Source: Leisingera sp. (GTDB lineage Bacteria > Pseudomonadota > Alphaproteobacteria > Rhodobacterales > Rhodobacteraceae). Taken from it: a DNA stretch of 58,656 bases. The position numbers and the translations under genes are program-made. The notes below the pieces were generated by a model. That model did no database searches, was not told where the DNA came from, and was given only the letters and a program-made list of their open reading frames with translations. Below are positions 1 to 58,656 of the stretch, one piece after another. The stretch is taken from positions 1 through 58,656 of the forward strand of contig NZ_JAXMOX010000001.1 in NCBI RefSeq assembly GCF_034669605.1. The letters run 5' to 3'. How positions within the stretch are numbered: position 1 is the stretch's first letter; each line of letters opens with the position of its first letter.

Positions 1-39
1 GAGCGGTTTGACGAAACCCTCCTGAACTTCCTGGCCTGA
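1..39 (+). CDS. 3' end of a CDS entering the window, probably an alpha/beta hydrolase
   Basis: Frame 1 reads ERFDETLLNFLA*, resembling the C-terminal helix of alpha/beta hydrolases; a hairpin follows. Confidence 0.4.
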   Translation, partial: ERFDETLLNFLA

Positions 40-42
40 AGC

Positions 43-75
43 ATGCCCCGTGCGGGTAAGAACCGCGCGGGGCAT
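43..75. terminator. Hairpin between convergent genes
   Basis: atgccccgtgcgg (43-55) pairs with ccgcgcggggcat (63-75), one G-U pair. Confidence 0.55.
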
Positions 76-229
76 CCGCTTCAATCCCGGCAATCCGTAG
101 GACGTGATCGGTGTAATCCTGTGTCGCCAGCATCGGTTCAGTGTCCACTCCCCTGATGCTGCCGCCCCTACCGGTGCGTGGCAGCCTGGTCCGGCAAAGC
201 CGCGGAAGGCCATCGCCCTGCGGCGCAAG

Positions 230-1030
230 CTAACCCGCCCCGGCCAAATGCCGGGTGGCCATGGAAAACAACTCTGCCTGCGACGCAATTCCCAGTTTGG
301 AATAGGCGTGATGCCGGTGGACTTTGACCGTGCCCTCGGCAATTCCAAGGTAGGCGGCGGCGGAGGGCGTCGAATGCCCCTGCAGGACCAGCTGCACCAC
401 CTCCCGTTCCCGCGGGCTCAGGACGCTGCTGCCAAAGGTTTGCATCCGGTCCTCCCAATCCGGCTCCTGGAACCCTGCTGCCGGCGTCTCTGCCTGCCCC
501 CATTGCCGCCGGACCGCAGCGGATACCACCCGGAATGCTGCATTCAGCCGTGCGGTATCCGCCGCTTCAAACCGCTGGCGGCGGGAAAAACGGGCCAGCG
601 AAACAATGATCCAGCGCTCTGCTCCGTCCTGCACCAGGACGCCGATCTCGTCGCTGATACTGATCTTGCGGAAAAAGGTGCGGTAGTATTCCGACCGGTA
701 GAACGCCTCCGGCGCCAATTCCATCAGCCGGTAGGCCCCTGGGGTGCAACCGTTGCGGCAGGCCTGGTAGAGCGGATCCAGCAGATAGGGGCCGCTGGCG
801 TAGAATTCTACGCTGATCGCCGCCTGCAGCTCATCCAGATCCTGATACAGCGAAACGGGCGGCAGGGCGCCCTCATAGCGTGAGACGATCATCGAATCAA
901 AGCCGCAGCACAGCGACAGGATTTGCCGCAACGCACCGGGACAGCGGTCGGTGCCAAGTGTTTCTGCCAAGGCAGCAATGGCTCTCACCCAGCCGGCGGC
1001 CAACGGGGGGTGGGGGATCTCAACGGTCAA
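230..1030 (-). CDS. LuxR-family HTH transcriptional regulator
   Basis: C-terminal LSPREREVVQLVLQGHS...LGIAEGTVKVHRHHAYSKLGI; divergent from the ureohydrolase. Confidence 0.9.
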   Translation of the reverse strand: MTVEIPHPPLAAGWVRAIAALAETLGTDRCPGALRQILSLCCGFDSMIVSRYEGALPPVSLYQDLDELQAAISVEFYASGPYLLDPLYQACRNGCTPGAYRLMELAPEAFYRSEYYRTFFRKISISDEIGVLVQDGAERWIIVSLARFSRRQRFEAADTARLNAAFRVVSAAVRRQWGQAETPAAGFQEPDWEDRMQTFGSSVLSPREREVVQLVLQGHSTPSAAAYLGIAEGTVKVHRHHAYSKLGIASQAELFSMATRHLAGAG

Positions 1031-1127
1031 ATCTATACCTTTCGATATATGTCCTTTGCTAAGTTTACTGGCATAAGCGTGGATTTCAAACTGGGGCCAG
1101 CCGGAATTTCATTTAACGGAGCCCCAG

Positions 1128-2099
1128 ATGACCGATACCTCCAGCGTGAACCCCGTACAGGGCGACCTCGCCTTTACCCGCGCAAGCGACCGCGGCGTGA
1201 TTGCCGAGGCCAGCTATGCCGGCGCGCTCAGCTTCATGCGCCGCCGCTATACCCGCGACCTGAGCGGCGCGGATGTGGCGGTGATGGGCGTGCCCTTTGA
1301 CCTGTCGGTCTCCAGCCGTTCCGGCACCCGTCTGGGACCGCGCGCGGTGCGCTCAGGGTCCAGCCATATTGCCTGGTCGAAACCCTGGCCCTGGGAGGCG
1401 GATCCTTATGAGGCGCTGCGGGTCGTCGACTATGGCGATTGCGAGTTCGACTATGGCTATCCGCACATGGTGCCGGGCCAGATCGCCCAGGCCGCCCGCG
1501 ATGTGCTGGCCGCCGGCACGGCACTGCTGTCGATTGGCGGCGATCATTTCATCACCTATCCGCTGCTGAAGGCGCATGCCGAGAAACACGGCCCCCTCAG
1601 CCTGATCCAGTTCGACGCCCATTCCGACACCTGGGCGGACGAGGAAGGCCGCATCGACCACGGCACCATGCTGTGGCACGCCATCCGGGAGGGTCTGGTG
1701 GACCCGTCCTGCTCGGTCCAGGTCGGCATCCGCACCCATAACCCCGATCCGATGGGGATGAACATCATCGATGCCATAGAGGTGCAGAAGTCCGGGCCGG
1801 AGGCTGTGGCAGAGAAAATCCGCACCATCACCGGCGGCCGCAAGACCTATGTCACTTTCGACATCGACGCGCTGGAGCCTGCCTCTGCCCCTGGCACCGG
1901 CACGCCGGTGATTGGCGGCCTCAGCCCCTATCAGGCGCAGGAGATCATTCGCGGACTGGCGGGCATTGATGTCGTTGGCATGGACGTGGTCGAGGTTGCC
2001 CCGGCCTATGACATCTCCGAGATCACTGCCATCGCTGCGGCCACCATCGCCAGTGATCTGCTCTGTCTCTACGCCGCTGGACCCTCTGGCCGGCGGTGA
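1128..2099 (+). CDS. speB: Agmatinase / ureohydrolase family
   Basis: GGDHFITYP, DAHSD, TFDIDAL, APGTGTP and DVVEV motifs; ggag RBS; exact substrate not certain. Confidence 0.88.
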   Translation: MTDTSSVNPVQGDLAFTRASDRGVIAEASYAGALSFMRRRYTRDLSGADVAVMGVPFDLSVSSRSGTRLGPRAVRSGSSHIAWSKPWPWEADPYEALRVVDYGDCEFDYGYPHMVPGQIAQAARDVLAAGTALLSIGGDHFITYPLLKAHAEKHGPLSLIQFDAHSDTWADEEGRIDHGTMLWHAIREGLVDPSCSVQVGIRTHNPDPMGMNIIDAIEVQKSGPEAVAEKIRTITGGRKTYVTFDIDALEPASAPGTGTPVIGGLSPYQAQEIIRGLAGIDVVGMDVVEVAPAYDISEITAIAAATIASDLLCLYAAGPSGRR

Positions 2100-2124
2100 G
2101 GCGGCTGTTCGCGCTCAACCGCCA

Positions 2125-2150
2125 ACCGCCCCGGCCGGGGCGGTCTTTTT
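2125..2150 (+). terminator. Rho-independent terminator after speB
   Basis: accgcccc-ggcc-ggggcggt stem-loop followed by cttttt. Confidence 0.75.
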
Positions 2151-2273
2151 CGGCAGCCGGAACAGGCTGCGGTGGTCAATTGGGTGGAAACCCGGACGAT
2201 GCCGGTGCCTGCCCTGCCGGCGCCACCGCCGGCACTGCACATGGGGGCAGCGCACCCGGGCCAAGCTCTGCCG

Positions 2274-3500
2274 CTATTGAACCACTGGTTCCTGCGCCAG
2301 TTCCAGATGCAGTTCGCGGCCGGTATAGGGGCTCGCAGCAATCGCCGCGTCGTCCAGTTCCACCCCCAGGCCCGGCTCGGCGGAGGGGATCACATAGCCT
2401 TCCTCCCAGGTGATCGAGGATTTGAGGCAGGACATATACGGCCCTTCAAAAGTGCCGATGCTTTCAAGGATCAGAAAATTCGGGCTGCAGGTGGCGATCT
2501 GGATGTTCGCAGCAGCCACCACCGGCCCGCAATACAGATGCGGTGCGATCTGGGCCTGCCGGGTTTCGGCCATGCTGGCGATCTTTTTGGCCTCCAGCAG
2601 GCCGCCGACGCGTCCCAGATCCATTTGCAGGATCGAGGCTGCACCAGCCTCCAGCACCCGCGCAAATTCGTGCTTGGTGCAAAGCCGCTCGCCCGTCGAG
2701 ACCGGCACCGAGGTGAACCGTGCGACCTCCGCCATATCGGCGGGGTTCTCCGGCGTTGTGGGTTCTTCGAACCACAAGGGCTCATAGGGCTCCAGCCGCC
2801 GTGCCATCCGCTTGGCGCCGGAAACGGTGAATTGCCCATGGGTGCCGAACAACAGGTCCGCCCGGGTGCCGACCGCCTCGCGGATGCGTTTCACAAACAG
2901 CTCGCTGCGCTCCAGATCCTCCAGCCGCGGCTGGTGGCCGTCATAGATCGTATAAGGCCCGGCAGGGTCGAATTTCACCGCGGTGAAGCCCTGCTCCACC
3001 CGCTGCAGCGCAACCTCGGCAGCAATGTCCGGATCGTTGTAGACATTCGGCATGTCCGGGTCCGGATAGACGTCCCCTTCCGGCGGATAGAGATAGGTAT
3101 AGCTGCGCAGACGGTCATGCACCTGGCCGCCCATCAGCTCATAAACCGGTTTGCCCGCGGCCTTGCCGATGATGTCCCAGCAGGCCATCTCCAGCCCGCT
3201 GAGCACGCCCATAACGGTCACATCAGGGCGCAGCGTGTAACCCGCGCCATAGGATTTGCGCCACAGTTTCTCGATATGATGCGGATCGCAGCCAGCAAAC
3301 TGGCGGGCAAACATTTCCTCGGCCATCGCGCAGCACAGATCCGGGCCAAAGGTAGCGTTATAGATCTCCCCCGCCCCGGTGATGCCGCAGGCAGTGGTCA
3401 GGCGCACAAAGATGAAGTACCGCCCGCCGTGGCGCGGCGGCGGATTGCCGAACACAAAGGTTTCGATCTTGTCGAGTTTCATCAAGGGTTTCCCTGTCAT
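2274..3500 (-). CDS. Mandelate racemase/muconate lactonizing enzyme family (enolase superfamily)
   Basis: SGLEMACWDIIGK, KFD, WFEEP, TGERL, APH motifs; ATGA overlap with the upstream GMC gene. Confidence 0.9.
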   Translation of the reverse strand: MTGKPLMKLDKIETFVFGNPPPRHGGRYFIFVRLTTACGITGAGEIYNATFGPDLCCAMAEEMFARQFAGCDPHHIEKLWRKSYGAGYTLRPDVTVMGVLSGLEMACWDIIGKAAGKPVYELMGGQVHDRLRSYTYLYPPEGDVYPDPDMPNVYNDPDIAAEVALQRVEQGFTAVKFDPAGPYTIYDGHQPRLEDLERSELFVKRIREAVGTRADLLFGTHGQFTVSGAKRMARRLEPYEPLWFEEPTTPENPADMAEVARFTSVPVSTGERLCTKHEFARVLEAGAASILQMDLGRVGGLLEAKKIASMAETRQAQIAPHLYCGPVVAAANIQIATCSPNFLILESIGTFEGPYMSCLKSSITWEEGYVIPSAEPGLGVELDDAAIAASPYTGRELHLELAQEPVVQ

Positions 3501-5155
3501 TCAGCCGCCAAGGGCCTGTTTTCATTGTCTTCCAGCACCAGTTCGGCGCCGCGCGCCGCCAGCATCATGGTTGGAGCATTGGTGTTGCCCGAGGTCACAT
3601 TCGGAAAGGCAGAGGCGTCGATCACCCGCAGCCCCGCCACCCCGTGCACCCGAAGCTGAGCATCCAGAACCGAATCCGCGGCATCATTGCCCATCCGGCA
3701 GGTGCAGGAGGCATGGAACACGCTGCCTGAGCGTTCCCGGAAATTCTCCAGCAAAGTGCTGTCATCCATCCCGATGATATCCGGCGCCCGCCGTTCGCGA
3801 GTGACGCGCTTGATCGCCGGGATTGCCGCCAGCGCCTGCAACAGGCGGCTTGCGCGTACAGCTGTTGCCTTGTCCGCATCCGTTGACAGCGAATTCGGCT
3901 CAATCAGCGGCGCCTGCGCGGGGTCCGCGGACTGGATATTAATCTGCCCCCGGCTGGTTGGCCGGCTGGGCTGCACGCACAGCAGGAAACCATTGTCCCG
4001 GTCAATCTGCGGCTTGCCATTGGGACGCGTCGAATAAGACGCCGGGTTGCAATAGACCTGCACATCCGGCAGCGCCGCGTCCTTGGTGCGGACAAAGCCG
4101 CTGCACTGATTGACCGGAACGCTCAGCGGCCCTTTGCGGGTCAGCATATATTGCAGCCCGGCCTTCATCTGCCCGGCAAAGCTGCCCAGCCGGTCGTTCA
4201 GCGTTGCGGTATTGGCCCAGAAAAAATGCGACACTGCCAGATGGTCTTGCAGCCCCTGCCCGACCTGCGGCAGATCCTGTGCCACGTTGATCCCGTGCCG
4301 CTGCAGCAACCCCGCCGGGCCGATGCCGGACAATTGCAGCAGTTGCGGCGAATTCACCGCACCCGCGCTCAGGATCACCTCCCGCGCTGCCATCGCCTGT
4401 TTCTGCCGGCCGTTCACCCGGTAGGCCACGCCAGTGGCGCGCCCGCCGGCAGTCAGTACCTTCTCCACCAGCGCACCGCTGACCACGGTCAGATTGCCGC
4501 GCTTCATCGCGGGCCGAAGAAACGCATCGGCCGAAGACCAGCGCCGCCCGTCCTTTACGGTGCTGCGCACGAATCCTATGCCCTCGCTTGGCGGGGTATT
4601 GGCGCCAGCATCGGCAGGCGCATTCATGTCCGGCAGCACCGGCCAGCCCATCTCTTGCCCCGCGGACAGGAAGTTGCTGGCAAAGGGGTGCATCCGCGCG
4701 CTCAGGTCCGTGACCCGTACAGGACCTGTCCCGCGCAGACGGCGGCTGCCGTCGTGCCATTCGTCATGGCTCTCCAGCGACTCATAGCTGCGACGGACGC
4801 AGTCCCAGCCCCAGCCCGCGGCGCCCGCAGCCTCCCAATCGTCGAAATCATGCGGCAGCCCGCGCACATAGGCCATCGCGTTGATCGAGCTTGACCCGCC
4901 CAGCACCTTGCCCCGCGGCCAATAGGCCGCGCGCCCCTTCAGCTCCGGATCCGGTGCCGCCGAGTAGCGCCAATTGACCGCCGGGTCCGAGAAGGTAAAG
5001 CCGTAGCCCACAGGGATTTTGATCCAGAACCGCCGGTCGGTGCCGCCCGCCTCGATCACCAGCACCTTGTACCGGCCATTGGCAGTCAGCCTGTCGGCCA
5101 GCACACAACCCGCCGATCCGGCCCCGACGATAATGAAGTCAAATGTTTGCGCCAT
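3497..5155 (-). CDS. GMC-family FAD oxidoreductase (choline dehydrogenase-like)
   Basis: GAGSAG, RGKVLGGSSSINAM, SAGAVNSPQLLQLSGIG, FHASCTCRMG, GNTNAP. Confidence 0.93.
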   Translation of the reverse strand: MAQTFDFIIVGAGSAGCVLADRLTANGRYKVLVIEAGGTDRRFWIKIPVGYGFTFSDPAVNWRYSAAPDPELKGRAAYWPRGKVLGGSSSINAMAYVRGLPHDFDDWEAAGAAGWGWDCVRRSYESLESHDEWHDGSRRLRGTGPVRVTDLSARMHPFASNFLSAGQEMGWPVLPDMNAPADAGANTPPSEGIGFVRSTVKDGRRWSSADAFLRPAMKRGNLTVVSGALVEKVLTAGGRATGVAYRVNGRQKQAMAAREVILSAGAVNSPQLLQLSGIGPAGLLQRHGINVAQDLPQVGQGLQDHLAVSHFFWANTATLNDRLGSFAGQMKAGLQYMLTRKGPLSVPVNQCSGFVRTKDAALPDVQVYCNPASYSTRPNGKPQIDRDNGFLLCVQPSRPTSRGQINIQSADPAQAPLIEPNSLSTDADKATAVRASRLLQALAAIPAIKRVTRERRAPDIIGMDDSTLLENFRERSGSVFHASCTCRMGNDAADSVLDAQLRVHGVAGLRVIDASAFPNVTSGNTNAPTMMLAARGAELVLEDNENRPLAAE

Positions 5156-5258
5156 AACGTGCCAAGTCCGCTTGTTTCCCGCGACCTTGCACGGCGCCTT
5201 AGGTATAAATCAAACAATGGGTTTTGCGTCTAAGGCCCAACTGTGCTTAAAGGCATGC

Positions 5259-6149
5259 ATGACCGATCTGCCCCATGTCACCTGGCTGAAAGCTTTTGAG
5301 GCCGCCGCGCGGCTCAACAGTTTCTCTGCCGCCGCCGAGGAACTGGGGCTGACGCCCGCCGCCATCAGCCAGCAGATCCGGCTGCTGGAAAAGCATCTGA
5401 ACAGCCAGCTGTTCAAACGCCTGCCCCGCGGCGTTGCACTGACCGACACCGGCCAGGCCTATGCCCAGCCGATCCGTAAATCCTTTGACGACATGCAGCG
5501 TGCCACCACCGGGCTGTTCAGCAGGAAGCGCAAGCGGGTGGTGCATTTACGCGCCACTATTTCCTGCGCTGCATTGGTGATCGCACCGCAACTGGCCCGG
5601 TTCCAGGCAAACCACCCGGATATTTTCGTGCAACTGTCGACCACCGTTTGGGCCAGCCGCTTTGATGAGCAGGCGCTGGATATCGATATCCGCTATGGTT
5701 CCGGCGATTGGCAGGAAAGCCAGATCCTGCATCTGGGCCACGAAAACGCCGTTCCGGTCTGCAGCCCCGCCTATGCCGCGGCCCTGGGCGGCAACCCGTC
5801 CATCGCAGACCTCGCCCGCGCCGATGTGGTGCAGATCATCGGCTCGGAAACCGACTGGGGCCGCTTGGCCGATCTGCACGGGCTGACCCTGCAGGTGACC
5901 ACCGACTGGCTCAAGGCCGATTCCTCGCTGCTGGCACTGCAAACGGTGTCCGCAGGTCGCGGGGTGACGATGGTGCTGGAAAGCTTTGCCCGGCAATATA
6001 TCGAGCAGGGTCTGGTTCTTGCGCCAACTGCATACACTCTGCCGAAACGCCGCTCGCACTATATGGTGATCAACGACGGCGCTGGTCAGCGCGACGAGGT
6101 GAAAGCCGTCAGCAACTGGATCGCAACGCTTTATCAGACGCTGACTTGA
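5259..6149 (+). CDS. LysR-family regulator (GcvA-like)
   Basis: MTDLPHVTWLKAFEAAARLNSFSAAAEELGLTPAAISQQIR; start trimmed to ATG 5259; divergent from the GMC gene. Confidence 0.9.
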   Translation: MTDLPHVTWLKAFEAAARLNSFSAAAEELGLTPAAISQQIRLLEKHLNSQLFKRLPRGVALTDTGQAYAQPIRKSFDDMQRATTGLFSRKRKRVVHLRATISCAALVIAPQLARFQANHPDIFVQLSTTVWASRFDEQALDIDIRYGSGDWQESQILHLGHENAVPVCSPAYAAALGGNPSIADLARADVVQIIGSETDWGRLADLHGLTLQVTTDWLKADSSLLALQTVSAGRGVTMVLESFARQYIEQGLVLAPTAYTLPKRRSHYMVINDGAGQRDEVKAVSNWIATLYQTLT

Positions 6150-6163
6150 CGCCCTGCCCCGGC

Positions 6164-7279
6164 TTAGCCGCCAAGCGCCGCGAGCGAAGCCGCCATGGCG
6201 TTCCACAGTTCCTCCGCCGGCTCGGTCCCGACCGAGATCCGCACGAACCCCGGCGCCACCGCATCGCCCCAGCGGGCGCGGCGTTCCGCCGATGTATGGA
6301 CTCCGCCAAACGATGTCGCGGCACGGATCAGCGGGCAGTTGTTGATAAAGGCGTCCGCCTGTTCAGCGCTGTCGAGAGTGACCGAGATCAGGAACCCGAA
6401 CCGTGACATCTGCTGTTTCGCCAGTGCGTGCGACGGGTCTGACGCCAGGCCGGGGAAACGGACCGCCTGCACCCGCGGATGCGCCGCCAGCCGGTCGGCC
6501 AGCACCTCCGCCGTGCGGCACATCCGGTCAAAGCGGATCTCCAAAGTCTCCAAGCCGCGGTGCGCCAGCCAGGCCTCTTGCGGGCCGGGAATGCCGCCGC
6601 CGAACTGTCGCCATTCGCGCGCCGCCTGCAGGATTTCTTCGTTGCGGGTGGCCAGATGTCCCATCAGCACATCCGAATGCCCGCCTGGCGCTTTGGTGTC
6701 GGAGGCCGCGACCACATCCGCGCCCAGCTCCAGCGGGCGCTGGCCCAGCGGTGTCATGGTGGTGTTGTCGACGATCAGTTGCCCGCCCGCCGCATGAACT
6801 GCATCTGCAATGGCGCGCAGATCGCAGAGATCCAGCCCGGGATTTGACGGTGTTTCCGCAAAAACAACGTCAAAGCCTTCAAACCCGCCGTCCGCGAAGC
6901 TGGTGGTTGGGCGCTGTTCGAGCTCAACCCCGAGGTTTTGCAAAAACCGCTCGCTCAGGCGCCGGGTGACGTAATAGCCGTCCGAGGGGATCAGCAGTTT
7001 TGACCCTGCTTTGACGGTGGCAAACAACGCTGCCGAGATCGCCGCCATGCCGGAGGGGAAAGCCAGCGTTGGCGCGTCTTCCAGATAGGCCAGCACATGC
7101 TCCAGGTGCTCCCAGGTGGCGTTGTCCACCCGGCCATAACTGGGCCCGCCCGTCCAGTCGCCCGGCAGGTGGTACATTGAGCTTTGCGTCAGCGGCAGCG
7201 CCACCGGATCGCCTTCGGACAGCGTGTTGCCACGCAGATGCAGCATGGCGCCGGCTTTGAAGTCGGTAGGGTTTTCCAT
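6164..7279 (-). CDS. Cystathionine gamma-lyase family PLP enzyme
   Basis: YGRVDN, FPSGMAAI, ETPSNP, VDNT, SDTKAPGGHSD (PLP Lys), SFGG, RISVGTE; start set at ATG 7279. Confidence 0.88.
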   Translation of the reverse strand: MENPTDFKAGAMLHLRGNTLSEGDPVALPLTQSSMYHLPGDWTGGPSYGRVDNATWEHLEHVLAYLEDAPTLAFPSGMAAISAALFATVKAGSKLLIPSDGYYVTRRLSERFLQNLGVELEQRPTTSFADGGFEGFDVVFAETPSNPGLDLCDLRAIADAVHAAGGQLIVDNTTMTPLGQRPLELGADVVAASDTKAPGGHSDVLMGHLATRNEEILQAAREWRQFGGGIPGPQEAWLAHRGLETLEIRFDRMCRTAEVLADRLAAHPRVQAVRFPGLASDPSHALAKQQMSRFGFLISVTLDSAEQADAFINNCPLIRAATSFGGVHTSAERRARWGDAVAPGFVRISVGTEPAEELWNAMAASLAALGG

Positions 7280-7441
7280 TGGGGCACCTTTCCTGAATGC
7301 GGGCTTCAGGATTGATAACCCGCTTGCGGGCAGAATAAAATCGGGAGCAGTAGAACTCAAAGGTTTGTACGAAAAGACAGAGGGCAGCGCCGGCCCATTA
7401 AGGGACGACGGGCAGAAGCGACCTTGTCAGATCACCAAATC

Positions 7442-9133
7442 TCACCCCATCCAGCGGCGCACCGGGGCGGCGGAGTCTTCCAGCGCCTGGCAGACCACGT
7501 CGATCAGGGTCGGGCCGTCATGGGCAAAGGCCTCCTTGATCGCCGGGTCCAGGTCCTCGGGCCGCTCAACCCGCCATGTCTTGACGCCAAAGGCTTCGGC
7601 CACGGCGGCGTGGTTGGTGCGGTTGAAGTCGACATTGTAATAGCGTTTGCCGCAATCATCGCGCTGACTGGCCTTGATCCAGCCGAAGTTGGCATTGGAG
7701 AACACCACATAGGTAATGGGGGCCGCGCAGCGCACCACGGTTTCCAGCTCGCCGCAGGTGAAATTGAAGGAACCGTCGCCCATCATCCCCACGACTTTAC
7801 AAGCCGGCCGCCCGAACCAGGCGCCCAGCGAGGCCGACAAGGAATAGCCCAAAGCGCCATGCGCCCGGTTGGTGATGTATTGGCGGCCCGGATGTTTCTG
7901 CTGCGAGTAGGCATTGTAGTAGGGGCAGCTGGTGCCGGGGTCGGAAACCACGATGGCGTCATCGGGCAGGTTCCGGTTCAGCGCGTGGATGATCTGCTCG
8001 GGCAGGACCTGTTCGGTCTTGCTGTTTGCCAGTTCCTCGAACCTGGCGAACTTGCGCTGCTTGATGTCGGCGACTCTCGCAGCACCGCCAAAGGACGGCA
8101 GATCGGCCTCGCGGTTGTCCAGATAGGTATTCACCGCCTGCAGCGCCAGTTTCAGGTCGGCCACCACACCCGCTTCGGTCGGGTAATTGGCGCCGATGAC
8201 CATCGGGTCGTTGTCGAAATGCACGATGCGCTGGCCGGGCTTCGGTGCTTCCCAGCGCGAAGTGGTGGTGGACCCCGCCCGGCAGCCCATGAAGACCACC
8301 AGATCGGCGCTCTCCATCATCTCCCAGGTCTCGCCGGTGCCGCCGTTGGAACCAACCACGCCCAGCGATTGCGGATGGGTATCGGCAAGCGATCCCTTGC
8401 CGGAGATCGAGGTGCCCACGGCAATGTCGAGTCGGCTGGCAAGCTTGCCCAGCTCCTCCATCGCGCGCGCGATCACCACGCCGCCGCCGCAGACGATCAG
8501 CGGTGATTTGGCGCTGAGGATGGCCTCCACCGCAGCCTCTGCAGCACCCGGTTCAGGTGCTGCGCGGTAGGCAGGGTAGCTGTGATGTTTTGGATCGCCC
8601 CAGATATCATCGGCGGGAACGTCGTCATACTGGATGTCATAGGGCAGCCCTAAATGAACCGAGCCGGACCGCCCGGTGGTCATCGCGCGGAACGCCTGGC
8701 GCACCATGCGCGGGATGTGGCCGGCGCGCTTGATCACCGTGTTGAACTTGGTCAGCGGCCGCATCAGCGCGTCCTGATCCACTTCGGTCAACGGGTATTT
8801 CCCGTAGGACCCCACCGAAATGTCAGTGGTGATCGCCAGCACCGCATAAGAGCTTTCGTTGGCCTCGATCAGCCCGGGCAGGATGTAGGTGGCGCCGCCG
8901 CCGGACGGACCCTCGCACACACCCACCCGGCCGGTTACCCGGGAAAACCCGTCGGCCATATAGGCCGCGCTGCGTTCATCGCGCGTAAGAACGTGGGTGA
9001 TGCCGTGCTCCAACCGGTTCATCGCATCATAGAATGGCAGCGTGGTATCGCCGCAGAGGCCGAAGATATGGGTGACGCCATGCGCCTCCAAAGAGCGTAC
9101 CATCGCCTCGGCGCCGTTCATCGTGTTGTTCAT
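7442..9133 (-). CDS. ThDP-dependent enzyme (acetolactate synthase large-subunit-like, unknown substrate)
   Basis: IFGLCGD, RDERSAAYMADG, GDGSF...N ThDP motif; ATG 9133 with purine-rich RBS. Confidence 0.88.
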   Translation of the reverse strand: MNNTMNGAEAMVRSLEAHGVTHIFGLCGDTTLPFYDAMNRLEHGITHVLTRDERSAAYMADGFSRVTGRVGVCEGPSGGGATYILPGLIEANESSYAVLAITTDISVGSYGKYPLTEVDQDALMRPLTKFNTVIKRAGHIPRMVRQAFRAMTTGRSGSVHLGLPYDIQYDDVPADDIWGDPKHHSYPAYRAAPEPGAAEAAVEAILSAKSPLIVCGGGVVIARAMEELGKLASRLDIAVGTSISGKGSLADTHPQSLGVVGSNGGTGETWEMMESADLVVFMGCRAGSTTTSRWEAPKPGQRIVHFDNDPMVIGANYPTEAGVVADLKLALQAVNTYLDNREADLPSFGGAARVADIKQRKFARFEELANSKTEQVLPEQIIHALNRNLPDDAIVVSDPGTSCPYYNAYSQQKHPGRQYITNRAHGALGYSLSASLGAWFGRPACKVVGMMGDGSFNFTCGELETVVRCAAPITYVVFSNANFGWIKASQRDDCGKRYYNVDFNRTNHAAVAEAFGVKTWRVERPEDLDPAIKEAFAHDGPTLIDVVCQALEDSAAPVRRWMG

Positions 9134-9197
9134 AAGTGCCCCCTGCAAGCCGTCGTGAAAACTGTCCGGAGCTGATATCCGGGTCTGTACTCTAAGC

Positions 9198-9205
9198 TGT
9201 ATACA
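9198..9205. promoter_or_regulatory. Candidate GntR/FadR-type operator
   Basis: Palindrome TGTATACA in an AT-rich stretch about 65 bp upstream of the ThDP gene. Confidence 0.4.
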
Positions 9206-9446
9206 ATTTTGCAGACAGATGTGAAGACTAAACTTCCACGCGCTGCCAGCCGTTGACCTATCAGACCTCGTTCAGTCGGGGTGCCGGGTTACCCCAGATC
9301 CGGTTATTTGGCGGTTTCTGCCAGAATATCAGTGCCATATTGCTGCCATCCCTCGGCAAAGCTGGCCGCCGGCTGTTAGATTGGATACCCGATATCCCTG
9401 GACACTCACCTTGACACTAAAGCGCTGGAAGAGCTGGAGAAACAGT

Positions 9447-9810
9447 ATGACTCCGCTCAGAACATGCGCAGCAACGGACCCAGGCTGACGGGGTTCATCA
9501 CTTGCGCCGGCATTGCCTTTGCCCTGTATCACCTGTGAACGGCCGGGTTCGGCGTGACCCTGCGGGTGGTCTCCACCGTGGTGTTCCACTTTGTGCTGTT
9601 TGGCCTGGTGGCGCTGGAAAGCTATTTTCCCACCCCCCTGGCCATATCAAGAACCCATCGAGCCTCGGCCTCACCACGCTTTATGATAGGCTGGATGGGA
9701 TCACCGTGCCGGCATTGCTGGCCAACCCGGCCGGCGCAATGAAGGAGCGGCTGATCGGCGCCGCCAAACGGCTGGAGGCCAAGCTGAAACGGCCGGTTTC
9801 GATATCATAA
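9447..9810 (+). pseudogene. Collapsed remnant of a TRAP 4TM/12TM fusion permease, followed by a possible IclR C-terminal fragment
   Basis: FITCAGIAFALYHL*TAGFG (TGA 9536-9538 where Trp is plausible) fused to GVTLRVVSTVVFHFVLFG; RBS-preceded ATG 9447 is out of frame; then ITVPALL...RLIGAAKRLEAKL*. Confidence 0.55.
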
Positions 9811-10026
9811 CACTGGCGGAGATGGCACACCGGGCTGCATTGCCGTGCCATTTTCGGGGTTCATAACCTGAGAATTTATAATCCGGCGAAAGACTGAACC
9901 GCCCGGCGGCGCCGGCGGGCAGCCACAGAGGTTTCCGCCTCTCATCCTCGGAATTTTTTGCATGCTCCCGCCTCGCAACCGCTCTACTGTGCCGGCAAAT
10001 AGACCTCTTGCCCGGTTGGACTTGCC

Positions 10027-11280
10027 ATGACTCAGATCACCGACGCCCTGTTGGACAAAATCCGCACCCGCTTTGCCCAAGTTGACACCTGCTCCCAACA
10101 GGGCAGCCGCATCTTTTTTGAAAACGCCGGCGGCGCGCTGACGCTGAACGCGGTGGTGGAAACCTCCGCCCGCTATGCCGCAATCCCTGACAACCAGGGC
10201 CGCAACAACCCCGGCAGCCACGAGCTGGTGCGGGTGATCACCAAGGCCAAGGACGATATGCGCGTTTTCATGAACGCCCCCGGCGGCCAGTTCTTTGCCG
10301 GTGAAAGCGGCACCGAGCTGTTGTTCCGCCTGATCATGAACGCCTGTCTCGGCTCGCCTGAGGGCGGCACCGTTCTGGGCTCTACGCTGGAGCATCCGGC
10401 GACCCGCTCCGCCTGTGCCCGCTGGGCCGGCGTGGCGCGGCAGAACCATGTGCTGATCCCGCATGACAACGCCACCGGCACCGTCACTGCAGAGGCCTAC
10501 GCCCGGGCGGTCACACCGGATACGGTTGTCGCGACCATTGTCCATACCTCCCCCGTGACGGGAATGGGCGTCGACCTTGCCGCCTGCGCCGCCGCCATCC
10601 GCGAAGTGGCGCCGGGCTGTCTGATCATCGTCGACGGCATCCAGCACGCCGCCCATGGCCGCATTGACCTGACCGCCTACGGCGCCGACGGCTATGTGAT
10701 CTCGCCCTACAAGATGTTCTCGCGCCACGGCTATGGGCTGGCCTGGATCTCGGACCGGCTGACCGGGCTGCCGCACAATTCGCTGATCGACGGGCCGGAG
10801 GACAATTGGGAAATGGGCACCCGCGACACCGGCAGCTATGCAACTCTCTCCGATGTGGCCGATTACCTGGAATGGCTCGGCGGCGAGGTCAGCGGTGCCA
10901 CGGACCGGCGCAAAAAATTCGTGGCTGCGGGGGAGGCAATCCATGCCCATGAAAAGGCACTGACCGATGCAATGATCCATGGCACCGGCAACCTGCCCGG
11001 CCTGGCGGAGATCGAGGGCGTCACCATTCTAGGCGGCGCAGATAACCCGGCGCGCGAAGGGCTGGTATCGCTTGCTGTTGATACTGTGCCGTCGGAGGAA
11101 GTTGTGAAGCGCCTGAACGAGCAGGGCATCCGCACCCACCTGCGCAAGGCGGATCACTACTCGGGCAATATCCTGACACCGCTCGGCATGGAGGCTTGCG
11201 TGCGCGTCTCCATGTGCCACTACAACAGCATCGGCGAAGTGGCAAAGTTCCTCGCCGTGATGAAAGAGATTGCAGGTTAG
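10027..11280 (+). CDS. Aminotransferase class V PLP enzyme (cysteine desulfurase-like, lacks the catalytic Cys)
   Basis: FENAGG, EHPA, DGIQH, SPYK (PLP Lys), VRVSMCHYN. Confidence 0.88.
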   Translation: MTQITDALLDKIRTRFAQVDTCSQQGSRIFFENAGGALTLNAVVETSARYAAIPDNQGRNNPGSHELVRVITKAKDDMRVFMNAPGGQFFAGESGTELLFRLIMNACLGSPEGGTVLGSTLEHPATRSACARWAGVARQNHVLIPHDNATGTVTAEAYARAVTPDTVVATIVHTSPVTGMGVDLAACAAAIREVAPGCLIIVDGIQHAAHGRIDLTAYGADGYVISPYKMFSRHGYGLAWISDRLTGLPHNSLIDGPEDNWEMGTRDTGSYATLSDVADYLEWLGGEVSGATDRRKKFVAAGEAIHAHEKALTDAMIHGTGNLPGLAEIEGVTILGGADNPAREGLVSLAVDTVPSEEVVKRLNEQGIRTHLRKADHYSGNILTPLGMEACVRVSMCHYNSIGEVAKFLAVMKEIAG

Positions 11281-11298
11281 TGTCTTCCAAATTTGCTG

Positions 11299-11361
11299 AG
11301 GGCAGCGCGCGACCCTGGGAAAGTGCAAAGCGCATTCCCGGGGAGGGCCAGGCGCAGCCGG
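11299..11361 (+). repeat. Structured intergenic repeat, family B copy 1
   Basis: Aligns with the reverse complement of 30519-30582; central hairpin gggaaagtgc-aaa-gcgcattccc. Confidence 0.6.
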
Positions 11362-11543
11362 GCTTCTCTTTCAGCAGGAAGTGCCCCGCACTCTGATGAC
11401 CCATCGAATCCGGGGCCATTGGGTTTGAATTCTTCACGGGTCATCCCATCCCCTCGCAGCTAGGGTCGCGACGACAGAATTGGCGGCTCTCCCCAGCCTG
11501 CGGGGCGGGCCGTGCCAGAGGCGCAGGTAAAGGAAACACAGGC

Positions 11544-13961
11544 ATGAAAACCCATGCACAGGCAGTTGTCATCGGCGGGGGCCTGGTCGGCTGCTCGATC
11601 CTCTACCACCTGGCCAAACTCGGCTGGAAAGACGTGGTGCTGCTGGAGCGCGACGAGCTGACCGCCGGCTCCACCTGGCACGCGGCGGCCAACATCCACG
11701 GGCTGCACGACAACAACAACGTGACCCGCGTCCAGCACTACACGATGAACCTGTATAAGGAGCTGGAGAAGGAAACCGGCCAGGGCTGCGGCGTGTTCCA
11801 GCCGGGTTCGCTGTATCTTGCCAAAACCGAACAGCGCGAGCATCAGCTGCGCCTGCAGGAGGCCAAGGCGAAATACTACGGGCTGAACTTCCACGAGGTC
11901 AGCCGCGAGCAGGCCAAGGAGCTGCACCCGCTGGCGCAGTTCGACGACATCCGCTGCATCATGTTTGAACCCGATGGCGGCAATGTGGACCCCTCCGGCG
12001 TCACCATGGCCTATGCGGCCGGCGCGCGCGCCATGGGGGCGCAGATCGAACGGTTCTGCCCGGTGATCGGCACCGAGCAGCAGCCCGATGGCACTTGGAT
12101 CGTGAAGACCGAAAAGGGCGACATCCATACACAATGGGTGGTGAACGCCGGCGGTCTCTGGGGCCGCGAAGTGGCGGCCATGGCGGGACTCACCCTGCCC
12201 TTGCAGCCCACCGAGCACCAGTATTTTGTGACCGAGAGCATTGACGAAGTGGCAAACATGGGTCGCCGCCTGCCCTCGATCGCCGACCGTGACGGCGAAT
12301 ACTATTTCCGCCAAGAGGGCAACGGCTTCCTGATCGGCGCCTATGAAAAGGACATGCGATTCTGGGCAGAAAACGGCACCCCGCTGGACTTTGCACATGA
12401 GCTGTTCCCCGACGATCTGGACCGGATCATGGAGAACGTGATCCGCGCCACCGAGCGGGTGCCTTGCGCCGAGACCGCAGGCGTCAAACGGGTTATCAAC
12501 GGCCCGATGATCTGGTCGCCGGATTCGAACGCCATCTGGGGCCCGGTGCCCGAGCTTAAGAACTACTTCTGCTGCACTGGCATCATCCCCGGCTTCTCGC
12601 AGTCCGGCGGCCTCGGCCTGCTGGCAGCCCAGTGGATGATCGAGGGCGAGCCGCAGTACGACATGTTCGCCTGGGATCTGGCGCGCTTTGGCGACTGGGC
12701 CGACAAGGCCTTCACCAAGGCCCGGGTCGAGGACCAATACGCGCACCGTTTCGCCATCCACTTCCCGAACGAGGAACGCAGCGCCGGCCGCCCGGCCCGG
12801 GTGCGCCCGGTGTATGAGCTGCAAAAGGAACTGGGCTGCGTATTCGGCCTGAACTGCGGCTGGGAACATCCTCTGTGGTTCTCCGGCACCCCCGGCACCC
12901 AGGACACCAACAGCTTCACCCGCCAGAACTGGTGGGAGCCGGTGGGCCGCGAGGTCAACATGCTGCGGGAAAATGTCGGCGTTATCGACATCTCCAACTT
13001 CGCCAACTACGTGATCAAGGGGCCGGGCGCCTTTGACTGGCTGGACAAGCTGGTCGCCAACAAGGTGCCCACTGAGGTCGGCCGCTCCTGCCTGACCCCG
13101 CTGATCTCGGTGCGCGGCGGCGTGGCTGGCGACTTCACCATCACCAAAGTGGCCGATGACGAGTACATGATGGTCGGCTCCGGCATGGCGGAACGCTACC
13201 ACCAGCGGTTCTTCAACATGGTGGAGCTGCCGGAAGGCACCACGTTTGAGGTCGCCACCAACCGCATTGCGGGATTCAACGTGGCCGGTCCAAAATCGCG
13301 CGGCATGCTGCAGCGGATGACTAATGCGGATCTATCGAACGAGGGTTTCCGCTTCATGCGCTCGCGCACCATCGACGTGGCAGGCGTGGAATGCCTGGCG
13401 GTCCGGGTGTCGTTCACCGGCGATCTGGGCTGGGAACTGCATTGCGCCGAGAAGGATCAGGTCAAGCTCTACGCCGCCCTCTTGGAGGCGGCGAAGGAGT
13501 TCGATGGCGGCCCTGTGGGCGGCCGTGCGCTCGCCAGCTTGCGGATCGAAAAGGGCTATGGCTCCTGGGGCCGCGAATACAGCCAGGAATACTGGCCGCA
13601 AGAGGTTGGCCTGGCCGGGCTCATCAAACTGGACAAGGACTTCCTTAACAAGGATGCGTATCTCAAGGTCAAGGACAACGCCCCGCGCGAAGTGCTGTCG
13701 GCGTTTGAGATCGACGCGGTCAACGATGCCGATGCCTCGGGCGGCGAGCCTATATTCACACCGGACGGCCAGCCGGTGGGCCGGGTCACCTCGGGCGCCT
13801 ATGGCTATTCGGTCGGCAAATCGCTGGCGCTGGGATATGCCAACCCGGCGGTTGGCAAGCCCGGCGATGAGGTCGAAGTCTACATCCTCGGCAAGCCGCA
13901 CAAGGCGCGAATCCTGGAAGCGGCCGCCTTCGACCCCTCGGGTGCGCGTCTGCGGGCTTAA
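11544..13961 (+). CDS. GcvT-family FAD-dependent oxidoreductase (dimethylglycine/sarcosine dehydrogenase-like)
   Basis: VVIGGGLVG, GSTWHAA (flavinylated His), NAGGLW, RVSFTGDLGWELH, LRIEKGY, VTSGAYG; aaggaa RBS. Confidence 0.93.
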   Translation: MKTHAQAVVIGGGLVGCSILYHLAKLGWKDVVLLERDELTAGSTWHAAANIHGLHDNNNVTRVQHYTMNLYKELEKETGQGCGVFQPGSLYLAKTEQREHQLRLQEAKAKYYGLNFHEVSREQAKELHPLAQFDDIRCIMFEPDGGNVDPSGVTMAYAAGARAMGAQIERFCPVIGTEQQPDGTWIVKTEKGDIHTQWVVNAGGLWGREVAAMAGLTLPLQPTEHQYFVTESIDEVANMGRRLPSIADRDGEYYFRQEGNGFLIGAYEKDMRFWAENGTPLDFAHELFPDDLDRIMENVIRATERVPCAETAGVKRVINGPMIWSPDSNAIWGPVPELKNYFCCTGIIPGFSQSGGLGLLAAQWMIEGEPQYDMFAWDLARFGDWADKAFTKARVEDQYAHRFAIHFPNEERSAGRPARVRPVYELQKELGCVFGLNCGWEHPLWFSGTPGTQDTNSFTRQNWWEPVGREVNMLRENVGVIDISNFANYVIKGPGAFDWLDKLVANKVPTEVGRSCLTPLISVRGGVAGDFTITKVADDEYMMVGSGMAERYHQRFFNMVELPEGTTFEVATNRIAGFNVAGPKSRGMLQRMTNADLSNEGFRFMRSRTIDVAGVECLAVRVSFTGDLGWELHCAEKDQVKLYAALLEAAKEFDGGPVGGRALASLRIEKGYGSWGREYSQEYWPQEVGLAGLIKLDKDFLNKDAYLKVKDNAPREVLSAFEIDAVNDADASGGEPIFTPDGQPVGRVTSGAYGYSVGKSLALGYANPAVGKPGDEVEVYILGKPHKARILEAAAFDPSGARLRA

Positions 13962-14081
13962 GGCATTCCGGCAATAAACCGGGTCACCATTTCTTGGTGG
14001 CCCGAATTGAAACGCGAAGGGCAGCGCCCGCAGACGGGAGGGACCAGCCTGCATTGTGTCGCAGCACACACGGCGGAAAAA

Positions 14082-14468
14082 TTAAATGGGCGCCATCCCG
14101 GCCGTCAGCCAAGCTGCAAATGCCACTTCATCCACATCGCCGGTGGCGAGGTTTTCCATCATCCGTACGCCCTCAACCGGGTCTGGACGGAACTGGTAGC
14201 CGTTCAACCTCAGGAAGGTGACAGCCGTCACAAAGGCCGTGCGCTTGTTGCCATCGACAAAGGCATGCGCCTTGGCAATGCCAAACGCATAAGCCGCGGC
14301 GACTTCCGCCACCTCTGCATCGGAATAGGCCGCAAGGTTCATCGCCCGCGCACAGCCCATCTCCAAGAGCGCCTTGTCGCGCATGCCTGCCGCGCCGCCG
14401 TGGCGGGCAATCTGCCGGTCATGAATGATGATAACCGCCGTCAGCGGCACCCAAATGTACTTGCTCAC
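14082..14468 (-). CDS. doc: Doc (death-on-curing) Fic-family toxin
   Basis: HAFVDGNKRTA Doc motif; 128 aa; GTGA overlap with the antitoxin. Confidence 0.93.
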   Translation of the reverse strand: MSKYIWVPLTAVIIIHDRQIARHGGAAGMRDKALLEMGCARAMNLAAYSDAEVAEVAAAYAFGIAKAHAFVDGNKRTAFVTAVTFLRLNGYQFRPDPVEGVRMMENLATGDVDEVAFAAWLTAGMAPI

Positions 14469-14689
14469 GCAAGCGCCTGCAGCAGATCGCGATTCTCATC
14501 CATCACGATCTCAGCCGCGGCCAGCGCCTCGGCCACCGAGGGGTCATGCGCCACCACCCTGAGGCTGCCGTCATCGCCGCGCACCACAAACAGCGTGTCG
14601 CCTTCCTTGGCGTCCAGCATGGTGAGCATCTCTGTCGTCAGGGTGATGACAGCAGAGTTCCCGACTTTTCTGATCTTGGTTTCAATCAT
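14465..14689 (-). CDS. AbrB/MazE-type antitoxin
   Basis: KIRKVGNSAVITL swapped-hairpin motif; ends ENRDLLQALA; directly upstream of doc. Confidence 0.9.
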   Translation of the reverse strand: MIETKIRKVGNSAVITLTTEMLTMLDAKEGDTLFVVRGDDGSLRVVAHDPSVAEALAAAEIVMDENRDLLQALA

Positions 14690-14701
14690 GGATGCGCCTT
14701 C

Positions 14702-14723
14702 CGTATATATGCATGTATATACG
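14702..14723. promoter_or_regulatory. Probable toxin-antitoxin autoregulatory operator
   Basis: cgtatata-N6-tatatacg perfect 8-bp inverted repeat just upstream of the antitoxin RBS. Confidence 0.7.
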
Positions 14724-14769
14724 CGCGGACGAACGGGAAATCAATGCGGCCCGCCGTTTCCGCCTGTCC

Positions 14770-15657
14770 TTACAACTCCATCTCCGCCGCCGCCTGCAGC
14801 AGCCAGGTCTTGAAATGCTTGACCGAGGGCGTCGCCGCCTTGTCCTTGAAGGTGGCGAAATAGGTCCAGGGGCAGTCGAGATCAAAGTCGAACGGCTCCA
14901 CCAGCCGCCCGGCCTCCACATGCGAACGCACCAGCGATTTCGGCAGCACCACACAGCCAAGCGCATTGACCGCGAACTCCAGCCCCATGTTGGACGAATT
15001 GGTCTGCAAGCCGCCCTTCAGCTCGATCCCGGACAGCCCGAAATGCTTGGCGGTCTTTTCCCAATAGACCGGGCGGCCCAGGATGTGGATCAGCTTGGCC
15101 TCCGCCAGCTGTTCCGGTCTGCTCAGCGGCTTGCCGGCTACCCGGAACTCCGGCGAGCAGACAAGCGCCAGCTTTTCATCCCATAGCTTGACCGCCGGCC
15201 CCATCACATCGTCGACATGGTTGATTGTGATCGAAATGTCCGAAACGTTGGTCTCGACATCGACCCAGATGGTGCTGTGAATGGTCAGATCGATATCCGG
15301 GTGTGCCTTGGTAAAATCCTTGATCACGTCGATCAGCCATTTCTCCGCCAGGCTGACCGGGCAGGAAATCACCACTTCCCGCTTGTGGCTTTGCGAGATC
15401 AATAGCTGGGTGGCACTGTCGATCTCCTGCAGCGCGTGCCGCACCGAGGGCAGATAGGCCTCGCCCACATCCGTCAGCGACAGCGACCGCGGGTGGCGCA
15501 CAAACAGCGGCCGGCCGATGAATTCCTCCAGGCTGCGCACATGGTTCGATACCGCCGACTGGGTGCAGTTCAGCTCATCCGCCGCCGAGGTGAAGCTGAG
15601 GTAGCGCGCCGCGGCCTCGAACGAGCGCAGGAATGTCAGATGAGGCAGGTTTTTCAT
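14770..15657 (-). CDS. LysR-family regulator (GcvA-like)
   Basis: MKNLPHLTFLRSFEAAARYLSFTSAADELNCTQSAVS; start trimmed to 15657. Confidence 0.9.
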   Translation of the reverse strand: MKNLPHLTFLRSFEAAARYLSFTSAADELNCTQSAVSNHVRSLEEFIGRPLFVRHPRSLSLTDVGEAYLPSVRHALQEIDSATQLLISQSHKREVVISCPVSLAEKWLIDVIKDFTKAHPDIDLTIHSTIWVDVETNVSDISITINHVDDVMGPAVKLWDEKLALVCSPEFRVAGKPLSRPEQLAEAKLIHILGRPVYWEKTAKHFGLSGIELKGGLQTNSSNMGLEFAVNALGCVVLPKSLVRSHVEAGRLVEPFDFDLDCPWTYFATFKDKAATPSVKHFKTWLLQAAAEMEL

Positions 15658-15866
15658 GGGACAGTCCGCTGGCGGTTTCGGGGCCATGATCCCATGCTTT
15701 GGAATGGGCTGCAATTCCCAGAAGTTAGCGCCACAGAGAGGTCAGAAAACGACGCCAAGCGCAGCATTCACGAAATATTCCGCGGCTTTGACCCCCTTTA
15801 ATTTGTGTGTCACCTGGCGCCATTGAGCCTAGCCTGTTGCGGAAACCGCCCTGGGAGAGAACCGCC

Positions 15867-17237
15867 ATGGCCGCCACATTCGACCGCGCCGCCGATTTCA
15901 TCTTCGGCCTTACCCCCGGCGGCCTGCCGGAAACCACCCGCCAGGCCGCGGCGCTGATGTTTCTCGACACCCTGGGGATCACCATCGGCGCCACCCCGAT
16001 GATGGCTGGCCGTATCGCCCGCGAAACCGCGGCGGCGCTCTATGGCTGCGGTGAGGAAGGCTTCGCTGCGCGGATGCTGTTCGACGGCCGCAAGGTAAGC
16101 GTGGCAGGTGCCGCCTATGCCGCCGCCACCGCGACCGACAATCTGGACGGCCATGACGGCTATTATCCGACCAAGGGCCATATCGGCGTGGTGGTGATCC
16201 CGGCAATTGCCGCACTGGCGGAAACCGTGCCGGATTTTTCGGGGCCTGAAGCGCTGGCCATCACCACGCTGGGCTATGAGCTGGCGGGCCGCGCCGCCCT
16301 GTCGCTGCACGCCACTGTCGGCGATTACCACACCTCGGGCGCCTGGAACGCGCTGGGGGTGGCGGCGATGGCGGCCCGGATGCGCGGCCTCAGCCGGACG
16401 CAATTGCGCGAGGCGCTGGGGATTGCCGAGTTCCACGGCCCGCGCAGCCAGATGATGCGCGAGATTGCCAACCCCTCAATGCTGCATGACGGCTCCGGCT
16501 GGGGTGCGATGGTTGGGATGTCGGCGGCGGTCTTGGCAGAGAAAGGTTTCACCGGGGCCCCGGCGATCACCCTTGAGGAAGACCGGGTGGCGGAACACTG
16601 GGATGACCTCGGCAGCTTCTGGCAGATGGAGCATCAGTATGTGAAACCCTACCCGATCTGCCGCTGGGCCCATGCCCCGATCGACGCGCTGCGGCAGGTG
16701 ATGCTGGACCACGGTCTTAGCCACGAAAAACTTGCCAGGATCCGCATCAACACCTTCCACGAAAGCGCCTGCCTCTACCCCGGCATGCCTTCGACCACCA
16801 GCCAGGCTCAGTATTCACTGGGCTTTGCGGTGGCGGTGCAGGCCGCCTATGGCCGCATCGGGGTCGAACATATCTCGGGCGAGGGTCTGGCCGACCCGCT
16901 GGTGGCCTCGATCCACAAGCGGATCTCAGTTGCCGAGGCGGCGCGCCATTCGGTGCGCTTTCCCGCCTGCCGGGTGGCTGATGTGGTGGTGACGCTGACC
17001 GACGGCCGGGTGATCGAATCCGGCGATGTGCATGCGCGCGGCGGCCCCGAGGCGCCATTCTCTAAGGAAGACGTGGTTCGCAAATTCATGGAGTTCGCGG
17101 CGCCTTCGCTGGGGGAAACGCGTGCCGGCGAAATCCGTGATGCAGTGCTGGGGTTCACCAGCGGAGACAGCAAATTCTCCGATCTCGGCCGTCTGATCTA
17201 CGACGCGCCTGAACATTTAGCCAGCAAGCTAACCTGA
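15867..17237 (+). CDS. MmgE/PrpD family protein
   Basis: LDTLG, LDGHDG, GHIG, YHTSG, VKPYPICRWAH, AQYSL, ARGGPE; ggagag RBS before ATG 15867. Confidence 0.9.
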   Translation: MAATFDRAADFIFGLTPGGLPETTRQAAALMFLDTLGITIGATPMMAGRIARETAAALYGCGEEGFAARMLFDGRKVSVAGAAYAAATATDNLDGHDGYYPTKGHIGVVVIPAIAALAETVPDFSGPEALAITTLGYELAGRAALSLHATVGDYHTSGAWNALGVAAMAARMRGLSRTQLREALGIAEFHGPRSQMMREIANPSMLHDGSGWGAMVGMSAAVLAEKGFTGAPAITLEEDRVAEHWDDLGSFWQMEHQYVKPYPICRWAHAPIDALRQVMLDHGLSHEKLARIRINTFHESACLYPGMPSTTSQAQYSLGFAVAVQAAYGRIGVEHISGEGLADPLVASIHKRISVAEAARHSVRFPACRVADVVVTLTDGRVIESGDVHARGGPEAPFSKEDVVRKFMEFAAPSLGETRAGEIRDAVLGFTSGDSKFSDLGRLIYDAPEHLASKLT

Positions 17238-17249
17238 AAGGCAAACGAT

Positions 17250-17450
17250 ATGGCACGCGACAGACCCGGCGGCGGACGCCGGACCAGATCAAGGAGGATC
17301 CCGGCGTCATCACCATCAACCCGGTGAACTCGCCGCGGCTGTTTGACGATGCGATGGGCGACGGGCTGATTGCGATGGAGGAATACGGCCAGCCGGTGAA
17401 GGTGACGCCTTCCACTCTGATGGGGGCGATGACACCGGTGACCCTGCCTG
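17250..17450 (+). pseudogene. Remnant of a trimethylamine-methyltransferase (MttB) family gene
   Basis: RBS plus MARDRPGGGR joined out of frame to PGVITINPVNSPRLFDDAMGDGLIAMEEYGQPVKVTPSTLMGAMTPVTL, a recognisable internal MttB segment; most of the gene is absent. Confidence 0.8.
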
Positions 17451-17458
17451 TGGTGCCG

Positions 17459-17498
17459 GCCCCTCGTGCTCCCCGGAGTATTTTAACCAGAACGAAGC
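17459..17498 (-). repeat. Dispersed intergenic repeat, family A
   Basis: Reverse complement gcttcgttctggttaaaatactccggggagcacgagggg matches 46688-46730. Confidence 0.7.
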
Positions 17499-17537
17499 CC
17501 CCTCCCAAACGGGCGCGGGCGGTGCAGAGCGGACCAA

Positions 17538-18425
17538 TCAGCGCGGTCCGAAATACTCTGCCAGATGGTCGATCAAAGCGCGGATCCGCGCTGTGAGATG
17601 GCGGCTGGACGGATAAACCGCGTAGAGCGTGATCGGATCGGTTTCCTGTGTTTCGAACAGCACTTGCAACCTGCCATCCTGCAGAAACGGCAGCGCGGTG
17701 TAATGCGGGCAGCGGGCAATCCCGAGGCCGCTGGCAGCCATATGGGCCACAGCACGCGGTGAATTGGCACGAAAAGTGCCGCCGACAATGACTGTCCGCT
17801 GCCGGTCCTTGCGGCCGAAGGTCCAGGCATCCGGCTGCGGCGAGGTCATCTGCAGCAGGCAGTTGCGGGCAGCCAGCGCTTCGGGTTCGGCAGGGGTTCC
17901 CTGCGCCGCCAGATAGGCCGGCGACGCCACCACCACCAGCCGCATGGCACAGAGCTTGCGCGCGATCAGTGTCGAATCCTTGAGAGCTCCGAAACGGACC
18001 GCCAGATCCACGCCCTCCTCCAGGATAGGCAGGTGGCGGTCGGACAGCAGCAGTTCAACCGCCACCTGAGGATGCATCTGCTGGAACGGCTGCAAGGCTT
18101 CGACCAGCTCCCGGCTGCCGAAGCCGGTAGGCGCAGTGATCCGGACCGGGCCGCCCAGCTCCTGCTGGCGCAGCTGCACCACGTCCTCCAGCTCGTCGAA
18201 CTGATCCAGCAGCGGCAGGCAGCGCTCCAGATAGGCGCGGCCCGTGTCGGTCAGCGTTACCTTGCGAGTGGTGCGGTTCAACAGCTGCGCACCCAGCTGT
18301 TCCTCCAGCCGGGCCACATATTTGCTGGCCAGTTTGGTGCTGATACCCAGCTGCAAGGCACCGCTGGTAAAGGAGCTTTGCGCCGCAACGGCCGCAAAGG
18401 TGCGCATGCAGGCCAATTTGTCCAT
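17538..18425 (-). CDS. LysR-family regulator (CrgA/DmlR type)
   Basis: MDKLACMRTFAAVAAQSSFTSGA...LLNRTTRKVTLTD; ATG 18425 with ggagag RBS. Confidence 0.9.
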   Translation of the reverse strand: MDKLACMRTFAAVAAQSSFTSGALQLGISTKLASKYVARLEEQLGAQLLNRTTRKVTLTDTGRAYLERCLPLLDQFDELEDVVQLRQQELGGPVRITAPTGFGSRELVEALQPFQQMHPQVAVELLLSDRHLPILEEGVDLAVRFGALKDSTLIARKLCAMRLVVVASPAYLAAQGTPAEPEALAARNCLLQMTSPQPDAWTFGRKDRQRTVIVGGTFRANSPRAVAHMAASGLGIARCPHYTALPFLQDGRLQVLFETQETDPITLYAVYPSSRHLTARIRALIDHLAEYFGPR

Positions 18426-18569
18426 CGTGTCTCTCCCGGCGCCTTTATTTATGAACACTGCATACACAATCAATCGCCGAAAAGGAATATTATCGCCCTT
18501 GCGCGCCGCCGCTATCTTGCCCGTGTTATCAATAACCCACGGCACATGCCGCACAGAAGGATCCCAGTC

Positions 18570-19190
18570 ATGCCGCATTCCATCCGCATTCACAGCTTCC
18601 CCCTCTCCGGTCACTCCCATCGGGTAGAGCTGTTCGCCAGCCTTGCCGGCATCGCCCATGAGGTGATCAACGTCGACCTTGCAGGCGGTGAACACAAACA
18701 GCCCGCGTTTCTGACGCTGAATCCCGCAGGCCAGGTTCCGGTGATCGAGGATGGCGAAACCGTCTTGTCCGATTCCAACGCCATTCTGGTCTATCTCGCC
18801 CGCAAATACGCGCCGTCCTGGCTGCCATCCGATCCGGTTCTGGAAGCGGAAGTGCAGAAGTTCCTGACCCTGGCGGCGGGCGACATTGCCTTTGGCCCGG
18901 CAGCCGCGCGGCTGATCACCGTCTTCAACGCGCCGCTGGACGCGGAGTTCTGCGCCACCGTCGCCGCGCGTGTGCTGGGCAGGATCGATGCCCATATGGA
19001 GGGCCGCGGCTTCCTGGCCGGCGACACCCCCACAATCGCCGATGTGGCGGTCTACTCCTATCTGGCCCACGCGCCCGAGGGCGGAATCCCGTTGGAGCCC
19101 TACCCGAATGTGCGTGCCCTTCTGGCCCGCATCGAAGGCCTGGAGGGCTTCAAGCCGATGCCCGCCACCAAGGCTGGCCTGGCGGCCTGA
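18570..19190 (+). CDS. Glutathione S-transferase family
   Basis: LSGHSHRV, LNPAGQVPVIED, DSNAILVYLA, PTIADVA. Confidence 0.92.
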   Translation: MPHSIRIHSFPLSGHSHRVELFASLAGIAHEVINVDLAGGEHKQPAFLTLNPAGQVPVIEDGETVLSDSNAILVYLARKYAPSWLPSDPVLEAEVQKFLTLAAGDIAFGPAAARLITVFNAPLDAEFCATVAARVLGRIDAHMEGRGFLAGDTPTIADVAVYSYLAHAPEGGIPLEPYPNVRALLARIEGLEGFKPMPATKAGLAA

Positions 19191-19253
19191 CCCCTTGCGC
19201 GGCGGCTGCTCTGACGGCCGTCGCCTCTCTCCTTCAGACAACAGGAGGTTTCC

Positions 19254-21305
19254 GTGACTCCCTTTGATGCAGACAGCCCCTCGCCCTTTCATGAAGGCGA
19301 GCAGGAAATGCAGCGCCGCGCGGGCAAGCGTGATGCAATGGAAGCCTTCGCCCGCCGGCTGATCCGCCCCTTCATGCCGGATCAGCACCGCGCGTTCTTT
19401 GCGCAGCTGCCGTTTCTGGCGGTAGGCGCGGTGGACCATCAGGGCTGGCCCTGGGCAACCCTGCTGAGCGGCCCGCCCGGATTTGCTGCCACCCCGGATG
19501 CGCGGCATATGCATGTATCACTGAGCGGCAGCACCGAGGATCCCGTCCATGTTGCCATCCGCAAGGGCGCGCCATTGGGGATTTTGGGGATCGAACTGCA
19601 CAGCCGCCGCCGCAACCGGGTCAACGGGCGCATCATTGCCGCCGCGCGGCACGGGTTTACCCTGCGTGTCGATCAGTCTTTTGGCAACTGCCCGCAATAC
19701 ATCCGGCTGCGGGATTTGAAACCTGCAGAACCACGGGTAGCTGCCAAGCCGCAGCGCTTTGTCAGCTTAGACAGCGCCCGCACCGCACTGATTTCCGATG
19801 CCGACATGTTCTTTGTCGCAAGCCATGTGCCTGCGGCGGCGCACCCCGAACGCGAAGGCGTCGATGTCTCGCACCGGGGCGGGCGGCCCGGTTTTGTCCG
19901 CGTCGACGGCAACACCCTGGCCATCCCCGATTTCCCCGGCAACAACCATTTCAACACCTTGGGAAATTTCCTGCTGAACCCGCGCGCGGGCCTGGCGTTT
20001 GCGGATTTCGAAACAGGCAGCCTGCTGCTGCTGACCGGTACGGTTGAGCTGCTGGGCGAAAACCACCCTGATGTCACCACCTTTCAGGGCGCTGAGCGCG
20101 GCTGGCGGTTTACCCTGCACCAAGGCATCTGGCTGGAGGGCGTTCTGCCCTTCCACGCCGAACGCGGTGATTTTTCACCCAACGCGATGATGACGGATAC
20201 TTGGTCTGAGTCAGAGGCCCGCAAAACCCTGGAAGCACAACGCAGCGCCTGGCGCCGCTTTCAGGTTGCGCGGACCGAGCAAGAAAGCACCACGATCCGC
20301 TCCTTTTATCTGCAGCCGGAGGACGGCGGCCCGCTGCTGCCATTTGAGGCCGGCCAGTTCCTGACCCTCCGCGCCGCGCCGCCCGGCACAGAAAGGCCGC
20401 TGGTGCGGACTTACACGGTCTCCTCAGCCCCTGGGGAAGGCCACTACCGCATCTCGGTCAAACGCGAGGAAAACGGCACCCTGTCCCGGCTGCTGCATGA
20501 CACCCTGCAGCCCGGCACGATGATTGAGGCCAAGGCCCCGCGCGGCGCTTTCTTTCTGGACCCGTCGCAAATGCGTCCAGCGGTGCTGATCGCCGGCGGC
20601 GTGGGGATCACGCCCATGATTGCCATGGCGCGCCACAGCTTGCGCGAAGGGCTGCGCACCCGCCATCAGCGCCCGCTTATTCTTTTGCACGCTGCGCGCA
20701 GCGTCCGGGACCGCGCCTTTGCCAGTGAACTGCGCAGGCTTGAGCAGGCCGCCGGCGGCATGATCCGGTATGTTTCGCTGATCAGCGAGCCTGCCGCGGA
20801 TGAGGTGGCAGGCAGGGATTTCGATCTGACAGGCCGCATCGATACCGGAATCCTGCAGCGGCTGCTGCCGCAACAAAGGGCTGATGTCTACCTCTGCGGA
20901 CCTGGCGGGTTCATGCAGGCCGTCTATGACAGCCTTCTCAGCCTTGGTGTCCGCGACGCTGACATCCACGCCGAGGCCTTCGGGCCATCCGCATTGGCGC
21001 GCGCCGCAGATGCCGCGCGCCTGAAGGATACAGTGCCAGAAGCCGCAACCGCCATTGTCCGCTTCACCAGATCCGGATTTGAACAGCCGTGGACCCCCGC
21101 AGACGGAACCCTGCTTGAGCTGGCAGAAACCCATGGGCTGACACCGGAATTCAGCTGCCGCGCCGGTAATTGCGGCAGCTGCAGCACCCGGCTTGGCGCA
21201 GGCAAAGTGTCCTACCGCCGCGCGCCATCGGCTGCGCCTGCGCGAGGGGAAACACTGATCTGCTGCGCCGTCCCTGCGTCAGACACAATCGAACTGGATT
21301 TGTGA
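19254..21305 (+). CDS. Pyridoxamine-5'-phosphate-oxidase-like / FAD-NAD reductase / 2Fe-2S ferredoxin fusion
   Basis: PFHEGE, FGNCPQYI, DVSHRGG; RTYTVSS, AGGVGITP, YLCGP, EAF; CRAGNCGSC...LICC; aggagg RBS before GTG. Confidence 0.9.
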   Translation: MTPFDADSPSPFHEGEQEMQRRAGKRDAMEAFARRLIRPFMPDQHRAFFAQLPFLAVGAVDHQGWPWATLLSGPPGFAATPDARHMHVSLSGSTEDPVHVAIRKGAPLGILGIELHSRRRNRVNGRIIAAARHGFTLRVDQSFGNCPQYIRLRDLKPAEPRVAAKPQRFVSLDSARTALISDADMFFVASHVPAAAHPEREGVDVSHRGGRPGFVRVDGNTLAIPDFPGNNHFNTLGNFLLNPRAGLAFADFETGSLLLLTGTVELLGENHPDVTTFQGAERGWRFTLHQGIWLEGVLPFHAERGDFSPNAMMTDTWSESEARKTLEAQRSAWRRFQVARTEQESTTIRSFYLQPEDGGPLLPFEAGQFLTLRAAPPGTERPLVRTYTVSSAPGEGHYRISVKREENGTLSRLLHDTLQPGTMIEAKAPRGAFFLDPSQMRPAVLIAGGVGITPMIAMARHSLREGLRTRHQRPLILLHAARSVRDRAFASELRRLEQAAGGMIRYVSLISEPAADEVAGRDFDLTGRIDTGILQRLLPQQRADVYLCGPGGFMQAVYDSLLSLGVRDADIHAEAFGPSALARAADAARLKDTVPEAATAIVRFTRSGFEQPWTPADGTLLELAETHGLTPEFSCRAGNCGSCSTRLGAGKVSYRRAPSAAPARGETLICCAVPASDTIELDL

Positions 21306-21319
21306 CCCGGACTCGCTCC

Positions 21320-21425
21320 GTGAAGCCGCACCATCGTGCCATTGCCACCGGCGGCGGCGTTGCCGGCGCCTCTGCCCTCGATCACCCGGCACTTCGGAAT
21401 GACCGGCCCGAACGAGCAGCTGCCC
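21320..21425 (+). pseudogene. Remnant of a GcvT-family FAD oxidoreductase
   Basis: VKPHHRAIATGGGVAGASALDHPA resembles MKTHAQAVVIGGGLVGCSILYHLA of gene 11544; followed in another frame by MTGPNEQLP (compare IHFPNEERS). Confidence 0.6.
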
Positions 21426-21934
21426 GGTGCACCTTATGCCACCGGTTTGAAACGCGGACGGCGGATGGGCTCAGCGCAAAATTATCCCGAATACTGAAAG
21501 CTCACCCACCACGGTGACGTTTTGCACATGATCTCCCAGCGGGTAGCGCCGCAGGCTGTGCCGTCGCACCTGCGCCACAATTCCAACACCGAGGCGCAAA
21601 TCACCCGGACCGGGAGTTCGCCGAAGGGGCACTGGAGCGCTGACAGCGCAGCCCTTGCTGCAGCGGAACGGGCGCGGGGCCGGTCCCTCGCACCCGCAGG
21701 CTGGACAAGGTTCCACCCGGTGCCGCAGTATCCGGGTATTGGCCCGCGGTGCGGAACCATTGCGCTCGGTCGCAGGTTCTCCTTGGGGACAGCAACTTGC
21801 CCGCCCCTGCGGCTCCAAAGGAAGTGACCACACCGTGAATGCAATGCCCGGTACAAAGGCGCATTCTCTATAGGCGAAAACCAGGCCCGCGGAACCAGCC
21901 GCGCCGCCAAGCCCCCAAAGGAGCGACGGAAAAC

Positions 21935-23443
21935 ATGTCCCAGATATCCAGCACCGTCCTGGCGCTGCTTGAATTCCTGTCATATGCGTTCATCTTTGTC
22001 TTCGGCGCCGGCGTTTTATGGCTGGTAGTGATCTACATCCGCGACAAAACCCAGACCGACAGCACCCTGCGCCGCAATTACCCGGTGGTGGCCCGCTTCC
22101 GCTATTTCTTTGAACATATGGGCGAATTCTTCCGGCAGTATTTCTTTGCCCTGGACCGCGAGGAAATGCCGTTCAACCGGGCGGAACGCTCCTGGGTTTA
22201 CCGGGCCGCCAAGAATGTGGACTCCACCATTGCCTTCGGCTCCACCCGGGATCTGCGCCCGGCCGGAACAGTCTATTTCGCCAATTGCCCCTTCCCGGCG
22301 CTGGCGCAGGACGCAACGCCCGCCGCCTCCGTCACCATCGGCCCTTACGCGCGCCACCCCTACACCACGGATTCGATCTTCAATATCTCCGGCATGAGCT
22401 TTGGCGCCATCTCCGTGCCCGCGGTCCGCGCGCTGTCGCATGGCGCCAGAAAGGCCGGCATCTGGCTCAACACCGGCGAGGGCGGGCTGTCGCCCTATCA
22501 TCTGGAGGGCGGTGCCGACATCGTGTTCCAGATCGGCACCGGCAAGTTCGGCGTGCGCAAGCCCGAAGGCGGCTTTGACGAGGACAAGCTGCGCGCGGTC
22601 GCTGCGCATGACTCTGTCCGCATGTTCGAGCTGAAGCTCAGCCAGGGCGCCAAGCCCGGCAAGGGCGGTATTCTGCCCGGCGCCAAGGTGACACCGGAAA
22701 TTGCCGCCATCCGCGGCTTGATCCCCGGCGAGGACGCCATCAGCCCCAACCGCCACCCGGAGGTCAGTACGGTAAGCGACCTGCTGGACATGATCGCCTA
22801 TATCCGCGAGGTGACCGGCAAGCCGGCGGGCTTCAAGGCGGTGCTGGGCGCCTATGGCTTTATCGAGGGCCTGTGCCAGGAGATCCTCTCCCGCGGCGTC
22901 GAAAGCGCGCCGGATTTCATCACCATCGACAGCGCCGACGGCGGCACCGGCGCCGCCCCGATGAGCCTGATTGACAACATGGGCATGCCGCTGCGCGAAA
23001 GCCTGCCGCTGACCGTCGATATCCTGACCCGCTATGGGCTGCGCGAGCGGATCAAGGTCTGCGCCAGCGGCAAGCTGATCAACCCGTCCGAAGTTGCATG
23101 GGCGTTCTGCGCCGGCGCCGATTTTGTCAACTCCGCCCGCGGCTTCATGTTTGCGCTCGGCTGCATCCAGGCCCTGCAGTGCAACAGGAACACCTGTCCC
23201 ACCGGCATCACCACCCATGACCCCAAGCTGCAATTCGGACTCGACCCCGCCAGCAAATCCGAACGCGTCGCCTATTACGCCAAGAACATGAAAAAGGAGG
23301 CCGAAATCATCGCCCACAGCTGCGGCGTCGCGGAACCGCGGCTGCTGCAGCGTTACCACGCGCGCATCGTGCTGGATAACGGCCGTTCCGTCTCGATGGA
23401 TGAACTGTTTCCGGTGCCGGCACAGCAGCACGCCGCGCAATAA
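21935..23443 (+). CDS. FMN-binding glutamate synthase family protein with N-terminal membrane anchor
   Basis: SGMSFGA, NTGEGG, KLSQGAKPGKGG, DGGTGAAP, CIQALQCNRNTCPTG (3Fe-4S); hydrophobic N-terminus. Confidence 0.92.
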   Translation: MSQISSTVLALLEFLSYAFIFVFGAGVLWLVVIYIRDKTQTDSTLRRNYPVVARFRYFFEHMGEFFRQYFFALDREEMPFNRAERSWVYRAAKNVDSTIAFGSTRDLRPAGTVYFANCPFPALAQDATPAASVTIGPYARHPYTTDSIFNISGMSFGAISVPAVRALSHGARKAGIWLNTGEGGLSPYHLEGGADIVFQIGTGKFGVRKPEGGFDEDKLRAVAAHDSVRMFELKLSQGAKPGKGGILPGAKVTPEIAAIRGLIPGEDAISPNRHPEVSTVSDLLDMIAYIREVTGKPAGFKAVLGAYGFIEGLCQEILSRGVESAPDFITIDSADGGTGAAPMSLIDNMGMPLRESLPLTVDILTRYGLRERIKVCASGKLINPSEVAWAFCAGADFVNSARGFMFALGCIQALQCNRNTCPTGITTHDPKLQFGLDPASKSERVAYYAKNMKKEAEIIAHSCGVAEPRLLQRYHARIVLDNGRSVSMDELFPVPAQQHAAQ

Positions 23444-23481
23444 GCCGCCCTCCCCTGCACTCTCAATCAACAGGAGCCCCC

Positions 23482-25155
23482 ATGCCCGAGACCCGCTCTG
23501 TGCCCCATTCCCCCGCCAAAGCTTCTGACCTGCTGGTCGACGCGCTGGAGGCCGAAGGCGTCGAATACGTCTTTGCCGTCCCGGGCGAGGAAAACCTCGA
23601 CCTGCTGGAATCCCTGCGCACCTCGAAGATTGAGCTGGTGCTGACCCGCCATGAACAGGGCGCCGCCTTCATGGCCGCCACCTATGGCCGCCTGACCGGC
23701 AAGGCGGGCGTCTGCATGGCGACACTGGGCCCCGGCGCCACCAATTTCGCCACCCCCGCCGCCTATGCCCATCTGGGCGGCATGCCGCTGATCATGATCA
23801 CCGGCCAGAAGCCGATCAAGAAATCGAAACAGGGCCGGTTCCAGATCATCGACGTGGTGGGTCTGTTCGAGCCGATCTGCAAGATGTCCAAACAGATCGT
23901 GCACGGCAATACCATCCCGGCGCTGATCCGCGAGGCATTCCGCACCGCCGAGGAGGAACGCCCCGGCGCCGTCCTGCTGGAGCTGCCGGAGGACATCGCG
24001 GCAGAGGAAACCGATGCCTCCGTCATCCCGCCCCACCCGCGCCATTACGCGGTGGCGGGGGACGAGGTGCTGACCGAGGCCGCGGAAATGATCCGGGGCG
24101 CTAAGATGCCGCTGCTGCTGCTTGGGGCCGGCGCCAACCGCCGCAAGGCGCGCTCTGCCCTGTGTGATTTTACCGGCCTGATCCAGATCCCCTTCTTCAA
24201 CACCCAGATGGGCAAGGGCGTGGTCGATGAACGCTCGGACCTGTTTCTGGGCACCGCCGCGCTGTCGGACGGCGATTATTTGCACTGCGCCATCGAACGC
24301 GCCGACCTGATCATAAACGTGGGCCACGACGTGGTTGAAAAACCGCCCTTCTTCATGGAGGACGGCGGCACCAAGGTGATTCATGTGAACTACAAGGCAG
24401 CGCAGGTCGACCAGGTCTATTTCCCGCAGCTGGAGGTGGTCGGCGACCTGGCGCAATCGATCACCCGGCTGGGCAATATCCTGGGCGGCCCGCTGGACTT
24501 TGACCGCAGCTATTTCCAGCGCATCAAGCAGGAAACCGAGAAACACCTCTCCGACCGCGCCGGCGATGCGCGTTTTCCGGTGATCCCGCAGCGGCTGGTG
24601 GCGGACACCCGCAAGGTGATGGGCGACTGCGATATCATCGCGCTGGACAATGGTATCTACAAGATCTGGTACGCCCGCAATTACAAGGCTTATCACTCCA
24701 ACACCGTTCTGCTGGACAATGCGCTGGCGACGATGGGCGCGGGCCTGCCATCGGCGATGATGGCGGCCAAGCTGAACCCGGACCGCCGGGTGATGGCGAT
24801 CTGCGGCGACGGCGGCTTTATGATGAACAGCCAAGAGCTGGAAACTGCCGTCCGCCTCGGCCTCAACCTGGTGGTGACGGTGCTCAACGACAGCTCTTAC
24901 GGCATGATCCGCTGGAAGCAGTCGCACGCAGGCTTTGCCGACTGGGGGCTGGAATTCGGCAACCCGGATTTTGTCCAGTACGCCAACAGTTACGGCGCCA
25001 CCGGCCACCGGATCGAGCGCACAGAAGACTTGGTGCCTACGTTTGAGAACGCCTTTGACGCGGGCGGCGTGCATCTGATTGACGTGCCGGTGGACTACAG
25101 CGAAAACCAGCGCGTGCTGATTGATGAACTGGCTGAAAAAGTGTGCCTGATATGA
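23482..25155 (+). CDS. Acetolactate-synthase-like ThDP enzyme (possible 2-oxoacid decarboxylase)
   Basis: PGEENL, RHEQGAAFMA, TLGPGATN, GDGGFMMNSQELETA; no small regulatory subunit nearby. Confidence 0.9.
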   Translation: MPETRSVPHSPAKASDLLVDALEAEGVEYVFAVPGEENLDLLESLRTSKIELVLTRHEQGAAFMAATYGRLTGKAGVCMATLGPGATNFATPAAYAHLGGMPLIMITGQKPIKKSKQGRFQIIDVVGLFEPICKMSKQIVHGNTIPALIREAFRTAEEERPGAVLLELPEDIAAEETDASVIPPHPRHYAVAGDEVLTEAAEMIRGAKMPLLLLGAGANRRKARSALCDFTGLIQIPFFNTQMGKGVVDERSDLFLGTAALSDGDYLHCAIERADLIINVGHDVVEKPPFFMEDGGTKVIHVNYKAAQVDQVYFPQLEVVGDLAQSITRLGNILGGPLDFDRSYFQRIKQETEKHLSDRAGDARFPVIPQRLVADTRKVMGDCDIIALDNGIYKIWYARNYKAYHSNTVLLDNALATMGAGLPSAMMAAKLNPDRRVMAICGDGGFMMNSQELETAVRLGLNLVVTVLNDSSYGMIRWKQSHAGFADWGLEFGNPDFVQYANSYGATGHRIERTEDLVPTFENAFDAGGVHLIDVPVDYSENQRVLIDELAEKVCLI

Positions 25156-26537
25156 CCGGAACCGTAAAAGTCGTGAACCCCTTCAGCCTGGAGCGCATCG
25201 GCACGGTCGAGACCTCAGACTGGGACCGGATCGACGCGATGCTCACCACCGCGCATGGGCTGTTCCGCCAGCGGGATAGCTGGCTGCCGGCCTATCAGCG
25301 GATAGACATCCTTAAGAAAACCGCCCGGCTGATGGAAGCGCGGTTCGACGAGCTGGCGCTGCTGATCGCCAGCGAGGGCGGCAAGCCGCTGGTGGATGCC
25401 AAGGTAGAGGTCAAACGCGCCATCGACGGGGTGGAGCTGTGCGTGCATGAGATCGGCCAGATGACGGGCAAGGAAATCCCGATGGGCTTGACCGAGGCCG
25501 GATCGGGCCGGATTGCCTTTACCCAGCGCGAGCCGATCGGCGTGGTCGTCGCCGCCAGTGCCTTCAACCACCCTCTGAACCTGATCGTGCATCAGGTGGC
25601 GCCCGCGGTGGCCACCGGCTGCCCGGTGATCGTCAAACCGGCGCAGGACACGCCGCTGTCCTGCCAGGCCTTTGTCGCGATGCTGCACGAGGCCGGGCTG
25701 CCGCCGGACTGGTGCCGCGAGGTGGTCTGCTCCAACGCAGTGGCGGAAATGATGATCACCGATGCGCGGGTCGGCTTCTTCTCTTTCATCGGCTCCGCCC
25801 GCGTCGGCTGGATGCTGCGCTCCAAACTCGCCCCCGGCACCCGCTGCGCACTGGAACACGGCGGCGCCGCGCCGGTGATCGTGGCCGGGGACGCGGACAT
25901 CGACGCGATGATCCCGGCGCTGGCCAAGGGCGGCTTCTACCACTCCGGCCAGGTCTGCGTCTCGGTGCAGCGGGTGTTTGCTCCCGCCGCCAAGGCCGAA
26001 GAGATCGCGCAGAAGCTGGCCGAAGCCGCCAAGGCGCTGAAGGTTGGCGACGCCACCGACCCCAGCACAGACTGCGGCCCGCTGATCCGCCCGGCCGAGG
26101 TCGACCGGGTGGAGGAATGGGTGCAGGAGGCGCTCGACGGCGGCGCCAGGCTGCTGGCGGGCGGCAAGCGCCTGGGCGAGACCACCTATGCCCCCACCGT
26201 GCTGCTGGACCCGCCCGCGGACGCCCGCGTCTCGCAGCAGGAGATCTTCGGCCCGGTGATCTGCATCTACAGCACGGACAGCATCCCGCAGGCGATCGAG
26301 GCCGCCAACGGCCTGCCATTCGCCTTCCAGGCCGCGGTGTTCACTCAAAGCCTCGACACCGCCATGCAGGCCGTCCGCCAGCTCGACGCCACCGCGGTTA
26401 TGGTCAACGACCACACTGCCTTCCGTGTTGACTGGATGCCCTTCGCCGGCCGCCGCCAGTCCGGCTACAACACCGGCGGCATCGGCTACACCATGCATGA
26501 CATGACCCAGGACAAGATGGCGGTAATCAAGCTCTGA
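25152..26537 (+). CDS. Aldehyde dehydrogenase (LEHGG type)
   Basis: FNHPLN, VKPA, FIGS, LEHGG, GQVCVS, EIFGPV, FRVDWMPF; ATGA overlap with the ThDP gene. Confidence 0.92.
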   Translation: MTGTVKVVNPFSLERIGTVETSDWDRIDAMLTTAHGLFRQRDSWLPAYQRIDILKKTARLMEARFDELALLIASEGGKPLVDAKVEVKRAIDGVELCVHEIGQMTGKEIPMGLTEAGSGRIAFTQREPIGVVVAASAFNHPLNLIVHQVAPAVATGCPVIVKPAQDTPLSCQAFVAMLHEAGLPPDWCREVVCSNAVAEMMITDARVGFFSFIGSARVGWMLRSKLAPGTRCALEHGGAAPVIVAGDADIDAMIPALAKGGFYHSGQVCVSVQRVFAPAAKAEEIAQKLAEAAKALKVGDATDPSTDCGPLIRPAEVDRVEEWVQEALDGGARLLAGGKRLGETTYAPTVLLDPPADARVSQQEIFGPVICIYSTDSIPQAIEAANGLPFAFQAAVFTQSLDTAMQAVRQLDATAVMVNDHTAFRVDWMPFAGRRQSGYNTGGIGYTMHDMTQDKMAVIKL

Positions 26538-26541
26538 CCGC

Positions 26542-26564
26542 GCCGGGCGCGGCTTGCGCCCGGC
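26542..26564 (+). terminator. Hairpin after the ALDH gene
   Basis: gccgggcgc-N5-gcgcccggc. Confidence 0.5.
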
Positions 26565-26652
26565 AATTATCCAGCCCGCCCGCTTTCGCCCTTTCCGCCT
26601 GCGGGTTCCGCCGCTATGCCGGCAGCATCCCAAGACAGGAAAGGCATCGACC

Positions 26653-26997
26653 ATGACCATCACCCGTTCCGGCACCACCGCCCGCTCCAGCAAGATCGTC
26701 AAGCACAACGGCGTTGTCTACCTCAGCGGCCAGGTCTCCGAGGCCGAAACCGCCGCCGAGCAGACCCGCGAGATCCTCGCCAAGGTCGACGCCCTGCTGG
26801 CCGAGGCCGGCAGCGACAAGACCCGGCTTTTGCAGACCGTGATCTGGCTCGCCGACATGTCCTATTTCGCTGAGCTGAACGAGGTCTGGAACGCCTGGGT
26901 TCCCGAAGGCCACGCCCCGGCCCGTGCCTGCGGCGAAGCCAAGCTGGCGCGCGAGATCCTGAAGGTCGAGATCATCGTCACCGCCGCCTGCGACTGA
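26653..26997 (+). CDS. RidA/YjgF family protein (YoaB-like, catalytic Arg present)
   Basis: VYLSGQV, LNEVWNAW, PARAC, KVEIIVTAA. Confidence 0.9.
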   Translation: MTITRSGTTARSSKIVKHNGVVYLSGQVSEAETAAEQTREILAKVDALLAEAGSDKTRLLQTVIWLADMSYFAELNEVWNAWVPEGHAPARACGEAKLAREILKVEIIVTAACD

Positions 26998-27023
26998 TCC
27001 GGTTGCCGTCCGGCTAATGCACT

Positions 27024-27056
27024 GCGCCGGGCCTCCTTGAGGCCCGGCGCTTTTGG
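27024..27056 (+). terminator. Rho-independent terminator
   Basis: gcgccgggcctc-ctt-gaggcccggcgc followed by tttt. Confidence 0.8.
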
Positions 27057-27076
27057 TTTCATCCCTGTAATCCGGG

Positions 27077-28768
27077 TCAGGCAGGCAGATCCCCGGTGAT
27101 CCCGGTGTCCTCCGGTCCGCTGGCACGCACCTGGATCGGCGCCGCCGAGGGATCATCCCGCAGCGATTTATACAGCCCCCAGACCATCGCGATGATCAGG
27201 AATGAAATCGGGAAGGCGGTCGCGATCAGGGCCGTCTGCAGCGCGTTCAGCCCGCCCGACATCAGCAGCACGATGGCGGTTGCGCCGATCCCCGCGCCCC
27301 AGATGATGCGGAACTTGTTCGGCGGGTTTTCATCGCCCATCGATAGCATGGTGGTGATCACCAGGGTGCCGGAATCCGCCGAGGTCACAAACCAGCTGAC
27401 CAGCAGCAGGGTTGCGAGCAGCGACAGCGGCCAGGCGGTCCAGCTCAGATCGCCCATCCAGGAGGTCGCCCCGAGATTGCCGATGGTGCCATACAGCGCC
27501 GCCGGCAGTTCCCAGTTGCGCACGGTGGCAATCACCCCTGCGCCGCCGTCGGACGCCGGGCCCGCACCCATGTGCATCTCCTGCCAGATCGCAGTGCCGC
27601 CAAAGATGCACAGCCAGAAGAACACCGCGGCGGTCGGCACGCACAGCACCCCGACCATGAACTCGCGGATGGTGCGGCCATAGGAGATGCGGGCGATGAA
27701 AATGCCCACCAGCGGCGCCCAGGCGATCCACCAGCCCCAATAGAAGATGGTCCAGCCGCCCTGCCAGGCGATGTCCGCCTCTTCGGTGGCGGTCCAGAAG
27801 CCCATCGGGATGAAGTTCCACAGGTAGTCCCCGACAGAGGTGATGTAGAAACCCATCAGCCACTTGCCCGGGCCGATCACCACAAAGGCGGCCAGCAGCG
27901 CGACAGACAGCCAGATGTTCCATTCCGAGATCAGCCGGATGCCGCGGGCAACGCCGGACACGGTCGATGCGGTGGCGATGACGGACACGATGACGATCAA
28001 CACGATTTTCAGGGTCAGCGTCACCTCCAGACCGAACAGCACGTTCAGCCCGGTGGCAATCTGGGTGGACCCCAGCCCCAGCGAGGTGGCAATGCCGAAC
28101 ACCGATCCGAACACCGCCAGCAGATCGACCGCATGCCCCCATGGGCCATAGATCCGCTCACCCAGGATCGGATACAGGGTTGAGCGCATGGTCAGTGGCA
28201 GCTTCTTGCGGAACCCGAAATAGGCCAGGCAAAGCCCGACCAGCACATAAAGCGCCCAGCCGTGGAAACCCCAGTGGAAAAAGGTCACCCGCATCGCGTC
28301 CTGCGCCCGCTGCATGTTCATGTCCAGATGGCCCGCCATGTCGGCATGGGGGTTGTTCGGATAGCCAAAGGCGCCGGAATTGTCGAAATAGAAGATCGGC
28401 TCCGCCACCCCGAAGAACAGGATGCCGACGCCGATGCCGGCCGAGAACAGCATCGCGAACCAGCTGAAGTTGCCGAATTCGGGGCGCGAGTCGTCGTCGC
28501 CCAGCCGCAGCTTGCCAAACCGCGAAAACATCAGGCCAAAGCAGAAGAACATGCCGGCAATCAGCACTGCGATGTAGTACCAGCTGAACCAGCTTTCGAT
28601 CCAGCCGCGGACGGATTTGTACAGGCCGTTTGCCAGCTCGACATTCAGCGCCGTGAAGATCACAAATGCGGCGATCATCCCCATCGCCGCCAGCCCCATC
28701 CCCGGATGAAGACCGGCAAAAAAGCCGGACTTCGCCACCAGGTGGCTGTTGGAATTGCTCTCAGACAT
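27077..28768 (-). CDS. BCCT family betaine/carnitine/choline transporter
   Basis: SWFAMLFSAGIG, FFHWG, WTIFYWGWWIAWAP, FVTSADSG. Confidence 0.95.
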   Translation of the reverse strand: MSESNSNSHLVAKSGFFAGLHPGMGLAAMGMIAAFVIFTALNVELANGLYKSVRGWIESWFSWYYIAVLIAGMFFCFGLMFSRFGKLRLGDDDSRPEFGNFSWFAMLFSAGIGVGILFFGVAEPIFYFDNSGAFGYPNNPHADMAGHLDMNMQRAQDAMRVTFFHWGFHGWALYVLVGLCLAYFGFRKKLPLTMRSTLYPILGERIYGPWGHAVDLLAVFGSVFGIATSLGLGSTQIATGLNVLFGLEVTLTLKIVLIVIVSVIATASTVSGVARGIRLISEWNIWLSVALLAAFVVIGPGKWLMGFYITSVGDYLWNFIPMGFWTATEEADIAWQGGWTIFYWGWWIAWAPLVGIFIARISYGRTIREFMVGVLCVPTAAVFFWLCIFGGTAIWQEMHMGAGPASDGGAGVIATVRNWELPAALYGTIGNLGATSWMGDLSWTAWPLSLLATLLLVSWFVTSADSGTLVITTMLSMGDENPPNKFRIIWGAGIGATAIVLLMSGGLNALQTALIATAFPISFLIIAMVWGLYKSLRDDPSAAPIQVRASGPEDTGITGDLPA

Positions 28769-29056
28769 TTGGTCCTCCCTTTGACCCTATAAGATTTGCC
28801 CCCCGGCGCTGGCCGCCTCGGGGGGGCTGCCCGGCCCGCCGGGCAGAAATGTGTTCATCGTGTCCTGCCGTGCGCCGCAAGGGGCCGCCCGCCGTGCGGA
28901 CCTTTCCCGCGGCAGGAGGCTTTGGCTGCGGGCCGGAGCGGGGAGGGTGTCCGGCCCGCAAAGCGGGGATTCCGGCTGCCTGGCAGGCGCGACACACTGT
29001 TCCGCCATGCTGTGCGGCTGAACAGCCTGAAGGCTACCGGTCCCCATCTCAGCCCC

Positions 29057-30478
29057 TCAGCCGCGCTGGCCGACGTGGCGCCCGGCGCCTTCGGGCAGCG
29101 GCAGCCCCGCGTGCGCGGCGGCAAAACTTGCCAACTTGTCCGCCACCGCATCGGACGGCAGCGAAGTACCGCGCGCGTTCAGGTCCATATGCAGCAGCAG
29201 CGTTTCCACGGTCGCCGCCAGCTGCCCCTCGGGGCCGGACAGGCGGTGGAACAGATGCATCTTCTTGCCCTCGCCCGTCAGCACCTGGGTGGTGACGGTC
29301 AGCGCATCGCCCTCGTGCAGCTCATCCAGGAAGCGCACGTGGTTCTCGACAGTGAAATAGCTGCCGCCCGCAGCGATATAGTCCGCATCGCAGCCGATCA
29401 GCTCCATGAACCGGTCGGTCGCCTGGGCCGAGGCCTCGGTATAATGCGCCTCGTTCATGTGCCCGTTGTAGTCGGTCCAGCTCTGCGGCACCGGACGGCT
29501 GACGGTCACCGGCAGATCCGCCGCCTCCGGCGTGGGCAGCGCTGCCTCATGGGAGTTGATCACACCGCCAGCCCCGCTGCCGGATTTCTTCAGCGCCCGC
29601 ATCATGCCGACCAGGTTGTCGTCCCGCAGCCGCTCCAGCTCGCGGATCGGCATATGGCCCGACTGCGCATCCGACTGGCCTGCGATCAGGTCGACCAGCT
29701 CGTCGGTGAACTCCGGCACGTCCATCAGCTTGGTCCAGGGCCATTCCAGCGCCGGGCCGAACTGCGCCATGAAATGCTTCATGCCCGCTTCGCCGCCGGC
29801 AATCCGGTAGGTCTCGAACAGGCCCATCTGCGCCCAGCGGAGGCCAAAGCCCATGCGGATCGACTCATCCAGCTCTTCGGTGGTGCAGATGCCGTCCTTG
29901 ATCAGCCACAGCCCTTCGCGCCAGACCGCTTCCAGCAGCCGGTCGGCGATATGGGCGTCGATCTCCTTGCGTACGGTCAGCGGGTACATGCCCACTTCGC
30001 GCAACAGGTCCGAAGCTTGCGCGCAGGTCTCCGCATCGCCCACCAGCTCGACCAGCGGCAGCAGGTAGACCGGGTTGAACGGATGCGCCACCACGGCGCG
30101 GGCGCCCTCGGCATTCAGCTCCGACGGCTTGAAGCCGGAGGTGGACGAGCCGATCACCGCAGCTGCCGGCGCATGCTCCACGATCTGCGCGTGGATTTTG
30201 TGTTTCAGGTCCAGCCGCTCCGGCACGCTTTCCTGGATCCAGGATGCCTCCGCCACGGCCTCAGCCATGTCCGCGTGGAACGTCAGTTCCCCTTCCGCAG
30301 GCAGCGCCTTGTCATAAAGCGAGGGCAAAGAACGGCGGGCGTTGGCCAGCACCTCATTGATCTTGCGTTCTGCTTCCGGGTCCGGGTCGAACACCCGCAC
30401 GTTCCAGCCGTTCAGGAGGAACCGCGCGGCCCAGCCGCCGCCGATAACCCCACCGCCGATGATTGCTGCTGTTTTCAT
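29057..30478 (-). CDS. cdhA: L-carnitine 3-dehydrogenase fused to a C-terminal thioesterase
   Basis: GGGVIGGGW, QESVPE, HPFNPVYLLPLVE, GLRWAQMG; hot-dog domain WTDYNGHMNE. Confidence 0.9.
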   Translation of the reverse strand: MKTAAIIGGGVIGGGWAARFLLNGWNVRVFDPDPEAERKINEVLANARRSLPSLYDKALPAEGELTFHADMAEAVAEASWIQESVPERLDLKHKIHAQIVEHAPAAAVIGSSTSGFKPSELNAEGARAVVAHPFNPVYLLPLVELVGDAETCAQASDLLREVGMYPLTVRKEIDAHIADRLLEAVWREGLWLIKDGICTTEELDESIRMGFGLRWAQMGLFETYRIAGGEAGMKHFMAQFGPALEWPWTKLMDVPEFTDELVDLIAGQSDAQSGHMPIRELERLRDDNLVGMMRALKKSGSGAGGVINSHEAALPTPEAADLPVTVSRPVPQSWTDYNGHMNEAHYTEASAQATDRFMELIGCDADYIAAGGSYFTVENHVRFLDELHEGDALTVTTQVLTGEGKKMHLFHRLSGPEGQLAATVETLLLHMDLNARGTSLPSDAVADKLASFAAAHAGLPLPEGAGRHVGQRG

Positions 30479-30518
30479 GATCTATCCTCTCGGAATTTCT
30501 TCTGGCCCGTGCCCAGCA

Positions 30519-30582
30519 CGAGCCGCGCCCGCCCCTCCCCCGGGAGGGCGCAGTGCGCCCACCCAGGCTCGGCCGCGGCCCT
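30519..30582 (-). repeat. Structured intergenic repeat, family B copy 2
   Basis: Reverse complement aligns with 11299-11361; hairpin gggtgggcgc-act-gcgccctccc. Confidence 0.6.
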
Positions 30583-30590
30583 GTATTGAG

Positions 30591-31508
30591 TTACTTTGCC
30601 GCCGGTGCGCGCTTGGTGAGGCCCAGCTTCTCGCGGACCGCGTCGGGGCCGATGATCTTGGCGCCCATGCCCTCGATCACGCCCGCCGCGCGTTCCACCA
30701 GCTGCGCATTGGTGGCCAGCACGCCCTTCTCCAGGAACAGGTTGTCTTCCAGCCCGACCCGCACATTGCCGCCCGCCAGCACCGACTGCGCCGCATAGGG
30801 CATCTGGTCCCGGCCAAGCGAGAACGCCGACCAGGTCCAATCCGCCGGCACATTGTTGACCATCGCCATAAAGGTGTTGAGGTCGTTCGGTGCGCCCCAC
30901 GGCACCCCCATGCACAGTTGCACCAACGCGTTCTGCTCCAGAATCCCCTCTTTTACCAACTGCTTGGCAAACCACAGATGGCCGGTGTCGAACGCCTCGA
31001 TCTCCGGTTTGACCCCCAGATCGGTCATCATCTGTCCCATCGCCCGCAGCATGCCGGGGGTGTTGGTCATCACGTAATCAGCCTCGGCAAAGTTCATGGT
31101 GCCGCAGTCCAGGGTGCAGATCTCAGGCAGGCATTCGGCAATATGGGCCATCCGCTCGGTGGCGCCGATCATGTCGGTGGCCGCCTCATTGACCGGGAAC
31201 GGGCTCTCGACTCCGCCAAAGACAATATCGCCGCCCATGCCGGCAGTGAGATTCAGCACCACATCCACTTCAGAGTCGCGGATTCGGTCGGTAAGCTCCC
31301 GGTAAAGCTCAAGTTTCCGGGACGGCGCGCCGGTCTCAGGGTCGCGCACATGGCAATGAACAACGGCGGCGCCAGCCTTGGCCGCCTCAATCGCGGACTC
31401 GGCGATTTGCTTGGGGCTGCGCGGCACATGGGGGGATTTGTCCTGAGTGCCGCCCGAGCCGGTCACGGCACAGGTGATGAAGACGTCTCGGTTCATGGTC
31501 AGGGGCAT
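30591..31508 (-). CDS. cdhC: Beta-keto acid cleavage enzyme (BKACE/DUF849), 3-dehydrocarnitine cleavage
   Basis: ITCAVTG, HCHVRD, VRVGLED; adjacent to carnitine dehydrogenase. Confidence 0.9.
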   Translation of the reverse strand: MPLTMNRDVFITCAVTGSGGTQDKSPHVPRSPKQIAESAIEAAKAGAAVVHCHVRDPETGAPSRKLELYRELTDRIRDSEVDVVLNLTAGMGGDIVFGGVESPFPVNEAATDMIGATERMAHIAECLPEICTLDCGTMNFAEADYVMTNTPGMLRAMGQMMTDLGVKPEIEAFDTGHLWFAKQLVKEGILEQNALVQLCMGVPWGAPNDLNTFMAMVNNVPADWTWSAFSLGRDQMPYAAQSVLAGGNVRVGLEDNLFLEKGVLATNAQLVERAAGVIEGMGAKIIGPDAVREKLGLTKRAPAAK

Positions 31509-31526
31509 GGTTTCGCTCCTTTGGGG

Positions 31527-33473
31527 TTAAGCTTGCAATTCAGGGTGATCCGCAAACAGCGCCAGCGCCTGCGGGTTGGCGAGGCCGGAGAGGTTGCGGA
31601 CCGGGTGTTTGTTCACCACGTCGCGCACCGCCAGCTCGGCGGTCTTGCCGGATTTGGTGCGCGGGATGTCAGCGACGGCGATGATCTTTGCAGGCACATG
31701 CCGCGGTGAGGCGTTCTTGCGGATTTCAGTTTTGATACGGAGGGATAACTCATCGTCCAGTGCGACGCTTTCGGCCATGACCACAAACAGCACCACCCGC
31801 ACGTCGTTGTCGGAATTTTGGCCGACAACCACCGCGTCCGACACCTCCTCGATCTTGTCGAGCTGGCGGTAAATCTCCGCGGTGCCGATCCGCACACCGC
31901 CGGGGTTCAGGGTTGCGTCCGAGCGGCCCAGCACGACAAAGCCGCCGTGCCCGGTTCGGATGGTGAAATCGCCCTGGCGCCAGATGTTGGGATAGGCCTC
32001 GAAGTAGCTGGCGCGGTAACGCGCGTTGCCCGGATCGTTCAGAAACCGCACCGGCATCGACGGGTGCGCATTGCGGCAGACCAGCTCGCCTGCCAAGCCC
32101 TCCACAGATTCGCCCTGATCGTTCAGGGTGGCCGTATCCAGCCCCAGCATCGGCGCCTGGATCTCGCCCTGATGCACCGGCAAAACCGGGCAGCCGCCGA
32201 TGAAACAGCCCAGAATATCGGTGCCGCCGCAGATCGAGGCCAGCTGCACATCCGCCTTCCAATCAGCATAGACATGGGCAAACCCCTCCGGCGACAGCGG
32301 CGAACCGGTGGACAGAACCACCCGCAGCGCAGCCAGGTCATGGCTGTCCGCGGGCCGGTTCCGGCGCTTGAGAGAGGCGTCTATGTATTTGGCGGAAATA
32401 CCAAAATGGGTGACTTTCTCCGTCTCGGCCAGATCGAACAGGCGGCGGATACCGGGATGCATCGGGTTGCCGTCGAACAGCACGATCGCGGCCTCGGAGG
32501 CCAGCGCCGCCACCTGCCAGTTCCACATCATCCAGTTGCAGGTGGTGTAATAAAACATCCGGTCGCCCGGGCGCAGGTCGCAGTGCAGCTGCTGCTCCAC
32601 CAGCATCCGCAGCAGGGTGCCGCCGCCGGAATGCTCGATGCACTTGGGCTTGCCGGTGGTGCCAGAGGAGAACATCACATAAAGCGGGTCGCGGAACCCC
32701 ATCGGGCGGCAGTCCAGCGCCGGGGCGTCATCCTGTTTGAACGCCTCATAAGCCTCCATGCCCTCCGGCAGATCCGCAGCCTCCCCGGCATAGGGCCAGA
32801 CCACGATGCGTTCGATCGACGGCACCCGGCCGGCGACCTCGGCAATCGCTGCACGGGTGTCAAAGGTCTTGCCGTTATAGAAATAACCGTCGGCGGCGAA
32901 CATCAGCTTGGGTTCAATCTGACCCAAACGATCCACCACCACATCCGGCCCGCTTTCCGGCGCGCAAGAGGACCAGACCGCCCCCAAGGACGCCGTGGCC
33001 AGCATCGCCGCCACGGTCTGCGGCATGTTCGGAACGTAACCGGCCACATGATCGCCAGCGCCGATTCCGGCCTCCCGCAGCGCGGCGGCCAGCTGCTCGA
33101 CCTCGCGTTTCAACTCCGCGCGGGTCCAGACCATGCGGCGGCCGTCCTCGCCACTGAACACAATGGCCTCGCGCCCATCGGCGTTCTTCAGGAAGGTGTC
33201 CACGACGTTCAGCCGCGCCTCGGGGAAGAACCGCACCTGCATCGGGTCGGCATTCGGCAGCAGAGGCACCCCGCCCTGGTCCCCCGCCAGTCCGCAAAAC
33301 TCCCAGGCCAGCGGCCAGAACGCCTGCGGCCGCGCAACCGACCAGGCGTGCAGATCCGCGAACCTATCCAGCGCCGTGCCGGCAGCGGCAGCGGCTTGCG
33401 CCATGAAATCACACAGCAAAGGTTTGCGGCGCACCGAAAGATCCGGCTGCCAAAGAAGGGGAGCAGTTGTCAT
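31527..33473 (-). CDS. Acetoacetate-CoA ligase
   Basis: MFSSGTTGKPKCIEH, WMMWNW, SICGGTD, GRSDATLNPGGVRIGTAEIY. Confidence 0.92.
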   Translation of the reverse strand: MTTAPLLWQPDLSVRRKPLLCDFMAQAAAAAGTALDRFADLHAWSVARPQAFWPLAWEFCGLAGDQGGVPLLPNADPMQVRFFPEARLNVVDTFLKNADGREAIVFSGEDGRRMVWTRAELKREVEQLAAALREAGIGAGDHVAGYVPNMPQTVAAMLATASLGAVWSSCAPESGPDVVVDRLGQIEPKLMFAADGYFYNGKTFDTRAAIAEVAGRVPSIERIVVWPYAGEAADLPEGMEAYEAFKQDDAPALDCRPMGFRDPLYVMFSSGTTGKPKCIEHSGGGTLLRMLVEQQLHCDLRPGDRMFYYTTCNWMMWNWQVAALASEAAIVLFDGNPMHPGIRRLFDLAETEKVTHFGISAKYIDASLKRRNRPADSHDLAALRVVLSTGSPLSPEGFAHVYADWKADVQLASICGGTDILGCFIGGCPVLPVHQGEIQAPMLGLDTATLNDQGESVEGLAGELVCRNAHPSMPVRFLNDPGNARYRASYFEAYPNIWRQGDFTIRTGHGGFVVLGRSDATLNPGGVRIGTAEIYRQLDKIEEVSDAVVVGQNSDNDVRVVLFVVMAESVALDDELSLRIKTEIRKNASPRHVPAKIIAVADIPRTKSGKTAELAVRDVVNKHPVRNLSGLANPQALALFADHPELQA

Positions 33474-33601
33474 GGGACTATCTATAATTAGAGAGCAGTC
33501 GTCGGTTCAGCATCGGCGGATCGTCAAGAAGCTTGACTTTCCGCGTCAATAGCGCAGGAAATGCCGCCACGCTTATACAGTTCCGGTCAAATAACATACA
33601 A

Positions 33602-34588
33602 ATGCCGCCAAACCCGCCGCCAATCTTTGAATTTCTGCTGTTCGACGGATTTTCGAACATGGTGCTGGCCAGCGCCATGGAACCCCTCCGCGATGTGCGG
33701 ATGAACGCAGGCCAGGAAACGGCGGGCTGGCGGGTCGCCACGTTGGACGGGGCGCCGGTCCGCAGTTCCAGCGGTCTGCAGATCACTCCGGACGGCGCGT
33801 TTGACGCAGGCGCCGGCAACCGCACGCTGGTGCTGGTTGCAGGCTACCGCGTGCGTGAACAGCTCAGCCCGGCGCTGCTTGCAAAACTCAGGACCGCCAC
33901 CCGTCAGGCCAAGCTGGTTCTGGCACTGGACACCGCCGCCTGGCTGCTGGCCGCCGCAGGGGTGCTGGATGGCCATGCCGCAACGATCCACTGGCAGGAA
34001 CTGGACGCCTTTGCCGAGGCCTTTCCCAAGACCGGGGTTTCCACCGCGCGGTTTGTGCGCTCGGGCCCGTTCATGACGTGCGGCGGGGCCAGCACCGCGC
34101 TGGATTTGATGCTGAACCTCATCCAGGATCTCTATGGCTCGGCTGCGGCCTTTGGCGCCTCGACCATGTTTGTCTATGACCCATCGCGCCAGTCGGAACT
34201 GAACCGCGGCGCTGCCCGGCTGGAGCAGAAGGGCTCGCCCAAGGTGCTGAAAGCCGCAAACCTGATGGCAGAGACAATCGAGGCGCCACTGAACAGCGCT
34301 GACCTGGCAAGGCGGGTATCGCTGTCGGAGCGCACTCTGGCGCGGGCGTTTCAGCGCGATTTGGGGATGACGCCGGGCAAATACTACAAGATGCTGCGGC
34401 TTCAGCACGCCCGTTACCTGTCCGAGGAAACCCACCTGAGTCTGGAGCAGATCGCGCTGCGCTGCGGGTTTTCTTCCGCCTCCTCGCTGGGGCGGTCGTA
34501 CAGCGGGCTCTACGGCCGCACCCTCCGCGAGGCGCGGGCTCAGGAACGGCCTTGGGTGGCTTCCGGCCATAACGCCAAGGACCGCTAG
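33602..34588 (+). CDS. GlxA-type (GATase-like plus AraC) regulator, CdhR-like
   Basis: FLLFDGFS, ATIHW, TCGGA, AraC HTH with LSERTLARAF and IALRCGF; divergent from the carnitine operon. Confidence 0.88.
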   Translation: MPPNPPPIFEFLLFDGFSNMVLASAMEPLRDVRMNAGQETAGWRVATLDGAPVRSSSGLQITPDGAFDAGAGNRTLVLVAGYRVREQLSPALLAKLRTATRQAKLVLALDTAAWLLAAAGVLDGHAATIHWQELDAFAEAFPKTGVSTARFVRSGPFMTCGGASTALDLMLNLIQDLYGSAAAFGASTMFVYDPSRQSELNRGAARLEQKGSPKVLKAANLMAETIEAPLNSADLARRVSLSERTLARAFQRDLGMTPGKYYKMLRLQHARYLSEETHLSLEQIALRCGFSSASSLGRSYSGLYGRTLREARAQERPWVASGHNAKDR

Positions 34589-34611
34589 GACACAGCAGCC
34601 GGCAGCGGTGC

Positions 34612-35514
34612 TCAGACCAGTCCCATGGCGATGGCGGAGTGCGGTTCGATCCCGAGATCGGCAAAGCCCGCCATCGCCTCACCGGCGGTATTGTCCTGCT
34701 GCATCAGGACGACCTGCGCCTGGGTCAGCGGCGGATTGCGCATCAGCCAAAGCACAGCCGCCGCCGCCCGCCACACTGCAAAAGGCACCGGCAGCAGCAA
34801 CCGGCGGCGGCCGGAACGGATCGCCAGGCGCTGCAGGATGCCGCGATAGGTGAAAATATCCGGCCCGCCCAGCTCAAACACTTTTCTGCGCGCCCGCGGA
34901 CCATCAAGCAACCGGCAGACGGCCTCGGCCACATCGCCTGCCCAGACCGGCTGCAAGCGCGTGCGCCCGGTGCCGAACAGCGGGATGACCGGCAGGCGGT
35001 CAACGAGTTTTTGCAGGTCGCCGAAAAAGGCGCCGGAGCGGCTGAACATCACGCTGGGGCGCAATACGATGGCGCCGGGGCAGAGACTGCGGATTGCGGC
35101 CTCGCCTTCGGCGCGGGCGCGGACATAGGCCGAGACAGAATGCAGGCTGGCGCCGATTCCGGAAATGTGGATCAGGCGCTGACCGTCGTCCAGGCGCACC
35201 AGCCGGGCAATTCTTTGGGCCCCATCGACGTGCACGTCCTTGAAGCTCTGGTGGCGGCTTTCGGTGTAACAGCCGATGCAATTGATCACAGCGCCAAAAC
35301 CCGTCAGGGCCTGTGCCAATCCGCCCGGGTCTGACAGATCCGTCTTGACCAGGCGGATGCCGGTGCTGGCGGAGCCGCCCTGCGCTGCCGCAGCCTCCGG
35401 GAACCGTGTGCCGATGCTGACCCGGCAGCCGTGCTCCTGCAGCCGTTGAACCACCCGCCGGCCGAGAAACCCTGTGCCGCCAAGTACAATCACATTCCGG
35501 GCACTGGTGGTCAT
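34612..35514 (-). CDS. NAD(P)-binding atypical SDR (complex I NDUFA9-like)
   Basis: LGGTGFLG, HISGIGA, LRPSVMF, LQPVWAGDVA, FELGGP. Confidence 0.85.
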   Translation of the reverse strand: MTTSARNVIVLGGTGFLGRRVVQRLQEHGCRVSIGTRFPEAAAAQGGSASTGIRLVKTDLSDPGGLAQALTGFGAVINCIGCYTESRHQSFKDVHVDGAQRIARLVRLDDGQRLIHISGIGASLHSVSAYVRARAEGEAAIRSLCPGAIVLRPSVMFSRSGAFFGDLQKLVDRLPVIPLFGTGRTRLQPVWAGDVAEAVCRLLDGPRARRKVFELGGPDIFTYRGILQRLAIRSGRRRLLLPVPFAVWRAAAAVLWLMRNPPLTQAQVVLMQQDNTAGEAMAGFADLGIEPHSAIAMGLV

Positions 35515-35716
35515 GGGCACGCGCTCCTCATCAGGCCGGGTACAACGGGCCGGCAACGCAGGGTCCTGCCATGCGCAGCCACCGCCCCAGGCGCGAAATG
35601 CACCGGACGGAAACAACCCTCGGCCAGCCACCACATAGCGCGGCAGCCCGTGCGGGCCAGTTGCGGCCAATCCGGCTGCCCCGCTATCGGGTTTGCGGTC
35701 CCGGCGGCACCCCGCT

Positions 35717-35748
35717 CGGGGGAGCGCAAGGGGCAGACAGCCCCCTCG
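35717..35748 (+). repeat. Dispersed intergenic repeat, family A partial copy
   Basis: cgggggagcgcaaggggcagacagccccctcg versus cgggggagtgcgagcgggcaggcagccccctcg at 46713-46745. Confidence 0.65.
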
Positions 35749-35757
35749 CTTGCCTGC

Positions 35758-36795
35758 TCATTTCTTGAGGTTGGTCCAGATCTGGTCGTAGACTGCCTGG
35801 GTCTGCTGATCGCAGACTTCAATAAACACGCCCTCGCCTGCGTCTGCATGGGGGTTCTTTTCCGGCTGGGCGGCCAGCGCCGGGTCCAGGAACGCGCTTA
35901 CCCCGGTCACACCGGCATTGTACTGCGCATAATTGGTGACCACGGCGATGTTTTCCGGCTCCAGCAGGAAATCCATGAATTTCAGCGCATTGTCCCGGTT
36001 GGGCGCGCCCTTCAGCAGAACGACGTTATCCATCCAGGCGATATAGCCCTGGGTCGGATAGGCATATTCCACATTGGCGCCTTCCTCGCGCGCCTTGGCC
36101 GCAAAGCCATCATAGATCTGCCCCACGGCGGCATCCCCCGACACCAGAACTTCCTTGGCGGTGTCAGAGTTGAAGGACGCCCAGTGCTGCTTGGCCTGTT
36201 GCAGCATCGCATTCAGCGCCTTCAGCTGTTCGCGGTCGGTGGAGCACTGCGGGATCCCCATATGCAGCGAGGCCATCGCCATCACCTCGCCCTGGCTGTC
36301 CAGCATGTTGATCTTGCCCGACAATTCCGCCGGCGGCTCAAACAGAATGGCGGTGGTCTGGATATCCCCGTCATAGGCATCCCGGTTCACTGCAAAAGAG
36401 GTAGAGCCCCATTGATAGGGGATCGAGGACGCGCGGCCCGGGTCAAAGCCTGGATCGGCCCATACCGGCGCGATATTGCCTTTGTTCTCCAGCTCGCCGT
36501 CGGCGATGGTGTCCAGCAGACCCTCGCCCGCCATGATGCTGACCATGTAATCACCCGGCACCGCCAGGTCATAGGTGCCCATACTGCCGGCCTTCAGTGT
36601 CGCCAGCATTGATTCATTGGAGTCATAGGTGTCCATTGTCACCTCGATGCCGGTCTCCGCGGTGAATTTTTCCAAGAGCTCCTGCGGCATGTATTCGAAC
36701 CAGTGGTACAGCACCAGCTTGCCCTCGGCGGCGGCGGCATTGGCGGCCAGGCTCAGCGCAAACGCCGCGGCGCTGGATTTCAGCAGGGTTTTCAT
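35758..36795 (-). CDS. PotD/PotF-family ABC substrate-binding protein
   Basis: Signal peptide; WFEY, TYDSNE, PYQWG, WMD, KFMDFLLEPE. Confidence 0.9.
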   Translation of the reverse strand: MKTLLKSSAAAFALSLAANAAAAEGKLVLYHWFEYMPQELLEKFTAETGIEVTMDTYDSNESMLATLKAGSMGTYDLAVPGDYMVSIMAGEGLLDTIADGELENKGNIAPVWADPGFDPGRASSIPYQWGSTSFAVNRDAYDGDIQTTAILFEPPAELSGKINMLDSQGEVMAMASLHMGIPQCSTDREQLKALNAMLQQAKQHWASFNSDTAKEVLVSGDAAVGQIYDGFAAKAREEGANVEYAYPTQGYIAWMDNVVLLKGAPNRDNALKFMDFLLEPENIAVVTNYAQYNAGVTGVSAFLDPALAAQPEKNPHADAGEGVFIEVCDQQTQAVYDQIWTNLKK

Positions 36796-36815
36796 GATGT
36801 TACTCCCAGGTTGAA

Positions 36816-37625
36816 TTATTTTGTGGTGTCGGATTTGCTGACGAAGTAGCTGATGGTGACCATCACCACCGAGACGCTCAGCAGCATCGTCGAGATCGCC
36901 ATGATGTTGGGCTTGATGCCCTGTTTGACCGAGCCGAAAATCGCGGTCGGCAGGGTCTCAACCCCCGCGCCCTTGACGAAATTGGTGATAATGAAGTCGT
37001 CCAGCGAAACAATGAAGGCGAGCAGAAACCCCGAGATGATGCCCGGCGCCATCAGCGGCATCAGAATTCTGGTAAAGGCCTGCCGCCGGGTGGCGTAGAG
37101 ATCCATCGCCGCCTGTTCAAAGCTGTCCTCGATTCCCTGCATCCGGGCCGAGATCGGCAGGTAGGCAAAGGGGATGCAAAAGGCGATATGGGCCACCAGA
37201 ATAGTCATGTAGCCGCGGGTGAAGCCGATGGCGTTAAAGAAGATCAGCGTTGCCACCGCGGTGACGATCTCCGGCACCATCAGCGGCAGGCTGATCAGGC
37301 CAAACGACACCGTGCGCAGTTTGAAAGTGCCGCCGCGCACCATCGCCGTGGCCGCCAGCGTGGCAATTGCCGTGCTGGCCGTCGCCGCGATGATGGCAAT
37401 CGTAAAGCTGTTGATCGCGGCGGTCTTGAACTTGCCGCTTTCCGGTCCGGTGAACACATCGGCGTACCAGCGCAGCGAGATGCCCTCCCAGTTGGTGATC
37501 GATTGGGAAGCATTGAAGCTGTAGATGGTGACGATCACCAAAGGGGCATAAAGCACCACCAGGCACAACAGGGTGATCGCGCGGAAGCCTGTGTAGGTCT
37601 TTATGTCGTTGTTTACATGCGCCAT
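36816..37625 (-). CDS. PotC-type ABC permease
   Basis: [26 protein letters not shown]. Confidence 0.9.
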
Positions 37626-37628
37626 GGC

Positions 37629-38558
37629 TCAGCCCCCTGCCTTGTCTGCTTTGGCCTGCTGGCGGGCCGAGAACATCAGGATGACCAGCACCATACTCAG
37701 CAGCACCATTGATGCAGCGGCGCCGAACGGCCAATTGCCGGCATTGCCCTTGAACTGTTCCTCGATCAGCGAGCCGATCATGAAGTTCTTGGCTCCACCC
37801 AGAAGATCGGGCGCCAGGAACGACCCCATCGAGGGCACGAACACCAGGATGCAGCCCGCCACCACGCCCGGTTTCACCGCCGGCAGCACGATCCGGCGCA
37901 GGGTGGTCCATTTGCTGGCGTAAAGATCCGCCGCCGCCTCGGACAGCGAGAAGTTGTAGCGTTCCACCGCCGCATAGACCGGCAGCACCATGAACGGCAG
38001 ATAGGAGTAGAACAGCCCCAGCTGCACCGCAAAGTTGGTGTTGACGATATGGATCGGGCTATCGATCAGCCCGGTGCCGATCAGGAAGTCATTCAGCGGG
38101 CCCTGGTCCCGCAGCAGGAACTTCATCGAAACGGTGCGGATCAGCAGGTTCACCCAATAGGGAATGGTGATCAGGAACACCCACATCGGCCGCGCATGTT
38201 CCGGCCGGGTGGCGATGAAATAGGCGGTCGGGAAGCCGATCACCAGGCTCAGCAGCGTTGCCGCCCCGGCCTGCCAGATCGAGCGCCAGAAGATGGTGAT
38301 ATAGGTCCATTCGATCGCCGGCGGCTCATCCCCGAACAGCCCGCGGTCAAAGAAGAACTGATCATAGGCCGAAAGGCTGAATTCCCAGATCACCCCGCCG
38401 CGGAATTCCTTGGTCAGGAAAGAATAGACCAGCATCATGCAGACAGGACCCAGCACAAAAATGCCAAGCACCGCCCAGGACGGCAGCAGCAGCCAGCCGC
38501 GGGCGTCCTTGTATGTGTCTGCGCGGGCCGAGCCGCCGCTTGCTGCGCCTGCTGCCAT
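37629..38558 (-). CDS. PotB-type ABC permease
   Basis: PYWVNLLIR, YLPFMVLP, EAAADL, PDLLGG, NWPFGAA. Confidence 0.9.
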   Translation of the reverse strand: MAAGAASGGSARADTYKDARGWLLLPSWAVLGIFVLGPVCMMLVYSFLTKEFRGGVIWEFSLSAYDQFFFDRGLFGDEPPAIEWTYITIFWRSIWQAGAATLLSLVIGFPTAYFIATRPEHARPMWVFLITIPYWVNLLIRTVSMKFLLRDQGPLNDFLIGTGLIDSPIHIVNTNFAVQLGLFYSYLPFMVLPVYAAVERYNFSLSEAAADLYASKWTTLRRIVLPAVKPGVVAGCILVFVPSMGSFLAPDLLGGAKNFMIGSLIEEQFKGNAGNWPFGAAASMVLLSMVLVILMFSARQQAKADKAGG

Positions 38559-39649
38559 CAGTCCATCAGGAGGCGCCCGGCCCCCAGCTCCATGTTGACG
38601 AAAATTTCGCTGCCCGGCTCGAAAATCCGCTTGTTTCCGCGGTCGGAATTGGAGGTCCGCACGATGAACTGCGGCCCTTCGGCCAGATCGACCAGAGTGC
38701 TGATGTCGGTGCCGACAAAGATGTTCTCGGCGACCCGCCCTTTCAGGCTTTCGGCCTCCACCGGCGCGTCGGACATGAACAGCCGCTCGGGCCGCACCGA
38801 CATATGCACCTTGGCGCCGGTCCCTATGCCCTCGACCGAATTGCAGGACAGCGCCTGGCCGCCGCCCAGATGGCAGGTCGCTCGGCCGTTCATGACCTGA
38901 TCCACCGACACCTCCAAAAGATTGGTCTCGCCGATGAAATCCGCCACAAACATATTGCGCGGCTGCTCATAGATCTCGGTCGGGGTGCCCAGCTGCTGCA
39001 ACTCGCCCGCCGACATCACCGCGATGCGGTCGGACATGGTCAGCGCCTCTTCCTGATCGTGGGTCACAAAGATGAATGTGATCCCGGTTTCCCGCTGCAG
39101 GTGCTTCAGTTCCAGCTGCATCTGCTTGCGCAGTTTCAGGTCCAGCGCCGACAGCGGCTCATCCAGAAGCAGGACTTTGGGCTGCGGCGCCAGCGCACGC
39201 GCCAGCGCCACACGCTGCTGCTGGCCACCGGAGAGCTGGGACGGTTTGCGGGCAGCGAACTGCGACAGCTGCACCAGCTCCAGCATTTCGCCTGCGCGGG
39301 TGCGAGCCTCAGCCTTGGACTTGCCGCGCATTTCCAAGCCAAAGGCGACGTTGTCCAGGTTCGTCATATGCGGAAACAGCGCATAGTTCTGAAACACCGT
39401 GTTCACCGGCCGCTGGTGCGGGGGAAGTTTGGCAATCTCCTCGCCAAACAGCAGGATCTCTCCTTCGGTCACATCCTCGAACCCGGCGATCATCCGCAAA
39501 AGCGTGGTCTTGCCGCAGCCAGACGGCCCCAGCAGGGTGAAGAACTCATTGTCCTCGATGGTCAGCGAGATCCGCTTGAGGGCTGTGAAATCGCCATAGC
39601 GCTTGACCGCATTGCGCACATCAATTGCGTTTGTCGTATTGCCGGGCAC
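38558..39649 (-). CDS. PotA-type ABC ATPase
   Basis: GPSGCGKT, LSGGQQQR, LLLDEP, VTHDQEEA; GTG start. Confidence 0.93.
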   Translation of the reverse strand: MPGNTTNAIDVRNAVKRYGDFTALKRISLTIEDNEFFTLLGPSGCGKTTLLRMIAGFEDVTEGEILLFGEEIAKLPPHQRPVNTVFQNYALFPHMTNLDNVAFGLEMRGKSKAEARTRAGEMLELVQLSQFAARKPSQLSGGQQQRVALARALAPQPKVLLLDEPLSALDLKLRKQMQLELKHLQRETGITFIFVTHDQEEALTMSDRIAVMSAGELQQLGTPTEIYEQPRNMFVADFIGETNLLEVSVDQVMNGRATCHLGGGQALSCNSVEGIGTGAKVHMSVRPERLFMSDAPVEAESLKGRVAENIFVGTDISTLVDLAEGPQFIVRTSNSDRGNKRIFEPGSEIFVNMELGAGRLLMD

Positions 39650-39735
39650 TTGCGCTTCCCCCTCTGCCGCATGTCGTTTGATCCAGCATAGGCAGCGGCG
39701 GGGGTGTGGCTAAGAATTGACTTCCTCAGCAAATG

Positions 39736-39750
39736 TTAGTCTGCGCCTAA
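39736..39750. promoter_or_regulatory. LysR-type box, copy 1 (upstream of the ABC transporter)
   Basis: TTAG-tctgcgc-CTAA; same motif at 43484 and 48614. Confidence 0.65.
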
Positions 39751-39970
39751 TCTTTTAAAGTTGTTCAGCGTCAATAGATTAGCATTTTCATGGCGAGACT
39801 TTCCGGGCGGGGAACTGCAGCGCTCCGCAGGGAAACCGGGATACGCCCGGGGGGCCGCATCCGCACGGCGCCGGGGGAAACGGGAAAATTGTCATCTGAC
39901 AATTCCGCTGGAACTCAAAGCCAAATCCGCCATCAGAACAAAGCCGCAGCATCCTGCGCCGCCCCTGCCG

Positions 39971-41122
39971 CTACTGTGTCAGGCCGCCGAGGATGCGGTC
40001 CATCATCGCGTCGCAGGCCGTCAGCTGGCGCAGCTCCAGATATTCGTCGGGCTTGTGCCCCTGCCCCGCCATCGAGCCGGGACCGCAGACAACGGTCGGC
40101 ACGCCCAGCTGATGGAAAAACCCGGCCTCGGTGCCAAAGGCAACTTTTGTGGTGCGGCTGCTCCGGGCGAGCGTCCGGGCATAATCGGCGACCGCACTGT
40201 CCGCTGGCACATCCAGACCGGGGTAGGCGTTGTATTGCTCCACCTCGATGCGGGCGTCCTTTGCCGGATAGCGGCAGGAAACCCGGTCTGCCGCGTCCCG
40301 GATCCGCGCCAGTATGTCCGCGCCCCGGTCAGCCGCCAGATGGCGGTACTCAAAGGTCAGCTCAGCCCGGTCCGGCACGATGTTCAGCGCGGTGCCGCCG
40401 GACATTTTCCCCGCGTGGACAGTGGAATAGGGCACGTCATAGGCTGCGTCCCGCGGGCCATTGGCGGCGAAATCCGCCTGCAGCGCGCGCAGTTCGGCCA
40501 GCAAGTCCGCCGCCAGGTGCAGCGCGTTGGTAAAATCCGGTGCCAGGGCGGAATGGCCGCTTTGGCCGTGGCACACAGCACGCAGGGCAGCCTTGCCCTT
40601 GTGGCCGATGGCCACCTGCATTTCCGTTGGCTCTCCCACGATACAGGCCCGCGGGCTGCCGATCAGCGGTGCCAGCCGCTCCAGCATTTGTTGAATGCCG
40701 ACGCAGCCGACTTCTTCGTCATAAGACAGCACAATTTTCAACGGCTCGTTCAAATTTACTGATGCCGCCCGGTCCGCCAGCGCCAGAACACTGGCCGCAT
40801 ATCCCTTCATATCGGTGGTACCGCGGCCATAGATGCGCTCGCCCTCGCGGGTCAGTCGGAAAGGGTCGCGGGTCCACTCCTGGCCGTCCACCGGCACCAC
40901 ATCAGTATGCGCCGACAGCAGAACCCCCGGCCCTGCCAGGCCTTTTTCGGCATAAAGCCCCGTTTTGGTGCCATCCGGCGACGGCAGCCGCGTCACCGCA
41001 AAGCCGCGCTCCACCAGAAAGGCCCCGGCATAGGCGGCCAGGTCCAGATTGGAGTTGCGGCTGACCGTGTCAAACGCGATCAGCCGCTCCAGGATCTCCA
41101 GCGTCCGTGACGTGTCAGTCAA
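39971..41122 (-). CDS. M20 ArgE-family amidohydrolase (HinG-like)
   Basis: SAHTDVVP, GRGTTDMKG, DEEVG, VGEPT, GTEAG, HKPDE; TTG start overlapping the dodecin stop. Confidence 0.88.
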   Translation of the reverse strand: MTDTSRTLEILERLIAFDTVSRNSNLDLAAYAGAFLVERGFAVTRLPSPDGTKTGLYAEKGLAGPGVLLSAHTDVVPVDGQEWTRDPFRLTREGERIYGRGTTDMKGYAASVLALADRAASVNLNEPLKIVLSYDEEVGCVGIQQMLERLAPLIGSPRACIVGEPTEMQVAIGHKGKAALRAVCHGQSGHSALAPDFTNALHLAADLLAELRALQADFAANGPRDAAYDVPYSTVHAGKMSGGTALNIVPDRAELTFEYRHLAADRGADILARIRDAADRVSCRYPAKDARIEVEQYNAYPGLDVPADSAVADYARTLARSSRTTKVAFGTEAGFFHQLGVPTVVCGPGSMAGQGHKPDEYLELRQLTACDAMMDRILGGLTQ

Positions 41123-41321
41123 GCCGGAACCCGATTTTGAGCGCGACCTGGTAGTGCGCGACCTTGGCGTTCTCGACATGGCCGCGGATCTCGCCGACCT
41201 CGAACCAGCTGATGTGGTCGATGGTCTTGGACGCTTTGGCAATCGCGCCGCTTACCGCATCCTCGATGCTGCTGGCGGAGCTGCCCACCACATCGACCGT
41301 CTTGTAAATTGAGTCACTCAT
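41115..41321 (-). CDS. Dodecin (flavin-binding)
   Basis: YKTVDVVGSS, WFEVGEIRGHV, HYQVALKIGFRLD; 68 aa; ggag RBS. Confidence 0.92.
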   Translation of the reverse strand: MSDSIYKTVDVVGSSASSIEDAVSGAIAKASKTIDHISWFEVGEIRGHVENAKVAHYQVALKIGFRLD

Positions 41322-41332
41322 CACTTTTCTCC

Positions 41333-43402
41333 TCACTCTGCAGCCAGCTCGGTGATCTCGCGGCGGAATGGCAGCGCATCGCCGATATCCGGCTCATCCA
41401 GCTCCCGCGCATAACGGTGGCCTGCGTAAGTAGCCCACGCAATCGGCCCCGGCGCGTTCGCATCGCCGATCAGTTTGACCGATTTGATGCCTGCGTCCAG
41501 CCATTCCGCCTCGCGGGAGAGGAGATTTTCATAAAGCCCATCGTTACCAATGCGCGAAGCGACCATCACAACCGCGTCCGCCTCGATATTCCAGGTGCGG
41601 TCCGTATAGGTGCAGTTGGAGACCACATAACCGGCGTGGATTTCACTAATGCCCTGATTGAGAACGATTTCCACCCCGGCGTCGACCAGCCGCGGATGGA
41701 TCGCCACCTGCTCCAGAGTGTTGTTGGTCCAGTCGCTGACATAGGCCGAGGGTGTCACCAGCGTCACCTGCGCGCCTTTTGACGCCAGCAGCTCGGCCAG
41801 CACCCCGCCCATGTAATAATGGTCATCATCATAAACCACCACACGGCCTTCGGGGATGGTGCCGTCCATCAGGTCATCGGGGGTATAGATCCTTGCGCCT
41901 GCGGCAATCGGCATCGGCACCACGTGCTGGCGCGCGACCCCGTCGGCGCGCCATGTCGCTCCGGTTGCGATGCAGATGTTTTCAAAGCCGAATTCCAGAA
42001 TGCTGTCCGCATCCAACGGGCTTTCGCGGTAGATCTCCACATTCGGGCGCTGGCTCAGCTGGTAGTCGCGGTAATCCACCACCCGGCCCCAGGCGTTGAG
42101 GCCCGGCAGCATGCGTTCGCGCGTTACCCGGCCGCCGATCACATCCTTGGCCTCGGCCACCGCCACGTCATAGCCGCGGCGGCACAGCGCCCAGGCGGCC
42201 TCCAGACCAGCCGGGCCGGAGCCGACCACCAGCACGTTATCGCTGCCGCCCTTGGTGTTCATCTTTTCCGGATGCCAGCCCTTGCGCCATTCCTCCATAA
42301 AGGTCGGGTTCTGGGTGCAGCGGCTGATCGACATAGTCATGTCGCCGGTGATGCAGATGTTGCAGCCGATGCATTCGCGGATGTCCTCGATGCGGCCTTC
42401 CTCGATCTTTTTTGGCAGGAAGGGATCGGCGATCGACGGCCGCGCGCAGCCGATGAAGTCGAGCGTGCCGGATTTCACCATCCTGGCCATCACGTCGGGG
42501 CTGGTGAAGCGGCCGACACCGACGATGGGTTTCTCCGTCAGCTCATGAATGCCGCGCACCAGCTGTTCCTGCGCGGCCTCTTCCTTGAAACGGCTGGGGC
42601 CGGAACAATCCTCCCACGTCCCCTGCGCCAGGTCCCACAGATCCGGCAGGTCCTTGTTCATCTCGATGTAATCGCGCACCTCGGCGTTGGAAAAACCCAG
42701 CTCGCCGATGGTTTCGTCCAGGCTGACCCGCAGCGTGATCGCCATGGTATCGCCCACCGCATCGCGCATGTCCGCGATGACTTCCTGGCTGAACCGCGCG
42801 CGGTTCTCCAAGCTGCCGCCGTACTCATCAGAACGCTGGTTGGTCGCCCGGCTCAGGAAGTGCTGGAAAATGCCGAACCCATGCGCGCCATAAAGGCAGA
42901 TCAGGTCGAAGCCAGCGTCCTTGGACCGTTTCGCCGCATTCACGAACCAGCGGCGCAGATCCCTGATGTCCTGCTTGTCCAGCGCGCGCGCCTGCACCGG
43001 GTCATTGGTAAAGGTGCGGATCGGCAGCGCCGAGGGCGCCAGCGGCACTTCCTTGGAATAAAGGTTCGGCCCGTTGATCCCGGAATAGGCCAGCTGAATG
43101 CCGGCCAGCGCGCCGTGCGTCTTCATCCGCTCCGACATCTTCCTGAGCTGCGGGATATCCTTGTCCTCCCACAGGCGCAGTTCGATAAAGGGGGTGATCT
43201 CGCTGGTGTGGTGCATCTCGCATTGTTCGGTGAAAATCACCCCCCAGCCGCCTTCGGCCTTGATGCCGCGCATCGCTGCCGCCGCCGACGGATCGCGGTA
43301 ACCGCCGCCGTTGCAATGCGGCACCTGGTAAAACCGGTTCTTGGCGGTAAGCGGGCCGATGTTCATCGGCTCGAACAGAATGTCATAGCGGGGATCGCGC
43401 AA
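41333..43402 (-). CDS. TMADH-family iron-sulfur flavoprotein, probable histamine dehydrogenase
   Basis: NRFYQVPHC (6-S-cysteinyl-FMN Cys), YGAHG, CIGCNIC-x11-C 4Fe-4S, GSGPAG; TEQ and ITGD residues as in histamine dehydrogenases; TTG start with aaggag RBS. Confidence 0.85.
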   Translation of the reverse strand: MRDPRYDILFEPMNIGPLTAKNRFYQVPHCNGGGYRDPSAAAAMRGIKAEGGWGVIFTEQCEMHHTSEITPFIELRLWEDKDIPQLRKMSERMKTHGALAGIQLAYSGINGPNLYSKEVPLAPSALPIRTFTNDPVQARALDKQDIRDLRRWFVNAAKRSKDAGFDLICLYGAHGFGIFQHFLSRATNQRSDEYGGSLENRARFSQEVIADMRDAVGDTMAITLRVSLDETIGELGFSNAEVRDYIEMNKDLPDLWDLAQGTWEDCSGPSRFKEEAAQEQLVRGIHELTEKPIVGVGRFTSPDVMARMVKSGTLDFIGCARPSIADPFLPKKIEEGRIEDIRECIGCNICITGDMTMSISRCTQNPTFMEEWRKGWHPEKMNTKGGSDNVLVVGSGPAGLEAAWALCRRGYDVAVAEAKDVIGGRVTRERMLPGLNAWGRVVDYRDYQLSQRPNVEIYRESPLDADSILEFGFENICIATGATWRADGVARQHVVPMPIAAGARIYTPDDLMDGTIPEGRVVVYDDDHYYMGGVLAELLASKGAQVTLVTPSAYVSDWTNNTLEQVAIHPRLVDAGVEIVLNQGISEIHAGYVVSNCTYTDRTWNIEADAVVMVASRIGNDGLYENLLSREAEWLDAGIKSVKLIGDANAPGPIAWATYAGHRYARELDEPDIGDALPFRREITELAAE

Positions 43403-43483
43403 TTTCCATCTCCTTTGGTGCAAGAGCACTCAAAGGGTACAGGACTGGGCGGGGCGCGAAAGGTCAGCTTGCGGAAGCATTGA

Positions 43484-43498
43484 TTAGCCTGCCGCTAA
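43484..43498. promoter_or_regulatory. LysR-type box, copy 2 (upstream of the dehydrogenase)
   Basis: TTAG-cctgccg-CTAA. Confidence 0.65.
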
Positions 43499-43507
43499 GC
43501 CGCTGGC

Positions 43508-44446
43508 CTACCCCTGCGGTACGGCGTTCAAACCGGGCAAGGCGCCGGCCTTCACCAAGTCCGTGCAATGCTCGACAAAGGAGCGGATGGTGATTGAGTT
43601 TTCCGAGTCCGGTGCCATCAGCAGCCCCATCCGCATCGGCCGCAAATCGCCCTTCAGCGGGATGAACTTCAGCGTCTTGCCGTCGGGGGACTGGTCATTG
43701 ATGGGACGGATATTGGCAATCGAATAGCCGTATCCATTGGCTACCAGACTGCGCATCACCGCGATGTCGCGGGTGCGTTCGGCCACGTTGGGCTTGATCC
43801 CGGCCTCATGGAAAAACGACAGGAAGTACTCGGCGCTGAACGGCAGGTCCAGCAGCACCATCGGATGCTCGCGCAGTTCCTTCACCGTGACCTCCGGCAG
43901 ATCCGCCAGCGGATGCCCCTCGCCGACCAGCGCATAGGGCGGCAGCTCCGCCAGGGTGATGAACCGCAGATCCGCCGGAATATCCAGATTGTAGGTCAGC
44001 GCAATGTCCAGCTCCGCCCGCCGGATACCGCTGAAAATTGCCGCCTGATCCAGCTCGATCTGGCGCACATGCACGTCCTTGTAGCGGTCCTCGAACCCGC
44101 GCCGCACCGCAGGCAGCACCACCTGGGCAAAGGTCAGCAGGCAGCCGATCGCCAGCGGCCCCCGCACCTGGCCGGAGATATCGCCGGCAATATCCATCAG
44201 CCGGTCCGCCTCGTGCAGGACGCTGCGGGCCTGCTCCAGCATCACCCGCCCCGCCTGGGTCAGCGCCAGCCCTTGCGCGTGCTGGCGCACAAACAGCGGC
44301 AGCCCGAATTCCTGTTCAAGCTGCGCAATCGCCGCCGAGATCGACGGCGACGACACGTTCACTTTCTCCGAGGCCAGCGCGATTGAGCCCGCCTCCCCGA
44401 CCGCAACGAAATACTCCAACTGGCGCAGCGTGTATCTGACTGGCAA
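43508..44446 (-). CDS. LysR-family regulator (HinK-like)
   Basis: YTLRQLEYFVAVGEAGSIALASEKVNVSSPSISAAI, MVLLDLPFS, RSLVANG. Confidence 0.9.
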   Translation of the reverse strand: MPVRYTLRQLEYFVAVGEAGSIALASEKVNVSSPSISAAIAQLEQEFGLPLFVRQHAQGLALTQAGRVMLEQARSVLHEADRLMDIAGDISGQVRGPLAIGCLLTFAQVVLPAVRRGFEDRYKDVHVRQIELDQAAIFSGIRRAELDIALTYNLDIPADLRFITLAELPPYALVGEGHPLADLPEVTVKELREHPMVLLDLPFSAEYFLSFFHEAGIKPNVAERTRDIAVMRSLVANGYGYSIANIRPINDQSPDGKTLKFIPLKGDLRPMRMGLLMAPDSENSITIRSFVEHCTDLVKAGALPGLNAVPQG

Positions 44447-44473
44447 GGGCAGGCTCTCCCGGGGCTTGGCGGA

Positions 44474-45970
44474 TCAGGTCTTGTACTTGATCCAGGTGGT
44501 CTTCAGCGCAGTGTACTTCTCCAGCGAGTGCAAGGACAGGTCCCGCCCGAAACCGGACTGTTTCATGCCCCCGAACGGCGTCTGCGCCGACAGCGCGTCC
44601 ACCGTGTTAACCGACACCGTGCCCACCTGCAGGCGGTCCGCCACCCGGCAGGCGCGGCTGAGGTTATCGGTCCAGACCGATGCCGCCAGCCCATAGACCG
44701 AGTCATTGGCCATTGCGACGGCCTCATCCTCGCGGTCAAAGGGAATAACCGACAGCACAGGGCCAAAAATCTCATCCCGCGCCAGCGGGTCGCCGTGGCT
44801 GACGTCATCAAAAATCGTCGGCTGCACGAAACATCCCTTGCCATCCACGGTGATCCGTTCGCCGCCCGCCACCAGATTGGCTGATGCCTTGCCCGCCTCG
44901 ACAAAACGCAGGATGCCCTCGGTCTGTTTCTCATCCACGATGGCCCCCATTTTCGACGCCGGATCCAGCGGATCGCCCGGCTGGGTGGCTTCGGCGCGGG
45001 CAATCAGCTTCTCGACAAATTCCTGCTGAATCGAACGTTCCACATAAAGCCGCGAGTTGGCAGAGCAGACTTCGCCCTGGTTGAAGAAAATCCCGAAGGC
45101 CGCCATATCCGCCGCCGCCTCCAGATCCCCGCAATCGGCAAACACCAGATTGGGGCTCTTGCCGCCGGTCTCGGGCCAGACCTGTTTCAGGTTCGACTGG
45201 CCGGAATACTGCATGAACATCTTGCCGATGGCAGTCGATCCGGTAAAGGCAAGGCAATCCACATCCATATGCAGCCCCAGCGCCTTGCCCGCGGTGGCGC
45301 CATAACCCGGCACCACGTTGAAGACCCCGTGCGGAACTCCGGCTTCCGCCGCCAGCTCCGCCAGCCGCAGCGCGCTCAGCGGCGATTGCTCCGCAGGCTT
45401 CAGCACAACCGAATTGCCCGCCGCCAGCGCCGCCGCCGCCTTCCAGGTCGCCATGTCCAGCGGGAAGTTCCAGGGCGTCACCGCCCCCACCACCCCCAAA
45501 GGCACGCGGGAGACCAGCGCCAAATCGCCCGGCCCGGTCGGCGCCACCTCGTCATAAATCTTGTCGATGGCCTCGGCGTGCCACTGGAAAAAATGCGCCG
45601 AGCCGGGCGCATCCACCGTCGCCGCATCGGTCACCAGCTTGCCCATGTCGAGCGAATCCAGCAGCGCCATCTCCTCCAGATTGGCGCGGATCAGGTCGGC
45701 CAACCGCAGCAGCACCGCCTTGCGATCCCCCGGCGCCATCTGCGACCAGCGCCCGTCCTCGAACGCCCGGCGCCCGGCGGCCACCGCGCGGTTCACGTCC
45801 TCTGCATCACATTCGGCAACCTGCGCCAGAACCTCGCCGGTCGCGGGGTTCACACTGGCAAAGGTTTTCCCCGACGCGGCATCCGTGAATTTGCCATCAA
45901 TGAAAGCCTGCCGGCGGAAAGACAGCGCCGCCGCGCGGCTTTTCCAGTCGTCATAGCTGTAGTCCAGCAT
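44474..45970 (-). CDS. PuuC-type aldehyde dehydrogenase (HinD-like)
   Basis: PWNFP, LKPAEQS, FTGS, ETGGKS, QGEVCSA, EIFGPV; start 45970 (RBS) or 46000 (ATGA overlap). Confidence 0.92.
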   Translation of the reverse strand: MLDYSYDDWKSRAAALSFRRQAFIDGKFTDAASGKTFASVNPATGEVLAQVAECDAEDVNRAVAAGRRAFEDGRWSQMAPGDRKAVLLRLADLIRANLEEMALLDSLDMGKLVTDAATVDAPGSAHFFQWHAEAIDKIYDEVAPTGPGDLALVSRVPLGVVGAVTPWNFPLDMATWKAAAALAAGNSVVLKPAEQSPLSALRLAELAAEAGVPHGVFNVVPGYGATAGKALGLHMDVDCLAFTGSTAIGKMFMQYSGQSNLKQVWPETGGKSPNLVFADCGDLEAAADMAAFGIFFNQGEVCSANSRLYVERSIQQEFVEKLIARAEATQPGDPLDPASKMGAIVDEKQTEGILRFVEAGKASANLVAGGERITVDGKGCFVQPTIFDDVSHGDPLARDEIFGPVLSVIPFDREDEAVAMANDSVYGLAASVWTDNLSRACRVADRLQVGTVSVNTVDALSAQTPFGGMKQSGFGRDLSLHSLEKYTALKTTWIKYKT

Positions 45971-45996
45971 CTCTTTCCCTCCCTGATCCGCCGCGC

Positions 45997-46671
45997 TCAT
46001 TCGTCGCCGGGCACGCCGTAGGACGGCGCCTCCCGCGGGTCGAGCGCACGCTGCACATAGGCGTCCAGCTGCGGCTTGTAGATCTCCCAGGCGGCGGCAA
46101 TGTTCTCGATGGGGCAGTCCCCGGTCCAGTCGCAGCGCAGATCCGCCACCGGCCAGCTCACCTTGTCGACGAGTTTCATGCCTGCCGAATGCACCGGCCC
46201 GGCTTCGCCGCCCGCCGCCAGCCCGGCGCGCATCGCGGCAATCAGCCGGTCGCCCAGATGCCCTTCAGCCGACTGAAACCCGTCCACAACCGCCTGGCAC
46301 ACCCCGTCATTGGCCAAAAGATTGCCGCCCGAGGCCGCGTCCTTGCCTTCCGCCTGGGTCCAGATCCCCAGGGAATTCGGCCCCGAATGAATGGCGGTGC
46401 CGCCGATGCTGTCCACCGCCAGCACCTGCCGGTAGTCGATGAACCGGCCGATCTCGCGCACCTTGGCCACCGCCGCCGCGGCGGTCATGCCCTGCTCCAT
46501 CAGATCCAGCGCCAGCGGGCCGAGGCTGGGATCGGTCACATTCTGGCTCGCCACCGCGCCAACGCCGGCGCGGGCAAAGGCACAGCGCGCCGCCACCGCC
46601 GGCGAAGAGGACGAAACCGCCACCCCGAACATGCCAGTCTGCGCACAGCGCGCCACAAGCGAAAAGGTCAT
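45997..46671 (-). CDS. DUF1028 Ntn-hydrolase-like protein (HinH-like)
   Basis: MTFSLVARC...GVAVSSSSPAVAARC, GNLL, AGGEAG, DLR. Confidence 0.88.
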   Translation of the reverse strand: MTFSLVARCAQTGMFGVAVSSSSPAVAARCAFARAGVGAVASQNVTDPSLGPLALDLMEQGMTAAAAVAKVREIGRFIDYRQVLAVDSIGGTAIHSGPNSLGIWTQAEGKDAASGGNLLANDGVCQAVVDGFQSAEGHLGDRLIAAMRAGLAAGGEAGPVHSAGMKLVDKVSWPVADLRCDWTGDCPIENIAAAWEIYKPQLDAYVQRALDPREAPSYGVPGDE

Positions 46672-46687
46672 TGCCGAACTCCCTGCT

Positions 46688-46745
46688 GCTTCTTTCTGGT
46701 TAAAAATTCTCCCGGGGGAGTGCGAGCGGGCAGGCAGCCCCCTCG
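46688..46745 (+). repeat. Dispersed intergenic repeat, family A full copy
   Basis: gcttctttctggttaaaaattctcccgggggagtgcgagcgggcaggcagccccctcg; related copies at 17459 and 35717. Confidence 0.7.
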
Positions 46746-46754
46746 TTTCCGCCC

Positions 46755-47171
46755 TTACTCCGGAATCACCGCCGTGCCGTCGATCTCCACCAGCCAGTCG
46801 GGCCGCGCCAGCGCCTGCACCACCAGCCCGGTCGAAACCGGATGCACGCCCTTGATGTATTCGCCCATGGTGCGGTAGACCGCCTCGCGGTGGCGCACGT
46901 CGGTGATATAGACCACCACCTTCACCAGATGCTCCATCGAGCCGCCTGCCTCCTCGATCAGCTGCTGGATGTTCTGCATCACCTTATGGGTCTGCTCGGC
47001 CGGATCGTGGCTGTCGATGTTCTTTGCATCCTCCAGGTTCTGCGGGCACTGGCCGCGCAGGTAGACGGTCTTGCCGCCGCTGGTCACCACCGCCTGGCAC
47101 AGATCGTTGTCCAGGTTCTGTTCCGGATAGGTGTCAGAGGTGTTGAATTTTCGGATACGGATATGGGCCAT
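46755..47171 (-). CDS. Rid-family protein (HinL-like)
   Basis: VYLRGQ, HLVKVVVYITD, PVSTG, WLVEIDGTAV. Confidence 0.88.
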   Translation of the reverse strand: MAHIRIRKFNTSDTYPEQNLDNDLCQAVVTSGGKTVYLRGQCPQNLEDAKNIDSHDPAEQTHKVMQNIQQLIEEAGGSMEHLVKVVVYITDVRHREAVYRTMGEYIKGVHPVSTGLVVQALARPDWLVEIDGTAVIPE

Positions 47172-47230
47172 GGTGTCCTCCTGGCGTGGCGGGATATCGG
47201 CGCCGCCGGGGCATCGCCCGGCGGCAGGGG

Positions 47231-48505
47231 TCAGACAGCGTCCGCGCGGGGCTCGCCGGGACGGCGGTAGCCCTCATAGTGGCGCTGGATGGCGATCTGG
47301 TCGGCCACATGCTTGGCATCATGCCAGACCCCCCAGATAAAGGTCGAGCCGCGCCGCGTCTGCCAGGGCAGCCCCAGGAAATAGATCCCCGGCTCGGCCG
47401 ACACGCCGCGCTGATGCTGCGGGCGGCCTTGGGCGTCAAAGGCATCGACCTGCATCCAGCTGAAATCCTGGCGGAAACCGGTGGCCCAAAGGATCGTGCT
47501 GATGCCTTCCTCTGCCAGATCCAGCGCCCGCACCGGATCGGTCAGGCTTGCGGGGTCCGGGAACGAACGGCGCGCGTCCGGTTCCTCCGGCAGATCAATC
47601 CCGGTGCGCGCCACATAAGCGTCAGCCAGATCCAGCATCTTCAGGTAATCGGCGTCGCCGCTGGCGATGTTGTCCTGCAGATCAGCGGCAAAATTCAGCA
47701 CCCCGGCCTCATAGGATTCCGTCAGCCCCAGAAGGGTCACGCCCTCGCCGGCCAAGCGGCGGAAATCCATAGTCCGGCCGCCGTAGGCGCCGCTGACCGA
47801 GATCGTCACATGCTCCTTGCCCGGCTCCATCGCCGCCTGGTCCCACAGGCCCAAGACCCCCAGCCACCAGACAAAATCGCGGCCCCGGTACATCCGCGGC
47901 GGGCGGTCGTGCGGGCCGACCGACAGATACACCTTGCGGCCCGCCCGGTTCAGCTCATCGGCGATCTGTGCGCCGGAAGAGCCGGCACCGACCACCAGCA
48001 CGGCGCCTTCGGGCAGCTGCTCAGGGTTGCGGTAATGGAAGGAATGCAGCTGATTCACCTCGGCACTTTCCGGCACCAGCGGCGGGATCACCGGGTGCTG
48101 AAAGGCGCCGGTTGCAGCCACAATCCGCTGCGTCTCGATCACCCCGCCCGAGGTTTCGACCCGAAAACCGCCCTGCCCTTCGATCCGGGTGGCGCTGGTC
48201 ACCTCAACCCCGGTGCGGACGGGGGCCTTGATCCGTTCGGCATATTCGGCAAAGTAATCCGCCACCCTCTCCTTGCCGGCAAAGGCCTCAGGATCGGTGC
48301 CGGTGAATTCGAGATTGGGAAAGCGGTCATGCCAGGCCGGGCCGTTTGCCACCAGCGAATCCCAGCGCCCGGTGCGCCAGGCCTCGGCGATGCGGTTCTT
48401 TTCCAGCACCAGATGCGGCACGCCATGGCGGGTCAGATGCTCGCTCATGGCAACGCCCGCCTGACCCGCACCGACTACCAGCGTGTCTATCTTTTCAATC
48501 GCCAT
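47231..48505 (-). CDS. Flavin-containing monooxygenase-like protein (HinF-like)
   Basis: GAGQAG, RWDSL, ATG, QLHSFHYRNP, GAGSSG, WATG; ggagag RBS. Confidence 0.88.
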   Translation of the reverse strand: MAIEKIDTLVVGAGQAGVAMSEHLTRHGVPHLVLEKNRIAEAWRTGRWDSLVANGPAWHDRFPNLEFTGTDPEAFAGKERVADYFAEYAERIKAPVRTGVEVTSATRIEGQGGFRVETSGGVIETQRIVAATGAFQHPVIPPLVPESAEVNQLHSFHYRNPEQLPEGAVLVVGAGSSGAQIADELNRAGRKVYLSVGPHDRPPRMYRGRDFVWWLGVLGLWDQAAMEPGKEHVTISVSGAYGGRTMDFRRLAGEGVTLLGLTESYEAGVLNFAADLQDNIASGDADYLKMLDLADAYVARTGIDLPEEPDARRSFPDPASLTDPVRALDLAEEGISTILWATGFRQDFSWMQVDAFDAQGRPQHQRGVSAEPGIYFLGLPWQTRRGSTFIWGVWHDAKHVADQIAIQRHYEGYRRPGEPRADAV

Positions 48506-48613
48506 CCCGAAACCCTCTCCTGACACTGCGGCAAGGGCTGCCCCTGCCGGTCTTCCCCATCAGAAGTTCCACATTCCCGGGCCCGGAAAAAGAAACCTAT
48601 GGCTTACCTCTGC

Positions 48614-48628
48614 TTCGCGTGCGGCTAA
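48614..48628. promoter_or_regulatory. LysR-type box, copy 3 (upstream of the FMO operon)
   Basis: TTCG-cgtgcgg-CTAA, one mismatch to the palindrome. Confidence 0.55.
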
Positions 48629-48752
48629 TCAGGGAATTTCCGATTTTTTACAGTGCCTTGCCGGACAACAGCAGGCAATAGAAACCGCCCCGCCGCGTGA
48701 GCGGCAGAGCGGCTGGAGGCGCGGCTTGTTTTGATAACCTGCGCGGCGAAGG

Positions 48753-50216
48753 TCAGCGCATCACGAAGGGGTCTGGAATCGGATCGTCGCTGGTGCGCAG
48801 CCACACGGCCTTGACCTTGGTGTAATCCAGCGCCGCCTGCAGCCCGCCCTCACGCCCGTGGCCGGACAGCCCGTGACCGCCAAAGGGCGCAATCGGGCTG
48901 ACCGCGCGGTAGGTGTTGACCCAGACGATGCCCGCCCGGATGCCGCGGATCATCCGGTGTGCACGGGTCAGGTTCCGGGTGAACACCCCCGAGGCAAGCC
49001 CAAAGGCGGTGTTATTGGCAATCTCCAATGCCTCGGCCTCAGTCTCGAAGCTGACCACCGACAGGACCGGGCCAAAGAACTCTCTGCTGAGGCAGGGGGC
49101 CTCCGGCGCCTCCGAGCAGTCCAGAATGGTGGGCGGGAAATAGAAGCCCTCCCCCTCCACCGCCGCACCGCCGGTAACCAGCTTGGCGCCCGCCTGCAGA
49201 GAGGTCTGGATCAGCCGCAGCGCATGGTCGCGCTGTTTCAGGGTGCACAAGGGGCCGACTTCGGTGGCCATGTCCTGCGGCGCTCCGATCACCACGGCCT
49301 CGGCCTTTTTCTTGAGCCGGGCCAGAAAGGCATCCTTGATCCCCTTCTGGATCACCAGCCGCGAACCGGCAACGCAGCTTTGCCCTGTCGCCGCAAAGAT
49401 CCCTGAAACCTGCGCGTTCACTGCGCTTTCCAGATCGGCGTCGTCAAACACGATGAAGGGCGACTTGCCGCCCAGCTCCAGCGAGGTGGAGGCCAGATTT
49501 TCCGCCGAGTTGCGCACGATATGGCGCGCGGTCTCCGGCCCGCCGGTGAACGCCACATGGGCGACCTTTGCATGGCTGGTCAGCGCCGCCCCCGCCTCCG
49601 GCCCGCCGGTGATCACGTTCAGCACACCGGGTGGAAACCCCGCCTGATCAAAGATGCGGGCAAATTCCAGCATCGGCGCCGGGCCTTCCTCCGAGGCTTT
49701 CAGAACAACGGTGCAGCCCGCCGCCAGCGCCGGGCCGATTTTGACAGCGGACAGGAACAGCTGCGAATTCCACGGCACGATGGCGGCCACCACGCCGACT
49801 GGCTCACGCCGCAGCCAGACCTCCATATCGGGCTTGTCGATCGGCAGATGCGCGCCCTCGATCTTGTCCGCCAGCCCGGCGTAATAACGGTAGTATTCCG
49901 CCACATAAGCGATCTGCGCCGAGGTCTCGCGGATGATTTTGCCGGTGTCGCGGGTCTCCAGTTCCGCCAGCCGCGGGGCATTCTCCGCCACCAGATCGGC
50001 GAGCCGCAGCAACAGCTTGCCGCGCTGGGTGGCACTCATGCCCGCCCATTCCGGCGAGAAGAACGCCGCCTCCGCCGCCGTCACCGCCCGGCCCGCATCC
50101 GCCGGTGAGGCAGCGGGCATCTGCGCCCAAGCCGCGCCGGTGGCGGGATCAAGGCTTTCAAAAGTTTCGCCCGCATCCTCAAACGCGCCGCCGATATACT
50201 GCTGGAAGGTCTGCAT
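48753..50216 (-). CDS. tgnC: Aldehyde dehydrogenase, TgnC-like
   Basis: PWNSQL, LELGGKS, GQSCVAG, ends IPDPFVMR; located in a tgn-type cluster. Confidence 0.82.
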   Translation of the reverse strand: MQTFQQYIGGAFEDAGETFESLDPATGAAWAQMPAASPADAGRAVTAAEAAFFSPEWAGMSATQRGKLLLRLADLVAENAPRLAELETRDTGKIIRETSAQIAYVAEYYRYYAGLADKIEGAHLPIDKPDMEVWLRREPVGVVAAIVPWNSQLFLSAVKIGPALAAGCTVVLKASEEGPAPMLEFARIFDQAGFPPGVLNVITGGPEAGAALTSHAKVAHVAFTGGPETARHIVRNSAENLASTSLELGGKSPFIVFDDADLESAVNAQVSGIFAATGQSCVAGSRLVIQKGIKDAFLARLKKKAEAVVIGAPQDMATEVGPLCTLKQRDHALRLIQTSLQAGAKLVTGGAAVEGEGFYFPPTILDCSEAPEAPCLSREFFGPVLSVVSFETEAEALEIANNTAFGLASGVFTRNLTRAHRMIRGIRAGIVWVNTYRAVSPIAPFGGHGLSGHGREGGLQAALDYTKVKAVWLRTSDDPIPDPFVMR

Positions 50217-50244
50217 TGGCAGGCTCCTTTACTGGAAGGCCGGG

Positions 50245-51282
50245 TTACTGGAAGGCGGGCATCACGTCCGTAATGAACCGCTCTAGCGAGGCTTTCTTGC
50301 GCTCAAAACTCATACTGGAGTCGATCCAGAACGAGTATTCGTCATAGCCCAGGGCCTCGTATTTCTTCAGCCGCTCGACCACAGCTGCCGGTTCGCCGAT
50401 CACCAGGTCGCGCGCCATCGCCTCAGGCGAGTAGAACGGATGCGCGGCGATTTCCTCGTCTGACAGCGGATCAATCAGTCCCTGAGTGACGTCCCGCTTG
50501 TTCATGAACCAGGCGCCAAAGTAGTTGTAGAAGCGGTTCAGCTCCTCCGCCCCGCGTTTCACATCCTCGGCGCTGTCCGCCACATAGGTGTGCTGCAGCA
50601 GCATGATCTTCGGCCGCGGCACGTCCGCGTGTTTCTCGCAGGCGGCGTTGAACTTGCCCATCAGATCTTCAATCTCGCCGTCGCCCTGCCACAGCGGCGT
50701 CACCTGCACGTTGCAGCCATTGGCCACCGCGAATTCATGGCTGTTCGGGTCGCGCGCCGCGACCCAGATCGACGGACCGTTTTCCTGCACCGGCTTGGGC
50801 GAGGATGAGGTTTTCGGGAAAGAATGAAACTCCCCTTCCTGCGCATAATCACCCTGCCACAGACGCTGCACTGCCGGGATCAGCTCGCGCATCCGCTGGC
50901 CCGCCTCCCAGGCGTCCATGCCCGGCATCATGCGTTCGTATTCATAGGAATAAGCACCCCGTGCGATGCCCAGGTCCAGGCGGCCATTGGTAATGATATC
51001 GGTCATCGCCGCCTCGCCCGCCAGCCGGATCGGATGCCAGAACGGTGCAATCACCGTGCCTGTCCCCAGCCGCACATTCTTGGTGTGCCGCGCCACGTCG
51101 ATCAGGTTCAGGAACGGGTTCGGCGCGATAGTGAAATTCATCCCATGATGCTCACCGGTCCAGACCGCGTGCATACCGCCGTCATCGGCGATTTTGCACA
51201 GCTGGATGAACTCGTCATACAGCTGCTTCTGATCCTGATCCGCCGAAATCCGCTCCATATGCGCAAAAAGCGAAAACTTCAT
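50245..51282 (-). CDS. tgnB: Luciferase-like flavin monooxygenase, trigonelline oxygenase-like
   Basis: MKFSLFAHMER, WTGEHHGMNFTIAPNPF, GIARGAY, WVAARDPNSHEFAV closely match A. baylyi TgnB as I recall it. Confidence 0.82.
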   Translation of the reverse strand: MKFSLFAHMERISADQDQKQLYDEFIQLCKIADDGGMHAVWTGEHHGMNFTIAPNPFLNLIDVARHTKNVRLGTGTVIAPFWHPIRLAGEAAMTDIITNGRLDLGIARGAYSYEYERMMPGMDAWEAGQRMRELIPAVQRLWQGDYAQEGEFHSFPKTSSSPKPVQENGPSIWVAARDPNSHEFAVANGCNVQVTPLWQGDGEIEDLMGKFNAACEKHADVPRPKIMLLQHTYVADSAEDVKRGAEELNRFYNYFGAWFMNKRDVTQGLIDPLSDEEIAAHPFYSPEAMARDLVIGEPAAVVERLKKYEALGYDEYSFWIDSSMSFERKKASLERFITDVMPAFQ

Positions 51283-52205
51283 GAGCCCTTGCCCCCTGTC
51301 CCGACCGCGCGGACCTGCCCGCGGGTTTGGTTTCCATAATACACTCCGAAATTGCCCATCCGGCTTTCACTGGCGAACCGTTCCAGCATAGTGCAGACCG
51401 CCGCATCGGCGATGTCCATCAGCGTGGATTGGGTCAGCTGGGTGAAAGCGCCCTTGGCCGCTGTGCCCCCGGCGGATTGGCACAGAAACGAAATGTGCTG
51501 ATGTTCGCGCGCTTCGTCCTCGAATACCGAATAGATGAACCCCGGCTCCGCCGCGACGCCGGTTTCAGCAATCAGCCGGGCCAATGCCGCCGAGGCGCCC
51601 TCCTTGCCGACGCGGGTTTCCGGCAGGGTCAGCTTGCCCTGATCATTGCCCATCAGCAGCACCTTGCCCTCGTGTTCAATCAGGGCCGAGACGATCAGCT
51701 TGGCGCCCTGGCTCAGCGCTTCGGCCTCTGCCGCCGCGGTCACATAGGCGCCGCGGGCGTATCCCAGCCCCGGCGCGGGCGAGGTTTCAAACGCCTCCAC
51801 CCGGCCGATCAGGATCAGGTGGTCGCCCGCCTCCACAGTTTTGTGCATGGAGCAGTCGAACCAGGCGGAAACACCCTCGAACACCGGGCTGCCCGCTGGC
51901 CCCTTGCGCCATTCGACGGCGGCAAAGCGGTCCTCGACAGGCCGGGCAAAGCTGTTGGAGACATCCTTCTGATCTTCTGCCAGCACATTGACTGCAAAGC
52001 CCTCCGCCTGCTCGAAAGCGGCGTAATTGCTGGAGGAATTGGCCAGGCAGACCAGCACCAAGGGCGGATCCAGCGACACCGAAGTAAAAGAGTTGGCGGT
52101 AAATCCGATGGGATGGCCATCCGCATCCTGTGCCGTCACCACGGTGACACCGGTCATGAAAGTGCCAAAGGCATTGCGCAGGGCGCGCGGGTCGATCTCG
52201 CTCAT
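51279..52205 (-). CDS. tgnA: Flavin reductase with C-terminal extension, TgnA-like
   Basis: FMTGVTVVT, TANSFTSVSLDPPL, GDH; ATGA overlaps on both sides. Confidence 0.82.
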   Translation of the reverse strand: MSEIDPRALRNAFGTFMTGVTVVTAQDADGHPIGFTANSFTSVSLDPPLVLVCLANSSSNYAAFEQAEGFAVNVLAEDQKDVSNSFARPVEDRFAAVEWRKGPAGSPVFEGVSAWFDCSMHKTVEAGDHLILIGRVEAFETSPAPGLGYARGAYVTAAAEAEALSQGAKLIVSALIEHEGKVLLMGNDQGKLTLPETRVGKEGASAALARLIAETGVAAEPGFIYSVFEDEAREHQHISFLCQSAGGTAAKGAFTQLTQSTLMDIADAAVCTMLERFASESRMGNFGVYYGNQTRGQVRAVGTGGKGS

Positions 52206-53023
52206 GACGGCTCCTTTTCCGCTGATGCGTTCAGCCAGTCCCGCAGCGCCCTGTTGACCTCGGCGGGGGCAGTCAGGTTGACCATATGCCGGTGGCCTTC
52301 GATGACAACCGCGCGGCCTTGCGGCGCGGCATCAGCCATCCTCTGCGCCATGTCCGGCGTTGAGTTGGGATCGCCACCGCCGGTCAGCGCCAGCAGCGGG
52401 CAAGCGATGCCGCCGAACCCGTCCGCATAGGTGCTGTCGCCGCGGGCAAAGGCGGTGTAGGCCGCAGCGTAGCCTGCAAGGTTCACAGCCGACAGCCATT
52501 CCGCGACCTGTGCCCGCGCCGCCTGGTCCGCCGCACTTTCGCCGAACCAGCGGGTGAGCGGCGTTTCCAGATCAAAGCTGCCTGCGCGGATTTCGGCAGC
52601 GCGAGCTTCTACGGCTTGCCGCGCCTCAGGCAAACGCCGGAACACCCCATTCAGCAGCGCCACCCGCGCCACGTTCTCAGCATGGCAGACCGCATAGCCG
52701 CCGGCAATCAGCGCCCCCATGGAATGGCCGGCCAGCGACACCGGCCCCAGATCAAGCGCCTGCAGCACGGCGTGCAGCCAGTCCACATAATCCGGCAGCT
52801 CCGCGCCCTCAGGCAAGGGCACGCTGCCACCGTGGCCGGGCATATCCAGGGCAATCACCTTGTGGGTCAGGGACAGCGCCTCGATCTGCGGTGCCCAGGC
52901 TGCCGATTGCATGCCAACCCCGTGGATCAGCACCACCGGCGCCCGCAGCCCATCCCCCTGGCCCGCCCGTTGGCAGGTGACGGTGCCGTAAGGCTCAGAC
53001 AGCGGCAGGGTTGTCGGCGTCAT
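52202..53023 (-). CDS. tgnD: Alpha/beta hydrolase, TgnD-like
   Basis: IHGVG, DMPGHG, GHSMG, DPNS, RHM. Confidence 0.8.
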   Translation of the reverse strand: MTPTTLPLSEPYGTVTCQRAGQGDGLRAPVVLIHGVGMQSAAWAPQIEALSLTHKVIALDMPGHGGSVPLPEGAELPDYVDWLHAVLQALDLGPVSLAGHSMGALIAGGYAVCHAENVARVALLNGVFRRLPEARQAVEARAAEIRAGSFDLETPLTRWFGESAADQAARAQVAEWLSAVNLAGYAAAYTAFARGDSTYADGFGGIACPLLALTGGGDPNSTPDMAQRMADAAPQGRAVVIEGHRHMVNLTAPAEVNRALRDWLNASAEKEPS

Positions 53024-53597
53024 GGCCCAGTTCCTTCAGATCCTGATAGCGGTCGCCGATGCGGTGATGCGGGCGGCCGCCGATCGAGGCACCCAGCGCG
53101 ATCACAATCTCATCCGGGCCCGGCGCATCGGCCACCGACAGCTGGATGGTCAGGTAATGGCTGCGCCGCCCGCCGTCGTTCTTGTCCATCAGCGGGATCT
53201 GCAGCGGCGCATTGGCCGGGCCGCGGGTGTTGGTGAACGCCAGATAAGACTTCGCGCCCACCGCCTCGCGGAAATGATTACCGAAGCGCAGAGTGTGAAT
53301 GAGGGCCGAGGCGTGCTCGACCTCGCCGTTCACCCCGACGATGGCGGATTTGCCGTAGCCCTCAACCTTATCGCCGCCGCCTGCGGCCTTCAGAATCATC
53401 GCTGTCAGCTTTTCCCCCAGACCCGGCGCACAGTCGTGGATCGCCGGGCGCAAATCCTCGACAAACCCCTGTCCCGCCCAGGGGTTTTTGATCACCGCCA
53501 CCGCGGCAAACATCCTCAGCGGCGTCTCTGCTGCCTTGCCGCCCTCGATCAGGGTCTCTTCGGCATGCAGCAGTGTCTTGCGGATTTCAGCGGGCAT
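52995..53597 (-). CDS. 'Amino acid synthesis' family protein (DUF1185), TgnF-like
   Basis: AVIKNPWAG, YGKSAIVGVNGEVEHA, IPLMDK, RSHY, DEIVIA, GRP. Confidence 0.85.
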   Translation of the reverse strand: MPAEIRKTLLHAEETLIEGGKAAETPLRMFAAVAVIKNPWAGQGFVEDLRPAIHDCAPGLGEKLTAMILKAAGGGDKVEGYGKSAIVGVNGEVEHASALIHTLRFGNHFREAVGAKSYLAFTNTRGPANAPLQIPLMDKNDGGRRSHYLTIQLSVADAPGPDEIVIALGASIGGRPHHRIGDRYQDLKELGHDADNPAAV

Positions 53598-53633
53598 GGG
53601 CGGGTCTCTCGTATCTGATTCCAGTTGTCGTAA

Positions 53634-53647
53634 TATGGTATACCATA
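53634..53647. promoter_or_regulatory. GntR/FadR operator
   Basis: Perfect 14-bp palindrome TATGGTATACCATA between the divergent tgn-type operon and GntR. Confidence 0.8.
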
Positions 53648-53704
53648 AGACAGTATGTCAATGCAGACTTGTTCCGCCCCGCCCCGGCTGCTATCGGAGG
53701 ACCC

Positions 53705-54391
53705 ATGAACAGCCCCGTGAACCGTCCCGTGATGAGCAGAATAGACCAGCCGCCGCAGACCCTGCGCGACATCGTTCAGGAGCGGATGCGCGAGGCGATC
53801 ATCGCTGGCCAGTTCGCCCCGGGAGAGCGGCTGGTGGAGCGCCCCTTATGCGACCAGCTTGGTGTCAGCCGCACCGTGGTGCGCGAGACCATCCGCTATC
53901 TGGAAGCCGAGGGGCTGGTCGAGATCCTGCCCGGCAAAGGCCCGATTGTGGCGCAGCTCAGCTGGGAGGACGCGCGGCAGATCTACGACATCCGGCAGAT
54001 GCTGGAGACCGCCGCCGCCACAGCCTGCGCCCGGAACATGACGCCCGGCCTTTCCGGGGCGCTGCAGGATGCTTTGAAGGTGCTGCAGGAAGCGGTTGCC
54101 GCTGGCATTCCCGGTCCGATGCTGCGGGCCACCACCGAATTCTACCGGATCATATTCGAGGGCGCAGGCCACAGCGTCGCCTGGGAGATCGCCCAGCGTC
54201 TGAATGGCCGCATCAGCCGGTTGCGCGCAGTGACGCTCTCGACTGAAGAGCGTCAGAAACCCGGCCCCGCCCATATGCAGGAGATCTGCGGGGCCATTGT
54301 GTCAGGGGATGCAAAGGCTGCGCGGACCGCGATTGAGCGGCACCTTGAAGACGCCAAACGCACCGCGCAACGGCTGCTGCAGGAAGAATAG
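53705..54391 (+). CDS. GntR (FadR/FCD) regulator
   Basis: PGERLVERPLCDQLGVSRTVVRE; ggagg RBS before ATG 53705. Confidence 0.92.
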   Translation: MNSPVNRPVMSRIDQPPQTLRDIVQERMREAIIAGQFAPGERLVERPLCDQLGVSRTVVRETIRYLEAEGLVEILPGKGPIVAQLSWEDARQIYDIRQMLETAAATACARNMTPGLSGALQDALKVLQEAVAAGIPGPMLRATTEFYRIIFEGAGHSVAWEIAQRLNGRISRLRAVTLSTEERQKPGPAHMQEICGAIVSGDAKAARTAIERHLEDAKRTAQRLLQEE

Positions 54392-54494
54392 CCGGTCTTC
54401 TGCGGACAAAACTGCCTCGAAAATCACTGTTCATGGCTGAGATCCGCGCCGGATGTCAGCTTGCGGTCCGCATGGCCGCGGCGGCGGGCGGGGC

Positions 54495-55430
54495 TCATAT
54501 CCGCGGCGGCGGATCCAGGTCGGCACGGAACGGCGCCAGGCTGTCGGTGAAAGCGTCCAGAAAATCCAGCGCCAGCAGCGACCGGCTGCCCGACACCGGG
54601 CGCAGGATCGACAGCCGGTGAGGCAGTTCCGGGGCGAAGGGCACGATGGCAATGCCCTGGCCGCGAAATTGTTCGGCATCCAATGCGCTGACAACGGACG
54701 CCCCCTGCCCCTGGCCGACCATTATGCAGGCGGTGGAGAACTGGCGCACCTCAATCCAGCTGTTCAATTCCACCCCGGCTTCGGAAAACGATTTGTGCAG
54801 CTTGCGGAAAAACGGGCTGTCGCGCCTTGTGTGGATGATCTTGCGGTGCTGCAGGTCGCGGGGCGTGATAACATCCTGTTCTGCCAGCGGGTCATCCTGC
54901 GGCAGCACACAGACGGTGCGGATGGGCAGGTCGATGTTTTCCACCGCCGGATGGGCGGCAAACCCGTCGGTGATGCCGCAGTCATACTGCTCTCCGATGA
55001 TCCACTCCAGGATCCTCTCGGGCCGGTCCGGCTCCAGCGTCAGCCGCACGCCGGGGCGGTGCTCCAGAAACCCGGCCAGCAGTTTCGGCAGCAGCGCTGT
55101 TGCGAACCCCGGCAGGCAGGCGATGCGCAGATGGCCGGCGGTGCGCTCGGTCAAGTCCCGGTTGAGTTCCTCCAGATGGTTCAGACTGTCGAACACCCGG
55201 CCCACCTCGGACAGCAGATAGCGCGCCTCGGAGGTGGGAATCAGCAGCCCGTCCTTGCGGGTGAACAGATCCACCGCCACTGTTTTTGAAAAATCAGACA
55301 GCAGCCGGCTGGCCGCAGGCTGGGAAATCCCCAAGCTTTCAGCGGCGCGGGTGACGGAGCCGGTACGGGCAACGGCCTGAAAGGCCTCAAGCTGTCGAAG
55401 TTTGAATTTCAAGGGGTTAGCCGCTTTCAA
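54495..55430 (-). CDS. LysR-family regulator divergent from ugp
   Basis: KLRQLEAFQAVARTGSVTRAAESLGISQPAAS; start uncertain (TTG 55430 or 55412, ATG 55454). Confidence 0.88.
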   Translation of the reverse strand: MKAANPLKFKLRQLEAFQAVARTGSVTRAAESLGISQPAASRLLSDFSKTVAVDLFTRKDGLLIPTSEARYLLSEVGRVFDSLNHLEELNRDLTERTAGHLRIACLPGFATALLPKLLAGFLEHRPGVRLTLEPDRPERILEWIIGEQYDCGITDGFAAHPAVENIDLPIRTVCVLPQDDPLAEQDVITPRDLQHRKIIHTRRDSPFFRKLHKSFSEAGVELNSWIEVRQFSTACIMVGQGQGASVVSALDAEQFRGQGIAIVPFAPELPHRLSILRPVSGSRSLLALDFLDAFTDSLAPFRADLDPPPRI

Positions 55431-55450
55431 GAGAAGAGTAACGCGCCGCC

Positions 55451-55469
55451 TCATAACATTATGTTATGA
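55451..55469. promoter_or_regulatory. LysR binding site
   Basis: Perfect inverted repeat tcataacat-t-atgttatga containing T-N11-A. Confidence 0.75.
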
Positions 55470-55551
55470 TTTTTGTCAAAAAACTTTTGCTTGAATTATT
55501 TTACCCCCCGGACAAATGCTGTCGCCATAGCCAACCTTTGGAGAGAAGCTC

Positions 55552-56853
55552 ATGCCGATCAAATCTTTGCTCTGTGCCTCGGCCGTTCTGGCCGTTGCTG
55601 GCAGCACCGCATTTGCAGAAACCGAAATTCAGTGGTGGCACGCCATGGGCGGCACCAACGGTGAACGCGTCAAAAAGATCGCCGAAGATTTCAACGCCAC
55701 GCAGGACGACTACAAAGTGGTGCCCGTCTACAAGGGCAACTACACCGAGACGATGACGGCAGCGATTGCCGCCTTCCGCGCCAAGGAACACCCGCAGATT
55801 GTGCAGGTCTTCGAGGTCGGCACCGCCACCATGATGGCCGCCAAAGGCGCGATCTATCCGGTTGAAAAACTGATGAAGGACGCGGGCGAACCCTTCAACG
55901 GCGACGATTACCTGCCCGCGGTTGTGTCTTACTACCAGACCCCAGAAGGGGAACTGCTGTCGATGCCCTTCAACAGCTCCTCCCCGGTTCTGTGGTACAA
56001 CAAGGACGCGCTGGACGCCGCTGGTGCCGACGTTCCCACCACCTGGGACGAAGTGCGCACCGCCTCGCAGAAGCTGGTCGGCAACGGCATGAAATGCGGC
56101 GTCTCCTTCGGCTACCAGTCCTGGGTGATGATCGAAAACTACTCAGCCTGGCACAACCTGCCCTCCGGCACCAAGGAAAACGGCTTTGCCGGCTTCGACA
56201 CCGAACTGACCTTCAACAATGACAAGGTCGTGGCGCGGCTGGACGATATTGCCGAAATGGGCAAGGAAGGCCTGTTTGTCTACGGCGGCCGCCGCGGCGA
56301 CAGCCTGCCGATGTTCACCAACGGCGACTGCGGCATGTGGATGAACTCCTCGGCCTATTACGGTTCGATCGCCGAGCAGGCCGGTTTCGAATTCGGCCAG
56401 ACCATGCTGCCGCTGGACACCAAGGTGGCTGACGCACCGCAGAACTCGATCATTGGCGGCGCTACCCTGTGGGTCCTGGCCGGCCATGAAGAGGAAGAGT
56501 ACAAAGGCACCGCCAAGTTCATGACCTATCTGTCCTCGCCCGAAGTGCAGGCCTGGTGGCACCAGGAGACCGGCTATGTGCCGATCACCACCGCCGCTTA
56601 TGAGCTGTCCAAGGAACAGGGTTTCTATGAAAAGAACCCCGGCACCGACACCGCGATCAAACAGCTGAGCCTGAACACCCCTACCGCCAACAGCCGCGGC
56701 ATCCGCTATGGCAATTTTGTTCAGATCCGCGACGTGATCAACGAAGAGCTGGAAGCGCTGTGGGGCGGCGAGAAGTCCGCACAGGAAGCCCTGGATGCAG
56801 CCGTGGAACGCGGCAACGACCTGCTGCGCCGCTTTGAGCGCTCGGCCAAGTAA
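55552..56853 (+). CDS. ugpB: sn-glycerol-3-phosphate ABC substrate-binding protein
   Basis: IQWWHAMGG, QVFEVGTATMM, PFNSSSP, PQNSIIGGA, WHQETGY. Confidence 0.92.
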   Translation: MPIKSLLCASAVLAVAGSTAFAETEIQWWHAMGGTNGERVKKIAEDFNATQDDYKVVPVYKGNYTETMTAAIAAFRAKEHPQIVQVFEVGTATMMAAKGAIYPVEKLMKDAGEPFNGDDYLPAVVSYYQTPEGELLSMPFNSSSPVLWYNKDALDAAGADVPTTWDEVRTASQKLVGNGMKCGVSFGYQSWVMIENYSAWHNLPSGTKENGFAGFDTELTFNNDKVVARLDDIAEMGKEGLFVYGGRRGDSLPMFTNGDCGMWMNSSAYYGSIAEQAGFEFGQTMLPLDTKVADAPQNSIIGGATLWVLAGHEEEEYKGTAKFMTYLSSPEVQAWWHQETGYVPITTAAYELSKEQGFYEKNPGTDTAIKQLSLNTPTANSRGIRYGNFVQIRDVINEELEALWGGEKSAQEALDAAVERGNDLLRRFERSAK

Positions 56854-56871
56854 CCCATCCTGACGACCCGG

Positions 56872-56907
56872 CCCAGCCGCCCTTTGCAATGGGCGGCTGG
56901 GTCTTTT
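56872..56907 (+). terminator. Hairpin with T-tract between ugpB and ugpA (partial terminator or mRNA stabiliser)
   Basis: cccagccgccc-N8-gggcggctggg followed by tctttt. Confidence 0.65.
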
Positions 56908-56923
56908 CCTGATTGGGGGCTTC

Positions 56924-57805
56924 ATGCTCAAACGGGTGCATTTCCCTTCTTCCCTGCTGCCCTACCTGCTGGTGGCGCCGCAAATTATCATCACTTTGGT
57001 GTTCTTCATCTGGCCCGCAAGCCAGGCGATGTACCAGTCGTTCCTGATCGAGGACGCCTTTGGCCTTGGCACCGAATTTGTCTGGTTCGAGAATTTCGAG
57101 CAGCTGCTGACCGACAGCCATTACCTTGCCAGTTTCCAGCGCACCGCGGTGTTCTCCCTCTTGGTGGCGGGTCTGTCGATGGGCACAGCGCTGATCCTCG
57201 CGGGCTTTGCCCAGCGGGTGGTGCGCGGCGCGATGTTCTACCGGACCCTGCTGATCTGGCCCTATGCGGTCGCCCCCGTTCTGGCCGGTGCCCTGTGGGT
57301 CTTCATGTTCAATCCCACCCTAGGCATCTTCCCCTATTTCCTGGAATTCGCAGGCATCACCTGGAACCATTACCTGAACGGCTCCCAGGCGATGGCGCTG
57401 GTGATCCTGGCCGCGGCGTGGAAGCAGGTCGCCTATAACTTCCTGTTCTACCTCGCCGCCATGCAATCGATCCCCAATTCGGTGATCGAGGCCGCCGCCA
57501 TCGACGGCGCAGGCCCGGCGCGGCGGTTCTGGACCATCATCTTCCCGCTGATTTCGCCCACCACGTTTTTCCTGCTGGTGATCAACATGGTCTACGCCTT
57601 TTTCGAGACCTTCGGCATCATCCACGCCGTCACCCAGGGCGGCCCCGGCACCTCCACCACCATTCTGGTCTACAAGGTGTTCAACGACGGCTTTGTCGGT
57701 CTCGACCTCGGGGGCTCGGCGGCGCAGTCGGTTGTGCTGATGGTGCTGGTCATCGCGATGACCGTGGTCCAGTTCCGCTTTGTTGAAAGAAAGGTGGCAT
57801 ACTGA
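56924..57805 (+). CDS. ugpA: sn-glycerol-3-phosphate ABC permease
   Basis: [34 protein letters not shown]. Confidence 0.92.
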
Positions 57806-58656
57806 TGGTCGAAAACCGCCCCCTGACCGCCTTCCTCACCCATCTGGTGCTGATCCTTGGCGTCATTGCCATCGCGCTGCCGGTGTGGATCACCTTTGTT
57901 GCCGCCACCCATGATCAGCTGCGGATGAACCAGGCGCCGCTGCCGCTGTGGCCCGGCGACCACTTTCTGGAAAACATGAAGCAGACCCTGTTCGGCTCCG
58001 GCCTCAGCGGCACCGAAGGCGCACCGGTCTGGCTGATGCTGCTGAACTCATTGGCGATGGCGCTGATGATTTCAACCGGCAAGATCGCCATTTCGCTGCT
58101 GTCGGCCTTTGCCATCGTCTATTTCAAGTTCCCGTTCCGCATGGGGTTCTTCTGGATGATCTTCATCACCCTGATGCTGCCGGTCGAGGTCCGCATCCTG
58201 CCCACCTTCGAGGTGGTCGCCAATCTGGGGATGCTGAACAGCTATTGGGGCCTGTCGATCCCGCTGATCGCTTCGGCCACCGCGACCTTCATGTTCCGCC
58301 AGGTGTTCCTGACGGTGCCGGATGAGCTGCTGGAGAGCGCCCGCATCGACGGCGCCGGGCCGCTGCGGTTCTTCTTCGACATCCTGCTGCCGCTGTCGCG
58401 CACCAATATCGCGGCGCTGTTCGTGATCCTGTTTATCTTCGGCTGGAACCAGTACCTCTGGCCGCTGCTGGTCACCACCGACACATCGATGACCACCATC
58501 GTGATGTCGATCAAGCAGATGCTGGAGGCCGCGGAGCAAAGCCCGCAGTGGAACATCATCATGACAACCGCCCTGCTGGCGATGATCCCGCCGGTGTTCG
58601 TGGTCATCGCAATGCAAAAGCTCTTTGTGCAGGGCTTGACGGAGTCTGCTCCGGTC
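57805..58656 (+). CDS. ugpE: sn-glycerol-3-phosphate ABC permease, running off the window end (absent from the ORF track)
   Basis: TGATG overlap; MVENRP..., ITLMLPVEVRILPT, ESARIDGAG, GWNQYLWPL. Confidence 0.9.
   Translation, partial: MVENRPLTAFLTHLVLILGVIAIALPVWITFVAATHDQLRMNQAPLPLWPGDHFLENMKQTLFGSGLSGTEGAPVWLMLLNSLAMALMISTGKIAISLLSAFAIVYFKFPFRMGFFWMIFITLMLPVEVRILPTFEVVANLGMLNSYWGLSIPLIASATATFMFRQVFLTVPDELLESARIDGAGPLRFFFDILLPLSRTNIAALFVILFIFGWNQYLWPLLVTTDTSMTTIVMSIKQMLEAAEQSPQWNIIMTTALLAMIPPVFVVIAMQKLFVQGLTESAPV

What the first reader, a model, noticed from the sequence alone, without database searches (positions are those of the whole stretch)
39971..48505. Putative histamine catabolic gene cluster that uses a histamine dehydrogenase instead of an aminotransferase
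Seen: one co-oriented run of FMO - Rid - DUF1028 - ALDH - LysR - TMADH-family flavoprotein - dodecin - ArgE-like hydrolase. Established (recalled): Pseudomonas putida U degrades histamine with aminotransferase HinC, ALDH HinD, LysR HinK and HinF/L/H/G (FAD oxidoreductase, Rid, DUF1028, ArgE-like). Histamine dehydrogenases of Nocardioides simplex and Rhizobium sp. 4-9 are known mainly as isolated enzymes. Inference: this is a hybrid pathway, histamine -> imidazole-acetaldehyde (dehydrogenase) -> imidazole-acetate (ALDH) -> ring opening toward aspartate. No hinC-type aminotransferase lies in the cluster. I know of no description of this arrangement in roseobacters.
Basis: partly seen in the sequence, partly recalled or inferred. 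Interest (0 to 1): 0.85.

Follow-up and report, generated by a model that had tools for sequence, protein, structure and literature searches.

The report
Histamine breakdown regulon using a dehydrogenase
A marine Leisingera bacterium carries twelve neighbouring genes and a repeated DNA palindrome that likely form one switchable unit for importing histamine, oxidising it with a dehydrogenase in place of the Pseudomonas aminotransferase and opening its ring, which would give the enzyme used in fish-spoilage tests its natural pathway.

Summary
All eight genes are real, intact and co-oriented. The flavoprotein's best solved relative is Rhizobium histamine dehydrogenase 6DE6, with 18 of 18 listed active-site and tunnel residues kept. 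The FMO, Rid, DUF1028, ArgE, ALDH and LysR match a proxy Pseudomonas-type hin locus at 38-68%. No HinC orthologue was found in the genome. The downstream Pot-type ABC transporter belongs to the unit. A palindrome, TTAG-N7-CTAA, precedes the FMO, dehydrogenase and potA genes. The dodecin is a lineage add-on (1 of 80 loci). The arrangement is common: 44 of 53 well-flanked dehydrogenase loci carry at least three hinFLHG-like genes. In a sample of 200 genomes of the family, 36 of 38 with the dehydrogenase have the FMO. The function is inferred, not measured. This scan already reported the same dehydrogenase-entry variant and an HpaB-swap variant on other DNA (e1-5137886, e1-5251827). Ten literature searches found no description. 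Verdict: new variant of a known pathway.

The parts
48614..48628 (.). Operator-like palindrome TTAG-N7-CTAA (1 mismatch), 109-123 nt upstream of the FMO gene
47231..48505 (-). HinF-like flavin monooxygenase, 424 aa; predicted imidazole-acetate monooxygenase
   Evidence: 68% to proxy HinF, only hit in G000; GxGxxG motifs at 12 and 173
46755..47171 (-). HinL-like Rid protein, 138 aa; has P-V-S where RidA-type proteins have P-A-R
   Evidence: PF01042; 57% to proxy HinL; alignments
45997..46671 (-). HinH-like DUF1028 protein, 224 aa; predicted amidase
   Evidence: PF06267; 53% to proxy HinH; tree
44474..45970 (-). HinD-like aldehyde dehydrogenase, 498 aa
   Evidence: 65% to proxy HinD, reciprocal best hit
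43508..44446 (-). HinK-related LysR regulator, 312 aa
   Evidence: best PDB hit 6M5F = HinK, E 2e-51; next-best family member E 4e-25; best hit in G186 is its hin-locus LysR
43484..43498 (.). Perfect TTAG-N7-CTAA box upstream of the dehydrogenase gene
41333..43402 (-). Histamine dehydrogenase orthologue, 689 aa (Cys30, Fe-S motif at 344)
41115..41321 (-). Dodecin, 68 aa; accessory, lineage-restricted
   Evidence: NF043052 over cut-off; 1 of 80 loci
39971..41122 (-). HinG-like M20 hydrolase, 383 aa; predicted N-formylaspartate deformylase
   Evidence: 46% to proxy HinG; best hit in G186 is its hin-locus gene
39946..39962 (-). Terminator-like hairpin after argE (weak consensus match)
39736..39750 (.). 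Perfect TTAG-N7-CTAA box upstream of potA
38558..39649 (-). PotA-type ABC ATPase
37629..38558 (-). PotB-type permease
36816..37625 (-). PotC-type permease
35758..36795 (-). PotD-type solute-binding protein; candidate histamine-binding protein
   Evidence: PotD-like gene in 41 of 53 well-flanked loci

Best explanation
This is likely a histamine-utilisation regulon in which a Pot-type ABC transporter is predicted to import histamine, a flavin/iron-sulfur histamine dehydrogenase would deaminate it in place of the Pseudomonas aminotransferase HinC, and Hin-type enzymes would carry the product to aspartate. Steps: (1) import by PotABCD (inferred from linkage, shared box and co-loss); (2) histamine to imidazole-acetaldehyde plus ammonia by HDH, with electrons likely passing to ETF (activity inferred from orthology; ETF coupling recalled from the TMADH family); (3) aldehyde to imidazole-4-acetate by the HinD-like ALDH; (4) hydroxylation by the HinF-like FMO; (5) ring opening and hydrolysis by the HinL-, HinH- and HinG-like proteins to aspartate (roles from the table of PMC6467879; order of intermediates recalled); (6) aspartate enters central metabolism, without the aspartase that some congeners keep in the cluster. 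The LysR is predicted to sense imidazole-acetate and act at three TTAG-N7-CTAA boxes. Shown directly: genes, homologies, residues, synteny and the box. Inferred: every activity, the substrate and the regulation.
For: HDH: 1259 bits to 6DE6 and 847 to 3K30, against 662 to 6L6J and 541 to TMADH; 18 of 18 residues listed in PMC10180351 are kept. Proxy hin locus L006 holds hinFLHG-K-DAC in one place; its LysR scores 590 bits to HinK 6M5F. Window proteins match it at 68, 57, 53, 46, 65 and 37.5%. Synteny: 44 of 53 well-flanked loci have at least 3 of 4 FLHG-like genes, 41 of 53 a PotD-like gene, and 0 of 80 a HinC orthologue. Control: hin-type genes lie beside 8 of 12 homologues with at least 13 of 18 pocket residues and 0 of 31 with 11 or fewer. 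Family sample: FMO in 36 of 38 HDH genomes (29 within 12 kb) against 31 of 162 others. Two congeners lack ALDH, HDH and Pot together but keep FMO-Rid-DUF1028-LysR-ArgE (L202, L204). Aspartase sits inside the cluster in 4 of 9 congener stretches; the Rhizobium gallicum locus adds aspartase, ETF and ETF-QO. Box: perfect in 26 of 55 FMO, 32 of 79 HDH and 21 of 27 potA upstream regions, against about 0.1 in shuffles; 2 of only 6 perfect sites in the 4.7 Mb genome are here.
Against: No growth, induction or enzyme data. Orthology rests on a proxy locus. C90 paralogues tie or beat the window for HinH, HinG and HinK. Rhizobium HDH also oxidises agmatine and diaminopropane at 10-13% of the histamine rate (PMC10180351), and the importer is of the polyamine type. 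The ALDH is missing from 20 of 53 well-flanked loci, and 2 of 53 have none of the four FLHG-like genes. Four of 12 high-signature homologues have no hin gene nearby, including L049 at 75%. The Rid lacks the RidA arginine, so its proposed deaminase role is unsupported. The box was not found, even with one mismatch, in six Pseudomonas-type loci, and the LysR is only 36-38% like HinK. No aspartase was found in G000, which is 95% complete. Related genomes are not independent samples.
Confidence: 0.85

Rival explanations
1. The pathway is Hin-like, but the main natural substrate is a histamine relative (for example an N-methylhistamine or another imidazole amine of marine animals or algae), with histamine as a secondary substrate.
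For: The cluster persists in small marine genomes (G633 1.9 Mb, G469 2.3 Mb) where free histamine may be scarce (inference). A second oxygenase (HpaB family) sits beside the FMO in 3 of 53 loci, and a second Rid-DUF1028-ArgE cluster exists in G000, which suggests more than one imidazole substrate.
Against: The pocket is identical at 18 of 18 positions to an enzyme described as histamine-specific. The downstream genes match those induced by histamine in P. aeruginosa (PMC8231116, Table 1).
Confidence: 0.08
2. Two separate functions sit side by side: an imidazole-acetate scavenging module, plus a general polyamine/agmatine importer and amine dehydrogenase used for nitrogen.
For: The lower module occurs without HDH in 31 of 200 family genomes (18 such loci inspected). 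The PotD-type protein's closest solved relatives bind spermidine or putrescine. The enzyme has side activity on agmatine (PMC10180351).
Against: The same box precedes both modules. The ALDH is the reciprocal best hit of HinD. 36 of 38 HDH genomes have the FMO. A separate aminotransferase-plus-Pot locus exists on C16 (read as SpuC-type from recall).
Confidence: 0.05
3. Histamine is first handled by an aminotransferase encoded elsewhere in the genome, and the dehydrogenase is redundant or accessory.
For: G000 has a class-III aminotransferase on C16 at 48% to proxy HinC, and the assembly is 95% complete.
Against: Its best hits in G186 are two other aminotransferases (61-62%), not HinC (48%). True HinC relatives score E about 1e-257 against 1e-143 for this one. 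0 of 200 family genomes pass 1e-170.
Confidence: 0.02

Closest known systems
Hin histamine pathway of Pseudomonas putida U / P. aeruginosa PAO1 (HinABCDFLHGIJK), as summarised in PMC8231116 and PMC6467879
   Same: HinD-, F-, L-, H-, G- and K-like genes; F-L-H order kept; predicted route through imidazole-4-acetate to aspartate.
   Different: Dehydrogenase instead of HinC aminotransferase; Pot-type ABC importer instead of the APC permease HinA; no aspartase in this strain; a TTAG-N7-CTAA box not seen in Pseudomonas-type loci; one cluster instead of four regions.
Histamine dehydrogenases of Rhizobium sp. 4-9 (6DE6) and Nocardioides simplex (3K30)
   Same: Same family and length, Cys30, Fe-S motif, triad Tyr171/His174/Asp265 and all listed pocket residues.
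   Different: The paper sections I read treat them as isolated enzymes for food testing; here the gene sits in a full catabolic context. The gene neighbourhood in strain 4-9 itself was not examined.
Putative Brevibacterium histamine pathway (PMC6467879)
   Same: Hin homologues plus a proposed non-aminotransferase first step, so swapping the entry enzyme has a precedent.
   Different: There the substitute is a copper/topaquinone histamine oxidase in actinobacteria; here it is a flavin/Fe-S dehydrogenase in alphaproteobacteria.

Membership tests
Histamine dehydrogenase (TMADH family) | Cysteine for the 6-S-cysteinyl-FMN link and a 4Fe-4S motif | tested here: met
   Cys30 and C-x2-C-x2-C-x11-C at 344; cofactors from PMC10180351, motif spacing recalled
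Histamine dehydrogenase (TMADH family) | Triad Tyr171/His174/Asp265 and pocket residues of the Rhizobium enzyme | tested here: met
   18 of 18; distant homologues keep 5-11 of 18
Histamine dehydrogenase (TMADH family) | Closer to 6DE6/3K30 than to other TMADH-family enzymes | tested here: met
   1259 and 847 bits against 662 and 541
Histamine dehydrogenase (TMADH family) | Measured oxidation of histamine | not testable with these tools
   needs an assay
Canonical Pseudomonas Hin pathway | HinC aminotransferase | tested here: not met
   best G000 hit 48%, not reciprocal
Canonical Pseudomonas Hin pathway | HinA APC permease | tested here: not met
   no tblastn hit at E 1e-20 in G000
Canonical Pseudomonas Hin pathway | HinD aldehyde dehydrogenase and HinF monooxygenase | tested here: met
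   65% (reciprocal best) and 68% (only hit in G000) to proxy locus L006
Canonical Pseudomonas Hin pathway | HinL, HinH, HinG | tested here: met
   57, 53, 46% to the proxy; not one-to-one, because C90 paralogues score alike; in the DUF1028 tree window and C90 fall in one supported clade apart from the Pseudomonas-type clade
Canonical Pseudomonas Hin pathway | HinK regulator responding to imidazole-acetate | tested here: inconclusive
   closest solved relative is HinK, but 36-38% identity and a box not found in Pseudomonas-type loci; ligand untested
Canonical Pseudomonas Hin pathway | HinI aspartase | tested here: not met
   only a fumarase-like partial hit in G000; present in 4 of 9 congener stretches
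Canonical Pseudomonas Hin pathway | HinB and HinJ regulators | not tested
   no reference sequences were at hand
RidA-type imine deaminases | Catalytic arginine (Arg105 numbering, recalled) | tested here: not met
   P-V-S in the window and P-I-S in proxy HinL where solved relatives have P-A-R

The most novel reading that the evidence does not exclude
Dehydrogenase entry is the standard alphaproteobacterial route of histamine catabolism. About one in five sampled genera of the roseobacter family, and some streamlined marine genomes, carry it as a modular regulon with its own operator (TTAG-N7-CTAA), a dedicated histamine ABC importer, and two interchangeable, unrelated imidazole-acetate oxygenases (FMO-type and HpaB-type). 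Histamine would then be an overlooked marine dissolved organic nitrogen source.
Probability: 0.5. Interest if true: 0.68.

Novelty: new variant of a known kind. Interest (0 to 1): 0.5.

Why it matters
It would give a long-studied enzyme of fish-spoilage tests its physiological pathway. It names a candidate histamine-binding protein and a regulator-operator pair that can be tested directly and could serve as sensors. It would extend histamine catabolism from Pseudomonas to abundant marine and soil alphaproteobacteria, including host-associated ones. The chemistry itself is known, and the scan has seen the variant on other DNA, which limits the surprise.

Tried and rejected
P. putida U and PAO1 Hin sequences could not be fetched, so locus L006 served as proxy. 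Dodecin as a pathway member: rejected (1 of 80 loci; it stays when HDH is lost in L202 and L204). The upstream AA_synth-hydrolase-flavin reductase-LLM-ALDH operon as part of the unit: rejected (LLM in 1 of 80 loci, a second copy on C119, a terminator-like hairpin at 48684-48705). The downstream carnitine cluster: no conserved link (0 of 80 loci at 40% or more). The C16 aminotransferase as HinC: rejected. The C218 hit as aspartase: fumarase-like (565 bits to fumC against 362 to aspA). The sigma-70 scan gave no excess over shuffles. A search for a perfect palindromic operator in 14 Pseudomonas-type or other proteobacterial and HpaB-type loci (18 regions) gave nothing shared. The perfect box on C33 overlaps an unrelated gene start; the three other genome-wide boxes were not examined. 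No structure prediction, complex prediction or read mapping was run, since none would test the substrate.
Full report
Observation. The eight genes are present, intact and on the - strand in the order given. Family scans give FMO-like/Pyr_redox_3, Rid (PF01042), DUF1028 (PF06267), Aldedh, LysR, Oxidored_FMN, dodecin and Peptidase_M20. The nearest named record is a Leisingera methylohalidivorans plasmid (97.8% for the flavoprotein; same gene order), so the genome is read as Leisingera. G+C is like the rest of the window.

The first enzyme. The best solved relatives are 6DE6 (1259 bits) and 3K30 (847), both histamine dehydrogenases, ahead of 6L6J (662) and trimethylamine dehydrogenase (541). PMC10180351 (abstract, introduction and first results read; parts 1-2 of 7) identifies 6DE6 as the Rhizobium enzyme and names active-site and tunnel residues. 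I checked 18 of them, and all are identical at the same numbers, including Cys30 and the triad Tyr171/His174/Asp265. As a control I took 43 loci from the 67 other places found in a 400-genome class sample. Hin-type genes lie beside 8 of 12 homologues with at least 13 of 18 residues and beside 0 of 31 with 11 or fewer. Several control stretches are cut by contig ends, and the signature tracks overall identity.

The Hin homologues. A phylum-wide FMO search (36 of 401 genomes) yielded locus L006, which has FMO-Rid-DUF1028-ArgE, a LysR, and ALDH-APC permease-class III aminotransferase together. Its LysR scores 590 bits against 6M5F, which a table in PMC11495319 names as P. aeruginosa HinK (passages). 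Against this proxy the window proteins are 68% (F), 57% (L), 53% (H), 46% (G), 65% (D) and 37.5% (K) identical. The window ALDH, ArgE and LysR find their L006 counterparts as best hits in that genome. Against a one-to-one reading, a paralogous cluster on C90 scores as well or slightly better for H, G and K. In a DUF1028 tree of 42 hand-picked rows, window and C90 share a supported clade separate from the Pseudomonas-type clade; the Rid tree (38 rows) is less resolved. The Rid lacks the arginine of RidA-type proteins, as does proxy HinL (role of the arginine recalled).

What is missing. No HinA hit was found in G000. The best aminotransferase (C16, 48%) is closer to two other G186 enzymes (61-62%) than to HinC. 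True HinC relatives score about 1e-257, those other enzymes about 1e-165 and C16 1e-143; 0 of 200 family genomes pass 1e-170. A more divergent HinC would be missed by this test. No aspartase was found in G000, which is 95% complete. One lies between argE and potA in 4 of 9 congener stretches, and the Rhizobium gallicum locus has aspartase with ETF and ETF-QO.

Distribution. The genome scan covered 19 of 64 parts of the collection and kept the best 80 of 588 relatives, so it is biased to close relatives. Of 53 loci with at least 7 kb on both sides, 44 have three or four FLHG-like genes, 46 the LysR, 41 a PotD-like gene and 33 the ALDH; 2 have none of the four. None of the 80 has a HinC orthologue, eight have distant class III aminotransferases (25-37%), and one has the dodecin. 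In the genus, 18 of 24 other genomes have the dehydrogenase at 92% or more. In 200 family genomes, one per genus, 38 have it at 64% or more; two further hits at 56% were left out. Of the 38, 36 have the FMO (29 within 12 kb), against 31 of the other 162. Kin are not independent, so the Fisher value is not quoted as evidence. The 18 FMO-only loci inspected mostly hold the lower module alone. Congeners G016 and G012 lack ALDH, HDH and transporter together, which separates an upper amine module from a lower imidazole-acetate module. Six of six FMO-bearing genomes of one other alphaproteobacterial genus have the hybrid cluster.

Regulation. A motif search on 45 FMO upstream regions gave TTAG-N7-CTAA, which contains the T-N11-A LysR box described for HinK in PMC10912698 (passages). 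It is perfect in 26 of 55 FMO, 32 of 79 HDH and 21 of 27 potA upstream regions, against about 0.1 in base shuffles. It has at most one mismatch in 9 of 10 held-out FMO regions. A few divergent FMO/HDH promoters overlap the training set. In the window it is perfect before HDH and potA (2 found, 0.04 expected) and has one mismatch before the FMO (one-mismatch sites alone are not above chance). Only 6 perfect sites exist in the genome. It was not found in six Pseudomonas-type loci or on C90. This ties the transporter to the unit and suggests three transcription units under one LysR; binding is untested.

Mechanism. The most likely route is import, dehydrogenation to imidazole-acetaldehyde, oxidation to imidazole-4-acetate, flavin-dependent hydroxylation, then ring opening and hydrolysis to aspartate. 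Enzyme roles come from PMC8231116 (introduction read, plus passages) and the table in PMC6467879 (passages). The primary papers (de la Torre 2018; Wang et al. on HinK, name recalled) were not seen. ETF as acceptor is recalled from the TMADH family and fits L002. Confidence 0.85. The rivals are a related imidazole amine (0.08), two unrelated modules (0.05) and a redundant dehydrogenase (0.02).

Novelty. It works like the Pseudomonas Hin pathway but fails three of its defining features (HinA, HinC, HinI), so it is a variant, not a member. Ten searches of the open library (listings only, apart from the five papers cited) showed no description of a dehydrogenase-plus-hin cluster. Subscription papers and their supplements are not covered, and de la Torre's genome survey could bear on this. 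PMC6467879 already proposes an oxidase in place of HinC. This scan reported the dehydrogenase-entry variant and the HpaB swap on other genomes. I had reached both readings before those look-ups, and the notes are not independent support. The short notes shown there do not mention the operator, the linked importer or the co-loss control. Interest 0.5.

Noticed in passing
L042:3406-13159 (G000:C90): Second cluster in the same genome: HpaB-family monooxygenase, Rid, DUF1028, ArgE, LysR, flavin reductase, HutD and an ABC transporter, without FMO. Possibly a second imidazole ring-opening pathway.
   Followed up: partly
L107, L149, L163, L172, L174 (also L050, L051, L148, L188, L224): An HpaB-family oxygenase lies in 5 of 8 well-flanked HDH loci that lack the FMO, against 3 of 45 that have it: a candidate non-orthologous replacement of HinF.
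   Followed up: partly
L023:10610-11953; also L125, L129, L134, L138, L139, L149: A group II PLP decarboxylase directly follows HDH in seven loci. It passes no NCBIfam cut-off; it could make histamine from histidine or act on another amino acid.
   Followed up: partly
L002:2406-7242: The Rhizobium gallicum cluster is preceded by aspartase, ETF beta/alpha and ETF-QO genes; L103 also has aspartase and ETF genes.
   Followed up: partly
window 48753-54391: AA_synth, alpha/beta hydrolase, flavin reductase, LLM monooxygenase and ALDH operon with a divergent GntR; a second copy (86-96%) is on C119. An LLM-ALDH pair also lies near the hin genes of L013. Substrate unknown.
   Followed up: partly
window 29057-34570: Carnitine catabolic genes (carnitine dehydrogenase, BKACE, acetoacetate-CoA ligase, GlxA-type regulator) downstream of the transporter.
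   Followed up: partly
plasmids collection: 105 of 236 plasmid records with a HinF-like FMO are Klebsiella (about 60% identity in the rows shown); neighbourhood not examined.
   Followed up: no
L110, L117, L164, L170, L002: An Amidohydro_3 gene often follows the more distant Pot-type transporter in HDH loci (7 of 80); it might release an amine from an N-acyl precursor.
   Followed up: no
window 1-58656 versus L001: The gene order from ugpA to the carnitine genes matches a 221 kb plasmid of L. methylohalidivorans, so the window may be plasmid or chromid DNA.
   Followed up: no
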